A DNA stretch of 64,000 nt from TPA_inf: Saccharomyces (Eukaryota): positions 160,001 to 224,000 of the forward strand of contig BK006935.2 of the NCBI GenBank assembly GCA_000146045.2, read 5' to 3'. How positions within the stretch are numbered: position 1 is the stretch's first letter; each line of letters opens with the position of its first letter. Positions 1-64,000 of this stretch are shown piece after piece. The notes under the pieces were generated by a model. The model was given only the letters and a program-made list of their open reading frames with translations, did no database searches and was not told the origin of the DNA. The position numbers and the translations under genes are program-made.

Positions 1-89
1 CCGAAAAAAAAGCTCTTCTAAACTGTTGACATCCAGTTCATTTACTTCCACGTGTAGATGTGAAGGAACAAATATTTTAGCATCGTTCA

Positions 90-237
90 TACAAGTAATT
101 ATGCTATATTATCGATCCTCGGATTTCAGCTTCCGTTATATCGGATGATTGTTACTCGACCTTTATGTCGTCTTTTTACATCATATATGATAATATGCTA
201 GCAGTTTTAATACAAATTGATCGAAGATAGTTGGTTC
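90..237 (-). repeat. Truncated, diverged solo delta (Ty1/Ty2 LTR) fragment directly abutting the 3' terminus of the Ty1 element
   Basis: About 75% similarity by eye to the reverse complement of the delta internal/U5-proximal portion (…gatcct…tttcagcttcc…catcatatatgataatatgctag…gatagttggttc). It lacks the TGAGA terminus. It is immediately followed at 238 by the intact Ty1 LTR terminus. Confidence 0.45.
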
Positions 238-574
238 TGAGAAATGGGTGAATGTTGAGATAATTGTTGGGATTCCATTGTTGATAAAGGCTATAATATT
301 AGGTATACAGAATATACTAGAAGTTCTCCTCGAGGATATAGGAATCCTCAAAATGGAATCTATATTTCTACATACTAATATTACGATTATTCCTCATTCC
401 GTTTTATATGTTTATATTCATTGATCCTATTACATTATCAATCCTTGCGTTTCAGCTTCCACTAATTTAGATGACTATTTCTCATCATTTGCGTCATCTT
501 CTAACACCGTATATGATAATATACTAGTAATGTAAATACTAGTTAGTAGATGATAGTTGATTTCTATTCCAACA
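238..574 (-). repeat. Ty1 3' LTR (delta), reverse-complement orientation
   Basis: A 337-bp copy of the delta sequence. It starts with tgagaaatgggtgaatgttgagataattgttggg and ends with gatagttgatttctattccaaca. The TYB stop codon (cta at 597-599) lies 23 bp inside. Confidence 0.9.
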
Positions 575-596
575 TACCACCCATAATGTAATAGAT

Positions 597-3500
597 CTAA
601 TGAATCCATTTGTTAGTTAATAGTTTAAATGTTTTTATCGGAAGAGGTTTTGTCATCACATCAGCAATGTTCTTCTTGGTCTCGATGTAGTATACGTATA
701 AATTATTACCTGATACTTCATCTCTAAGTCTCATTGCCTTTGTGCCAAAAAATCTGTTTCTAAATTTCTCTTCATTTGTAGACTTAATTATACTGATCGT
801 TGATCTACTATCAGTAAGTAAGCCTTTAATAATTGGTTTCTTGTTAAGTTCTTGTATCAGGTAACTTAGATTATTTAATAATGGGACAGATTCACTTATC
901 GCGTGTATTTCTGCTTCCGTAGTTGAAGTACATGTTAATGAAGCCTTGGTGGACTTTCCTCCAATTACCTTTCCATTAAGTAAATATATGTTGCCAATTT
1001 GTGATTTATAATACGGTTGGTTGCCATACGAAGCATCACTTATTGCGACTAGTTTATTATCTGGCTCGGTAGGTTTGTTTTTGTGCCATATCAGTTGTTT
1101 ATCTCTAGTGTCCCACATGAATTGTATCAACTCATATGTCATGTCTAAAACTTGCCTAGAGGGGAATAGTATATGTTGAGCAAGTGTGTTGATGTAGTAT
1201 AGTAAGTCAAATCTAAATTTATATCCAACATATGAAGCTAGACCAATCAACTTTTGCATTTCATGTACCTTCTCTTTGTATTCATCTTCATCTATTTCTA
1301 GTTCATCCTGGTCTATATAAAGACCTGGTTGACCTGGAGCTCTAAGTTTCTTTCCTTTTGGGTTCAAAGGTACGTTTAGTTTGGGTAATTTTTCTGTCAA
1401 GGATTTTTCCATACCTAATTTCATGTATTTACCTCTTTGATATTTGATTTCTAAGCCAAGTATGTCGTACTGAATTTCGTTATCACTTTCACCCAGATTT
1501 ATTATCTTTGTATCGTATTGTTTCTTGAGTGTTGTTATGATTTTCTTATTTGCATTTAAGTCTTTGCTGAACAATATCATATCATCAACGAATAAGCAAA
1601 TTGTTACTTGACTATTCTTAAATACGCATGACCATCCACGAACTTCTTCCATACCACACTGTTTTATCAGGTATGATTTGATAGTTTCGTACCAGTTCGC
1701 TCCACTTTGTTTCAATCCATAAAGTGATTTCTTCAAACGTATCAACTTATCATTCATTCCTAAATGTGGTGGAGGTCTTATGTATAATTCTTCTTTGATG
1801 TCTGCATACAAATATGCCGAAGATATGTCTAATTGTGTAATATAGTAGTTATTGTCTAATGCAAGTGACAGGGATGTCATCAACGCATAATGATGTACAG
1901 TGTTGGATTGCATACCTGTATCGTACGTATCAGGATGCTGAATGTCACCTCTTGCAACAAATCTAGCTTTATGAGTTCCGTCACGTTTCTTGTTGAAGAT
2001 AAACATTGAGTTTATTACTCTTTTAGGGTCTATTTCTTTTCTGTCATAATATTTGTCAGTGTCCCAAGTATTCATTTTCAATAGTTGGTTGACTTCTTTG
2101 TGGTATGCCTCGATATATTTTTCTTTTTCTTTAATATCTTTATTATAGGTGATTGCCTCATCGTATCGTAAGGTTGTCCGTATTGGTTTGATTGATTTTA
2201 CTGCTTTTACAGCTGCAATCAGGTGAATTCGTTTCTTCGATCTCGGAGGTTCTAAACTACGCATATTCTTAGTATTCCATGTGTCTCGTGATACCTTAAT
2301 TTCAGTTTCATTATCTTCTAATGATCTTTTCTTACTGTTGATAGTAGTATAGGCATTAGAGTCACCAATACCACCCAAACTGGAATTAGTTTGATGAGAA
2401 TTTATCGGTGGGAGTTCTTTAAATGGGTCAGGGAATTCGGTAGGAGATTCTGGAGGTAGATCAGGGAGTGGGAGATCAGCGATGATAGATTCCTCGGTAT
2501 TCTGTTCAGAAACAGTAGTTGGCGTTTTGATAGGAACAATATTGTGCGATGAATTATTTTCCGGTGGAGAAGCATCGATTGAAGGTGAACGGTGTATAAT
2601 CCTTTTCTCAGTCTCTTGGTCACTTATCTGCGGAACAGTTTTGTTGTTGGTACCACCCGTACTGGATATTGGTACGTTTGTATGATTAGTCTCATTTTCA
2701 CTGTACGAGTCTGAGTGTCTGAAATCTTTAGATTTACTGGCGTGCGACGACTCATGTGTGTTAGATTGGGACATGGGAGCAAGTAAAGGAACATTTAATT
2801 TATGCATACCACCCGAACCGGTACTCTCGATATTGGAAATTTGGGGGGTGCTAGATCTCTTCTTTGATGGAAGAATATTAGATTCAGATATGTTGGGGTC
2901 AACTTCTCTGGGTGCGCGAATATTGGTTTTAGAAACACGTTTCGAATCTTCAGTATGAGTTGACGGAGGTGTGGAATCGGTTGGACTCACAGCTTTTGAA
3001 AGGACATTTCTCGGTTGCTCAGGATGTAGTTCAATGTCGGATTGGAAGTCATGGTCAGATTCTATGTTAAGATCATTGGATTCTTGGATCTCATTTGACG
3101 CAATGAACGAATGATATGAAGCAGTTAAACGGTTTAAGTCTTCATCGAAAGTGAGTGCGTCGTAATTGAATTGATCTAATCTGGATTCCTTGCCCTGAAG
3201 AATAACATAGTTAGTTGTATCTACTGTCTTCTTTAAGGATGGAAGATAGATGATATATCCATAAGAGTTTCGAGACGGATGTAGAGCGTAGCCTGGGATG
3301 CCACGAGGATGTATTTTGGAGTTAGGGTTGTGATCATTGACGATAACAGGTTGACCGAAAGGTAACAAAGTACTGATATCAAGTCCTGCCAAGCCAGCAT
3401 GTTGTCTTGCAGATTTTTTGCTTTTAGGTGAAGCTAGTGAATTTCTCACAATAGTAGAAAATTCGATTGCAGAGAACCATAAATGGTTCGGTAAACCACT

Positions 3501-4187
3501 ACATTGCAGTTGAGTACGGCAGTCATCTAATAAGGTACGGTTTAGCCGTTCAGCGACTCCATGTGCTCGGGAATCCGCTGTGGTTGTATAGCATGGAGTT
3601 ATACCATTTTTTTCAAGGAATTTATGGAGAGTTCTGTTAGTATACTCAGAACCACGGTCCATTTGTATAACCAAGACACTGGCCTGAAACTGGTTTTTAA
3701 TAAAAGCTAGTATCGTAGTAAAAACATCGAGGATAGAGTCCTCGCGACGGTCGTGTAATGGATAAACCCAACGCAATTTTGTTGTCTCATCAGTAAATGA
3801 GATGAAATAGGATGGTGCACTTTTTGGTAGGTTGTGAACTGGACCAAATATGTCAGTATGTAGGTATTGAAAGGGTTCGTATGAATTTTGGTATTTTAGT
3901 CGTGAACCTTTGATATGTCTGTGTTTGGTGCTTTTGCCGATTAAACAATCAGGACATTGATAGTCAATAGCACTAGACCAGTCGACATCTGATTCGTTAA
4001 AATACGTGATGGTGTTATTTTTAAGTGAGTATCGAATTTGTCTGTGCATTGGCATGCGCAAGCATTCGATGAATGAAAGGATAAGGATATTTGCGTGTAC
4101 TTTCACTTGTATGGACATTATTGATGGTGGGTACGGAGATATTTGATGGAAGCAAGTACTTTTTAGATACCCAGTAAAAGTCTCCAT
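597..4187 (-). CDS. YAR009C: Ty1 TYB (Pol) truncated reading frame of 1196 aa: protease C-terminus, integrase, reverse transcriptase and RNase H. Disconnected from TYA by a frameshift mutation
   Basis: The ORF translation contains the integrase zinc finger (HRHIKGS…[10 protein letters not shown]), the integrase DDE region, the RT YVDDM-like motif ([12 protein letters not shown]) and an RNase H C-terminus, all typical of Ty1/copia Pol. Its first Met is internal to the Pol frame. Confidence 0.9.
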
Positions 4188-4560
4188 ATTTTACGATAGG
4201 TGCAAGTACAGTGCCGTCAGACCGTTCTAAGACGTTTTTGGTAAAGCATGCTGTGATATCTACTGCAGCCAATTCATTCAAACTGAGTAAGTCATAGGCT
4301 ATGTTAGGAGTGTGCAATACCTTTATTGATGTTTTGGTGTTGTCCTGGAAGTGAAATTGTAGGTCACCAATAGCGTTAATTGGTATATTTCTTTTTTGAG
4401 CATCAACTACGTTTATGTCAGGATTAGATGATGCTGAGTGTATGTGATGAGCAGATCTTATAAGGGTTCGTGATGCTCCTGAATCGAGAAGGAGGTGTCC
4501 AGGGAGTTCATCATCAGAATGATTAGTATGATTTACTGTAGATTCAGTAAGTTTCTGGCC
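4021..4560 (-). pseudogene. Upstream part of TYB (protease N-terminal region), now in a different frame from the rest of Pol because of a 1-nt insertion near 4037-4039
   Basis: The 4021-4317 ORF ends …[22 protein letters not shown]. The canonical Ty1 Pol continues [12 protein letters not shown], and that continuation is found in the 597-4187 frame (…[18 protein letters not shown]). The minus-strand sequence reads gcacagacAAAttcgatac where Ty1 has acAAttcg, so one extra A (T on the plus strand) breaks the Gag-Pol fusion frame. Confidence 0.7.
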
Positions 4561-5866
4561 TAAGATGAAGGTCGTGCTTATTGTTCAATTGAATCGGTTC
4601 AGTAGTTGATTTACTGATGGAATCGTTGTCCGTGCTGGGAGAGTTATTAGATGTGGATACATTGTGAGCCCTGGCTGTTTTCGATTTCGAATTATTTGTT
4701 TTTTGAGGATTCCGAGCTATAACTTTGGGTTTGGTTGTATTCGTATAGCTGCGAGAATCATTCTTCTCATCACTCGGATTTCTCCTGTAATTAGGTTTAC
4801 TGTTTCTCGATCCCTGTTGTTCTTCATAAATAGCATGGATATCTAAGAACAGTTCAGCGACTGTCATATTTAGATGTCGATGACGTGTGTAGCGTAAAAA
4901 TTTATATTCGCCAGATAGACCTCTCATAATTAATTGGCATGCGACCTTGTTATTGATATGAATGCCATTATTGTTCAGTCTGTCGATAATGTTTGTGACT
5001 TTTGTTTCAAATGCATCTGCAGGTGTACTGCCATTATATTGCAAATTTGCCAGGGTCACAATGTCGTTTGCCTCTTGGGTATCAGATTGCATTTTTTCAA
5101 TACTTTTGGAAAGAATTTTCATGATATCCGTATAATCAACGGATAGGATGTCTTTGACCCAGGTAGGTAGGAATTGAGAGGGAGCAAATATTTGAAAAGT
5201 GTTATACAAGAAGGTGAGTTCATCATCAGTGATCTGACGTACGGGTTTTCCGTTTACTGTCGGAATAATACCACCGAGATTCGAGTTTTGTAAAAATTTG
5301 ATGTATGTTTTAACCCAATTTGGAAAGTCATTAGGTGAGGTTAACATTGGTGGTGGTCTGACATATTTTTTAGTGGATGTCATATCAGAGTCCGCTGAGG
5401 ATGAATCAGTAAATGTATTACCTGACTCAGGTGATGGAGTGCTCAGAGGCGTTCCAACTGATGATGGATACTGCGGAAACTGTGATTGTGGCCCAGGTGG
5501 AAAGTACATAGGCGACATTTGATAAGGTGTATACGGAATCATAGATGGGTGTCCGTAAAATGACCAACCAGATGGATTGGCTTGGTTTTGGGTCATCATG
5601 CACTGCTGTGGGTACGGCCCATTCTGTGGTGAATGTGACTGAGCAGTTTGAGGAGAGGCATGATGGGGGTTCTCTGGAACAGCTGATGAAGCAGGTGTTG
5701 TTGTCTGTTGAGAGTTAGCCTTAGTGGAAGCCTTCTCACATTCTTCTGTTTTGGAAGCTGAAACGTCTAACGGATCTTGATTTGTGTGGACTTCCTTAGA
5801 AGTAACCGAAGCACAGGCGCTACCATGAGAAATGGGTGAATGTTGAGATAATTGTTGGGATTCCAT
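4544..5866 (-). CDS. YAR010C: Ty1 TYA (Gag capsid protein), 440 aa; the start codon lies inside the 5' LTR as usual
   Basis: The ORF translation [39 protein letters not shown]…LHLRPETY* is Ty1 Gag, which is 440 aa (Ty2 Gag is 438 aa with a different sequence). The ATG is at 5864-5866 within the LTR. Confidence 0.95.
4558..4564 (-). promoter_or_regulatory. Ty1 +1 programmed ribosomal frameshift heptamer CUU-AGG-C at the TYA/TYB overlap
   Basis: The plus-strand gcctaag is the reverse complement of cttaggc. It sits in the last codons of TYA (…L-R-P-E-T-Y-stop), exactly where Ty1 frameshifting occurs. Confidence 0.8.
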
Positions 5867-6162
5867 TGTTGATAAAGGCTATAATATTAGGTATACAGAA
5901 TATACTAGAAGTTCTCCTCGAGGATATAGGAATCCTCAAAATGGAATCTATATTTCTACATACTAATATTACGATTATTCCTCATTCCGTTTTATATGTT
6001 TATATTCATTGATCCTATTACATTATCAATCCTTGCGTTTCAGCTTCCACTAATTTAGATGACTATTTCTCATCATTTGCGTCATCTTCTAACACCGTAT
6101 ATGATAATATACTAGTAATGTAAATACTAGTTAGTAGATGATAGTTGATTTCTATTCCAACA
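5826..6162 (-). repeat. Ty1 5' LTR (delta), reverse-complement orientation
   Basis: Essentially identical to the 238-574 copy and contains the TYA start codon. Confidence 0.9.
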
Positions 6163-6266
6163 GGTTCTTATTTTCAACAATGTAATTGATGGCCTTAAAT
6201 CTCTACTACATCATAAAGCTTCTAAGCACTTACCATTCCTTCATAAGTCTAGTATTGTAATGAGTT

Positions 6267-6339
6267 GGGCACATGGCGCAGTTGGTAGCGCGCTTCCCTT
6301 GCAAGGAAGAGGTCATCGGTTCGATTCCGGTTGCGTCCA
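6267..6339 (+). tRNA. tA(UGC)A: tRNA-Ala (anticodon UGC), 73 nt, no intron
   Basis: GGGCACATGGCGCAGTTGGTAGCGCGCTTCCCTTGCAAGGAAGAGGTCATCGGTTCGATTCCGGTTGCGTCCA. It has the G3:U70 alanine identity pair, an anticodon loop CTTGCAA, a T-loop GGTTCGATTCC, and an oligo-T terminator (attttttt) just downstream. The Ty1 5' end lies about 100 bp upstream, a typical Ty1 target window. Confidence 0.9.
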
Positions 6340-6741
6340 AATTTTTTTGTTAATCCAACACAATTGAATTCGTGAATAGCTGACTGTCATCAGTAATGTT
6401 CGTGGAAAGTACCTATCCATACTGTTGTATCACGACTAAGTAGTTGTCGACTACTACCTCCTCAACCCCAGTTATATCCCTATGACACATTGGAGGATGC
6501 TGAATAATGACAGAATTTTATTCCTCCTTTTCATTATCATAATCTGAAGCAAAGTTAAAAAATAGAAGAAGTAAGATAAACTTTGTAGATACGATATATA
6601 GTTGTTTGTTTTAGCTATCATATATGCTGAACTGTTACTACCTTATTTTTTCCGAAATGTTTCTAAAACAAATAAATATTCATGAATATGATGCAAGTTC
6701 GTTGGATGAGAAAAAGACCAGGCTTTATTGTAAGGACAATA

Positions 6742-8871
6742 TCATTTACGAATAATTTCATCCAATTGTTTCATCAACACATCCATTCTGTCAAAAACTG
6801 GAGCATAGAGATGTTGAACCAAAGAATTGGGCTTCGAAGCCGGATCGGACATATTGGTATTAGACAATGCCCTTGATCCGGAAAGTGAACTATTTATGCT
6901 TGCTGATGATACCGCCCTTTGTTCATCCATATAAAAATCTTCTTCAGATGATGAGTGTAACGATAAGGTTGATTGCTTTTCTTCTTCGGGGGTACTGTGA
7001 TGTTTTTCTAGCTCCTCTTTAGGTTGTTCTGCGTCAGTTTGATTTGCCATTCCTCCACTAGACCCCAAGCTGGCTTGAATTTGCCCCTCTGTGTTTTCCA
7101 CGTTTGTTGTCTCTTCAATTTTCGATTTTGCATGAATATATTGTGAAATGTCCTTTATTGCTCTAGATGATGGAATACTGCTGCTTTCTTCAACTATTGG
7201 AGTGGATGGTGATTCGTTTGTCCATTCTGACGACGACGGTGAAAACTCGCCAATTGTTGAAAGGGAATTTTGAGAGTCTGATTTTGCCATACCATTCGCA
7301 AATGGCATACGAGGCGCTTCAAATACTTTTTTCAGATCGGTATCGTAATCACTGTCAACCGGTTCAGACTTTTCTTGCCCCACATACCGATTTGCATTAT
7401 AATCATCTTCTCTGTCTTTACTCGATGATGTCTTAGGCTCACTTTCGTTTTTGTTGTCTTGTCTCCGAACTTTTTTCACATTTAGTGGTGTATTCAAAGA
7501 TGTACTAAAGGAGACGTCGCTCACTACATCGCTCGTATCATCATCCTGGAATTTGCCAAAATTTAACTTCGCTTCAGTGTATTCGTCCCGGTGCGTTACT
7601 TTTGTTTCCTTGTCGTTATCAACATCATCGTCGTACGACTGTCCATTGCCTTCACCGCCATCATCGTTACTATCTAACGAGGTATCTTCAATTGCATCAT
7701 CTATAAACCTGTCTGCATAACCGACAACATCATTGAAACTAACAGATTTGTTCCCCTTACCATATCCATTCAGTGCAGGTGTCGGAATTATACTCTCTGC
7801 ATCACTTTGATTCTTGTTACCAGAGCTGATGGAATCATCTTTCGAATCGGAGGAAGCAACCGATTGAGAAGACATGTTTTCATTTTTCCAGCAATTCAAT
7901 CGAGCTAGTCTTTCTGGAAAGGTTTCTAGAATTTCCGCTGGCGCAAACCCGATTTTACCATCAGTGATCCTCTTAACCAGCCACCAATAGGCATCCTGGT
8001 CATTCAAAAGTATACAAGGTTCGTCTTGCCCTAATTGACAATGTGAAGAATCATGGCCATTGAACGCATATAAAGCATATAGTTTATCAGGGTCCAGTTC
8101 TCTTGGCGGCGATAAGGGTTGGTAATCGTCGTTTTCCTCCTCCAAATCGTCTTTCTCCCCTTGAAACCCTGAATCTTGAAATTTTCTGTCAAAGTCATCG
8201 TCATCAGAGTAGTTTTCCTCTTCATCCTCGTCCTCCGAGATGGCGTATTTCAAGCCATCACTAAAATCGTCAACGTCAGGGTTCATTGTATTATTCACTG
8301 AAAAATGCACCTCATCCTTATCGGCGCTATCCACGGAATCAGTTTCGATCTCTTGTAGCCTTCTTTCCAAATTGTCCTCAAATTCAGAATCCGAATAATC
8401 ATATGAGTCGGGCAATTCCGAAGAATTTTCTTTGTAATGTCGCTGATCCCTTTTACTGTTGCTATGCATATGTTTTTCCACGTTCTCCTCCTCTAACTCT
8501 TTGTCATCATCTCTATTTCGCAGAACATCATGGCCCTTTTCTGCCGCATTACTCAGTATATTAAGTTTCGAATTGAAGGGCGAACTCTTATTCGAAGTCG
8601 GAGTCACCACAACACTTCCGCCCATACTCTCCGAATCCTCGTTTCCTAAAGTAAGTTTACTTCCACTTGTAGGCCTATTATTAATGATATCTGAATAATC
8701 CTCTATTAGGGTTGGATCATTCAGTAGCGCGTGCGATTGAAAGGAGTCCATGCCCGACGTCGACGTGATTAGCGAAGGCGCGTAACCATTGTCATGTCTA
8801 GCAGCTATAGAACTAACCTCCTTGACACCACTTGCGGAAGTCTCATCAACATGCTCTTCCTTATTACTCAT
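6742..8871 (-). CDS. BUD14: Bud14, an SH3-domain regulator of Glc7 phosphatase and bud-site selection, 709 aa
   Basis: A 709-aa ORF. It contains an SH3 domain (ALYAFNGHDSSHCQLGQDEPCILLNDQDAYWWLVKRITDGKIGFAPAEILETF) and long acidic/Ser-rich low-complexity regions. Its position between YARCTy1-1/tA(UGC) and ADE1 matches the chromosome I gene order. Confidence 0.85.
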   Translation of the reverse strand: MSNKEEHVDETSASGVKEVSSIAARHDNGYAPSLITSTSGMDSFQSHALLNDPTLIEDYSDIINNRPTSGSKLTLGNEDSESMGGSVVVTPTSNKSSPFNSKLNILSNAAEKGHDVLRNRDDDKELEEENVEKHMHSNSKRDQRHYKENSSELPDSYDYSDSEFEDNLERRLQEIETDSVDSADKDEVHFSVNNTMNPDVDDFSDGLKYAISEDEDEEENYSDDDDFDRKFQDSGFQGEKDDLEEENDDYQPLSPPRELDPDKLYALYAFNGHDSSHCQLGQDEPCILLNDQDAYWWLVKRITDGKIGFAPAEILETFPERLARLNCWKNENMSSQSVASSDSKDDSISSGNKNQSDAESIIPTPALNGYGKGNKSVSFNDVVGYADRFIDDAIEDTSLDSNDDGGEGNGQSYDDDVDNDKETKVTHRDEYTEAKLNFGKFQDDDTSDVVSDVSFSTSLNTPLNVKKVRRQDNKNESEPKTSSSKDREDDYNANRYVGQEKSEPVDSDYDTDLKKVFEAPRMPFANGMAKSDSQNSLSTIGEFSPSSSEWTNESPSTPIVEESSSIPSSRAIKDISQYIHAKSKIEETTNVENTEGQIQASLGSSGGMANQTDAEQPKEELEKHHSTPEEEKQSTLSLHSSSEEDFYMDEQRAVSSASINSSLSGSRALSNTNMSDPASKPNSLVQHLYAPVFDRMDVLMKQLDEIIRK

Positions 8872-9148
8872 TCTCTTACCAAGCAGAGAATGTTATCTAA
8901 AAACTACGTGTATTTCACCTCTTTCTCGACTTGAACACGTCCAACTCCTTAAGTACTACCACAGCCAGGAAAGAATGGATCCAGTTCTACACGATAGCAA
9001 AGCAGAAAACACAACCAGCGTACCCCTGTAGAAGCTTCTTTGTTTACAGCACTTGATCCATGTAGCCATACTCGAAATTTCAACTCATCTGAAACTTTTC
9101 CTGAAGGTTGAAAAAGAATGCCATAAGGGTCACCCGAAGCTTATTCAC

Positions 9149-9163
9149 GAGTCAGTCTGACTC
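9149..9163. promoter_or_regulatory. Inverted pair of TGACTC (Gcn4/Bas1-type) motifs in the ADE1 promoter, about 215 bp upstream of the ATG; a TATATATATATATA box follows at 9229-9243
   Basis: gagtca at 9149-9154 and tgactc at 9158-9163. Purine-biosynthesis genes are co-regulated through TGACTC elements bound by Bas1/Pho2 and Gcn4 (established knowledge). Confidence 0.5.
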
Positions 9164-9374
9164 TTGCGAGAGATGAGGATGTAATAATACTAATCTCGAA
9201 GATGCCATCTAATACATATAGACATACATATATATATATATACATTCTATATATTCTTACCCAGATTCTTTGAGGTAAGACGGTTGGGTTTTATCTTTTG
9301 CAGTTGGTACTATTAAGAACAATCGAATCATAAGCATTGCTTACAAAGAATACACATACGAAATATTAACGATA

Positions 9375-10295
9375 ATGTCAATTACGAAGACTGAACTGGA
9401 CGGTATATTGCCATTGGTGGCCAGAGGTAAAGTTAGAGACATATATGAGGTAGACGCTGGTACGTTGCTGTTTGTTGCTACGGATCGTATCTCTGCATAT
9501 GACGTTATTATGGAAAACAGCATTCCTGAAAAGGGGATCCTATTGACCAAACTGTCAGAGTTCTGGTTCAAGTTCCTGTCCAACGATGTTCGTAATCATT
9601 TGGTCGACATCGCCCCAGGTAAGACTATTTTCGATTATCTACCTGCAAAATTGAGCGAACCAAAGTACAAAACGCAACTAGAAGACCGCTCTCTATTGGT
9701 TCACAAACATAAACTAATTCCATTGGAAGTAATTGTCAGAGGCTACATCACCGGATCTGCTTGGAAAGAGTACGTAAAAACAGGTACTGTGCATGGTTTG
9801 AAACAACCTCAAGGACTTAAAGAATCTCAAGAGTTCCCAGAACCAATCTTCACCCCATCGACCAAGGCTGAACAAGGTGAACATGACGAAAACATCTCTC
9901 CTGCCCAGGCCGCTGAGCTGGTGGGTGAAGATTTGTCACGTAGAGTGGCAGAACTGGCTGTAAAACTGTACTCCAAGTGCAAAGATTATGCTAAGGAGAA
10001 GGGCATCATCATCGCAGACACTAAATTCGAATTCGGTATTGACGAAAAGACCAATGAAATTATTCTAGTGGACGAGGTGCTAACGCCAGACTCCTCTAGA
10101 TTCTGGAACGGTGCCTCTTATAAGGTAGGAGAATCCCAAGATTCTTACGATAAGCAATTTTTAAGAGACTGGCTTACTGCTAATAAGTTGAACGGTGTTA
10201 ACGGCGTCAAAATGCCCCAAGACATTGTCGACAGGACAAGGGCCAAATATATAGAGGCTTATGAAACATTGACAGGGTCTAAATGGTCTCACTAA
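9375..10295 (+). CDS. ADE1: Phosphoribosylaminoimidazole-succinocarboxamide (SAICAR) synthetase, 306 aa
   Basis: A 306-aa ORF, MSITKTELDGILPLVARGKVRDIYEVD…, with a clear SAICAR synthetase fold signature (GKVRDIY, LIPLEVIVRGYITGS). It matches S. cerevisiae Ade1. Confidence 0.95.
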   Translation: MSITKTELDGILPLVARGKVRDIYEVDAGTLLFVATDRISAYDVIMENSIPEKGILLTKLSEFWFKFLSNDVRNHLVDIAPGKTIFDYLPAKLSEPKYKTQLEDRSLLVHKHKLIPLEVIVRGYITGSAWKEYVKTGTVHGLKQPQGLKESQEFPEPIFTPSTKAEQGEHDENISPAQAAELVGEDLSRRVAELAVKLYSKCKDYAKEKGIIIADTKFEFGIDEKTNEIILVDEVLTPDSSRFWNGASYKVGESQDSYDKQFLRDWLTANKLNGVNGVKMPQDIVDRTRAKYIEAYETLTGSKWSH

Positions 10296-10395
10296 CGTGA
10301 TTTACATATACTACAAGTCGCCAGTGTAACTCCTCACTGAATATGATTCATACATACCCGTATGTATTAATGTATAAATGTTCTCAGAGCAAATT

Positions 10396-11703
10396 TTATC
10401 GATATCTTGTTTGCCAGTGGTATGCAGGTTTGGCAAATTTTTTACCATAATATCCGTTTATAGATTCTGGAACCTTACCAACTTTCTTACCGCTAATTAC
10501 TTCCCTGGCTCGCTCCTCCACTGCCTGGGTAAATTGTTCCTTCAACTGACTCAGTTCTCTTTCGTATTCAATAGCTTGCTTCTCGAGGATTTTTTCAATG
10601 TTTGTCAGCTCATTTTCATAGTCCAGTAACTTCCTTTCAAATCTCTCTAATTGCAACGACTTTCTTGCAGTTCGTATCTGAATATCTTGCAGTAATTCAA
10701 AAGTGGAAGGCCTGGTTCTTAAGTTCACATCTATCATTGAATGTATTATGGCATTAAGCCCTCTAGAGTAATACTCAGGGACGGTGTCACATTTCCCGTT
10801 TTTAATCTTAGTTTGTAGCTCGAGATAATTTTTTGCCTGAAATGGGGGGTGCAACGAACACATCTCAAAAATAACACAACCTAGTGACCAGATGTCGGAT
10901 AGTGGGGAGTATGGTTGGTCCATCAACACTTCAGGCGACATGTAATATGGTGTACCGACGTATGTTGTGGCAAATTGAATACTAGTTTCCAGAGATTTGG
11001 CTAACCCAAAATCACCTAACTTTACCACAACTTGACTATAGTCCATAGGGCTCCCCCTTTTCCCTGAATTCACTCTATGGTCTCTGTAATAATTACTATT
11101 CACTTCCTCGTGACCGTCTACTTGTTCATTAATATTGTAATCGCTATCATCATAGCTTAAGAATATATTTCCTGGTTTCAGATCACGATGGATAACGATG
11201 TTTTTGCCTTTTACCGGTGGTTTCATCCGGTCATATATTGTGGTCAAAGTTGGCAATTCAACACCATAATGACATTTATAGAGCGCAGTCAATAATTGGG
11301 CCAGGATACCCCACACAATTTTTTCTGGTATATATTTATGCTCCTGTTTGTAGTGCTTAATCATCTGGGATAAATCACCCCTGGAACAATATTCCATATA
11401 AAGGTATAACACTTCTTTTTGTTCATCGAAGTCCCAGTTATAAAATTCTACAATATTTTCATGCTTCAACTGCGATAGAATGCTACATTCAGCGATCAGC
11501 TGTTGTCTCTCTTTGCTATTCATATGGCCATATTTGATATCCTTTCTAACCAAAAGTTTCTTGGTAGGTATATGGATGACTTTTCGTACAGACCCAAATG
11601 AACCTCTCCCAATTTCTTCGAGAACTTGGTATTCTGACCTTGGTGGGTGTCCCTGCTGCTGCTGAGGACTACGGTATTCTTGGAAAAACTGTCGTCTATG
11701 CAT
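10396..11703 (-). CDS. KIN3: NIMA-related Ser/Thr protein kinase, 435 aa from the ATG at 11701-11703; an in-frame upstream ATG at 11733 would give 445 aa
   Basis: Kinase subdomains are present: [32 protein letters not shown] and PYYMSPE. A C-terminal coiled-coil is typical of NIMA/Nek kinases. Confidence 0.9.
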
Positions 11704-23474: not shown

Positions 23475-23769
23475 ACATCCGACTGCCATGCAATGTGCTT
23501 TTCTGGATCTCACTCATGATCATAATGGCCCTGTAAAAGGCTCGCACTATTATTATTATATCTTCACTATATATTATTTCGGAGGCTGTACCTATCAGTG
23601 AAAAAACGCCTCTAAAAATGAAAAAAAAAAAGAATATGAAAGGGGTTCTGAATTGCTAAAATATTTCGTCAAAGCTCAATTAGTATCATGATCAAGTCGT
23701 AATTCGAATCAGCATAACAACCTCCAAAACCATATAATAACCTTACACAAGACAAGATATCAATTCAAC

Positions 23770-24477
23770 ATGCAAACCCCTTCAGAAAATACCGACGTCA
23801 AGTTGGATACTCTCGACGAACCCAGTGCACATTTAATCGAGGAAAATGTGGCTCTTCCAGAGGATACATTCAATTCGTACTGGAGTTATATACTTAATGA
23901 AATCGCTCGTTGTAAACCGCTAATGATTATGTTCCTAATACCTGTGTGTTTGGTTTTATTGATTACGTTTTTTCATGATATCAAAGGTATCCTTGTGTTT
24001 TTAGTGATTTCTCTTATCCTCTCTATTATCATTTTATTGATCGGTATAACTGCCTTCGTGTCTGAGACCTTGAATAAGGGTTTCATAATTAAGCTTTTAG
24101 TAGAAGTCATTACACGTAAACCAGCAGTAGGGGGGAAGGAATGGAGAATAATCGCATATAATATGAACCAGTATCTGTTTGACCATGGGATATGGCATAC
24201 TCCGTATTACTTTTTTTGTGAACATAGGTGCCATAAATTTTTCAAAAGCCTTATCAAACAGACAAGGTCGAATGCACATTTGAGTTCACCAACGAACGGT
24301 GCAGAGAATACGCAGTCAAACACACCAGCAAAAGAGGTTTCAAATGAGATGGTAAAACCTTATATCTTTAGTTCTGATCCAGTTTTAGAAGCTTACCTTA
24401 TTAAAGCTGCGGAAATTCACAAAGAAGCTGAATTTGAGTATTGGAGAAAGCAATACCCAGAGGTTGATTTGCCTTAG
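23770..24477 (+). CDS. UIP3: DUP240 family integral membrane protein (Ulp1-interacting protein 3), 235 aa
   Basis: [50 protein letters not shown]…, two hydrophobic TM segments, [51 protein letters not shown] and a C-terminal [13 protein letters not shown]. This is the archetypal DUP240 member. Confidence 0.9.
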
Positions 24478-24891
24478 GGCCGAATTTTTGGTATTTATCT
24501 AGTATATTCTAATATAAAATGTACGAGCATCATTAACTTCAAGAACATTACGAAGCCCGCAATTAAGTGTCAGTCCATCTGGGTGTAAAAGTTATGTACG
24601 CTCGAAACAAATTTTATGTAGTTTACTTTAGATGCAAATGCTATTATATATTTTGCTTTATGATCCTCGGCTTGATGCTCGCCAACGTGAGATAGCTGGT
24701 CATCACAATAGATCAGCCGGGACGCTTTTCGATCACATCGAATCCCTTCGGGACGTTGCAACAATACGTGAAAAATGCCTCAAAAATAATAAATACAATG
24801 GTGAACAACGTTAAAAAAGCATAAAACAGCTGGCTATTTTGATCAGGATAACATCTATAAGTGCCATATTAAGGCAAGATATCAATTGACC

Positions 24892-25596
24892 ATGCAAACA
24901 CCTTCAGAAAATACCGACGTAAAGATGGATACTCTCGACGAACCCAGTGCACATTTAATCGAAGAGAATGTAGCTCTTCCCGAAGACACATTCAGTTCAC
25001 ATCTGAGTTATGTACTTTATGAAATTGCTCATTGTAAACCGATCATGTTTATGATCATCATAATCGTGAGTTTGATCTCATTGATTGTGCTTTTTCATGA
25101 TAACGACGGGTGCACTGTGATCTTAGTGATGTCCCTTATAGTAGCCTCCATGGCTTTAATGGTGGTTGCAGCATTCACATTCGGGAAAGCGATCACTGAA
25201 CAGGAGTTCATGATAAAGCTTTTAGTGGAGGTGATCGCACGCAAGCCTGCGGGGAAGGAATGGGGTACTGTCGCATATAATATGAACCAATATCTATTCA
25301 TGAAGAGACTATGGTATACCCCGTACTATTTCTATAGCGGCAAGAAGTGCCATGAGTTCTTCACCACTCTTATCAAGGAAGTGAATTCTGGTTCGCACTC
25401 GGATTCCTCATCGAATAGTGCCGAGGATACACAATCACCTGTCTCAGCAGGGAAGACTTCAAATGGTCTAAACAACTTTTATAGTATTAGATCAGACCCT
25501 ATTTTGATGGCATATGTTTTGAAGGCAACACAAATAGAAAAGGAGGCTCAAAGTGAATACTGGAGAAAGCAATATCCTGACGCTGATTTACCTTGA
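24892..25596 (+). CDS. YAR028W: DUP240 family integral membrane protein, 234 aa from MQTPSEN; an alternative ATG 6 nt upstream at 24886 gives MTMQ…
   Basis: A paralog of UIP3 with the same motif order ([20 protein letters not shown], two TM segments, [41 protein letters not shown]), arranged in tandem in the same orientation. Confidence 0.85.
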   Translation: MQTPSENTDVKMDTLDEPSAHLIEENVALPEDTFSSHLSYVLYEIAHCKPIMFMIIIIVSLISLIVLFHDNDGCTVILVMSLIVASMALMVVAAFTFGKAITEQEFMIKLLVEVIARKPAGKEWGTVAYNMNQYLFMKRLWYTPYYFYSGKKCHEFFTTLIKEVNSGSHSDSSSNSAEDTQSPVSAGKTSNGLNNFYSIRSDPILMAYVLKATQIEKEAQSEYWRKQYPDADLP

Positions 25597-25949
25597 AGCG
25601 GAAGCATTTTATTCACCAAGTATACTTACTTTTCTTTAAAACGAGAACAAGAATCGAATTCAAGAACATCTCGAAGCCAGAATTGAGCATCATATATTCG
25701 AGCTGTACAAACATCATGGCCTACAACTATCGTATTTGTAAGTTTTTTTAGAGGTTTTCATATTTGTTTAATAAGGGTTCTGTCAGTTTTTGTCACATTC
25801 TATTGTTGCGCTTCGCATAATGCAGCCAAGAAAATCCAAACAATAGAAAAAGAAAAAAAGGATCTCAAAAAGGGTTTGGTGTTGTAGTTATAAGAATAAC
25901 TAGTGAATAAAAAAGCTGTTGTTTGGTCCGTATTACATTCGTCAAAAAT

Positions 25950-26545
25950 TTAGTACTCAAATCGTGTATGCAATCGCAACCACAAAATAAAAATATTAGA
26001 CTGGATGTGTTGAGTGGAGATGGTGCCAATTTAGTTGAGGGAAATGTGGTCCTTCCCAAAGACATGTTCAATTCGTACTTAAGTTATTCACTTTACGTGT
26101 TACGAGGGGGCTCATTGTAAGCCGATAATGATTATGTTCCTGGCATCTGTAATTTTGATTTCACTGACTAATTTCCGAGTATACCATCTCATGTCCCTTC
26201 TATCCTCTTTTTTCATCTCCGGGACAGACCGACAATAAAGCATCTAATATTAGGCTTTCGTTAGAGGTAAGCACACGCCAGCGTTCGGTGAAAGGGGAAT
26301 GAAACATTATCACGTACAAGATGAATAAATATCTATTTGACCATAAAATATGGAGTACTCCTTACTACTTTTATTGCGAAGAAGATTGCCACCGTCTTTT
26401 TCTAAGTTTTATTGAGGGAAGAACTTTCGAGAAGCCAACAAGCAACGCTGAGGAAAATGTACAGGAGACTGAAGCTGGCGAATCTTTCACATTAAATCCC
26501 GGAGAAGATTTTCAAAATTGCTTTCCAAGACAGCGGATATTGTAG
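25950..26545 (+). pseudogene. YAR029W: Decayed DUP240 gene copy. The N-terminal motif is present, the TM-encoding middle is deleted or frameshifted, and the C-terminal remnant ORF of 74 aa (26321-26545) corresponds to YAR029W
   Basis: The 25923-26120 frame encodes …LDVLSGDGANLVEGNVVLPKDMFNSYLSYSLYVL, which is the DUP240 N-terminal motif, and then breaks off. At 26125-26300 only fragments remain (…ISPGQTDNKASNIRLSLEVSTRQRSVKGE… resembles [17 protein letters not shown]). The 74-aa remnant MNKYLFDHKIWSTPYYFYCEEDCHRLFLSFIEGRTF… lacks TM segments. Confidence 0.7.
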
Positions 26546-26835
26546 AACAATCTCAAGTGAAGTATTGGCAAGATATTGGTGCAATTATTTGAAAGGAAGG
26601 AGAAATATTCTGACAGTACCTTGCTAGCAAAGGGATTTACCAATCCACTGACGCTAAAATGGGGTAGTAAATTAGATAAATTGCATTCTAACGTGACTTT
26701 ATATAGTGGGAAACAGATATGTAGCACACAAAACGGCATGATTATGCTTAATTGATTCCTATTTTTTAACGTAAATACTCTCCCAGAACGATCAGAAAAC
26801 TTAACCCGCAACCATCTTTGCTGTGCTAACAACTT

Positions 26836-27732
26836 ATGTCGCCTCAATACCATTTTTATTTTGTATCATTCCGGAACTTAGTATTGAATGAAAAATGCCT
26901 CCGAAGTAAAAAGCAGGTGATGAAAAGTTTCAATTGGTATAAGACAGATCGCTATTTTGATCCGCATAACATCCTTCAACACCATAGCAGAGCTATAGAG
27001 AAGACAAGATATAAACTGGGCATGCAAACATCTTCAGAAAGTACCGACGCCAAGTCGGATTTTCTCGACGAACCCAGTGCATATTTAATTGAGAAAAATG
27101 TGGCTCTTCCCAAGGACATATTCGGTTCGTACTTAAGTTATTGGATATATGAAGTTACTCGTCATAAAGCGGCAGTAATTTTGCTCGTACTTATTGTGAC
27201 TTCAATTTTATTATTAGTGTTTTTTTATAATACGGAATTTTGCGTTGCCTTTGAGATACTATTGTTTTCCTTTTGCTTTCCAGGAACATGCATGGTTGTA
27301 ATTGCATTTAGTGAACCGATCGGTGATCGGGAATTTAAAGTTAAGCTTCTGATGGAAATTATCACACGTAAACCGGCGGTAAAGGGGAAAGAATGGAGGA
27401 CAATTACATACAAGATGAACCAGTATTTATTTGATCATGGGCTATGGGATACTCCCTACTACTTTTACCGTGATGAAGATTGCCACCGTTATTTTCTAAG
27501 TCTTATTAAGGGAAGAACTTTCAAGAAGCAAAAGGAATCGTCAGCCAGCAATGTTAAAGACGCACAATCAAATGACGAAACCGCTGGCACACCAAACGAA
27601 GCCGCTGAGTCTTCTAGTTTTAGTGCCGGACCGAACTTTATAAAGCTCCTCACCAAGGCAGCCGAAATCGAACAACAATTTCAAAAGGAATATTGGCGAC
27701 AAGAGTATCCTGGTGTCGATGAGTTTTTTTAG
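26836..27732 (+). CDS. PRM9: Pheromone-regulated DUP240 family membrane protein, 298 aa, with a 62-aa N-terminal extension before the family-typical MQTSSESTD… start
   Basis: A 298-aa ORF. Residues 63-298 align with the UIP3/MST28 motifs: LDEPSAYLIEKNVALPKDIFGSYLSYWIYEV, two TM segments, [42 protein letters not shown] and EYWRQEYPGVDEFF. Confidence 0.85.
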   Translation: MSPQYHFYFVSFRNLVLNEKCLRSKKQVMKSFNWYKTDRYFDPHNILQHHSRAIEKTRYKLGMQTSSESTDAKSDFLDEPSAYLIEKNVALPKDIFGSYLSYWIYEVTRHKAAVILLVLIVTSILLLVFFYNTEFCVAFEILLFSFCFPGTCMVVIAFSEPIGDREFKVKLLMEIITRKPAVKGKEWRTITYKMNQYLFDHGLWDTPYYFYRDEDCHRYFLSLIKGRTFKKQKESSASNVKDAQSNDETAGTPNEAAESSSFSAGPNFIKLLTKAAEIEQQFQKEYWRQEYPGVDEFF

Positions 27733-28106
27733 ACAGAAGACGGGAGACACTAGCACACAACTTTACCAGGCAAGGTATTTGACGCTAGCATGTGTCCAAT
27801 TCAGTGTCATTTATGATTTTTTGTAGTAGGATATAAATATATACAGCGCTCCAAATAGTGCGGTTGCCCCAAAAACACCACGGAACCTCATCTGTTCTCG
27901 TACTTTGTTGTGACAAAGTAGCTCACTGCCTTATTATCACATTTTCATTATGCAACGCTTCGGAAAATACGATGTTGAAAATGCCTCTAGAGATGAAAAA
28001 CAATCGTAAAAGGGTCCTGCGTAATTGAAACATTTGATCAGTATGCAGTGGCACAGAAACAACCAGGAATACTATAGTCATAGGCAATACAAGGTATATA
28101 TTGGCT

Positions 28107-28811
28107 ATGCAGACCCCTCCAGAAAGTACCGACGTCAAGTTAGATACACTTAACGAACCTAGTGCACATTTAATTGAGAAAAATGTGGCTCTTCCTAAGG
28201 ACATATTCCGTTCGTACTTGAGTTATTGGATCTATGAAATCGCTCGCTATACACCAGTCATGATTTTGTCCCTGGTAATAGGGGTTTTGGTTTTATTAAT
28301 TATATTTTTTAATGACAACGAAGCTTGTGTTTTCAATTCTGCAATATTTGCTTTTACTTCTCTTGTAGGTTTGTTAATAATATTAAGTGATGGTAATCCA
28401 AAGCTAGTCAGTCGTCGAAATTTTAGGACCGAGCTTTTAGTGGATGTCATCACACGTAAACCGGCGGTAGAAGGGAAAGAATGGAGGATCATCACATACA
28501 ACATGAACCAATATTTGTTTAATCATGGGCAATGGCATACTCCGTATTACTTTTACAGCGATGAGGATTGCTACCGTTATTTTCTACGCCTTGTTGAGGG
28601 AGTAACCCCCAAGAAGCAAACAGCCACGTCAATTGGCAATTCTCCGGTCACCGCTAAGCCTGAAGATGCCATCGAGTCAGCTTCTCCTAGTTCCAGACTG
28701 AATTATCAAAACTTTTTGCTCAAGGCAGCGGAGATCGAACGACAAGCTCAGGAAAATTACTGGCGAAGGCGGCATCCCAATATCGATGCGCTTCTTAAAA
28801 AGACGGAATAG
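28107..28811 (+). CDS. MST28: DUP240 family membrane protein (multicopy suppressor of sec21), 234 aa; an alternative ATG at 28101 gives MAMQ…
   Basis: [52 protein letters not shown]…, two TM segments, [36 protein letters not shown] and a C-terminal ENYWRRRHPNIDALLKKTE. Confidence 0.85.
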   Translation: MQTPPESTDVKLDTLNEPSAHLIEKNVALPKDIFRSYLSYWIYEIARYTPVMILSLVIGVLVLLIIFFNDNEACVFNSAIFAFTSLVGLLIILSDGNPKLVSRRNFRTELLVDVITRKPAVEGKEWRIITYNMNQYLFNHGQWHTPYYFYSDEDCYRYFLRLVEGVTPKKQTATSIGNSPVTAKPEDAIESASPSSRLNYQNFLLKAAEIERQAQENYWRRRHPNIDALLKKTE

Positions 28812-28929
28812 CTTAGAGACACTACCATACGTAAAGCGAACATAAACTAGAGTATGATATATAATCAGCACTAACTGGCCGGAAAACGGCCGAAGGAAGC
28901 CTCGAAAAGTCGATTCGTGTTGGACCCAT

Positions 28930-29220
28930 TTGCTGAACAAAGTGGTTCATTGCCTACCTATTATGGTAGTAGTCGTGATAATCGTGTGGTTGGTTTTGTC
29001 AACGGTGCATTTGCATTTTCATGACAATAAACCTTGCGTTTTCGTTCTCGGGATATTACTTTCCCTCCACTTCTTTCGCCTCAATAGCTCCTATAAGCAT
29101 TCTCAGGGCGTATGTCGGTGATCGAGATTTCCAAGCAAGCTTTTAGTGGAAATCATCGCGCGCAAGCCAGCGGTAAAGGGAAAAGAACGGAGGACGATTA
29201 CATACAAGATGAACGAATAA
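28930..29220 (+). pseudogene. Frameshifted DUP240 fragment (TM region through …KLLVEIIARKPAVKGKERRTITYKMNE*). A further piece of the same relic lies beyond the delta at 29771-29830
   Basis: The 28930-29121 frame gives VHCLPIMVVVVIIVWLVLSTVHLHFHDNKPCVFVLGILLSLH, the DUP240 TM1/TM2 region. A frame switch follows, and then aagcttttagtggaaatcatcgcgcgcaagccagcggtaaagggaaaagaacggaggacgattacatacaagatgaacgaataa encodes KLLVEIIARKPAVKGKERRTITYKMNE*. After the delta, acc ccg tat tac ttt tac cgt gat gaa gat tgg cat cgt tac ttt cta encodes TPYYFYRDEDWHRYFL, the next family motif. Confidence 0.65.
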
Positions 29221-29425
29221 ATAAATTAATAATAAATAATAATAAAAAGTACAGTAGCATTAAATATTATTAAGTTTAATGATTAAAAATTGGTTAATTG
29301 TCAAGAAAATCTAAGGTATTAATAAATAAATAATACTATGACAACTTGCAGCGAAAGCATCAGCCCCAATGAAAATTAATCAGAATTGAATCTGAGCGTA
29401 TTTATTTGATAACGGTTTACGTAAC

Positions 29426-29757
29426 TGTTGGAATAAAAATCAACTATCATCTACTAACTAGTGTTTACGTTACTAGTATATTATCATATACGGTGTTAGA
29501 AGATGACGCAAATGATGAGAAATAGTCATCGTTTTCAACGGAAGCTGAAATACAAGGATTGATAATGTAATAGGATCAATGAATATCAACATATAAAACG
29601 ATGATAATAATATTTATAGAATTGTGTAGAATTGCAGATTCCCTTTTATGGATTCCTAAATCCTCGAGAAGAACTTCTAGTATATCTACGTACCTAATAT
29701 TATTGCCTTATTAAAAATGGAATCCCAACAATTATCTCAAAATTCCCCCAATTCTCA
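29426..29757 (+). repeat. Solo delta (Ty1 LTR) inserted within the decayed DUP240 copy
   Basis: TGTTGGAATAAAAATCAACTATCATCTACTAACTAGTG…GGAATCCCAACAATTATCTCAAAATTCCCCCAATTCTCA. It is flanked on both sides by DUP240 pseudogene fragments. Confidence 0.85.
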
Positions 29758-30192
29758 TCAGTAACACCCCACCCCGTATTACTTTTACCGTGATGAAGAT
29801 TGGCATCGTTACTTTCTAAACGTAGGACGTGCGGAATGACAAAACCATCAGCAGTGTCACGATCTCTCCAGTCACAATGGCAATCATGAGTGCATAGTCC
29901 AAAGTAAAGGGGCAAGGAAAAGCATGATTGAAAGGACTCCCCATCTGGACTCTATATGTCATCAGCGGCTAAAAAAAAGCATATAGCACAACATCAGCAT
30001 CAGCATCAGCACTAGAGTCATCGGCCCGGCGGTCCGCGGTCATCCCCGCGGACTTTCCGTCCGCCCGGCGGGCTGTATCAGCGTCAACTGGAACGCGCAT
30101 ATATATACAAGACACACATAACATAGAAGCACACCCACGACAATAACCACACGACAATAACCACACCCGCCCACCCCTCCTTTCCGTATACA

Positions 30193-32256
30193 ATGCCAAA
30201 CTTAAAGAGACTACCCATCCCGCCACTGCAGGACACGCTCAACCGCTACCTGGCACGCGTGGAACCCCTGCAGGACGAGCGCCAAAACCGCCGTACGCGC
30301 CGCACTGTGCTCTCCGCAGAAAACCTGGACGCATTGAACACGCTGCACGAGCGGCTGCTAGAATACGACGCACGGCTCGCGGAAAGCAACCCAGAGTCCT
30401 CATACATCGAGCAGTTCTGGTATGACGCGTACTTGCTATATGATGCAACTGTCGTTCTCAACGTCAACCCGTACTTCCAACTGCAGGACGACCCAACCAT
30501 CAAAGACACACCAGAGACGGCGGCACAGGGCCCCTATGGCGCACACACGGTGCAGGTTCGTCGTGCCGCACGACTCACCACCTCTATTCTCAAGTTCATC
30601 CGCCAGATTCGCCACGGCACACTCCGCACAGACACTGTGCGCGGCAAAACGCCGCTGTCGATGGACCAGTATGAGCGGCTATTCGGCTCCAGTAGAATCC
30701 CTCCGGGTCCCGGCGAGCCCTCTTGCCACTTGCAAACAGACGCCACGTCGCATCACGTGGTGGCGATGTATCGTGGCCAGTTCTACTGGTTCGACGTGCT
30801 GGACACACGCAACGAGCCCATCTTCGCCACCCCAGAACAACTGGAGTGGAACCTCTACTCGATCATCATGGACGCGGAATCCGCCGGAAGCGGATCCGCG
30901 CCCTTTGGCGTGTTCACCACAGAGTCGCGCCGGGTGTGGTCCAACATCAGGGACTATCTGTTCCATGCGGACGACTGCACCAACTGGCGCAATCTCAAGC
31001 TGATCGACTCCGCGCTGTTCGTGGTCTGTCTCGACGACGTGGCGTTTGCCGCCGATCAGCAGGACGAGCTCACGCGTTCGATGCTGTGCGGGACTTCTAC
31101 CATCAATCTCGACCCGCACCAACACCAGCCGCCATTGAACGTGCAGACAGGCACCTGTCTCAACCGCTGGTACGACAAGTTACAACTGATCGTGACCAAG
31201 AACGGTAAGGCGGGCATCAACTTCGAACACACCGGTGTGGACGGCCACACTGTGCTGCGGCTCGCCACAGACATCTACACAGACTCGATCCTGAGCTTCG
31301 CACGCGGTGTCACCAAGAACGTCGTCGACATCTTTAGCGACGACGATGGAAAACCATCGTCGTCGTCGTTGGCCTCGGCGGCTCACTCCGCCAACTTGAT
31401 CACCATCCCTCGTAAACTGGAATGGCGCACTGACAATTTCCTGCAATCGTCGCTGCACTTTGCCGAGACGCGCATCTCGGACTTGATCTCGCAATACGAG
31501 TTTGTTAATCTTGACTTCTCCAACTACGGCGCGTCCCATATCAAGACAGTGTTCAAGTGCTCGCCAGACGCCTTCGTGCAGCAGGTGTTCCAGGTCGCAT
31601 ACTTCGCGTTGTACGGTCGCTTCGAGACCGTGTACGAGCCTGCCATGACCAAGGCGTTCCAAAACGGCCGCACAGAGGCCATCCGCTCCGTCACGGGCCA
31701 ATCGAAGCTCTTTGTCAAGTCACTACTGGACCAGGATGCCTCGGACGCCACCAAAATTCAGCTCTTGCACGACGCCTGTACGGCGCACTCGCAAATCACA
31801 AGGGAATGCTCCCAGGGGCTCGGCCAGGACCGTCACTTGTATGCGCTCTACTGCCTCTGGAACCAATGGTACAAGGACAAGTTGGAGCTCCCACCCATCT
31901 TCCGCGACAAGTCCTGGACTACCATGCAGAACAACGTCTTGAGCACCTCCAACTGCGGTAACCCCTGCCTCAAGAGCTTCGGGTTCGGGCCTGTCACCGC
32001 CAACGGCTTCGGCATCGGCTACATCATCAGAGACCACTCCGTCTCTGTGGTGGTGTCCTCAAGGCATCGCCAGACTGCTCGGTTTGCGTCGCTCATGGAA
32101 AAGTCGCTGCTGGAGATCGACCGCATCTTCAAACGGCAGCAAGCTCGCGCAGCAAAACCCGCTGCCAGGACCACTGCTAGCGCCAACACCAAATCAGAAG
32201 ACATGAAATACCTGTTGTCCGGCTACGATTACTTCGACGTGAGCGTGTCCGGTTGA
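30193..32256 (+). CDS. YAT1: Carnitine O-acetyltransferase of the outer mitochondrial membrane, 687 aa; the gene is conspicuously GC-rich
   Basis: A 687-aa ORF with carnitine/choline acyltransferase family motifs (…LPIPPLQDTLNRYL…, EHTGVDGHTVLRL with the catalytic His, and a C-terminal …GFGIGYII…). By eye the composition is roughly 55-60% G+C against about 36-40% in neighbouring genes. Confidence 0.9.
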   Translation: MPNLKRLPIPPLQDTLNRYLARVEPLQDERQNRRTRRTVLSAENLDALNTLHERLLEYDARLAESNPESSYIEQFWYDAYLLYDATVVLNVNPYFQLQDDPTIKDTPETAAQGPYGAHTVQVRRAARLTTSILKFIRQIRHGTLRTDTVRGKTPLSMDQYERLFGSSRIPPGPGEPSCHLQTDATSHHVVAMYRGQFYWFDVLDTRNEPIFATPEQLEWNLYSIIMDAESAGSGSAPFGVFTTESRRVWSNIRDYLFHADDCTNWRNLKLIDSALFVVCLDDVAFAADQQDELTRSMLCGTSTINLDPHQHQPPLNVQTGTCLNRWYDKLQLIVTKNGKAGINFEHTGVDGHTVLRLATDIYTDSILSFARGVTKNVVDIFSDDDGKPSSSSLASAAHSANLITIPRKLEWRTDNFLQSSLHFAETRISDLISQYEFVNLDFSNYGASHIKTVFKCSPDAFVQQVFQVAYFALYGRFETVYEPAMTKAFQNGRTEAIRSVTGQSKLFVKSLLDQDASDATKIQLLHDACTAHSQITRECSQGLGQDRHLYALYCLWNQWYKDKLELPPIFRDKSWTTMQNNVLSTSNCGNPCLKSFGFGPVTANGFGIGYIIRDHSVSVVVSSRHRQTARFASLMEKSLLEIDRIFKRQQARAAKPAARTTASANTKSEDMKYLLSGYDYFDVSVSG

Positions 32257-32291
32257 GTTTATGCTGAGTTTTTGCGCATCAATATTATTTT

Positions 32292-32331
32292 TACTACTAC
32301 TACTACTACTACTACTACTACATACTATTAA
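32292..32331. repeat. (TAC)n trinucleotide microsatellite, about 13 units, in the YAT1 3' flank
   Basis: The sequence reads ttactactactactactactactactactactacatactatta. Confidence 0.9.
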
Positions 32332-32618
32332 ATATACTAAATAAGAGGAAAACGCTTTGGAAGTGACTGGCGCCGCCGCTGGCTACTATAATAGCAGCGA
32401 CTGTAATTTAATCTCATCCCGTCGTTTGGATTACCTCTTTTACTCGCCGAGCGAACGTGCACCAAAAAGGGAAAGGAAAAAAAGAAAAAAAAAGGAAAAA
32501 GGAAACTCAAAACTTGGATAAATAGAAGCACTCAAACTAAATTAAACTGCCAAAAAAAAAAAAAATAAAAAGGGAAAAGTTTAAACATCAAAGTACACCT
32601 TTCACCCCTCCACACACC

Positions 32619-35600
32619 ATGGAACAACCTGATCTATCGTCTGTGGCCATCAGTAAGCCGCTGCTGAAGTTGAAACTTCTCGACGCCCTTCGCCAGGGAA
32701 GTTTCCCCAACCTACAAGATCTCCTAAAGAAACAATTCCAGCCGCTAGACGACCCAAACGTCCAACAAGTGCTCCATCTCATGCTCCACTATGCCGTGCA
32801 AGTCGCCCCCATGGCTGTCATAAAGGAAATCGTCCATCATTGGGTCTCAACTACAAACACCACTTTTCTAAACATCCATCTTGATCTAAACGAACGGGAC
32901 TCCAACGGCAACACCCCATTGCACATCGCCGCCTACCAGTCCCGCGGTGATATCGTAGCCTTCCTCCTGGACCAACCAACCATCAACGACTGCGTGCTCA
33001 ACAACTCCCACTTGCAGGCCATCGAAATGTGCAAGAACCTAAACATCGCGCAGATGATGCAGGTGAAACGCTCCACATACGTTGCAGAGACCGCCCAGGA
33101 ATTCAGAACAGCTTTTAACAACAGGGACTTCGGCCACCTAGAATCTATCCTCTCCAGCCCTCGAAACGCAGAACTGCTCGACATCAACGGTATGGACCCG
33201 GAGACTGGCGATACCGTTCTGCACGAATTCGTCAAGAAAAGAGACGTCATCATGTGCCGTTGGTTGCTTGAACACGGTGCTGACCCCTTCAAGAGAGACC
33301 GCAAGGGCAAACTGCCCATCGAGCTCGTTAGGAAAGTCAATGAAAACGACACCGCCACCAACACCAAGATCGCCATCGACATCGAACTGAAAAAACTATT
33401 GGAAAGGGCCACCAGGGAGCAAAGTGTCATCGACGTCACAAACAACAACTTGCACGAGGCCCCCACTTACAAAGGCTACCTGAAAAAATGGACCAACTTC
33501 GCTCAAGGCTACAAATTGCGTTGGTTCATCCTTAGTAGCGATGGGAAACTATCCTACTACATCGATCAGGCCGACACTAAGAATGCCTGCAGGGGCTCCC
33601 TAAACATGTCTTCGTGCTCTCTGCATTTGGATTCGTCTGAAAAGTTGAAATTCGAAATTATCGGCGGTAACAACGGTGTTATCAGGTGGCATTTAAAGGG
33701 GAACCACCCCATCGAGACAAATAGATGGGTTTGGGCCATCCAGGGCGCCATAAGATACGCAAAGGACAGAGAAATTTTGCTGCACAATGGCCCCTATTCG
33801 CCTTCTCTGGCCTTAAGCCATGGCTTGTCATCCAAAGTGTCCAATAAAGAAAACTTGCATGCAACTTCAAAACGGTTGACCAAGAGCCCGCATCTGTCCA
33901 AATCCACACTGACACAAAACGATCACGATAATGACGATGACAGCACTAACAACAACAACAACAAAAGTAATAATGATTATGACGATAATAATAATAATAA
34001 TAATAATGACGATGATGATTATGATGATGATGATGAAAGTAGACCCCTCATAGAACCATTACCGTTGATTTCATCCAGAAGCCAAAGCTTAAGCGAAATC
34101 ACTCCCGGTCCACATTCTAGGAAGTCTACAGTCTCGTCTACAAGGGCAGCCGATATACCATCAGATGATGAGGGTTACTCTGAGGACGATTCTGATGACG
34201 ACGGTAACTCCTCTTACACAATGGAAAACGGCGGTGAAAACGATGGCGACGAAGATCTAAATGCCATTTATGGTCCCTATATTCAAAAACTACACATGCT
34301 ACAAAGATCCATTTCCATCGAGTTGGCATCTTTGAACGAATTGCTGCAAGATAAACAACAACACGATGAGTACTGGAACACCGTCAACACTTCTATTGAA
34401 ACCGTCAGCGAATTTTTCGACAAATTAAATCGGTTGACCTCTCAAAGGGAAAAAAGAATGATTGCCCAAATGACCAAGCAACGGGATGTTAACAATGTTT
34501 GGATTCAATCGGTAAAAGATCTGGAAATGGAACTGGTTGATAAAGACGAAAAATTGGTTGCCTTGGATAAAGAACGGAAAAATCTGAAAAAAATGCTTCA
34601 AAAAAAATTGAACAATCAACCACAGGTTGAAACTGAGGCTAATGAAGAATCCGATGATGCAAATTCAATGATAAAAGGATCCCAAGAATCAACAAATACC
34701 CTTGAGGAAATCGTAAAATTTATCGAAGCAACAAAGGAAAGTGATGAGGATTCTGACGCCGACGAATTTTTCGACGCAGAAGAAGCTGCTTCCGACAAAA
34801 AAGCCAATGATTCGGAAGACTTAACCACAAACAAGGAGACTCCAGCTAATGCGAAACCACAAGAAGAAGCTCCTGAAGACGAGAGCCTTATTGTGATCAG
34901 TTCTCCACAGGTGGAAAAGAAGAACCAACTATTAAAAGAGGGATCATTCGTCGGATATGAAGACCCAGTGAGAACCAAACTGGCTTTAGACGAAGATAAT
35001 CGTCCCAAGATTGGTCTCTGGTCTGTTTTAAAGTCTATGGTCGGTCAAGACTTAACCAAACTAACTCTACCGGTATCGTTCAATGAGCCAACATCCTTAC
35101 TACAGAGAGTATCTGAAGATATTGAGTATTCTCATATTCTTGACCAAGCTGCCACTTTTGAAGACTCCTCTTTAAGAATGCTATATGTAGCTGCCTTTAC
35201 TGCATCAATGTACGCATCTACCACTAACAGAGTGTCTAAACCATTCAACCCCTTACTCGGTGAAACTTTTGAATATGCCAGAACTGATGGTCAGTACCGA
35301 TTCTTCACCGAACAAGTCTCTCACCACCCACCTATCTCTGCTACTTGGACAGAATCGCCCAAATGGGATTTTTACGGTGAATGTAATGTTGATTCGTCAT
35401 TCAATGGGCGCACGTTCGCCGTGCAACATTTAGGATTATGGTACATTACTATCCGGCCTGATCATAATATTAGTGTTCCCGAGGAAACTTATTCCTGGAA
35501 AAAACCAAATAACACTGTTATCGGTATTTTAATGGGGAAACCACAAGTAGACAACAGTGGGGACGTCAAAGTCACAAACCATACCACAGGCGACTATTGT

Positions 35601-36185
35601 ATGCTGCATTACAAAGCCCATGGCTGGACCTCAGCCGGTGCATATGAAGTCAGAGGTGAAGTATTCAACAAGGACGATAAAAAATTATGGGTTCTTGGTG
35701 GGCATTGGAATGATTCCATTTACGGGAAAAAAGTAACTGCTAGAGGCGGAGAACTGACATTAGACAGAATAAAAACGGCAAATTCTGCCACGGGAGGACC
35801 AAAACTAGATGGGTCTAAGTTTCTGATATGGAAAGCAAATGAAAGGCCTTCAGTGCCATTTAATTTAACGTCGTTTGCATTGACTTTGAATGCTTTGCCA
35901 CCCCACTTGATACCATATTTAGCACCCACAGATAGTCGTTTAAGGCCCGATCAAAGGGCTATGGAAAATGGTGAATACGATAAAGCTGCCGCGGAAAAGC
36001 ATCGTGTTGAAGTAAAACAAAGGGCAGCAAAAAAAGAAAGGGAACAAAAAGGAGAAGAATACAGACCTAAGTGGTTTGTCCAGGAGGAGCACCCCGTTAC
36101 CAAAAGTCTATACTGGAAATTTAATGGAGAGTATTGGAACAAAAGAAAAAATCATGACTTTAAAGATTGTGCTGATATTTTCTAA
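32619..36185 (+). CDS. SWH1: Oxysterol-binding protein homolog with N-terminal ankyrin repeats, a PH domain, an FFAT motif and a C-terminal OSBP-related (ORD) domain, 1188 aa
   Basis: Ankyrin repeats (NGNTPLHIAAYQSRGDIVAFLL; GDTVLHEFVKKRDVIMCRWLLEHGADPF). A PH domain (YKGYLKKWTNFAQGYKLRWFILSSDGKLSYY). An FFAT motif at about 34761-34781 (DEFFDAEE). The OSBP signature EQVSHHPPISA. A poly-Asn/Asp tract at about 33937-34035. Confidence 0.9.
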   Translation: MEQPDLSSVAISKPLLKLKLLDALRQGSFPNLQDLLKKQFQPLDDPNVQQVLHLMLHYAVQVAPMAVIKEIVHHWVSTTNTTFLNIHLDLNERDSNGNTPLHIAAYQSRGDIVAFLLDQPTINDCVLNNSHLQAIEMCKNLNIAQMMQVKRSTYVAETAQEFRTAFNNRDFGHLESILSSPRNAELLDINGMDPETGDTVLHEFVKKRDVIMCRWLLEHGADPFKRDRKGKLPIELVRKVNENDTATNTKIAIDIELKKLLERATREQSVIDVTNNNLHEAPTYKGYLKKWTNFAQGYKLRWFILSSDGKLSYYIDQADTKNACRGSLNMSSCSLHLDSSEKLKFEIIGGNNGVIRWHLKGNHPIETNRWVWAIQGAIRYAKDREILLHNGPYSPSLALSHGLSSKVSNKENLHATSKRLTKSPHLSKSTLTQNDHDNDDDSTNNNNNKSNNDYDDNNNNNNNDDDDYDDDDESRPLIEPLPLISSRSQSLSEITPGPHSRKSTVSSTRAADIPSDDEGYSEDDSDDDGNSSYTMENGGENDGDEDLNAIYGPYIQKLHMLQRSISIELASLNELLQDKQQHDEYWNTVNTSIETVSEFFDKLNRLTSQREKRMIAQMTKQRDVNNVWIQSVKDLEMELVDKDEKLVALDKERKNLKKMLQKKLNNQPQVETEANEESDDANSMIKGSQESTNTLEEIVKFIEATKESDEDSDADEFFDAEEAASDKKANDSEDLTTNKETPANAKPQEEAPEDESLIVISSPQVEKKNQLLKEGSFVGYEDPVRTKLALDEDNRPKIGLWSVLKSMVGQDLTKLTLPVSFNEPTSLLQRVSEDIEYSHILDQAATFEDSSLRMLYVAAFTASMYASTTNRVSKPFNPLLGETFEYARTDGQYRFFTEQVSHHPPISATWTESPKWDFYGECNVDSSFNGRTFAVQHLGLWYITIRPDHNISVPEETYSWKKPNNTVIGILMGKPQVDNSGDVKVTNHTTGDYCMLHYKAHGWTSAGAYEVRGEVFNKDDKKLWVLGGHWNDSIYGKKVTARGGELTLDRIKTANSATGGPKLDGSKFLIWKANERPSVPFNLTSFALTLNALPPHLIPYLAPTDSRLRPDQRAMENGEYDKAAAEKHRVEVKQRAAKKEREQKGEEYRPKWFVQEEHPVTKSLYWKFNGEYWNKRKNHDFKDCADIF

Positions 36186-38477
36186 GCTGTGCAATGTAGT
36201 CACAATAACACTCGTTCATTTGTATCCATTGCGAATGCCGGTACATCGGAAAACAGGATAGGACCTATTTAATTATATAGTATGAAGTATTCATAACTTC
36301 TTGAGGCATCAATACATCATATTCCATGAGCTGCGTGGCATTCATACTCATTGATTTAAAGGTTTTTTATTTTCATGGAAAAGATTAACCGGGCTGAACG
36401 AAATATATTAAAGATGCTAAAACTTATGCTTTCATTGACTTTCAATAGTGTCCACTAACCAAAAAAAAAAACTACTCTAACAAGGGATCCCCATGGATTC
36501 AAAGCCGATACCAAACAGATATTACTCTGCATAGAATTCAAAATATTATCCATATAAAGATGGGAAAGAATTCCAAAAGGAAAATTCTGCTCTAGAAGGT
36601 CACAAAACTAGTAAGAAGTTGACCCCCCTGCCATTAAAAAACGTTTTTAACAGCTCTAGCAATATTCTAATTTCGAAAGTGCTCTCAAAAGAATTTATTC
36701 ATTTGCGAAAAAAAGAATATCTCAAAATTTTCTCGATCACGTACAACATCGTAGTATTTAAAGGATTATTAAGTCAACGAATAATTTCCACAAGAAAGGT
36801 ACCTCTAGTTTTGGTGATGAAGCAAGACAATAACTGGCAAGGGCTCTCACTAAATATCAACCCCTTTCAAATAAAAAAAGGATCATGGCTGGCAGCGCCC
36901 ACAACAATTAAACTCTGTTACTATCAAAAAACATTGAGCCCAAGAATGGAATAAAATTTTCACTACACCTCGGACATGGATTTGTACATGTCCTATTATC
37001 CTGTAATTTTGACATATACTGATATGGACCTCTTGTTTCGTATAAATCGCTATTTATTTCCCCAGATAACTAAAGAAAATCCTTCAACCCAGCGTTCTAT
37101 ATTACTATATTCTCAACCCGCCGTTTTCCTGCTGTGCGATAATTCTCATTCAATACTACCATTTCAAACCTAGAAAAGGGTGTCTTTATTAAAACTGTAA
37201 GAAAATTTTATCATGAACTCTGATGAAAAGTCTTCGGAAGATCAACTTTTTGATTTTTCAAAAATGAAAGAAACTGTTGTCTCCATTTATGGCCTCATAT
37301 CTGAAGGAAATTCGTCTGCTATTAGTCATACCACTATCTTCTTCTTGAAGCTGCATTTCAAGGTTGATTAGGAAGCATCTAACAATCATTCGATAGGGAA
37401 AACAGAAAGGCCGTTACAGTTTTTTAAAAATATCAATATCAAGAGAAAGAACTAGGGATATTGCAAAATCAAAACTTCTGATATTTGGTTTTACGTGAAA
37501 ATTACCAACACTTAAACGTTAAAATTTCAAACTATCTACTGAAATATAAATTTTCAGTCAAAGAGATGAAACGATTATTTTCTTGAGTAATTCGTTGTCA
37601 CAATTTAACAGAAAATTACTGTTTTTTTCAAGTAGTTCACAAAGATACTCAAACTAAGATCATGGAGACGTCGGCAAGCAATTGATTGTTAGTGATTATC
37701 AAAACTCATTAGCTTCGGTAAAACTACATAGATTGAAAATCAGTAGTAACATACAACATGGTTTCCATGAGATTACAAACCGGCCAACCTAATGCTTTCA
37801 AAAATTCTTTGCTTACTGATTCACGGTGGCCAAGAAGCATATAAATCTGTACTTTGCAGTAAAAAACAGATGGTATTGCTCATTCCCAGCGATTGCCAAA
37901 TACGATTCATAACAGATTGACTTATCTTTTTCGAAAGCTCTATCATATGGCTTTGAGTAATAAGGTGAGATTTTTTTGGTGATGAAAATAAATACGGTGC
38001 CTTGATGCAAAATTTTTAGCCACAAACCTCTCTTCAGTCCCACATGATTCACCTGATTACGACTCACTATTTCATCTGTTCCATAAATCTCGGCTTTTTA
38101 TATACAGAACATTAGACGACGGGAAGAGAAAAACGTCAGTATAACCCACTTTTGTTCGTAAAAAAAGGTTATTCACTTCTACTCCGTACTAATCAATGAC
38201 TTTAATGGTGAAACCATGATGAGGAGAGTAACACGATGTAATTGTCATAAACTAATATTATCCCATATTAGTTTACTGACGGCTACAAGTGAGAATATAT
38301 ACTTTAAGAGTGTAACCATACCAGTAATTGGGTTCCAAACAAGTTTGTGAGGCGCGTGTGCTGAAAGTAAAAAAAACTTACCTTAATAACGCAATTTCTG
38401 GCGAGGTTAAAATATTAAATATAAAAAGCCTTCCAAGTAATTTTGCCCACTAAAATGTAACACAAAGCTCCACTGGT

Positions 38478-38790
38478 TCTCGGCTTCTTGTTCTTTCAAA
38501 AGGATCTTCAAATCCGCTTCCACTTAAGCAGCCTTCTGCTACGACTTCTTCTGAGACACTCGGTTTCGCGCGGGCACTTCTGCCCACCAAAAAAGTTTAT
38601 TTTCCGGAAAGCTTATTTCTAAATAAACTTCTGAGGAATTTTTTTTCCGCAAATTTCCATGCAACGTCGAACTCTCAAATTCTCACGAGATTATTTGACT
38701 TGCTTTCCTTTCCCCCTTTTTCCACGCACTACGTCAATGCAAGTGATCCGCTTTTGAAGAAGCAAAAAATACTTCTTTCAGCTCGTACCG
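38478..38790 (+). repeat. Copy A of a ~350-bp dispersed repeat shared with 51010-51232 and 57248-57612
   Basis: ttcttgttctttcaaaaggatcttcaaatccgcttccacttaagcagccttctgctacgacttcttctgag… aligns to 57255-57330 (ttcttgttctggaaaggatcttcaaatccgcttccacgtagcagtcctcgctacgacttcttctgaag). The alignment continues through …ctcacgagatt(a/t)tttgac…ctttttcc… to …gatgaagcaaaa…. Confidence 0.6.
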
Positions 38791-39340
38791 GCATTTTTAT
38801 TATTTGTCAAAACTGGCGTTTGGAAACCAGCTCTTCACTTTTTCTTCGTGGTTTCTTCGTGGTTTTTTCGAGAGTTTTGTTTAAGCCCCTTTTATGGATG
38901 CATGAGAAAAAAAAAAAGGTTTGCTACAACCATCTCAGGTCTCTTGAAGGATAGTTCGAAGCTCGCCTGACCGTCTTTGGGTGACCAGGCTTGGTTTTCA
39001 GTTTTTTTTAGCTCATTGAGATATGTGATCCCGTTCCTAGATATTATGAGGGAATTTTATATATCAAATTGATTTTCACCGCGAATTCCAGAAGGATGGG
39101 CAAAAGAGGGCTTGTTGGCGTGGGAGGATGGTCGCGGCTGAAAATTTTCACCACGAGCAGTTTCTTGTGAGACATCCTAATACTTTTGCATTTTTACCAA
39201 GCAGTCGTCCGTAGCAAAGCATAGGTTAGTAATAACAATGTGCAAATAAAAAACTATCTTACAGGCAATTATTTTGTGGCAAAGCAAGGTCCATGTTTTC
39301 TTGAAAGGTAAGAAGTGGCTTTGGGACAGCTCATATAGAC

Positions 39341-39688
39341 AGATTTAAGTTTTTGATCTGAGAAGCGAATGAAATGTCTTCAGTATCATTCAATTTAGCA
39401 TCCTTTTCATTGACTTTGAATGTTTTACCGCCCCAATCAATGCCATAATTAGCACCCCATGGATGGTCGTTTAAGGCCTGAAGAGTTATGGAGCATTGTG
39501 AATAAAATAAAAAATTACTTAGGAAAAGCATCGTGTTGAAGTAAAGCAAAGAGCAGCAAAAAATAAATGGAGTAAATATGAGAGAAATACAGATCAGAAT
39601 GGTTCGTTCAAGAGTCCATACTATAAACCCGATGGTGACTTTTGCACAAAAAAACAATGGTTTCGAAGATTGTGCTCATATTTTCTGA
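39341..39688 (+). pseudogene. Decayed duplicate of the last ~115 codons plus the stop of SWH1 (an OSBP-homolog C-terminus), same orientation, riddled with stops
   Basis: Alignment to 35810-36185: …tcattgactttgaatgttttaccgcccc… against …gcattgactttgaatgctttgccacccc…, and gaaaagcatcgtgttgaagtaaagcaaagagcagcaaaaaa against gaaaagcatcgtgttgaagtaaaacaaagggcagcaaaaaaag. Both end with the same terminus, ttcgaagattgtgctcatattttctga against ttaaagattgtgctgatattttctaa. Translated in the SWH1 frame it reads FLI*EANEMSSVSFNLASFSLTLNVLPPQSMP*LAPHGWSFKA*…KNNGFEDCAHIF*, against SWH1 FLIWKANERPSVPFNLTSFALTLNALPPHLIPYLAPTDSRLRP…KNHDFKDCADIF*. Confidence 0.7.
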
Positions 39689-39908
39689 GCTCAACATATG
39701 CTCGCAAAAACACCTACTAATTGATGTTTACCAAGAACGCGAGTACAGTCATATATAGATGTAGTAGAGTTGAGATATTCTGAATCGGAAGTACGATATT
39801 TCAATTCCTATATTGCAAAAATTTATATATTTGGAGCTTCTTGAAAGAAAAAGTGTCCAACATCCTGCATGAAGTTTGATCACTTTAGCTGGTCCCATTC
39901 GAAGAACC

Positions 39909-39929
39909 TTTTTTTTTTTTTTTTTTTTT
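39909..39929. repeat. Poly(dT) tract of 21 T
   Basis: cc + t(21) + gagattc, located just downstream of the OSH C-terminal relic. Confidence 0.9.
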
Positions 39930-42900
39930 GAGATTCTTCATATTCTGTTATTAAATTTTTAGACTTTAATTTTTACTTTCTATGTAACGTTCACTCTTAC
40001 CCTAAATATTAAACTATTTGATAAAATATTACACTGAAAGGTGTTACAACTTTTCCTAGACCAACCTTAATATAAACGTTACGATATAAAATAAACAGTA
40101 ATTTTAAGATTCCATTGTTGAATGTGACACGTAACTCTAGGCCATACCTGGTTTAGTATTTTTTAAAAGAACTCTTGCTACAGCATATTTTACGTTTGCA
40201 TAAAAATAAAAGAAAAGCTTCCTTATGAAACACTGGTTAAGAAAAGAAAATGGAGTGGTTACATACTCCAAAATAAATTACTCTTAATATCTGTTTATCC
40301 AATGAGGAGCAGATCTCAAAGATAATCAGACTTGTTATTGAAGCAATTGAAGTAAGTCTTCCATTGAAATCACGCTAATTATTAAGCAATATGGTGGATT
40401 AAACAACTCTGACGGGACCGTACTACTTGATGAAAAGTTATATACAATATTGAATAACAGCATAATGCTGTATGATGTTGAGCGGAAGATTGTATAAAAA
40501 TGTCCTTTTCTAAAATCATGAAAAACGAACCCTTTAAAGTAATTTTGTAGCGAAATTTAACCTCACGAGTTCATGATCATAACTCGTTATCATTTTTGTA
40601 ATATTGAATCGGTCTCTATAGAGCCTCATGAGAAGATAGAGGACCCGAAATAATTCTCCCTTCAAACATTATGGCCAATAAGTGTCAGGAAGTGAAGCAT
40701 TGACATGACAGCAGCACATTAAAACTCTATTGAATATAAATACGATCCACGACATGTCGTTTACAAAGCGCTAAAAACTCATGAGCCAACTATTCCCTAA
40801 ATTTCCAAGATCTATCATATATTTTTCCCTAATTTTCCAAGAGGAACCTCCATAAAATAATGCAGAAAAACATTTGTTTGATCTATTTTAAAAGGCATAT
40901 CGCATGTTATAGTGAATCTGAAGATTGCTTCTCTCGTCAGTATTAATGCACTATATTACGTTTCAAATAATTCGTAGATTGTCTCAAGTTTTCAGTATAT
41001 TTGCCTTCATGACCCACCGGTCCTCTTCCCTCAAGTGCTCAACGATGGGAGCTTCAGAAAAATCCAGCAGCATAGTTGAGTTCTGATTCTCTCCTTGGTA
41101 GTTTTTTCCTTTGGTGATTTCGGATTCATAATGAAAATGTTTCGTATATTCTATGACTAAAGTTGTTATTGTTGTAAGTATTTCTGCTTCCTCTTGCAAC
41201 AATTCCGCTCCCACTTATAATGCACCGAGGTGAATTGGTCATCCTTACGAAAATACCCAGATAGAAATGGAGTAGTTGCGTGATCGTTTACTGCATCTTT
41301 TGCGCCTTTTAATCAATCTTGACGTGGATATCTTGTTTTGCTTGAACCACCACCTGTATTGCTGGTATAAATCACCATATTAACCATCGTTTTCAATCAA
41401 CGCAACTTTTAGTGTATTGTCTGCAACATCTGATTTCCCTCTGGTAAGTCACCTAATCTAAAATCTCTATTTTGAATCCACGGAGACATACGTTTGAAAG
41501 ATATAAAAGAGTTCATTGAAAAGTCTAGCGTCACAACTGACATTAAAATACTTAAATATGAACCAAAATTTTTTGGCTTTTATTTTCAATGCAATCATTA
41601 TCTGCCTATACAGGAAACGCTTTATTTGGCTCAATAATATGATCATGTTTGTCTGAAGTTGGCAATAAAAGAAACTAAGAAGAGCCACTAAACTTATTTT
41701 ATGATATGGGAAACACAGAAAACACTCCAAAAATTTTGGTACAAGAACCTGAAAATAGAACAAAGAAAGAGGCGAGGTTTGGTACATCTAATTTACGTGA
41801 CCTAGACGTTGCTCACCTTATGTTAATAGCTTATCAGAATTACAAGTAATTACTTGTAGGAACATCCTCTACTAGTGAATATGAAAGAGCAGAGGTTAGC
41901 TCCGTCTCAACCAATTTTGTACAAGTCGTTGAAAAGGACGGCTCTACTGTAGACAGGTCGATTCAAAGTCTGGTCTCAAAATAGAAGGTAAAATATTATT
42001 GAACAAAAGACCACTAAAAGGCTATGGTATGTCCAATAAGATGCAAAATAGACATTTCACTCGCTAATCGTTAGTGGGATTATATCTTACTATACTCCTT
42101 ATCTCATTGAATGGCACTAGTCGATCGAGGAACAAAAAAGGATCGAACCGATTAGCACGGATTTCCTTAAGTAATTTAAATTACCAAAGAAGATCCACAT
42201 CAGCAGTCGAATGTTCAAGATGCCGTAAGTTTAAAATCTTTCGTATCTTTCCCCGATCCTGTCTTTCATCAATGAACTTGAATATCAAGAGTGAAAAAAA
42301 CTCATATGGCTTCTCTTGAAGAGTTAGAAAGATAGGCACATGCCAATTGTGTGCATAGCACTTACTACTCAACGATTTCACAACCTAGCATAATACGCGA
42401 AAAAAAAAGTGCATTTATTTAGGTAAGTCTCATTACCTAAACGCCAGTTTGTTTCACGTAATTGGTAACGATGAGGGAACCGCAGTAGAAAAAACTTTCA
42501 TTCACAAACGATTAAAGTGTTATGCTAGCCAGTTTCAGGCTTTTTGTTTTATGCAAGAGAACATTCGACTAGATGTCCAGTTAAGTGTGCGTCACTTTTC
42601 CTACGGTGCCTCGCACATGAATGTTATCCGGCGCACGATACTTATCACCGAAAAACCTTATTCTACGGAAAACCTTATTTACATTAAAGTTGGAAAAATT
42701 TCCTCTTTTTCCTAATAAGGTGGAGCTTTTGGCTTCCAGTATGCTTTCACGGAATTATTTCTCATGTACATTTAGCTCCATTTCCAGTGCCTCCGATAGG
42801 GAGGCATCATGGTACTACCGTGACGGAGAATACGTAGGCTGACTTTTTCGTCAGTTTGTTGTCCGTTTACAAAATTGGTGAATGAATTCTAGCCTTCCTC

Positions 42901-43402
42901 TGCTCATTAATTGCCCTCACAAGAATTTGGAAGTGCGTAGAACAGGTAAAAGATTGTACTACAGAGGTATTGTGGAACCTTCTACAGTACTTCGGAATAC
43001 ACCTAAAAGGTTGTTGGATGCTAAATTTAGCAAAAGTCTTTTTTAGCTCACTATTAGGCTTGTTAAAGTCTGAAATTGTTGAAAGGCACTCAAAAAGATA
43101 AATCAACAATCAGCATTAACGGCACAGTTGAAAGAGTCACCCACTTGAAATTAGCTCGGTTATCAAATATAATTATCTCTGGTAAAGAGCTCTGCAGCAG
43201 GGTTAATCTATTCGCATACTTACGCTGTAGGAACATTTTATTATTAGGATCCGACTACTGCCTACATATTTATTCGGAAGGCATGATGTCGAAAATTTTT
43301 GAGCTTATAAAAGGAACATATTTCACTCTTGCTCGTTTGATGTAAGCTCTCTTCCGGGTTCTTATTTTTAATTCTTGTCACCAGTAAACAGAACATCCAA
43401 AA

Positions 43403-46400
43403 ATGACAATGCCTCATCGCTATATGTTTTTGGCAGTCTTTACACTTCTGGCACTAACTAGTGTGGCCTCAGGAGCCACAGAGGCGTGCTTACCAGCAGG
43501 CCAGAGGAAAAGTGGGATGAATATAAATTTTTACCAGTATTCATTGAAAGATTCCTCCACATATTCGAATGCAGCATATATGGCTTATGGATATGCCTCA
43601 AAAACCAAACTAGGTTCTGTCGGAGGACAAACTGATATCTCGATTGATTATAATATTCCCTGTGTTAGTTCATCAGGCACATTTCCTTGTCCTCAAGAAG
43701 ATTCCTATGGAAACTGGGGATGCAAAGGAATGGGTGCTTGTTCTAATAGTCAAGGAATTGCATACTGGAGTACTGATTTATTTGGTTTCTATACTACCCC
43801 AACAAACGTAACCCTAGAAATGACAGGTTATTTTTTACCACCACAGACGGGTTCTTACACATTCAAGTTTGCTACAGTTGACGACTCTGCAATTCTATCA
43901 GTAGGTGGTGCAACCGCGTTCAACTGTTGTGCTCAACAGCAACCGCCGATCACATCAACGAACTTTACCATTGACGGTATCAAGCCATGGGGTGGAAGTT
44001 TGCCACCTAATATCGAAGGAACCGTCTATATGTACGCTGGCTACTATTATCCAATGAAGGTTGTTTACTCGAACGCTGTTTCTTGGGGTACACTTCCAAT
44101 TAGTGTGACACTTCCAGATGGTACCACTGTAAGTGATGACTTCGAAGGGTACGTCTATTCCTTTGACGATGACCTAAGTCAATCTAACTGTACTGTCCCT
44201 GACCCTTCAAATTATGCTGTCAGTACCACTACAACTACAACGGAACCATGGACCGGTACTTTCACTTCTACATCTACTGAAATGACCACCGTCACCGGTA
44301 CCAACGGCGTTCCAACTGACGAAACCGTCATTGTCATCAGAACTCCAACAACTGCTAGCACCATCATAACTACAACTGAGCCATGGAACAGCACTTTTAC
44401 CTCTACTTCTACCGAATTGACCACAGTCACTGGCACCAATGGTGTACGAACTGACGAAACCATCATTGTAATCAGAACACCAACAACAGCCACTACTGCC
44501 ATAACTACAACTGAGCCATGGAACAGCACTTTTACCTCTACTTCTACCGAATTGACCACAGTCACCGGTACCAATGGTTTGCCAACTGATGAGACCATCA
44601 TTGTCATCAGAACACCAACAACAGCCACTACTGCCATGACTACAACTCAGCCATGGAACGACACTTTTACCTCTACTTCTACCGAATTGACCACAGTCAC
44701 CGGTACCAATGGTTTGCCAACTGATGAGACCATCATTGTCATCAGAACACCAACAACAGCCACTACTGCCATGACTACAACTCAGCCATGGAACGACACT
44801 TTTACCTCTACTTCTACCGAATTGACCACAGTCACCGGTACCAATGGTTTGCCAACTGATGAGACCATCATTGTCATCAGAACACCAACAACAGCCACTA
44901 CTGCCATGACTACAACTCAGCCATGGAACGACACTTTTACCTCTACATCCACTGAAATCACCACCGTCACCGGTACCAATGGTTTGCCAACTGATGAGAC
45001 CATCATTGTCATCAGAACACCAACAACAGCCACTACTGCCATGACTACACCTCAGCCATGGAACGACACTTTTACCTCTACATCCACTGAAATGACCACC
45101 GTCACCGGTACCAACGGTTTGCCAACTGATGAAACCATCATTGTCATCAGAACACCAACAACAGCCACTACTGCCATAACTACAACTGAGCCATGGAACA
45201 GCACTTTTACCTCTACATCCACTGAAATGACCACCGTCACCGGTACCAACGGTTTGCCAACTGATGAAACCATCATTGTCATCAGAACACCAACAACAGC
45301 CACTACTGCCATAACTACAACTCAGCCATGGAACGACACTTTTACCTCTACATCCACTGAAATGACCACCGTCACCGGTACCAACGGTTTGCCAACTGAT
45401 GAAACCATCATTGTCATCAGAACACCAACAACAGCCACTACTGCCATGACTACAACTCAGCCATGGAACGACACTTTTACCTCTACATCCACTGAAATCA
45501 CCACCGTCACCGGTACCACCGGTTTGCCAACTGATGAGACCATCATTGTCATCAGAACACCAACAACAGCCACTACTGCCATGACTACAACTCAGCCATG
45601 GAACGACACTTTTACCTCTACATCCACTGAAATGACCACCGTCACCGGTACCAACGGCGTTCCAACTGACGAAACCGTCATTGTCATCAGAACTCCAACT
45701 AGTGAAGGTCTAATCAGCACCACCACTGAACCATGGACTGGTACTTTCACCTCTACATCCACTGAGATGACCACCGTCACCGGTACTAACGGTCAACCAA
45801 CTGACGAAACCGTGATTGTTATCAGAACTCCAACCAGTGAAGGTTTGGTTACAACCACCACTGAACCATGGACTGGTACTTTTACTTCTACATCTACTGA
45901 AATGACCACCATTACTGGAACCAACGGCGTTCCAACTGACGAAACCGTCATTGTCATCAGAACTCCAACCAGTGAAGGTCTAATCAGCACCACCACTGAA
46001 CCATGGACTGGTACTTTTACTTCTACATCTACTGAAATGACCACCATTACTGGAACCAATGGTCAACCAACTGACGAAACCGTTATTGTTATCAGAACTC
46101 CAACTAGTGAAGGTCTAATCAGCACTACAACGGAACCATGGACCGGTACTTTCACTTCTACATCTACTGAAATGACGCACGTCACCGGTACCAACGGCGT
46201 TCCAACTGACGAAACCGTCATTGTCATCAGAACTCCAACCAGTGAAGGTCTAATCAGCACCACCACTGAACCATGGACTGGCACTTTCACTTCGACTTCC
46301 ACTGAGGTTACCACCATCACTGGAACCAACGGTCAACCAACTGACGAAACTGTGATTGTTATCAGAACTCCAACCAGTGAAGGTCTAATCAGCACCACCA

Positions 46401-48016
46401 CTGAACCATGGACTGGTACTTTCACTTCTACATCTACTGAAATGACCACCGTCACCGGTACTAACGGTCAACCAACTGACGAAACCGTGATTGTTATCAG
46501 AACTCCAACCAGTGAAGGTTTGGTTACAACCACCACTGAACCATGGACTGGTACTTTTACTTCGACTTCCACTGAAATGTCTACTGTCACTGGAACCAAT
46601 GGCTTGCCAACTGATGAAACTGTCATTGTTGTCAAAACTCCAACTACTGCCATCTCATCCAGTTTGTCATCATCATCTTCAGGACAAATCACCAGCTCTA
46701 TCACGTCTTCGCGTCCAATTATTACCCCATTCTATCCTAGCAATGGAACTTCTGTGATTTCTTCCTCAGTAATTTCTTCCTCAGTCACTTCTTCTCTATT
46801 CACTTCTTCTCCAGTCATTTCTTCCTCAGTCATTTCTTCTTCTACAACAACCTCCACTTCTATATTTTCTGAATCATCTAAATCATCCGTCATTCCAACC
46901 AGTAGTTCCACCTCTGGTTCTTCTGAGAGCGAAACGAGTTCAGCTGGTTCTGTCTCTTCTTCCTCTTTTATCTCTTCTGAATCATCAAAATCTCCTACAT
47001 ATTCTTCTTCATCATTACCACTTGTTACCAGTGCGACAACAAGCCAGGAAACTGCTTCTTCATTACCACCTGCTACCACTACAAAAACGAGCGAACAAAC
47101 CACTTTGGTTACCGTGACATCCTGCGAGTCTCATGTGTGCACTGAATCCATCTCCCCTGCGATTGTTTCCACAGCTACTGTTACTGTTAGCGGCGTCACA
47201 ACAGAGTATACCACATGGTGCCCTATTTCTACTACAGAGACAACAAAGCAAACCAAAGGGACAACAGAGCAAACCACAGAAACAACAAAACAAACCACGG
47301 TAGTTACAATTTCTTCTTGTGAATCTGACGTATGCTCTAAGACTGCTTCTCCAGCCATTGTATCTACAAGCACTGCTACTATTAACGGCGTTACTACAGA
47401 ATACACAACATGGTGTCCTATTTCCACCACAGAATCGAGGCAACAAACAACGCTAGTTACTGTTACTTCCTGCGAATCTGGTGTGTGTTCCGAAACTGCT
47501 TCACCTGCCATTGTTTCGACGGCCACGGCTACTGTGAATGATGTTGTTACGGTCTATCCTACATGGAGGCCACAGACTGCGAATGAAGAGTCTGTCAGCT
47601 CTAAAATGAACAGTGCTACCGGTGAGACAACAACCAATACTTTAGCTGCTGAAACGACTACCAATACTGTAGCTGCTGAGACGATTACCAATACTGGAGC
47701 TGCTGAGACGAAAACAGTAGTCACCTCTTCGCTTTCAAGATCTAATCACGCTGAAACACAGACGGCTTCCGCGACCGATGTGATTGGTCACAGCAGTAGT
47801 GTTGTTTCTGTATCCGAAACTGGCAACACCAAGAGTCTAACAAGTTCCGGGTTGAGTACTATGTCGCAACAGCCTCGTAGCACACCAGCAAGCAGCATGG
47901 TAGGATATAGTACAGCTTCTTTAGAAATTTCAACGTATGCTGGCAGTGCCAACAGCTTACTGGCCGGTAGTGGTTTAAGTGTCTTCATTGCGTCCTTATT
48001 GCTGGCAATTATTTAA
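43403..48016 (+). CDS. FLO1: Flocculin (lectin-like cell-surface adhesin), 1537 aa: signal peptide, N-terminal PA14/mannose-binding domain, 18 tandem 45-aa Ser/Thr-rich repeats, further C-terminal repeats and a GPI-anchor signal
   Basis: The ORF translation has an N-terminal hydrophobic signal ([24 protein letters not shown]), a PA14-type domain (…[28 protein letters not shown]…[28 protein letters not shown]), 18 repeats of [37 protein letters not shown], three ~51-aa repeats of …[14 protein letters not shown]…[22 protein letters not shown]… and a hydrophobic C-terminus ([16 protein letters not shown]). Confidence 0.95.
44230..46660 (+). repeat. FLO1 internal minisatellite: about 18 tandem 135-bp (45-codon) units in two sequence subfamilies
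   Basis: The repeats are near-identical at nucleotide level, for example accatcattgtcatcagaacaccaacaacagccactactgccatgactacaactcagccatggaacgacacttttacctctac…. Units 2-11 are of the TTATTA(I/M)TTT(E/Q)PWN(S/D)TFTSTSTE(L/M/I)[21 protein letters not shown] type. Units 12-18 are of the [26 protein letters not shown](V/I)TGTNG(V/Q)[12 protein letters not shown] type. Confidence 0.9.
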
Positions 48017-49559
48017 TAAAATTCGCGTTCTTTTTACGTATCTGTGTATCTTTTCTTTGCTAATTATACGCTGACATGAATTATTTTTTAACTGTTTCTC
48101 CTCCATACTTTCAAATATTCAAATTGACTAAATGATAATTCTTGCGCTTCTTATTTTGAAAAAGTAGATATGTGTATCATAAAGAAAACGTTATTATTAT
48201 TGTCTTAGGCAACAAAAATCCATGAAAAGAATTTTACCGTTATCGATATCATTGTATTTATTTTATTTATTTATTCAATTTTTTTTTTTTTGGTTTATAT
48301 CCTGCAAACAACACTTCGAATTCAATTCGATATTTCATAAGTTACAACTAACACTTATAGAAACCGATGTATGAGTACTTATTATTAACGAGGAAAAATG
48401 CCCTATTTTCTTTAGCAATTAATGAACCATCGCCAACTTTTGCTTTAACAATTATTGCCATTTTCAGCAGTACTAACGTAAGATCTAGTGTGGTTCGCTT
48501 AGGATGTTTTCGAGTAGAAATCTGCTGCACATGCCACACGCAGTACTTGAAACTTGAAATAATGGTGATAATTAGTTATTTAAAGTATGTTAATCTTCCT
48601 TGTTCTTTTATATTTATTTCGAATTCTTTTGCACTAGTATTTAAAATATCAGCAGAGGTGTAAAAGTGCACCAAAATTATTGTAAAACTACTTGCCCTAA
48701 AATTGATACTTCATACTTGACATATTCAAAAGGGGTCCAAGTATAGATGCATCAAAAAAAAAAATTATCCGATGATGAGCAAATGGTAGCTTTTCGTTCC
48801 CAGGAAGTGTAGTAGTTCCATGAAGTCTAATGAGACTTTGGAAAAAGGTTTGTCACGAGCACCTAACTATTGTATTTTGGAATTTTGATAAACTTCAAAA
48901 CGGGAACGAAGTGTTAAACTTAGATGCGGTTGATTTAAGCTTTAAAAGAGGAAAATAATGACTGATGATAAGAAGTCAACAACGATTCAAAGCAGGTGAA
49001 TTTCCATTACGTTTCGCTTTTCAATTGAAAAAAATTTGGTGGTTATTCATTTCTTGCTTGACCTCTTTACTTTTTATACTTCTGTGATGAGAAGCAAGTT
49101 CGAGGATTTTACGATAAAGCCTACTGGTTATATTTGTATAAATTAGAACGTTGTCCTTATTTCTCTTTTCGAACAGTATCAAAATAAAGTTTTTGATTAG
49201 GGCCAGATTCTCTTCAAGGAAGAGATACCTCACGTCTGTAATATCTAAGAGCTAATGTTTCGATCGAACTTTCCTTTGCTTTTTTTCTGGATCTCATAAT
49301 GTCCCACTGTATGTATGTGCCCTCGCACAGCTTTGCTCATCATAGACATTAATCATTGGTTGTACGATAAAAATATCGCAAAAATTATTCTAACGTTCAG
49401 ATTAGATTCCGGCCATATTTCTGACATTTGTTTTATTAATAAAAATTTGGCGAATGTTTTGATAACTTGATAACTGCTGATATTTCATTGTTGAAAAGGC
49501 ATGATATTAGATGCACAAAGTATATTATAACTTATTATCAGAGATATAGGAACAAAAAA

Positions 49560-49778
49560 AAAGGGAAATTCATATCTATATGTGAAAATACCATTATTTC
49601 CTCTTCTATTTAATATACTGTCCTTAATTTTCATATTACATTATCAACTTTTGCATTTCAGTGTCCATTAAATCTTGGGACCATTTTCTCAATCTTCATG
49701 TCGTGTTTTCACACCGTATATAATATACTGGTAATATAAGTACTAGTCGATAGATCGCAGTTGAGTCTTATCCCAACA
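49560..49778 (-). repeat. Diverged partial solo delta (Ty1/Ty2 LTR) relic, reverse-complement orientation
   Basis: …attacattatcaacttttgcatttcagtgtccattaaatcttgggaccattttctcaatcttcatgtcgtgttttcacaccgtatataatatactggtaatataagtactagtcgatagatcgcagttgagtcttatcccaaca aligns at about 70-75% to the reverse complement of the delta 5' half (…attacattatcaatccttgcgtttcagcttccactaatttagatgactatttctcatcatttgcgtcatcttctaacaccgtatatgataatatactagtaatgtaaatactagttagtagatgatagttgatttctattccaaca). Confidence 0.55.
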
Positions 49779-51009
49779 GTTAATGATTCACTGTGCTTTC
49801 TGTTGCTGTAGAATTTCTGAGGCATTGTCGCTCTCTTCTATGTGATGCTACAACGGAACTAGGCTTCTTATATATCGTGGTCCTACAAGATCTTGGTATC
49901 TCGTTTGCTTACTTTGAAGCTTCACTGATATATAGTATTTAAGCCACTTTCATGTTCATGGATAATCGTAATTGTACTACGCTGGTACCAGTTATGAACC
50001 CTATCAAATCATCATTGAACACTGCTATTTTTAACTAATCAAGATGTGTATGCGGCGTACTTTATAATTTCACGACACTATTGAAAGCAAACTAAAAATC
50101 AAGTAAATACCTATCCAAGTTGCGGGCTCTGGATTTATGTGGCCTTAAATTTTCGACCTATGGTTCGCTATTCAATATGAGAAAACCAAAATTAGGTACA
50201 AGTACTGATTACGTCCGTGATTCGAAAAGCAGCGTTGAAAGATTACAAGATTTTGCGTGTCCAGGCCGACACTTAACTTTAAGGTCTCGACTTAGTAACA
50301 TGAGTTGCCAAAAGTTTTTTTCTCCTATCTGAATATGGGGAACCGGAATTTGTCTTTGACCTGACTTTCAAATTGTTGCATATGTAAAAAAAAACAGAAG
50401 AAATATGATCTTCTTCTTCTAGCGATGCAAAAGGATTCATTACAAATCGTCGCAAAGGCCGACAAGTTGCAGTATATTCACATTGCTTATTTGAAGTATG
50501 TTTGTATACACATCGATAGTATTCATTAACACCACAACTGCTGTGTATACTATGTCAAACAGCATAATAAAGCCCGTCATTTTTGTACCCGCTCATTTCC
50601 AATAGGCATCTAAACTTACAAATGTGGTACACTACTTCGAATTCATTAATCGATATTGAATGCTAAAAGTCTGCGATTTCTTCCTCAACGTTCAAAAATC
50701 TCATCCAAGGCATAATCCCACATATTGAAGATCGCTACCAATTGTTACGGGCGAACTGAGGTTTTGGAAATGAGCTTGTACTTAGTAAATTTCTCTTTGC
50801 TTGCATCTTTTTCTTCCATGCCAAAAAATAAAAGATACTCATTTTAAAAGCGCAGCCATATTGACTAAGTAAGTAATCATAATACTATGAGTAATTTTTG
50901 AGTACTGTGCTCATTTACTAGCTGCTTTTCTGAGAAAGATCCTCGATAATCAATTCCAGGTTAGTGGGGCCCTTCTACGGCTTCTTCTAACCAATTGTTC
51001 CCCGTGAGT

Positions 51010-51232
51010 TGCTTTCTCTGAAAACCTTATTATACATTAGAGTTATAAGAAAATTTTCTTTTTCCCGTAGATTAACCTGCAGTGCCGAACTTCTAGATGT
51101 CACACCAGACCGTTTGACACCGCCATTTTCCTTCCTTTTCGGAAAAATGTGCCGATAAATGGTAAGACGCGACGCCACTGCTACGAATATTACGCTTATG
51201 ATGAAGCAAAAGGAAAAAGCAAGTTCCCCTTA
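51010..51232 (+). repeat. Copy B (partial) of the ~350-bp dispersed repeat
   Basis: …aaaattttctttttcccgtagattaacctgcagtgccgaacttc…ccttccttttcgg…gccgataaatgg…cttatgatgaagcaaaaggaaaaag aligns to 57400-57600 (…aaaatttcttctttcccgtagattgacttgcagcgtcaaaattcc…ccttcctttttc…gccgataaagaag…cttgtgatgaagcaaaagaggaagag). Confidence 0.55.
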
Positions 51233-54200
51233 AATTCGTATAACTGTTTCATCAATCTTTAGTTCTGGCATTTGAAAGTTAATTAAACTTTTCTTCGTGG
51301 TTTCTACAGGAGTTCTGCATGTGCGTAATTCAAAGCCTGTGAAGGAAAAAGTATTGTCCTAAACAACGGTCGTAGAATACGTCAACTGTAGTTTAAAATA
51401 TTTTCTGGCTCTACTCGGTGCGATAGGTCTGGCTCTTTTCTATTTACTTTTGTTTGGAGTTGTTGAGGCCGATACCCGTCTAGATGTAAATATGAAATAA
51501 CAGTTCGAGGTTTTATTACGAGAATGAAAAGGGTAATGGATTGGAGCATGTGTAAATGTCAATAGCAGAAAAAATTTACCGCAAATTGTTTCGTAGTCTT
51601 ATCTTCATCGGACACTCAAGGGTTGCATAATTTTTACCCAAAGGAACAGTATACTTTTTTGATAAAAAAATCTTGTTACCTATACAGTATTGCAAGCATT
51701 TTCAGAAACTCGTCTTTTGAGTTCTAAATGCATCATACAACAACAACAACAATTTCTTATTACTGTGTCCTTTTGGGATTTTTCAGCCTTCCTAGCTTAC
51801 CCAAAATAGCCTCTCAAGGTGAAAAAACCATGCCTGCAAGCGGATCTAAGGATGAGTAGCTAGATTACAATAAATCCTGAATTTTCTCTGAGTGTCAACT
51901 TTGTCATCGCTTGTTAAAGGGCTACTACGCTGAAAAAGAACCTGAACTCTGTTAATAGGTTGAAGATTTTATGACTTGGTATACTATTCCATACGGCTGC
52001 TCTCCTGATTGCGGTGGGTCATTGCTATAACAGTAAAATCAAGGAAGATAACAGGAAGAGTAACTTTAGTACAATAAATCTGTTGTCTTCCCGAGGATTA
52101 TAATTGTTCGGCTTTCACACTAAGTTGAAAAGGGGGACTCAGGAAATGACAGGGTACGTTTTAGTTTCTCCAAATAAATCTTCCACACCCAGCTTCAATG
52201 TGGTAAACGGGGGAAAGTTGATTAATTGATGTTGGCACTTATATTTAACTGATGTAGAGAAGAACAACATACTACTAACGTCACAGTCAATTGTGCCAGT
52301 TTTCCAATCAAGTATTTCGAGATAATGTAAAAGTAATTGATATATGTTCGTACTGGTTTCCCAATTTCCGGGAAAAACTATGTACATGGGTGCAATTCCT
52401 TGTGGTTATTTCCTTTTAGGTTATATTGCCAACCACATCATAGTACTATTTGCGGTCACTTCAGAAGATATGTTTGCTCCTTTGATCATGATATAGACCA
52501 GGCCAACTGTACCGCTTCAGGCTTCAAAGCATTAGGAATAAGCACCACTATTACACAACCATAGAGCTACTCTTACTGTCACGTAGGTAAAACACTTGCT
52601 ACTACACACACTCGTAGTGACTCATCTGACTATATTGCCGGTTGTTAAGAGGCACCAGTTAAGCACGCCATCAAGGGTACCGAATAATCTCTTCTGTATC
52701 AAGTATTCTACCTTTATGTCTGACCCACGTATTATGTGGAGCAATTACGTATTTTTCTCATATCAGCTTTGTTTTTACTCAACTTTGATATCTTAGAGAA
52801 ACAGATCTTGATGTTACAGCAAGGTCAGGAAAATATTTTGACAAAAACATACTAGTTTCATCCTTAGTAGTTGATTCTATGAATGCTGTACTTGAAAATA
52901 TTGTTCATAAAATCCATAAGTTTTACCAACGGTATAATATCCTGCTATTAAATCTGCAATTGCTTTTGCGAAAAGAAGGAAAACATGCAAAACAAAAGCA
53001 AAAAAAAATTGGCACCCCAATTTCTTATAATATAATAATATAACGGAAGTACACCATGCTTTCAATAATAAGATGTTTCCTGAAAAGGGCAACTATCTGA
53101 CTAGTTCAGAGCCATGCAAAAGTTAAGGATGAAAATGCCAAATAAGAAGATATTACGGAGTACATTCATTTCAAAAAGAAGAATGTATACTGCTTAGATA
53201 AGAAGATCAAGTTTTTATATTTCCGACCAAATAAGCCATCGAAAACTTTTGATGCACCAAACACCGTTCTTGAGAGCCAAGCACAGATGCAATTGTTCTG
53301 CCCTTCTTCCAAATTATGAATTGTGCATCATATCGTAAGGCCAGCCACATAAAAAAAAGGAGCAAAAAACTCAGTATACAGGCGAATATCCATCATACAG
53401 TCTAGCTGCCCTCACTACTTCCAAAAAAATGGGCTAGTGTTGTACGGTTTATGCCATATATCTAGAGTTAGCATAACTATGCACTACCGCTTTTCGAACA
53501 AAAAGTTTGCGAAACCTAGTTCATTGAATATGACTTACCCAAAATGGATACCAAGATCCTAATAATAAAGTCAATAACTTGAATTTTAGGTGCCATTATT
53601 TCCAACAATCATTATAGGCTAACTCTACCAGCAGACAAGAATACCGTTCTTCTAGTTGAGCACATGGTCAAAATAGTCAATAAAAAACGCCCAGAAATGG
53701 CTGTAAATTAGTGTTTGTAGTACACAAAATAATTTCCTAATTCCTTCCAAATGGGGTTTTCAAAAAGCTGACTCACGTAATTGATCAATACTTCACTAAA
53801 GAAGAATCATATGAATAAAACTAAAATCAACACTAACTGAGAGACTTAGCGGCCAAAGCTTAATCATCATTACATAGAGTATATGAAGGGAGTAAGTGAA
53901 TATGCAAGGGTGGGAAACGGCAAAGCATTTTTATGCAAAAAGCGTATTTACAAATCCCGTAAACTCATGATGTGAATTTTGTAACCAGCTTTAGCTGAGA
54001 TTATTTCTTTTGCAAAAGAAATATTCAATAAATTAACAATTTTCAAATAAATTACCCATCCATGGTCGATAACTTGCAAGAGAGATATCATCATTTGGCT
54101 TTTGTGATAAATTTACAAAACGTAATGTTGTATCGAGATATATTGAGTTACAAGTTTTCGTCTCTTTTTCCGAAGCGCCAGACTCCCGTATAAAAAATAA

Positions 54201-57200
54201 GGTTTATAGCGGGCATTATGCGTAGATCAGGACTTAAATTTTTCATTGCAGAAGTCCAATTTCAGACTCAGTATGGTTTGTTGTAGTGCTGGTGTAAAAG
54301 ATGGTGTTATTACTTAAGACTGATTTGGTTGCTCAGGTATTTCATTCAATAAAATTGTGAAAGAGAACCTGGAATATAGAATGGAAATATATATCCTGCT
54401 ACTAACCCCAATGGAAGGTGACGATCACTTCTTGTGCGTTCCAATCCCAGTTTTTGAATGTGCGAGTGGAAAAATTCTAGAGGAACAAATTGATATTTTC
54501 AAATCAGAATTCATCAAATATATGTACTCTGTAAAAACCAAGGATGTGATGAAGTTGAGATATTGTCTTTATGGGAAATTGACTTCTTTGTTTAATATGA
54601 ATAATGCAATTTTACTCCTCAGCTCAAGTAGTGTAAAGATTCAGTAGCCGTCATCAAATAGACTAAAAATTAAAAAATAAGATTCAATGTGGTATGATAA
54701 TGATAGATGAGAAGAAATTGCAAGAAAACGAATAAATACCTTGTCTCTTTGCACTGAATATCTTAAAGGACATACAGTCGCAATAACGTCTACTCATTGG
54801 TGTGTGTCAAAAACAGTACGTTTATTATCTGGACAGCCAAAAAATAAGATCTATTCAAACATGGAATATAGCGTATTTTTATTTAATCACGGTACAATGG
54901 AGATATTTGCATGCCTATAGAAACAAGTAATAGTTATCATATTATTTTCTAGATTTTGTCACTGAACTTTTCCACTAATGAATCCTATCAAAATTATATA
55001 TCCAATATGGCTGCATTCCCAACTAAATATTAAAATGCCGCTAAGTATAAAATGTCTCCGCATCGGTAAAAAGCATTACAAATGCGTATTATACTAGCGA
55101 GAAAAAAGTATAAGTATCAATGCCAATCACCCTCTGACCATAAACTTTCTAAACATGAATAATAAAGGTGTTGAGAGTTATTATCCTAATTGATCAATTA
55201 ATTTGAAGCAAAGTTATTATGTTAAAGAAAAAGGGATGTCACAATCCTAACTATAATTTTTGCACTATACTCTGTAGGCGTACAAAATGGTTTGTACCGA
55301 CTATATTCTCTTTATTTTTGACAATCCTTTACGATATATGATTAAGAATACCATGTTATTTTTATGAAAATCTGTGATTTTTTTGTTTTCATACACTTTT
55401 TATTTTTGTCACGTAGTGCACTTTGATTAATACAAAAAAAAATGCTGCAAAAGCATCGACTACATAAATTCATTAGGACGCATTCCTCATTACCACCTGG
55501 GTCTAATTTTTATTTTGAAATTGATATTATTCTTTATATGATGAGGTAAAAAGCATTATATTCGTTGTAAACTCATATACTTATCCTCATTTTAGGCACC
55601 ATCAGGGACTAAGGGCTAAAGTATCAGAGCCGCATTTCAACAGTGTACAGAGATTTTAGAAACATTATCACGCACTGCCTTTTGCTTTGTTTACCCGTAA
55701 TGAGTATACAGTGGATTTTCTGGTGCTAAAGCATATTGCCCTTTCGGCAATACTTGATGCCCTAAACATTTTCATCCTGGAACATACGAGTAAGAGCACA
55801 TTTATGTGCCTATATTCCTCGTTTTTTACTGGTGCTGAATTTCTTATTTTCCACAGATAACAATCATGTTAATAAATTATGCACTGTGCTAATTTTTCAA
55901 TTAAGGTTCTATTACCCCTCTATCACCGACAGAAACACGTAATGATGTGTTATTTCCATTATAATTCCGTAAGAATGGTGTTTATAGGTAGTCTAAAGAA
56001 CGTGCATCAGAGAAGAATAACTGTCGCAAAAAATGACTATTCTTTACCTTTTCAAACTTAACTGAGATAGTTATCTCTATTATTACCAGTGGCACACACG
56101 CGAACTACATCACTCACCACTATCGTCTTAGGAACTCAAGATTTTATAGTAATGCAGCCGAAGACATTCAAGTCCTGAGAGAAAATGTAGACATTTTAAG
56201 AAAAGTACCGGAAATAAAGCACATGTAAAGCATTGAGCTCTGTACTCTATAAAAATTAGCTGCATTCAAACAACAATGTTTGAAATTTTTGCAAAAGTTA
56301 TTGAAAAAGATTGCTGTTTTCAGCCTTGTTCAGATCATGTCTCAAAAATGAGAAACTGGAACTCTCATAATCAGTACCTCGTATTTTTTTTTCCTTATAG
56401 TTTCGTTATTAAAAATTTTTTTGCTGCTAATTTAAGTACGCTTTTGGTCATAAATGCTACCCACCAGTTGAATTATTGACATGATTAAAATACATTTCAG
56501 AACTTTACGGATTAAAAACTTTAAAGAACCTTTCAATCCATGTTGCTGGAGGGCCATGAATCCACGAATTACAGCAAAAGAAGACAGTAACTACTTAGGG
56601 TTCAATAATTACTTGCATAAACACACACTAACAACCAAATCGTACTAAAATTTGCAATTAACAAAACTCCATCATATCACGCTGAATTATGTAGGGCTTC
56701 TTAATGCAATAGGTTGCCTGAATTTTGCTTACTCGTGCTGCCGGGAACACTTAGCAGTTGGGAGGCCGTTTCTCCCATATATTTCATAATTTTCTGTCCT
56801 TCTTAGAGTAGGATGCTGAAAATCAAAAGAAGACCGTCAATAGGACCAGATTTTGTGGGTCAATTTTGGGCCAGACACATGATACCCTAGGAAGTTTAAC
56901 GGTATACAACTCAAGGACGAGGAGTATTCGGAAACTACCGGTTTTTAACAAGCTGCAAATTTCCAGTAGCTGTTTTGGTTGCGACTACGGATAAAAATTC
57001 ATACTTTAGGAAGTGAAGCAAGATAAAAAATCATGCTGCATCCTAATTCGTGAAGTTTGTTAGGAATATTATTGTAAACAAGGAACCGTTTCAGTAAACT
57101 TGCTCTCTACTCTTCTAAGCTGTAATTTAAAAAAAGCGATAAAACAATGATTTTGATTATCTGCAACTTCTGGAAACTCGAGATACTACGCTAGACGAGA

Positions 57201-57247
57201 TACCTATTAATTGTTTTCCTAAAAAATCAGGAACAGTTCCTGGCAGC

Positions 57248-57612
57248 TTTCGGCTCCTTCTTGTTCTGGAAAGGATCTTCAAATCCGCTTCCACGTAGCA
57301 GTCCTCGCTACGACTTCTTCTGAAGTATTTTGATTTTTGGCTGCATTTACCTTTTATTGCCGAAAATCTTATTTTCCAAGAAAAAAGCTTATTTTGCATT
57401 AAGTTTAAAAAATTTCTTCTTTCCCGTAGATTGACTTGCAGCGTCAAAATTCCGGAGGCCTCACGAGATTTTTTGACATCGGTTTTTGACATCTCTTTTT
57501 CCTTCCTTTTTCTTTCTTTTCCTGCGCACGCCGATAAAGAAGTAGTACAACAGACAACGTCAAAATGATCCTCTTGTGATGAAGCAAAAGAGGAAGAGTA
57601 TACTCCTTTTCC
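57248..57612 (+). repeat. Copy C (longest) of the ~350-bp dispersed repeat, about 500 bp upstream of the FLO-like pseudogene; the dubious ORF YAR060C lies on the opposite strand
   Basis: See copies A and B. The minus-strand ORFs at 50987-51178 and 57157-57651 share …LQVNLRE(K/R)(E/R)NFL…LM.NK.F… only because of this underlying nucleotide repeat. Confidence 0.6.
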
Positions 57613-58139
57613 GCTTGTACAAATATTTTTTTTGATAATAAAATTTGGCACTTCAGAGCTTATCGTATCTTCTCCCGGAGTTCCTCAAGACTTATACTTC
57701 AGCCCGTTTAGGAATGCATAAAAGCAAATAGGATTCGTTACAACTGCTGCAGGACTCTTTAGGACTGCATCAAGGTAAGCCTCGCTGCACCTAAACGCAA
57801 AATGTGGTTGTAACCTTTTTAATTTTTTTCTTGAACTTGTTGAGTCGTAATAAATCGTTTCTGGGAAGTGGAAGGTAATAATGTAATGGAATCGGCGTTA
57901 CTCGCATGTGCAGATATCAGCGACAAAAAGTGTTGTAGGGACGTTTCGATACCAAAATTTCCTAAATACAGCGCAGGAACATCACTACGCTAAACAAATC
58001 GTAGCGCATACATCTGATCGAAAAAAGACAGTTCCCAAAACAATGACATATGAAGAGACCAGCATCAAAATTTTCATCATTAACAGCATGGCTAAAAGTT
58101 ATTGTTTAATATACCCATACCTGATTGACGAACCAAGAA

Positions 58140-59385
58140 ATGCCTTATCACTATTTATTTTTGGCACTCTTCACCTACCTGGCCACGTCCAATGTTGTTT
58201 CAGGAAGTACACAAGCATGCCTGCCAGTGGGCCCGAGGAAAAATGGGATGAATGTCAACTTTTATAAATACTCATTACTGGATTCAACAACGTATTCCTA
58301 CCCGCAATATATGACTTCTGGATATGCCTCGAATTGGAATTAGGTTCCGTTGGCGGACAGACGGATTTCTCAATTGACTACGATCTTTCTTGTGTTATCT
58401 CTTCAGGAACTTTTAAATGTGCTCAATCAGATGCTTATGGAAACTGGGGATGCAGAGGTCATAGTGAATGTTCAAAATAGCCAAGAAAGACCTATTGGAG
58501 TACTGATTTACTTGGTTTCTTACTATCCCAAAAAACGCTACTCTAGAAATGACAGGTTACTTTTTACCACCACAAACAAGTTCTTACACGTTCAGGTTTG
58601 CTAAGGTCGATGACTCTGCAATTCTATCAGTCGGTGGTAACGTTGCGTTCGAATGTTGTGCACAAGAACAACCTCCAATTACATCGACGGATTTTACAAT
58701 CAATGGTATTAAGCCATGGCAAGGAAGTTTGCCTGATAACATCGGAGGGACTGTCTACATGTATGCAGGCTACTATTATCCGCTGAAGGTTGTTTACTCC
58801 AATGCCGTTTCCTGGGGCACGCTTCCAATTAGCGTGGAATTGCCTGATGGTACTACTGTTAGTGATGACTTTGAAGGGTACGTTTACTCTTTTGACGATG
58901 ATTTAAGTCAGTCAAATTGTACTATCCCTGATCCTTCAAAACATACTACTAGCATCGTCACAACTACTACCGAACTGTGGACTGGTACTTTTACTTCTAC
59001 ATCTACTGAAATGACCACCGTCACCGGTACTAATGGTCAACCAACTGACGAAACCGTTATTGTTGCCAAAGCTCCAACCACTGCCACCTCATCCAGTTTG
59101 TCATCATCTTCTTCAGAACAAATCACCAGCTCTATCACGTCTTAGCATCCAATTATTACTCCATTCTATCGCAGCAATGGAACTTCTGTAGTTTCTTCCT
59201 CAGTCATGTCTTCCTCGGTCATTTCTTCTTCTGCAACGACCTCCACTTCTATATTCTCTGAATCATCTAAATCATCCGTCATTCAAACCAGTAGTTCCAC
59301 CTCTGGTTCTTCTGAGAGCGAAACAATCTTAGTGATTGCTGGCATGTCATTAGCGACAAGACGCTTATTACCGTAGTAGCCCCCC
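58140..59385 (+). pseudogene. YAR061W/YAR062W: FLO1-like flocculin pseudogene: signal peptide and PA14 domain with internal stop and frameshift, a single repeat unit, and truncation; annotated as the fragments YAR061W (58140-58343) and YAR062W (58549-59145)
   Basis: MPYHYLFLALFTYLATSNVVSGSTQACLPVGPRKNGMNVNFYKYSLLDSTTYSYPQYMTSGYASNWN* parallels the FLO1 N-terminus. At 58344-58548 the sequence is still FLO1-like at DNA level (…[46 protein letters not shown]…) but carries a stop and a frameshift. YAR062W resumes with [30 protein letters not shown]…, runs through one [40 protein letters not shown] unit and ends at a TAG. FLO1-like Ser-rich sequence continues out of frame to about 59385. Confidence 0.85.
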
Positions 59386-60643
59386 AAGGCAAACATCTCT
59401 TTATCAGTAATATCCAAAGCTGTTCAACTTCTCGAATTGGCCCAGGAAAAGAGCATTGGGGCGGCAACTAACTCTGGCATACTTACAGTTTCTGCTCTTG
59501 ACAGCGCTAAAAAAGGGCTTGTTTTGTAATGCCCGGTTCGCAATTCTACAAGTACCACGCACTAGCTGCTAAAAGTGTCTAACCTTGCGAACAAATCTGG
59601 ACTTTCTTATGAGAATCCCATCGTCAAGAAACAAAATTATACAGACAGGCGTAAATGTAGCTCGTAAGCGCCTGATCAAGTAAGCCAAATGCGCTAACTT
59701 GAGGAAATATAGCCATCTAAATCTCTGCAACATGCCAATTCGCACGTGACTTGAAACTATGGAAAGTGTCTAGAAGATTACCAAGAACCACGTTATTTGA
59801 GAGAGGATGGCAAGGTGACGACAATCACACCAAGACCACATTTTGGGTGCGCCTGGAAGCAAGACCTGAGAAACTGGGCCAAAATATTCAAACCAAGCAT
59901 AAGATAGTTGGAGGTAGGAATACACTATCTAATCTGTGCTGATGAAATGCTGGCGAAAACGGGCGATGTAGTGGTACAGAAGGTGCCGGTTATCCGTTTG
60001 TCCGTTTTTCTTCATTTTTTTTTTGTTTTTCCCTTTTGTCTTTTGCACCGCTTATATATGGGTATGAAACAAGTTCAAGAATTTATAATGGAACCCAAAG
60101 GTTCAGTCTTTGTAGTTCGAGCGACATTGCGCGTTTCCTTAGAAAACGCTGGAAAGATATTCTTTAACGAGACGGAGTAATTCTCGTCAGGAATAGGATG
60201 TTGATTGATTTTTGCTGTAGTTATATAGCAGGGACCCACGGAAGAGAGCGAGCGCCTTCTTTCACAGGGACTTTTGTCAGCCACGTCTCCGGGGAAAACA
60301 ATTGCCGTCCGCGTCGCAGTGAGATTACGCAGCCGTGCGCTTCAGGGACAGAAAAGAAGCATTTCGCGGCTACGGAGAAACCGTGCACTAACTCTCTCGA
60401 GGGTAGCCGCAAAGATTTCTTGTCTCTTCCATTAGGACATAGCTATCTTTTTCTTTTCTGTTTTTGGCGTATGATCTGTTCTGAGCCAAAGTTATAGATC
60501 ATTGCTTGAATAAGCACCTCACAGAGTAGGGATTGTATAGAAAGTAGCTGAGCGTCTGCCCACGTAACAAACAATCTTGCCCCTTCCCCGCTCTTGTTTT
60601 CGCGTGCCTCTTCTACAATAATCTGGCCAGGCTGAATCGCGTT

Positions 60644-60686
60644 CTGCTGCTGCTGCTGCTATTGTTATTGTTGTTGTTGTTGTTTT
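60644..60686. repeat. Compound microsatellite (CTG)6-(ATTGTT)2-(GTT)5
   Basis: The sequence reads gttctgctgctgctgctgctattgttattgttgttgttgttgttttgg. Confidence 0.9.
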
Positions 60687-61048
60687 GGCCAATTGCTTAT
60701 GTGTTGGTCTGCAAATTAGCACCTCGTTCCCTGTTGGCAAACGCGCGCGTACAAGCCTTACAGGGCTTGAGAATGTTCTTCGTAGAAATGCATGCACAAA
60801 AATTCTGATCTAGCACACCATCGGTCTCTGTAGCTTCGGGCTCTATAGCTATGGGTTAGGAGTCCGTGAGTAGTAACAAGAAGAAGTATATAAAAAGCAG
60901 GTAAATCGTACTTCAATATGCTTCATTGTCACTGGATCGTCATATTCACTCTTGTTCTCATAATAGCAGTCCAAGTTTTCATCTTTGCAAGCTTTACTAT
61001 TTCTTTCTTTTTATTGGTAAACTCTCGCCCATTACAAAAAAAAAAGAG

Positions 61049-61660
61049 ATGTTCAATCGTTTTAACAAATTCCAAGCTGCTGTCGCTTTGGCCCTACTCT
61101 CTCGCGGCGCTCTCGGTGACTCTTACACCAATAGCACCTCCTCCGCAGACTTGAGTTCTATCACTTCCGTCTCGTCAGCTAGTGCAAGTGCCACCGCTTC
61201 CGACTCACTTTCTTCCAGTGACGGTACCGTTTATTTGCCATCCACAACAATTAGCGGTGATCTCACAGTTACTGGTAAAGTAATTGCAACCGAGGCCGTG
61301 GAAGTCGCTGCCGGTGGTAAGTTGACTTTACTTGACGGTGAAAAATACGTCTTCTCATCTGATCTAAAAGTTCACGGTGATTTGGTTGTCGAAAAGTCTG
61401 AAGCAAGCTACGAAGGTACCGCGTTCGACGTTTCTGGTGAGACTTTTGAAGTTTCCGGTAACTTCAGTGCTGAAGAAACTGGCGCTGTCTCCGCATCTAT
61501 CTATTCATTCACACCTAGCTCGTTCAAGAGCAGCGGTGACATTTCTTTGAGTTTGTCAAAGGCCAAGAAGGGTGAAGTCACCTTTTCTCCATACTCTAAC
61601 GCTGGTACCTTTTCTTTGTCAAATGCTATTCTCAACGGTGGTTCTGTTTCCGGTTTGTAA
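61049..61660 (+). CDS. YAR066W: N-terminal fragment, 203 aa with a signal peptide, of an HPF1/YIL169C-like GPI-anchored Ser/Thr-rich cell-wall mannoprotein, terminated by a single TAA
   Basis: MFNRFNKFQAAVALALLSRGALGDSYTNSTSSADLSSITSVSS… has a hydrophobic signal sequence and ends at the TAA at 61658-61660. Confidence 0.85.
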   Translation: MFNRFNKFQAAVALALLSRGALGDSYTNSTSSADLSSITSVSSASASATASDSLSSSDGTVYLPSTTISGDLTVTGKVIATEAVEVAAGGKLTLLDGEKYVFSSDLKVHGDLVVEKSEASYEGTAFDVSGETFEVSGNFSAEETGAVSASIYSFTPSSFKSSGDISLSLSKAKKGEVTFSPYSNAGTFSLSNAILNGGSVSGL

Positions 61661-62944
61661 CGTAGAGACGACGATGAAGGCTCTGTAAATAACGGTGAAA
61701 TCAACCTAGACAATGGAAGTACCTATGTTATCGTTGAACCAGTTTCTGGAAACGGTACAATCAACATCGTCTCTGGTAACCTATACTTGCACTACCCTGA
61801 CACCTTTACTGGCCAAACTGTTGTATTCAAGGGTGAAGGTGTTCTTGCCGTTGACCCAACCGAAACCAACGCCACTCCTATTCCTGTTGTTGGCTACACC
61901 GGTAAGAACCAAATTGCCATTACCGCCGACATCACTGCTCTTTCTTACGACGGTACTACTGGTGTCTTAACTGCAACCCAAGGTAACAGACAATTCTCTT
62001 TTGAAATTGGTACTGGATTCTCTAGTTCTGGCTTCAGTGTCTCCGAAGGAATCTTCGCAGGCGCCTACTCATATTACCTAAACTATGACGGTGTCATCGC
62101 TACAAGCGCCGCATCCACATCCGCATCCACTACCTCTGGTGTTGTCTCTACTGCCACTGGTTCAGTCACTTTATCCTCTAACGCTTCTACCACCGTCTCT
62201 TCTACGATCTCTTCTAGCGCCCCAGACTCAATAATTCCTTCATCTAGCGCCTCTATCTCTGGTGTCTCAAACTCCACTACAGCATCTGGTTCAATCGCTT
62301 CTACTGCTTCCACCGCTTCCACTACTTCTACTGCATCCGCTGCATCCGCCACCAGCTTCACCTCAGGTTCCGCTTCTGTCTACACTACTACATTAACTTA
62401 CTTGAATGCCACAAGTACAGTCGTGGTTTCCTGTTCAGAAACAACCGACGCTAGCGGTAACATTTACACCATTACCACAACTGTCCCATGCTCATCTACC
62501 ACTGCCACCATCACATCTTGTGACGAAAACGGATGCCATGTTCCAGCACCAACTGCTACCGACGCAACTGCAACCGTTTCCTCCAAGTCATACACCACTG
62601 TTACTGTTACTCACTGTGACAACAATGGCTGTAACACCAAGACTGTCACTTCTGAATGTTCTAAAGAAACTGCAGCAACCACCATTTCTCCAAAATCATA
62701 CACTACTGTTACCGTTACTCACTGTGACGACAACGGCTGTAACACCAAGACTGTCACTTCCGAGGCTTCCAAACAAACATCATTGGCCACTAGCACAGTC
62801 ACCAAGTCTGCTGCTCCAACTTCTCATACTGCTGCTTCCAGCACCTTCACTGGTATTGTCGTTCAATCCGAAGGTATGGCTGCTGGTTTGAGAACCAATG
62901 CTTTAAGTACTTTGGCAGGTATTTTCATCCTTGCTTTTTTTTAA
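61661..62944 (+). pseudogene. In-frame continuation of the YAR066W gene: about 428 further codons of Ser/Thr-rich, Cys-repeat mannoprotein ending in a GPI-anchor signal, separated from YAR066W only by the single stop codon. The annotated YAR068W (62406-62891, 161 aa) lies in a different frame inside it
   Basis: Both 61049 and 61787 are at position 2 mod 3, so they share a frame. The codons at 61661-61786 (cgt aga gac gac gat gaa ggc tct gta aat aac ggt gaa atc aac cta gac aat gga agt acc tat gtt atc gtt gaa cca gtt tct gga aac ggt aca atc aac atc gtc tct ggt aac cta tac ttg) contain no stop. The downstream frame has three TVTHCD(N/D)[11 protein letters not shown] repeats, a Ser/Thr-rich body and a C-terminal hydrophobic tail (ALSTLAGIFILAFF*), all typical of GPI cell-wall proteins. 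Confidence 0.75.
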
Positions 62945-63125
62945 AATGAGTGCGTAACCGTACTTTCCTAAAAATAACTAAGTAGAAAGTATTTTAATAT
63001 ATAAACGTCAGTGTAAACATTCAAGTGATTTTAACTTTACGCGGTTGAAGAATGCTGTGTTCGAACTATAAAGCGTCAGAAAAGATGGTTTAGCGAAGGC
63101 ACCATTATGAAGATAGACACATTCT

Positions 63126-63127
<2 letters not shown>

Positions 63128-63163
<36 letters not shown>

Positions 63164-63173
63164 CATTTACTTT
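63128..63173. repeat. Uninterrupted poly(dT) homopolymer of 46 nt
   Basis: The sequence is attcttc + t(46) + catttac, by direct count. Confidence 0.95.
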
Positions 63174-64000
63174 TATTTCGCGCGGTCGGTAAATTTTTCG
63201 TGGGTTTCTTTGAATCTATTAGCCGACATAAGAATAATGCATAAATAATATTTTTAATGTCTTCCTATGCCCAAAAGAAGAAGTCTTGAAGTTGCCGCAC
63301 ATGGAAATCACATGACCATGGCTTGGCCCTTCGTTTTAAATGCAACATGCAATATGGAATGTGTCATGAATACTATCAGCAGGAACAGAAAGCGTCGTTT
63401 TGTTTCTGCAAATGCTGTAGTTTTGGGCCGAAAATAGATGTAGTAGAATATATAGTGAAACGTGATGTACAAAAGAAAAAGGTAGTTTAAAAAAAATTAG
63501 ATAACTTGGATTTTTACCCTGAATATTGCATGTGATTCGTAAAGAACTGAGTTACCTCAAACGGACCTCCCTTTTCATTTCGTATTCCGCGAATCATGAA
63601 GTCATGCAATTACCTCTGAAGAGCTGACTGTCCCAAAAGAAGCTATCGAATCTGTCCTTGATTTATTTAAGCCTTGCGTTTCGAGAAAGTGAAAACCAAT
63701 TGAATACAAAATAAAAAAAAAGAAGAAAGAAATAGCAGGTCTAAGATATATAAGAAAGTTAATATCATTTTTGAACATTTTATTTTAGACGCCTTCAGCC
63801 GCGCGACGCCCGGAGTAATCATATGCCCATGACTTTACCAAAAGGCAACAGGGAGGAACATGCATTAATGTGAAGCATCACTGCTGCAATTCTCGGTGTT
63901 GCTAATAATTCATGGATCGAGAAAGAGACATAACATTTAGGCCAATTTTTTGAATAAATATGAACTCAGCTAAGACTCGACAATACAATTTTCTTATACT

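What the first reader, a model, noticed from the sequence alone, without database searches (positions are those of the whole stretch)
29940..32260. YAT1 is a sharply bounded GC-rich island in an AT-rich chromosome arm
From about 29940 (ggcccggcggtccgcggtcatccccgcgg…) to the YAT1 stop, the DNA is visibly GC-rich, including GC-rich third positions (CTG, CGC, GCC and GAC codons dominate). That is why both strands carry many long spurious ORFs in the track (30239-30448, 30422-31003, 30679-31125, 31180-31701 and others), since stop codons are AT-rich. Flanking genes (MST28, SWH1) have ordinary yeast composition. The island could reflect GC-biased gene conversion at a meiotic recombination hotspot, unusual codon or expression constraints, or foreign origin.
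Basis: seen in the sequence. Interest (0 to 1): 0.5.

Follow-up and report, generated by a model that had tools for sequence, protein, structure and literature searches.

The report
Ancient GC-rich island over yeast YAT1
The carnitine acetyltransferase gene YAT1, and the first third of its neighbour SWH1, form a real GC-rich island that every Saccharomyces species examined shares at this one chromosome I locus; it is inherited rather than foreign, and is best explained by a long-lived, recombination-linked bias favouring G/C alleles.

Summary
YAT1 (30193-32256) has GC 0.58 and GC3 0.77, in a window of GC 0.39 whose other genes have GC3 0.33-0.47. Two details need correction. The quoted GC-rich string starts at 30023, not 29940, and is a conserved zinc-cluster/CSRE promoter block. 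The island also does not stop at the YAT1 stop codon. After a 362-bp AT-rich promoter gap it resumes for about 1.1 kb into SWH1 (GC3 0.61-0.70).

Foreign origin is rejected. The order CDC15-YAT1-OSH is conserved in pre-duplication yeasts, and the protein tree follows the species tree.

The island is shared by six Saccharomyces species (GC3 0.70-0.91). It is absent from pre-duplication orthologues, from Candida glabrata, and from the duplicate YAT1 copy that S. uvarum and S. eubayanus keep on chromosome IV (GC3 0.37, same genome).

The favoured codons (CGC, CTG, GGC) are not translationally optimal.

Polarised substitutions show AT-to-GC changes raised and GC-to-AT changes lowered. A single fixation-bias parameter fits both shifts: B about 1.7 in S. 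cerevisiae, 2-3 in S. uvarum/eubayanus, and about 0 in S. paradoxus.

The best explanation is GC-biased gene conversion from conserved promoter hotspots. No recombination map was available, so this step is inferred. It is an extreme member of a known kind of feature.

The parts
30023..30083 (+). Conserved GC-rich upstream activating block of the YAT1 promoter. It holds CGG/CCG triplets and a CSRE-type Cat8/Sip4 site at 30057-30067.
   Evidence: The sequence was read. The block aligns across S. cerevisiae, S. paradoxus, S. mikatae, S. arboricola and S. uvarum while its flanks do not. The match at 30057-30067 is the only match to CCRTYSRNCCG in the 64-kb window, with 0.67 expected by chance, so the match alone is not significant. 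YAT1 is Cat8- and Gsm1-dependent (PMC11432098, PMC4634231).
30099..30110 (+). TATA-like element (ATATATATACAA). It is followed by an A/C-rich leader that contains a 14-bp tandem repeat at 30136-30166.
   Evidence: (GCGCATATATATACAA is conserved in 4-5 species).
30193..32256 (+). YAT1 coding sequence (687 aa carnitine O-acetyltransferase), the core of the GC-rich island. GC is 0.580 and GC3 is 0.767.
   Evidence: Pfam PF00755, E=5e-184. Composition. The protein is 100% identical to an S. cerevisiae protein cluster.
32257..32618 (.). AT-rich gap inside the island, made up of the YAT1 terminator and the SWH1 promoter. It contains a (TAC)~12 microsatellite at 32292-32327 and poly(A)/A-rich tracts at 32464-32571. 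It is the inferred site of a promoter recombination hotspot.
   Evidence: GC is 0.38/0.34 in its two halves. No W>S excess is seen here (5:5 in cer, 8:13 in par). The hotspot role is inference only.
32619..33800 (+). The 5' third of SWH1/OSH1 (ankyrin and PH domain region), which continues the island. GC3 is 0.61-0.70 over five 66-codon segments, falling to 0.58 and then 0.47.
   Evidence: All six Saccharomyces species show the same plateau and the same drop point. OSH2 and the pre-duplication OSH genes show no such gradient.
33801..36185 (+). The remainder of SWH1, with ordinary composition (GC3 0.30-0.45). It served as the internal control for the substitution analyses.
30422..32037 (.). Cluster of six spurious ORFs of at least 100 aa in alternative frames of YAT1: 30422-31003 (+), 30679-31125 (-), 30723-31208 (+), 31180-31701 (-), 31557-31961 (+) and 31723-32037 (-). 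A seventh lies in the GC-rich part of SWH1 (32933-33466, -). They are by-products of the scarcity of stop codons.
   Evidence: No Pfam hits at E<=0.1. Alternative-frame stop density is 2.6 against 6-7 per 100 codons.

Best explanation
The window is S. cerevisiae chromosome I, right arm. YAT1 sits in its ancestral position between CDC15 and SWH1. After Saccharomyces split from the Nakaseomyces lineage, and before the genus radiated, a roughly 3.8-kb segment began to fix G/C alleles preferentially. That segment is YAT1 plus the first ~1.1 kb of SWH1.

The most likely cause is GC-biased gene conversion. Meiotic double-strand breaks form in the two nucleosome-free promoters that bracket YAT1: its own CSRE/TATA promoter and the poly(A)-rich SWH1 promoter. 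Conversion tracts of about 1-2 kb sweep both coding regions, and mismatch repair slightly favours G/C. Saccharomyces hotspots stay at promoters for millions of years, so the small bias accumulates.

The expected and observed results are a drive of third codon positions to 70-91% GC, an upward pull on first and second positions (more Gly/Ala/Arg/Pro, K>R replacements), removal of stop codons from the other frames, and hence the spurious ORFs.

The promoters themselves stay AT-rich in S. cerevisiae and S. paradoxus. I infer that this is because their A/T tracts, TATA and terminator signals are constrained.

The bias is still acting in S. cerevisiae (B about 1.7), is stronger in S. uvarum and S. 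eubayanus (B about 2-3), and has lapsed in S. paradoxus, where the island is decaying.

Shown here: the composition, its age and locus specificity, vertical descent, non-optimal codons, and the biased substitution pattern. Inferred: that recombination (hotspots, conversion) is the source of the bias.
For: 1. The locus is native. CDC15-YAT1-OSH adjacency is found in T. delbrueckii, K. lactis and C. glabrata, and the window has ADE1-KIN3-CDC15 ... YAT1-SWH1. The sister region TSC13-CDC7-ERP3-YAT1b-OSH2-RPN4 survives in S. eubayanus and S. uvarum.

2. The island is locus-specific and genus-wide. Chromosome I YAT1 GC3 is 0.767 (cer), 0.704 (par), 0.739 (mik), 0.857 (arb), 0.914 (uva) and 0.893 (eub). 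The chromosome IV ohnologue has 0.372 in both S. uvarum and S. eubayanus; for S. uvarum that is the same assembly as the 0.914 copy. T. delbrueckii has 0.433, K. lactis 0.430, K. africana 0.298 and C. glabrata 0.418, each close to its neighbours.

3. The effect is not gene-specific. The first ~330 codons of SWH1 have GC3 0.6-0.8 in all six species and then fall to about 0.35. The S. uvarum and S. eubayanus intergenic DNA is also raised, at 0.41-0.54.

4. It is not translational selection. Fop is 0.49. Arg is CGC 24 against AGA 3, Leu is CTG+CTC 46 against TTG 13, and Gly is GGC 19 against GGT 7.

5. Protein composition is dragged along. GARP residues make up 0.236-0.277, against 0.16-0.21 in other orthologues. 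At conserved sites, 13 changes are GC-raising and 5 GC-lowering, with K>R six times (p=0.096). S. uvarum and S. eubayanus carry poly-Gly/Ala loop insertions.

6. Polarised synonymous substitutions, YAT1 against the SWH1 3' control:
- cer: W>S x1.99 (p=0.004), S>W x0.36 (p=2.5e-5)
- uva: x3.4 and x0.23
- eub: x2.8 and x0.33
- par: x0.99 and x0.91
The two independent ratios give concordant B in every lineage: 1.6/1.8, 3.3/2.5, 2.6/1.9 and 0.0/0.2. The implied equilibrium GC3 values (0.77, 0.92, 0.88) match the observed GC3.

7. Literature. GC3 peaks are conserved among Saccharomyces and are highest in S. bayanus (PMC2997560). GC3 falls with distance from gene ends, as expected for promoter DSBs and tracts of about 1 kb (PMC3020949). 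gBGC has been measured in yeast tetrads (PMC3649680).
Against: 1. No DSB, crossover or Spo11-oligo data for this locus could be consulted, and no paper in the library names YAT1 or SWH1 as a hotspot.

2. The measured yeast bias is small: b=0.013 per converted SNP and 1.3e-4 genome-wide. Outcrossing is also rare (PMC3649680). A local B of 2-3 therefore needs an exceptionally hot and persistent hotspot.

3. The YAT1-SWH1 intergenic DNA of S. cerevisiae and S. paradoxus is not GC-rich (0.28-0.38) and shows no W>S excess (5:5 and 8:13). The DNA at -900 to -300 upstream of YAT1 is AT-rich. In those species the island therefore respects coding boundaries.

4. The SWH1 profile is a plateau followed by a step, not the simple exponential decay of the published model. 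Exponential fits were unstable.

5. Ancestral states were inferred by parsimony, counts are tens per branch, and one genome was used per species.
Confidence: 0.6

Rival explanations
1. Selection on GC content of the DNA or RNA itself. In this reading the GC-rich coding DNA is maintained because it does something at this locus, for example high nucleosome occupancy, mRNA structure or stability through non-optimal codons, suppression of cryptic initiation or termination, or a chromatin role in cis. Recombination would not be the cause.
For: In S. cerevisiae and S. paradoxus the enrichment stops at coding boundaries, and the intergenic DNA shows no W>S bias. The plateau in SWH1 has a conserved, step-like end in six species. 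A fixation bias of B about 2-3 is formally indistinguishable from selection. The measured gBGC in yeast is weak.
Against: Two functionally unrelated genes share the island. The duplicate YAT1 in the same genome, and all orthologues outside the genus, function with GC3 0.30-0.43; this includes the Cat8/Sip4-regulated K. lactis gene. The favoured codons are rare and non-optimal. The bias changes protein composition and adds Gly/Ala runs. S. paradoxus has lost the bias with no sign of gene decay.
Confidence: 0.15
2. A local GC-biased mutation process, in which the input of mutations rather than their fixation is skewed over these 3.8 kb. Possible sources would be recombination-associated or transcription-associated mutagenesis.
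For: Substitution counts alone cannot separate mutation bias from fixation bias. The upstream 300 bp in the S. cerevisiae lineage also shows more W>S than S>W (18:12), against 2:8 in S. paradoxus.
Against: Yeast mutation is AT-biased in general (established knowledge, not tested here). The rise in W>S and the fall in S>W match one fixation parameter in each of four lineages, which a mutation bias would not be required to do. The 362-bp intergenic gap inside the island is unaffected.
Confidence: 0.1
3. Foreign or xenologous origin. A GC-rich segment from another yeast would have replaced YAT1 and the SWH1 5' end by homologous recombination in the Saccharomyces ancestor, and has been decaying since.
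For: The island has a block-like shape with conserved edges. There is net loss of GC in the S. paradoxus, S. mikatae and cer+par stem branches. Ancestral GC3 at conserved sites is inferred at about 0.88.
Against: Gene order and orientation are exactly ancestral. The chromosome I clade is monophyletic (100%), follows the species tree, sits inside Saccharomycetaceae, and does not join GC-rich lineages such as K. naganishii, Ashbya or Lachancea, including after Dayhoff recoding. Passive decay cannot explain equilibrium GC3 of 0.77-0.92 on the cer, uva and eub branches, given that about 30% of third positions differ between species. The protein is more conserved than its ohnologue, with 24 changes at deeply conserved sites against 53.
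Confidence: 0.04
4. Translational codon adaptation or an expression constraint specific to carnitine acetyltransferase.
For: YAT1 is a strongly regulated, ethanol-induced gene. Within four-fold families, C-ending codons are preferred over the rarest G-ending ones (CGC over CGG, GGC over GGG).
Against: Fop is 0.49, the same as for weakly expressed neighbours. The optimal codons AGA, GGT, TTG, CAA, GAA and CCA are avoided. The orthologues and the ohnologue lack the bias. SWH1 shares it.
Confidence: 0.03

Closest known systems
Conserved GC3 peaks of Saccharomyces chromosomes attributed to gBGC (Sharp & Lloyd 1993; Bradnam 1999; Birdsell 2002; Lynch et al. 2010, PMC2997560)
   Same: Local GC3 is elevated in an AT-rich genome, its position is conserved among Saccharomyces species, and values are highest in the S. 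bayanus/uvarum lineage and lower in S. cerevisiae.
   Different: The published peaks are 15-gene moving averages of about 45-50% GC3, against a median of 36%. This one is a single gene plus one third of its neighbour (3.8 kb), at 70-91% GC3 and with step-like edges. I found no paper in the library that describes it.
Within-gene GC3 decay from promoter DSB sites (Marsolier-Kergoat 2011, PMC3020949)
   Same: GC3 is highest next to promoter-containing intergenic regions and falls into the gene over about 1 kb. SWH1 shows this, and YAT1 lies within reach of two promoters.
   Different: The amplitude is far larger than the genome average (about +0.35-0.55, against fitted amplitudes of about 0.1). 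The profile is a plateau with a step rather than an exponential.
gBGC-driven GC3 or 'biased clustered substitution' hotspots in mammals and birds (Duret & Galtier 2009)
   Same: There are clustered W>S substitutions. They affect synonymous and non-synonymous sites alike, regardless of function, and with possibly maladaptive amino-acid drift.
   Different: Mammalian hotspots are short-lived. This island has persisted through the whole radiation of a genus, in line with the promoter-anchored hotspots of yeast.
Horizontally transferred genes in S. cerevisiae, identified through atypical composition
   Same: One gene has a composition strikingly unlike its surroundings.
   Different: Synteny, phylogeny and the presence of an ohnologue all show vertical descent.

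Membership tests
Carnitine/choline O-acyltransferase (YAT1 orthologue) | Full-length match to Pfam PF00755 and close identity to annotated Yat1 proteins | tested here: met
   E=5e-184 over residues 7-636. Identity is 96% to S. paradoxus YAT1 and 99-100% to S. cerevisiae Yat1p.
Carnitine/choline O-acyltransferase (YAT1 orthologue) | Ancestral syntenic position (CDC15 - YAT1 - OSH1/SWH1) | tested here: met
   compared with the window gene order.
gBGC-driven GC3 peak at a recombination hotspot | Local excess of GC3 over neighbouring genes | tested here: met
   0.767 against 0.33-0.47. z is about 5.8 for total GC.
gBGC-driven GC3 peak at a recombination hotspot | W>S substitutions raised and S>W lowered relative to a linked control, consistent with a fixation bias | tested here: met
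   Significant in cer, uva and eub; absent in par.
gBGC-driven GC3 peak at a recombination hotspot | The effect is regional and blind to function, reaching neighbouring genes and non-coding DNA | tested here: inconclusive
   The SWH1 5' third is affected in six species. Intergenic DNA is raised in uva, eub and mik but not in cer, par or arb, and there is no W>S excess in the cer and par intergenic region.
gBGC-driven GC3 peak at a recombination hotspot | Coincidence with a measured meiotic DSB or crossover hotspot | not testable with these tools
   No Spo11-oligo or tetrad map is available. Literature searches found nothing for this locus.
gBGC-driven GC3 peak at a recombination hotspot | Derived W>S alleles segregate at higher frequency than S>W alleles | not tested
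   No population DNA sample was accessible.
Horizontally acquired gene | Phylogenetic placement outside the host clade, or loss of synteny | tested here: not met
   monophyletic, congruent with the species tree, inside Saccharomycetaceae; synteny.
Translationally selected codon bias | Enrichment of the host's optimal codons | tested here: not met
   Fop is 0.49 and the rare codons CGC, CTG and GGC dominate. The list of optimal codons was taken from memory of Sharp & Cowe 1991.
CSRE (Cat8/Sip4) promoter element | Match to CCRTYSRNCCG / CGGN6GG upstream of a Cat8-dependent gene, conserved in relatives | tested here: met
   30057-30067 is the only match in the window, and the block is conserved in five species. 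Cat8 dependence comes from PMC11432098 and PMC4634231. Binding itself was not tested.

The most novel reading that the evidence does not exclude
The island may not be a passive by-product. It could be a selected, self-reinforcing cis element on the smallest chromosome. In this reading the GC-rich coding DNA, flanked by strongly nucleosome-free promoters, boosts DSB formation, which would help to secure the obligate crossover on chromosome I. gBGC then feeds back to raise GC further. That would account for three things: the extreme amplitude despite weak measured gBGC and rare sex, the step-like edges conserved in six species, and persistence across the genus. S. paradoxus would be a natural loss-of-function lineage.
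Probability: 0.07. Interest if true: 0.8.

Novelty: new member of a known kind. Interest (0 to 1): 0.42.

Why it matters
The locus offers a compact natural experiment on what drives base composition in yeast.
- S. uvarum and S. eubayanus keep two YAT1 ohnologues encoding the same kind of enzyme in one genome, at 37% and about 90% GC3.
- There is a graded series across six species.
- One lineage, S. paradoxus, appears to have lost the bias.

The apparent fixation bias (B about 2-3) is large for an organism whose measured conversion bias is small and whose outcrossing is rare. Confronting this locus with Spo11-oligo maps from several species would be a sharp test of whether gBGC alone can build such an island, or whether selection or a GC-recombination feedback is needed.

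On the practical side, the result explains the cluster of spurious ORFs over YAT1. It also warns against inferring horizontal transfer from composition alone.

Tried and rejected
1. Literature. Ten full-text searches found no paper describing YAT1/YAR035W as a GC outlier or as a recombination hotspot. The search was badly framed and wasted. Gerton 2000 and Pan 2011 are not held under the ids I tried. The only YAR035W chromatin mention concerns H2B occupancy and does not bear on the question.

2. Exponential-decay fit of SWH1 GC3 against distance from the ATG. The parameters were unstable, with decay lengths of 2-55 kb and huge errors, because the profile is a plateau plus a step. I dropped it as a quantitative test.

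3. Direction of amino-acid replacements at deeply conserved sites. The result is only a trend (13 against 5, p=0.096).

4. Non-coding substitution test. Counts are too small. The 'downstream of SWH1' control aligned poorly, with 31% of columns identical, and was discarded.

5. The first tree attempt with Biopython BLOSUM distances timed out. I replaced it with Kimura-distance NJ and 200 bootstraps, plus Dayhoff-6 recoding. Deep nodes are weakly supported (20-60%), so I do not lean on the sister relationship to the Zygosaccharomyces/Torulaspora clade.

6. I suspected an N-terminal extension in the 732-aa S. uvarum protein. That was wrong: the start codon is homologous, and the extra length comes from internal Gly/Ala-rich and C-terminal insertions.

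7. I considered whether one parent of the hybrid whole-genome duplication was GC-rich. I rejected this because same-track neighbours (CDC15, KIN3, ADE1, SWH1 3') and the same-track C. glabrata YAT1 are ordinary.
Full report
**Identity of the region.** The ORF at 30193..32256 (+) encodes a 687-aa protein with a full-length Choline/Carnitine O-acyltransferase domain (PF00755, E=5e-184). It is 100% identical to a protein cluster from S. cerevisiae and 96% identical to S. paradoxus YAT1. Downstream, 32619..36185 (+) encodes an ankyrin + PH + oxysterol-binding protein, SWH1/OSH1. Upstream lie two DUP-family genes (26836-27732 and 28107-28811). Further left are ADE1-, KIN3- and CDC15-sized ORFs. The window is the right arm of S. 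cerevisiae chromosome I.

**Check of the observation.** The GC island is real and large.
- GC in 300-bp windows is 0.55-0.61 from 30000 to 32250, against 0.29-0.45 in the flanks.
- YAT1 has GC 0.580 and GC3 0.767. All other real genes of the window have GC3 0.33-0.47, and the window GC is 0.393.
- A YAT1-sized window reaches GC 0.581, whereas elsewhere the mean is 0.384, sd 0.034 and the maximum 0.471.
- They follow from a stop-codon density of 2.6 per 100 alternative-frame codons, against 6-7 in other genes.

Three corrections are needed.
1. The quoted string ggcccggcgg... begins at 30023, not about 29940.
2. That string is not the edge of a compositional domain. It is a 60-bp block of CGG/CCG triplets conserved in five species.
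   - It contains the window's only match to the CSRE consensus, at 30057-30067.
   - It is followed by a conserved TATA element. YAT1 is a Cat8/Gsm1 target (PMC11432098, PMC4634231).
3. SWH1 is not compositionally ordinary throughout. Its first five 66-codon segments have GC3 0.61-0.70 and the sixth 0.58. Values then fall to 0.47 and 0.30-0.45.

The island therefore spans about 30020-33800. It is interrupted by a 362-bp AT-rich terminator/promoter gap that holds a (TAC)n microsatellite and poly(A) tracts.

**Is it foreign? No.**
- The pre-duplication yeasts T. delbrueckii and K. lactis have ADE1-KIN3-CDC15-YAT1-OSH in the same order and orientation as the window. C. glabrata has CDC15-YAT1-OSH.
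- S. eubayanus and S. uvarum retain a second YAT1 between ERP3 and OSH2 on chromosome IV. Its context is TSC13-CDC7-ERP3-YAT1b-OSH2-RPN4-GPM2-GPD1. This is the sister region from the whole-genome duplication, so YAT1-SWH1 and YAT1b-OSH2 are an ohnologue pair of pairs.
- Both species carry both copies.
- In NJ trees the chromosome I proteins form a 100% clade that follows the species tree: ((cer,par),mik),arb),uva. The clade lies inside Saccharomycetaceae and does not attach to any GC-rich lineage, including after Dayhoff-6 recoding.
- Deep nodes in these trees are weakly supported.

**When and where did the island arise?**

| Copy | GC3 |
|---|---|
| S. cerevisiae chr I YAT1 | 0.767 |
| S. paradoxus chr I YAT1 | 0.704 |
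| S. mikatae chr I YAT1 | 0.739 |
| S. arboricola chr I YAT1 | 0.857 |
| S. uvarum chr I YAT1 | 0.914 |
| S. eubayanus chr I YAT1 | 0.893 |
| S. uvarum chr IV copy (same assembly) | 0.372 |
| S. eubayanus chr IV copy | 0.372 |
| OSH2 | 0.36 |
| T. delbrueckii YAT1 | 0.433 |
| K. lactis YAT1 | 0.430 |
| K. africana YAT1 | 0.298 |
| C. glabrata YAT1 | 0.418 |

- Neighbouring DUP genes in the Saccharomyces loci have GC3 0.41-0.48.
- All six species show the same SWH1 plateau, at 0.6-0.8 for about 330 codons.
- The four non-Saccharomyces values each match their neighbours.
- K. naganishii YAT1 is GC-rich (0.81), but so is its whole locus.
- C. glabrata shows only a modest rise at the 5' ends of the divergent CDC15 and YAT1 genes (0.52-0.65).

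The extreme island is thus a derived, locus-specific trait. It arose in the Saccharomyces stem lineage and has been kept since.

**What kind of force?**
- It is not translational selection.
  - Fop is 0.49, against 0.39-0.60 for the window's genes.
  - The codons used are rare ones:

    | Amino acid | Favoured rare codon(s) | Optimal codon |
    |---|---|---|
    | Arg | CGC 24 | AGA 3 |
    | Leu | CTG+CTC 46 | TTG 13 |
    | Gly | GGC 19 | GGT 7 |
- The bias also reaches GC1 and GC2 (0.55/0.42 against about 0.45/0.35).
- Amino-acid content is affected: GARP residues make up 0.24-0.28, against 0.16-0.21 in other orthologues.
- K>R replacements occur at conserved sites (13 GC-raising against 5 GC-lowering changes, p=0.096).
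- S. uvarum and S. eubayanus carry poly-Gly/Ala loop insertions, where S. paradoxus has a poly-Asn run.
- The protein is nonetheless well conserved, with 24 changes at deeply conserved sites against 53 in the chromosome IV copy.

I polarised synonymous third-position changes by parsimony and used the SWH1 3' part as a linked control.

| Lineage | W>S rate ratio | S>W rate ratio | B from W>S | B from S>W | Implied equilibrium GC3 |
|---|---|---|---|---|---|
| S. cerevisiae | x1.99 (p=0.004) | x0.36 (p=2.5e-5) | 1.6 | 1.8 | 0.77 |
| S. uvarum | x3.4 | x0.23 | 3.3 | 2.5 | 0.92 |
| S. eubayanus | x2.8 | x0.33 | 2.6 | 1.9 | 0.88 |
| S. paradoxus | x0.99 | x0.91 | about 0 | about 0 | 0.49 |

- In each lineage the two ratios give concordant values of a single fixation-bias parameter.
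- The implied equilibrium GC3 equals the observed GC3 in S. cerevisiae, S. uvarum and S. eubayanus.
- In S. paradoxus the bias is lost, and 12 W>S against 61 S>W changes show the island decaying. [quoted passage not shown]
- A stricter polarisation gave the same picture.
- The island is therefore actively maintained in most lineages and is not a relic. This also argues against an ancient transfer followed by passive decay.

**Mechanism.** The best-supported reading is GC-biased gene conversion from long-lived promoter hotspots on both sides of YAT1. Supporting literature:
- GC3 peaks are positionally conserved among Saccharomyces and are highest in S. bayanus (PMC2997560).
- GC3 declines with distance from promoter-bearing gene ends over about 1 kb (PMC3020949).
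- A GC transmission bias has been measured in yeast tetrads (PMC3649680).

The recombination step is inferred, because I could not consult any DSB or crossover map.

Points against:
- The measured bias is small (b=0.013 per converted site) and sex is rare, so B of 2-3 demands an unusually hot and persistent hotspot.
- In S. cerevisiae and S. paradoxus the intergenic gap is not GC-rich and shows no W>S excess (5:5 and 8:13). In contrast, the S. uvarum and S. eubayanus intergenic DNA is raised (0.41-0.54). The 300 bp upstream of YAT1 show 18:12 in S. cerevisiae against 2:8 in S. paradoxus.
- The SWH1 profile is a plateau with a step rather than an exponential.

Remaining rivals are selection on GC content itself (0.15), a local mutation bias (0.10), xenologous replacement (0.04) and codon adaptation (0.03).

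**Comparison with what is known, and verdict.** The phenomenon belongs to the known class of conserved Saccharomyces GC3 peaks. It is an extreme case at single-gene scale: 70-91% GC3, against a genome median of about 36% and published peaks of about 45-50%. It also has a built-in control, the AT-rich ohnologue, and a lineage that lost the bias. I found no description of it in the searchable literature, although older subscription papers on YAT1 or chromosome I may mention its GC content.
- Novelty: new member of a known kind.
- Interest: moderate (0.42). The value lies mainly in providing a clean test locus for gBGC against selection in yeast.

Noticed in passing
L003:10001-12145 (S. eubayanus chrIV); L011:6001-8139 (S. 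uvarum chrIV): S. eubayanus, S. uvarum and the S. pastorianus subgenome keep a second, AT-rich YAT1 ohnologue between ERP3 and OSH2. It is 64% identical to the window's Yat1 and has GC3 0.37. NCBI names it 'YAT1', although the syntenic orthologue of S. cerevisiae YAT1 is the chromosome I copy. From memory, S. cerevisiae has no gene at that chromosome IV position; this was not checked here.
   Followed up: partly
window 30023-30083, 30057-30067: A conserved GC-rich promoter block with CGG/CCG triplets and a CSRE-type site lies 126-136 bp upstream of the YAT1 ATG. It is the likely Cat8/Sip4/Gsm1 binding platform. In S. paradoxus and S. mikatae the site reads TCCATTTGCCCGG/TCCATTTGTCCGG.
   Followed up: partly
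L004 (S. paradoxus) versus window and L001/L012: S. paradoxus has apparently lost the GC-favouring bias at YAT1 (12 W>S against 61 S>W). It also carries a poly-Asn insertion (DDNNNNNNNDNK) in the same loop where S. uvarum and S. eubayanus carry Ala/Gly runs. Only one S. paradoxus genome was examined.
   Followed up: partly
window 12211-15135 (-), CDC15; L013:4583-7768 and 10001-10400 (C. glabrata): The 5' kilobase of CDC15 has mildly raised GC3 (0.42-0.58, against 0.36-0.45 further in). In C. glabrata the 5' ends of the divergent CDC15 and YAT1 genes are both raised (0.52-0.65). This may be a trace of an ancestral shared-promoter hotspot that the PAU/DUP240 insertions later separated from YAT1 in Saccharomyces.
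   Followed up: no
window 32292-32327 and 32464-32571: The YAT1-SWH1 intergenic region holds a (TAC)~12 microsatellite just after the YAT1 stop, and long A-rich/poly(A) tracts in the SWH1 promoter. A small GC patch (ggcgccgccgctggc, about 32368-32385) lies between them.
   Followed up: no
window 30136-30166: An exact 14-bp tandem duplication, CACGACAATAACCA x2.2, sits in the YAT1 leader. It is not conserved in the other species' alignments.
   Followed up: no
window 15136-29000; L001, L004, L005, L012: The DNA between CDC15 and YAT1 is an insertion zone relative to pre-duplication yeasts. It is about 15 kb in S. cerevisiae and holds DUP240-family genes and a tRNA-Ser at 22521-22604. The number of DUP genes differs between species (1 to 5 within 10 kb).
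   Followed up: no
L008 (K. naganishii): The whole TSC13-CDC7-ERP3-ADE1-YAT1-OSH locus of K. naganishii is GC-rich (GC3 0.67-0.85), whereas K. africana is very AT-rich (0.30-0.37). Composition therefore diverges widely across genomes within one genus-level group.
   Followed up: no
window 43403-48016 (+): A 1537-aa FLO1-like ORF has unusually high GC2 (0.62). Its alternative-frame open runs are very long, up to 500 codons, and are caused by internal repeats rather than by GC content.
   Followed up: no
window 30193-32256: S. cerevisiae strains differ slightly in Yat1 length (682-688 aa among clusters of 98-100% identity), which implies small in-frame indel polymorphisms in the loop regions.
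   Followed up: no

Follow-up and report, generated by a model that had tools for sequence, protein, structure and literature searches.

A single premature stop codon divides an HPF1/CSS1-type cell-wall mannoprotein gene in Saccharomyces cerevisiae S288C

The annotated gene YAR066W encodes a protein of 203 amino acids, and the sequence beyond its stop codon continues in the same reading frame for several hundred codons. Is this one gene or two, and if it is one, does the stop that divides it have a use? We addressed these questions in a window of 64,000 nucleotides (positions 160,001 to 224,000 of the forward strand of contig BK006935.2); all coordinates below are positions within it. The reading that we favour, with a probability of roughly 0.88, is that the locus in S288C is an ordinary strain-specific loss-of-function allele that has no special decoding device.

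On translation, 61049-62944 (+ strand) is a frame of 632 codons in which the only stops are TAA at codon 204 (61658-61660) and TAA at codon 632 (62942-62944). The initial annotation had described a gene of about 630 codons interrupted by exactly one in-frame TAA, with YAR066W ending there and the same frame open beyond, and this description holds: codon 204 is the sole internal stop, 427 sense codons follow it, and a search for other disruptions between 61661 and 62944 found none. From the base composition, the chance of 427 codons staying free of stops is 1.5e-8, and none of 20,000 shuffles was stop-free over this stretch. After the start codon there is no in-frame ATG until codon 610. The 203-aa open reading frame matches YAR066W of S288C chromosome I exactly, and a 161-aa open reading frame matches YAR068W of S288C exactly. 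The region is one HPF1/CSS1-type cell-wall mannoprotein gene of 631 sense codons, cut by one stop. Its parts on either side of the interruption are as follows.

61049-61660, + strand: YAR066W, the 203-codon N-terminal fragment with its premature stop (exact match to NP_009430.1)
61658-61660, + strand: TAA, nonsense codon derived from CAA (Gln204 to stop), by codon comparison between alleles
61661-62941, + strand: disabled C-terminal part of the gene, two thirds of its length, with 427 sense codons in frame (translation)

The conceptual protein has the architecture of the HPF1/CSS1 family, with the following elements.

61049-61117, + strand: putative signal peptide of about 23 aa, MFNRFNKFQAAVALALLSRGALG (hydrophobic core)
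61244-62092, + strand: Hyphal_reg_CWP domain (PF11765, IPR021031), residues ~66-348, predicted beta-helix and alpha-crystallin fold, split by the stop (Pfam, model)
62099-62866, + strand: Ser/Thr/Ala-rich stalk, residues 351-606 (composition)
62507-62773, + strand: Cys-containing C-terminal repeats, one diverged and two exact copies (regular expression on the translation)
62867-62944, + strand: predicted GPI-attachment-type signal, with SEG, the spacer MAAGLRTN, the hydrophobic stretch ALSTLAGIFILAFF and the true stop (hydropathy)

Aligned over the domain, the stalk repeats and the C-terminus, the protein is 71% identical to an Hpf1p and 78% identical to a CSS1-like protein. These identities, together with the presence of PF11765 on both sides of the stop, bear out the earlier description of the gene as HPF1-like. 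The upstream half matches profile positions 11-145 at 28.6 bits and the downstream half positions 162-307 at 49.3 bits (Pfam gathering cutoff 28), and in the intact allele P0007 the match runs unbroken from 11 to 307 at 80.1 bits. The two halves cover complementary ranges of a profile that P0007 matches without a break, and the stop therefore cuts one PF11765 domain in two. The downstream frame also has a C-terminus in common with the CSS1-like protein.

AlphaFold models P0007 as all-beta from residue 52 to 350, at a pLDDT of 70-92. The comparison of folds was made on this intact allele rather than on the truncated product, and its top Foldseek matches were the A-domains of Awp3b (7O9P) and Awp1 (7O9Q), at E ~1e-9; the three entries 7O9P, 7O9Q and 7O9O lay between 2e-9 and 1e-7. 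The Awp1/Awp3b A-domain is a beta-helix with an alpha-crystallin cap (PMC8746771), and the model predicts a beta-helix followed by an alpha-crystallin-type cap in the intact allele as well. At the N-terminus, MFNRFNKFQAAVALALLSRGALG has the hydrophobic core of a secretion signal, as in the HPF1/CSS1 family. A stretch made up of the first 105 aa of YAR066W, with a putative signal of 23 aa, has been isolated as a partner for secretion fusions (PMC4508530), and the N-terminal partner was used again in PMC13185157.

Residues 351-631 are 44% Ser+Thr and 58% Ser+Thr+Ala, and the stalk shows in-frame length polymorphisms between alleles. The repeats, with the core CD(N/D/E)NGC at residues 487, 519 and 555, are common to HPF1 and CSS1-like proteins; of the three TVTHCD(N/D) repeats reported by the initial annotation, those at 519 and 555 are exact, and the third, at 487, has diverged. 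YIL169C/HZY1 carries a 36-aa C-terminal repeat (10.1101/2023.07.10.548400). The tail consists of small residues (S607-E-G609), a polar spacer and a hydrophobic stretch of 14 residues with a mean Kyte-Doolittle value of 2.31, compared with 0.81 at the end of the 203-aa frame. On these features the long frame ends in a predicted GPI-type tail. The C-terminal 97 residues are identical to those of the CSS1/HZY1-like protein P0043, and a GPI anchor is predicted for non-S288C HZY1 alleles (10.1101/2023.07.10.548400). The frame that a functional member needs is broken in the window and unbroken in other strains: this HPF1/CSS1-family gene is a disabled member in S288C and an intact one elsewhere.

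Comparison of alleles points to the origin of the stop. At codon 204, CAA (Gln) stands in each of the 15 intact S. cerevisiae alleles read (L011, L012, L014, L016-L027) and in S. paradoxus (L013), and Gln occupies the position in S. uvarum, HPF1 and CSS1-like proteins (SGLQRR). The suggestion that the gene may be intact in some strains is confirmed by these alleles, by S. paradoxus and by K7_03371p of Kyokai 7 (631 aa). The codon is TAA in the window and in nine retrieved loci (L001-L007, L009, L010), and TGA in L008; these ten loci were retrieved by exact match to the 203-aa protein, and other 203-aa variants with amino-acid changes also exist. Codon 61658-61660 thus encodes Gln outside one nonsense clade, and since CAA is present in intact alleles, S. 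paradoxus and the HPF1 and CSS1-like paralogs, TAA is a derived C-to-T nonsense mutation. By this comparison Gln204 is the ancestral state and the stop the derived one.

No two nonsense alleles are more than about 11 of 1896 nt apart, and none is more than 7 from the window allele; the nearest sampled intact allele has 18 differences over the 1896 nt of the window frame. Six derived synonymous changes are common to the nonsense alleles, which have no derived nonsynonymous change in common. By these differences they are one tight clade, and it occurs on both chromosome I-sized and chromosome VIII-sized contigs. An apparently chimeric allele with a different GPI tail (L002) was excluded, as its scaffold has an N-gap after residue 381 and then a flocculin C-terminus. 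The exact 203-aa allele is common, being found on 407 contigs. Pure drift of a null allele does not require such a frequency, which counts against the loss-of-function reading.

These data also bear on whether the gene of S288C is truly intact and the stop an error of reference sequencing or assembly. The same TAA is present in nine independently assembled loci from other strains and TGA in a tenth, and the exact 203-aa product is encoded on the 407 contigs and in 719 collection blocks. We found no point in favour of an error at codon 204, and consider its probability negligible.

Selection on the downstream frame was assessed at two time depths. Against S. paradoxus, dN/dS after the stop is 0.06 in the domain part and 0.18 in the Ser/Thr-rich and C-terminal part, which indicates that the frame was coding until recently. 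Within the nonsense clade the downstream changes are 7 nonsynonymous and 1 stop-loss to 3 synonymous, compared with 19 nonsynonymous to 31 synonymous among intact alleles (borderline, p = 0.085 or 0.048) and 39 to 89 in the divergence from S. paradoxus (p = 0.007). The neutral ratio of nonsynonymous to synonymous sites is ~2.8:1, and the 7-8 to 3 of the nonsense clade is close to it, although this count comprises only 11 changes, of which four nonsynonymous ones come from one allele (L004) and may reflect one event of conversion. As far as these sequences go, the downstream changes within the clade may be unconstrained. The frame is open in 9/9 other informative nonsense alleles and both indels seen are multiples of three, which weighs little against decay because it is expected under neutrality at such low diversity. 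One nonsense allele has lost the terminal stop. A contrast of upstream (0 nonsynonymous to 4 synonymous) with downstream changes (8 to 3; p = 0.026) was rejected as a test, since loci L001-L010 were chosen by exact match to the 203-aa protein and the upstream zero is therefore uninformative.

This pattern matters for a second reading of the locus, in which the stop leaks, to a greater degree in [PSI+] cells, strains of the S288C type produce the full-length GPI mannoprotein in small and regulated quantities, and selection would maintain the downstream frame. The single stop and the frame open beyond it, in the window and in the nine informative alleles, would fit such a role, as would the base after the stop, which is C. 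In yeast, a C in this position makes a weaker termination context. The wider context speaks against it: the yeast readthrough motif, reportedly defined by Namy and colleagues in 2001, is stop-CAR-YYA, and TAA CGT AGA fits it at 2 of 6 positions. Nor is there a stable RNA structure after the stop (z = -0.20 for 61658-61760). Readthrough of UAA in yeast inserts Gln in 42-44% of events (PMC4150775), and at codon 204 this insertion would restore the ancestral residue; readthrough of disabled ORFs has also been proposed in general terms (Harrison 2002 and Namy 2003, as cited in PMC1657058). Against this stand the absence of the stop from the sister species and from many strains, its confinement to one S. 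cerevisiae clade, which means that it is not a conserved decoding signal, the near-neutral changes downstream of it, the allele without a terminal stop and the allele with TGA at codon 204. The locus was not found in the supplements of the NMD and readthrough studies examined. Context, RNA structure, conservation of the stop and the downstream substitutions each argue against a selected role for readthrough, which we regard as very unlikely. Nothing suggests programmed readthrough of the TAA; basal or [PSI+]-enhanced readthrough at codon 204 is conceivable but unsupported.

Two candidate signals for transcription flank the frame.

60887-60896, + strand: TATA-like element TATATAAAAA, 162 nt upstream of the ATG, candidate core promoter by sequence
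62998-63003, + strand: TATATA, candidate 3'-end efficiency element, 54 nt past the true stop (motif match)

These are the only two TATATA matches in 60800-63200. Between 61661 and 62944 there is no TATATA or TAYRTA, and 62998-63003 is the sole match downstream of the promoter. Since it follows the true stop, transcripts would be expected to cross the whole 1.9-kb frame. The transcript thus probably spans both parts of the gene and would be a target of nonsense-mediated decay (NMD), by analogy with YIL168W and YIL167W, two in-frame ORFs whose dividing stop sets off NMD (PMC1657058). A scan for sigma-70 promoters and intrinsic terminators was set aside as not applicable to yeast. Neighbouring genes on the nonsense haplotype are also decayed. 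Remnants of the aminotransferase and PhyH genes of S. paradoxus were sought in 62945-64000 and none was found; in S288C-type loci they lie beyond the end of the window.

A third reading gives the truncation itself a value: the secreted, anchor-less fragment of 203 aa would be the selected product and may mimic a natural proteolytic fragment. The loop in which the stop falls, L-Q-R-R, is conserved and looks like a dibasic site for Kex2: L203 and R205 are invariant and Q204 and R206 at least 90% conserved among 24 homologs. Within the domain model, confidence is low at residues 197-205 and nowhere else. The abundance of the exact 203-aa protein on contigs of both sizes fits selection for the fragment, as do the efficient secretion driven by its N-terminal 105 aa (PMC4508530) and the change of TAA to TGA in L008, by which a stop is retained, although a lone TGA variant also fits chance. 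Kex2 cleavage in the HPF1/CSS1 family is our conjecture, and the papers searched do not address it. The structure is less favourable. Mapped onto the boundaries of Awp1 (a beta-helix of ~223 residues, then the cap), residue 204 falls at roughly two thirds of the beta-helix, and the fragment would be without its last turns and the capping domain. The long 3' region after the stop would predict NMD, and decay is plain in the neighbouring genes of this haplotype. We therefore consider an adaptive truncation unlikely, if somewhat less so than selected readthrough.

The two ideas can be combined into a two-state switch, with the anchor-less fragment made normally and a full-length wall protein added under [PSI+] or impaired termination, the haplotype having spread to the copies on chromosomes I and VIII alike because this was useful. 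We think this highly improbable. Were it true, the constitutive fragment would end in the L-Q-R-R loop, possibly equivalent to a fragment released by Kex2, and ~40% of the full-length product would carry the ancestral Gln.

The second annotated gene of the locus overlaps the relic in another frame.

62406-62891, + strand: YAR068W, most likely spurious, an ORF of 161 codons shifted by +1 from the long frame (frame analysis)

In favour of YAR068W as a real, separately expressed protein-coding gene, its ORF is open in S. paradoxus too. Regulation of YAR068W or YHR214W-A also features in array and ChIP papers (petite induction, a Zap1 list, a Yrr1 peak), but such hybridisation signals cannot be told from the 3' part of an HPF1-like transcript, and in one RNA-seq study YAR066W and YAR068W were both up-regulated. 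The product has no match to Pfam or to any family, and when synonymous codons of the main frame are shuffled, an ATG-ORF of 161 codons or more arises in the +1 frame in 13% of cases. In S. uvarum the frame has two stops and the protein cannot be aligned. Amino-acid identity to S. paradoxus is 82.6%, against 94.5% for the overlapping main frame. On this evidence (no Pfam match, a length attainable by shuffling, the stops in S. uvarum and weaker conservation than the main frame) the earlier dismissal of YAR068W as an artefact stands: it is most likely an out-of-frame by-product of Ser/Thr-rich coding sequence, and the chance that it is a real gene is slight indeed.

Under the loss-of-function reading, Gln204 (CAA) became TAA by a single C-to-T transition in the S288C haplotype, and translation from the normal ATG stops after 203 residues. 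The product would retain the signal peptide and about the first two thirds of the beta-helix. The final turns of the helix, the alpha-crystallin cap, the Ser/Thr stalk and the GPI signal would be lost; with this signal missing the product would not be anchored in the wall, and it is probably non-functional. The remaining 427 codons would be an untranslated relic, still intact because the mutation is recent. The allele is polymorphic, with the intact gene in other S. cerevisiae strains and the sister species, and the nonsense haplotype is found at the chromosome I copy of the subtelomeric duplication as well as at the chromosome VIII copy.

The value of this result lies mainly in annotation and in the reading of data from the reference strain. 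YAR066W and YHR214W are annotated as "putative GPI proteins", although no convincing GPI signal is present in the 203-aa product; the label on YAR066W is doubtful, as the signal lies 427 codons past the stop. YAR068W and YHR214W-A are most likely spurious, and the expression and ChIP results assigned to them probably report the 3' part of an HPF1-like transcript. Automated pipelines bridge the stop with invented introns, and false protein models have entered public databases in this way. S288C has four HPF1-family loci rather than two, of which two are disabled; PMC8746771 counts only Hpf1 and Css1 for this strain. The two disabled copies usually go uncounted. According to a preprint, the S288C allele of CSS1 is also without a GPI signal. 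With two disabled loci and this CSS1 allele, S288C is a poor model for HPF1-type wall proteins, a family that affects haze in wine and beer. With its one UAA and an ancestral Gln that is known, the locus also offers a clean natural setting in which to measure premature-stop readthrough, NMD and the effects of [PSI+], although nothing here shows that any of these is of biological importance at the locus.

Among known systems, the closest relatives are HPF1 (YOL155C), CSS1/HZY1 (YIL169C) and Awa1. HPF1 and CSS1 share with the window gene PF11765 and the SGLQRR motif at the position of the stop. The window gene is shorter, without the long N-terminal Ser-rich repeats that precede the domain in the HPF1/CSS1-like proteins compared (domain start at residues 200-227), and unlike them it is disabled by a nonsense codon in S288C. 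The predicted N-terminal model of the intact allele matches the whole A-domain of Candida glabrata Awp1 and Awp3b (7O9Q, 7O9P, 7O9O), with a TM score of 0.6-0.66 (target-normalised) over ~330 aligned columns at 15-23% sequence identity. The order of signal peptide, A-domain, Ser/Thr-rich B-region and GPI signal is that of Awp1/Awp3b and of the C. albicans Hyr1/Iff family; an adhesion function is not known for the Saccharomyces members (PMC8746771).

As a disabled gene, the locus is comparable to other disabled ORFs (dORFs) of S288C, such as YIL168W/YIL167W (SDL1) and YIL164C/YIL165C. In the manner of a dORF, one homolog covers both in-frame pieces, which are separated only by the stop. The readable literature on YAR066W does not describe it as a disabled gene, the dORF lists of Harrison 2002, Wood 2001 and Namy 2003 lying outside the scope of that search. 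Unlike at YIL168W/YIL167W, the annotation here has the correct frame for the upstream piece alone, and the relationship is hidden because the downstream annotation, YAR068W, is in the wrong one. The locus resembles the programmed readthrough genes in having an in-frame continuation past a stop, and differs from them in having neither a readthrough context, nor an RNA structure, nor conservation of the stop beyond one intraspecific clade.

YAR066W (NP_009430.1; UniProt YA066_YEAST) is exactly the 203-aa product of 61049-61657 and YAR068W exactly the 161-aa product of 62406-62888, which by sequence identity places the locus on the right subtelomeric arm of S288C chromosome I. The main features, in window coordinates, are as follows.

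58549-59145: 198-aa ORF, N-terminal fragment of a flocculin
61049-62944, forward strand: HPF1-like frame of 632 codons
61637-61675, forward strand: residues 197-209, loop region with a conserved L-Q-R-R-D motif
61658-61660, forward strand: TAA at codon 204
62406-62888, forward strand: YAR068W, +1 frame
62660-62941, forward strand: residues 538-631, shared with a paralog
63128-63163: unbroken run of ~36 T, ~185 nt past the true stop

Translated as one frame, 61049-62944 has stops at codons 204 and 632 only. The 427 sense codons after the first stop would be open by chance with P = 1.5e-8 given the base composition, and none of 20,000 shuffles of this stretch was stop-free. The initial annotation had described a single long gene with one internal stop and YAR068W out of frame with it, and both points hold, with no further disruption found. 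A GPI-type C-terminus was also recovered: the long frame ends in a putative GPI-signal layout, with a mean Kyte-Doolittle value of 2.31 over the last 14 residues, against 0.81 at the end of the 203-aa ORF. Of three TVTHCD(N/D) repeats proposed earlier, two are exact (residues 519 and 555) and the third (residue 487) has diverged.

The 328-position Pfam profile PF11765 (Hyphal_reg_CWP) aligns to YAR066W at positions 11-145 and to the downstream frame at 162-307, and it matches an intact 634-aa allele (P0007) without a break (11-307, 80 bits), so the codon-204 stop cuts one domain in two. Identity of the intact allele is 71% to an Hpf1p and 78% to a CSS1-like protein and extends over domain, stalk repeats and C-terminus alike, which bears out HPF1-family membership for the downstream half as well. 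Both paralogs carry SGLQRR at the stop position. Over its last 97 residues (538-631 of the long frame) the intact allele is 100% identical to a CSS1/HZY1-like protein (P0043) encoded on a chromosome IX-sized contig, against 78% over the remainder; this pattern points to recent gene conversion within the family. According to a preprint (10.1101/2023.07.10.548400), the predicted GPI signal is gone from the S288C version of the paralog YIL169C (CSS1/HZY1).

In an AlphaFold model of the intact allele, residues 52-350 are all-β (pLDDT 70-92) and the rest is disordered. In the PDB this model is matched best by the Candida glabrata Awp3b and Awp1 A-domains (7O9P, 7O9Q, 7O9O; E 2e-9 to 1e-7; ~330 aligned columns). 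These A-domains are right-handed β-helices of nine turns capped by an α-crystallin domain, and Hpf1 and Css1 have been assigned to the same family (PMC8746771). Judged from the Awp1 boundaries and the model's seven terminal strands, the predicted β-helix is about two thirds complete at residue 204, so that a 203-aa product would stop short of the last turns and have no cap, Ser/Thr stalk (44% Ser+Thr) or GPI signal. The stop falls inside the sole low-confidence loop of the modelled domain (residues 197-205), and the conserved L-Q-R-R-D motif there resembles a Kex2 dibasic cleavage site. The N-terminal secretion signal is genuine: a signal-trap screen picked up the first 105 aa of YAR066W (PMC4508530), and they serve as a secretion leader (PMC4508530; PMC13185157).

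Used as a protein query, the downstream frame matched many full-length proteins, including S. cerevisiae alleles of 615-638 aa (among them Kyokai 7 K7_03371p, 631 aa), an S. paradoxus ortholog (SPAR_A00820, 638 aa, chromosome I-sized contig) and an S. uvarum ortholog (633 aa); a partial "YAR066W-like" protein of Lalvin QA23 is continuous across the stop site. At the DNA level, 15 intact S. cerevisiae alleles and S. paradoxus have CAA at codon 204, confirming the suggestion that some strains keep the gene intact. The window has TAA there, as do nine (L001-L007, L009, L010) of the nonsense loci L001-L010, which were collected by exact 203-aa protein identity. A C-to-T transition therefore turned Gln204 into a stop, and on these alignments TAA is both derived and polymorphic. 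L008 (GCA_000977355.3, chromosome VIII-sized contig) carries TGA at 4610-4612, equivalent to window 61658-61660, a stop-to-stop change inside the nonsense clade.

The exact 203-aa sequence occurs on 407 contigs. Nonsense alleles lie on chromosome I-sized and chromosome VIII-sized contigs alike, which fits the 19.6-kb I/VIII duplication pairing YAR066W with YHR214W and YAR068W with YHR214W-A (PMC2728529). A chimeric allele at L002, a TAA locus, was rejected: L002:5143-7466 consists of an N run, a flocculin C-terminus and then the YAR066W upstream region once more, and represents a gap in the scaffold where subtelomeric sequence is repeated; this locus, with its gap artefact after residue 381, was left out of downstream analyses. 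Public gene models of this locus from nonsense-carrying strains (P0002-P0005, P0009, P0011, P0014, P0039) skip 21-46 residues around codon 204, P0039 passing through part of the YAR068W frame; they look like annotation artefacts, as if an invented intron bridged the stop.

With S. paradoxus as the comparison, dN/dS comes to 0.04 upstream of the stop, 0.06 in the remaining domain and 0.18 in the stalk and C-terminus, so the downstream frame was until recently coding under constraint. Nonsense alleles group tightly in one clade (pairwise differences up to ~11 of 1896 nt, and no more than 7 relative to the window allele), and the closest sampled intact allele is 18 nt away. On the stem of this clade the nonsense change is accompanied by six derived synonymous and zero derived nonsynonymous changes, indicating that constraint persisted until about the time of the nonsense mutation. 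Inside the clade, the downstream part shows 7 nonsynonymous changes, one terminal-stop loss, 3 synonymous changes and two in-frame indels in repeats, where the neutral site ratio is ~2.8 to 1. The corresponding nonsynonymous-to-synonymous counts are 19 to 31 among intact alleles (Fisher p = 0.085 versus the clade, 0.048 counting the stop loss) and 39 to 89 for S. paradoxus divergence (p = 0.007). The clade's ratio fits relaxed constraint after the mutation, in a small sample with four of the nonsynonymous changes in one allele (L004). An upstream-versus-downstream test was withdrawn, as the absence of upstream nonsynonymous changes follows from choosing loci by identical upstream protein.

Readthrough could in principle keep the downstream half expressed. 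The stop context is TTG TAA CGT AGA; the yeast readthrough motif is stop-CAR-YYA, which TAA CGT AGA does not fit beyond the C after the stop. Folding of the 100 nt past the stop is no better than that of shuffled sequence (z = -0.20), and the stop is not conserved beyond one clade. No in-frame ATG lies between codons 1 and 610, so the relic would be translatable by readthrough or non-AUG reinitiation only. Gln is inserted in 42-44% of UAA readthrough events (PMC4150775); if basal readthrough occurs, Gln insertion would restore the ancestral protein, which is an attraction of the idea and not evidence for it. The sole TATATA-type 3′-end element lies 54 nt past the true stop, with none after codon 204 inside the frame, so the transcript probably covers the full frame, with ~1.3 kb 3′ of TAA204. 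By analogy with the disabled ORF (dORF) pair YIL168W/YIL167W (PMC1657058), it would be expected to be a target of nonsense-mediated decay (NMD). No mention of the YAR066W locus was found in the searched supplements of NMD and readthrough studies.

YAR068W as a gene in its own right fares poorly, in line with its earlier description as a likely artefact. It has no Pfam family match, and synonymous-codon shuffles of the main frame yield a +1-frame ATG-ORF of at least 161 codons in 13% of cases (a stop-free run that long in 34%). The ORF is open in S. paradoxus, where its protein is 82.6% identical and the overlapping main frame 94.5%; in S. uvarum it has two stops and the protein is not alignable. 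YAR068W thus behaves, by these comparisons, as a compositional by-product. Array or ChIP signal reported for YAR068W or YHR214W-A is inseparable from the 3′ part of the HPF1-like transcript.

The S288C-type haplotype, as its gene content reads, is decayed around the HPF1-like gene too. The 198-aa flocculin fragment (PA14/GLEYA/Flocculin matches) occupies the upstream position at which intact HPF1-like loci have a long flocculin gene (919-1675 aa). Just 3′ of the intact gene lie class-III aminotransferase (437 aa) and PhyH-family (346 aa) genes, a pair intact in S. paradoxus (L013:6870-9832) and, at similar positions, in several S. cerevisiae strains (L014, L020, L022 and L025-L027). At S288C-type loci they are missing or fragmentary, with PhyH pieces only, past the window end; no remnant of either was found in 62945-64000.

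The locus belongs among the disabled ORFs, as a segregating nonsense allele in a known gene family. Intact orthologs are already in public databases, and the main worth of the finding is practical, for annotation; S288C family members have been counted as two only (PMC8746771). No description of the disabled gene was found in the accessible literature, the lists of Harrison et al. (2002) and Namy et al. (2003) lying outside the search. Those two studies, both cited in PMC1657058, described dORFs, and the YAR066W locus is the same kind of object.
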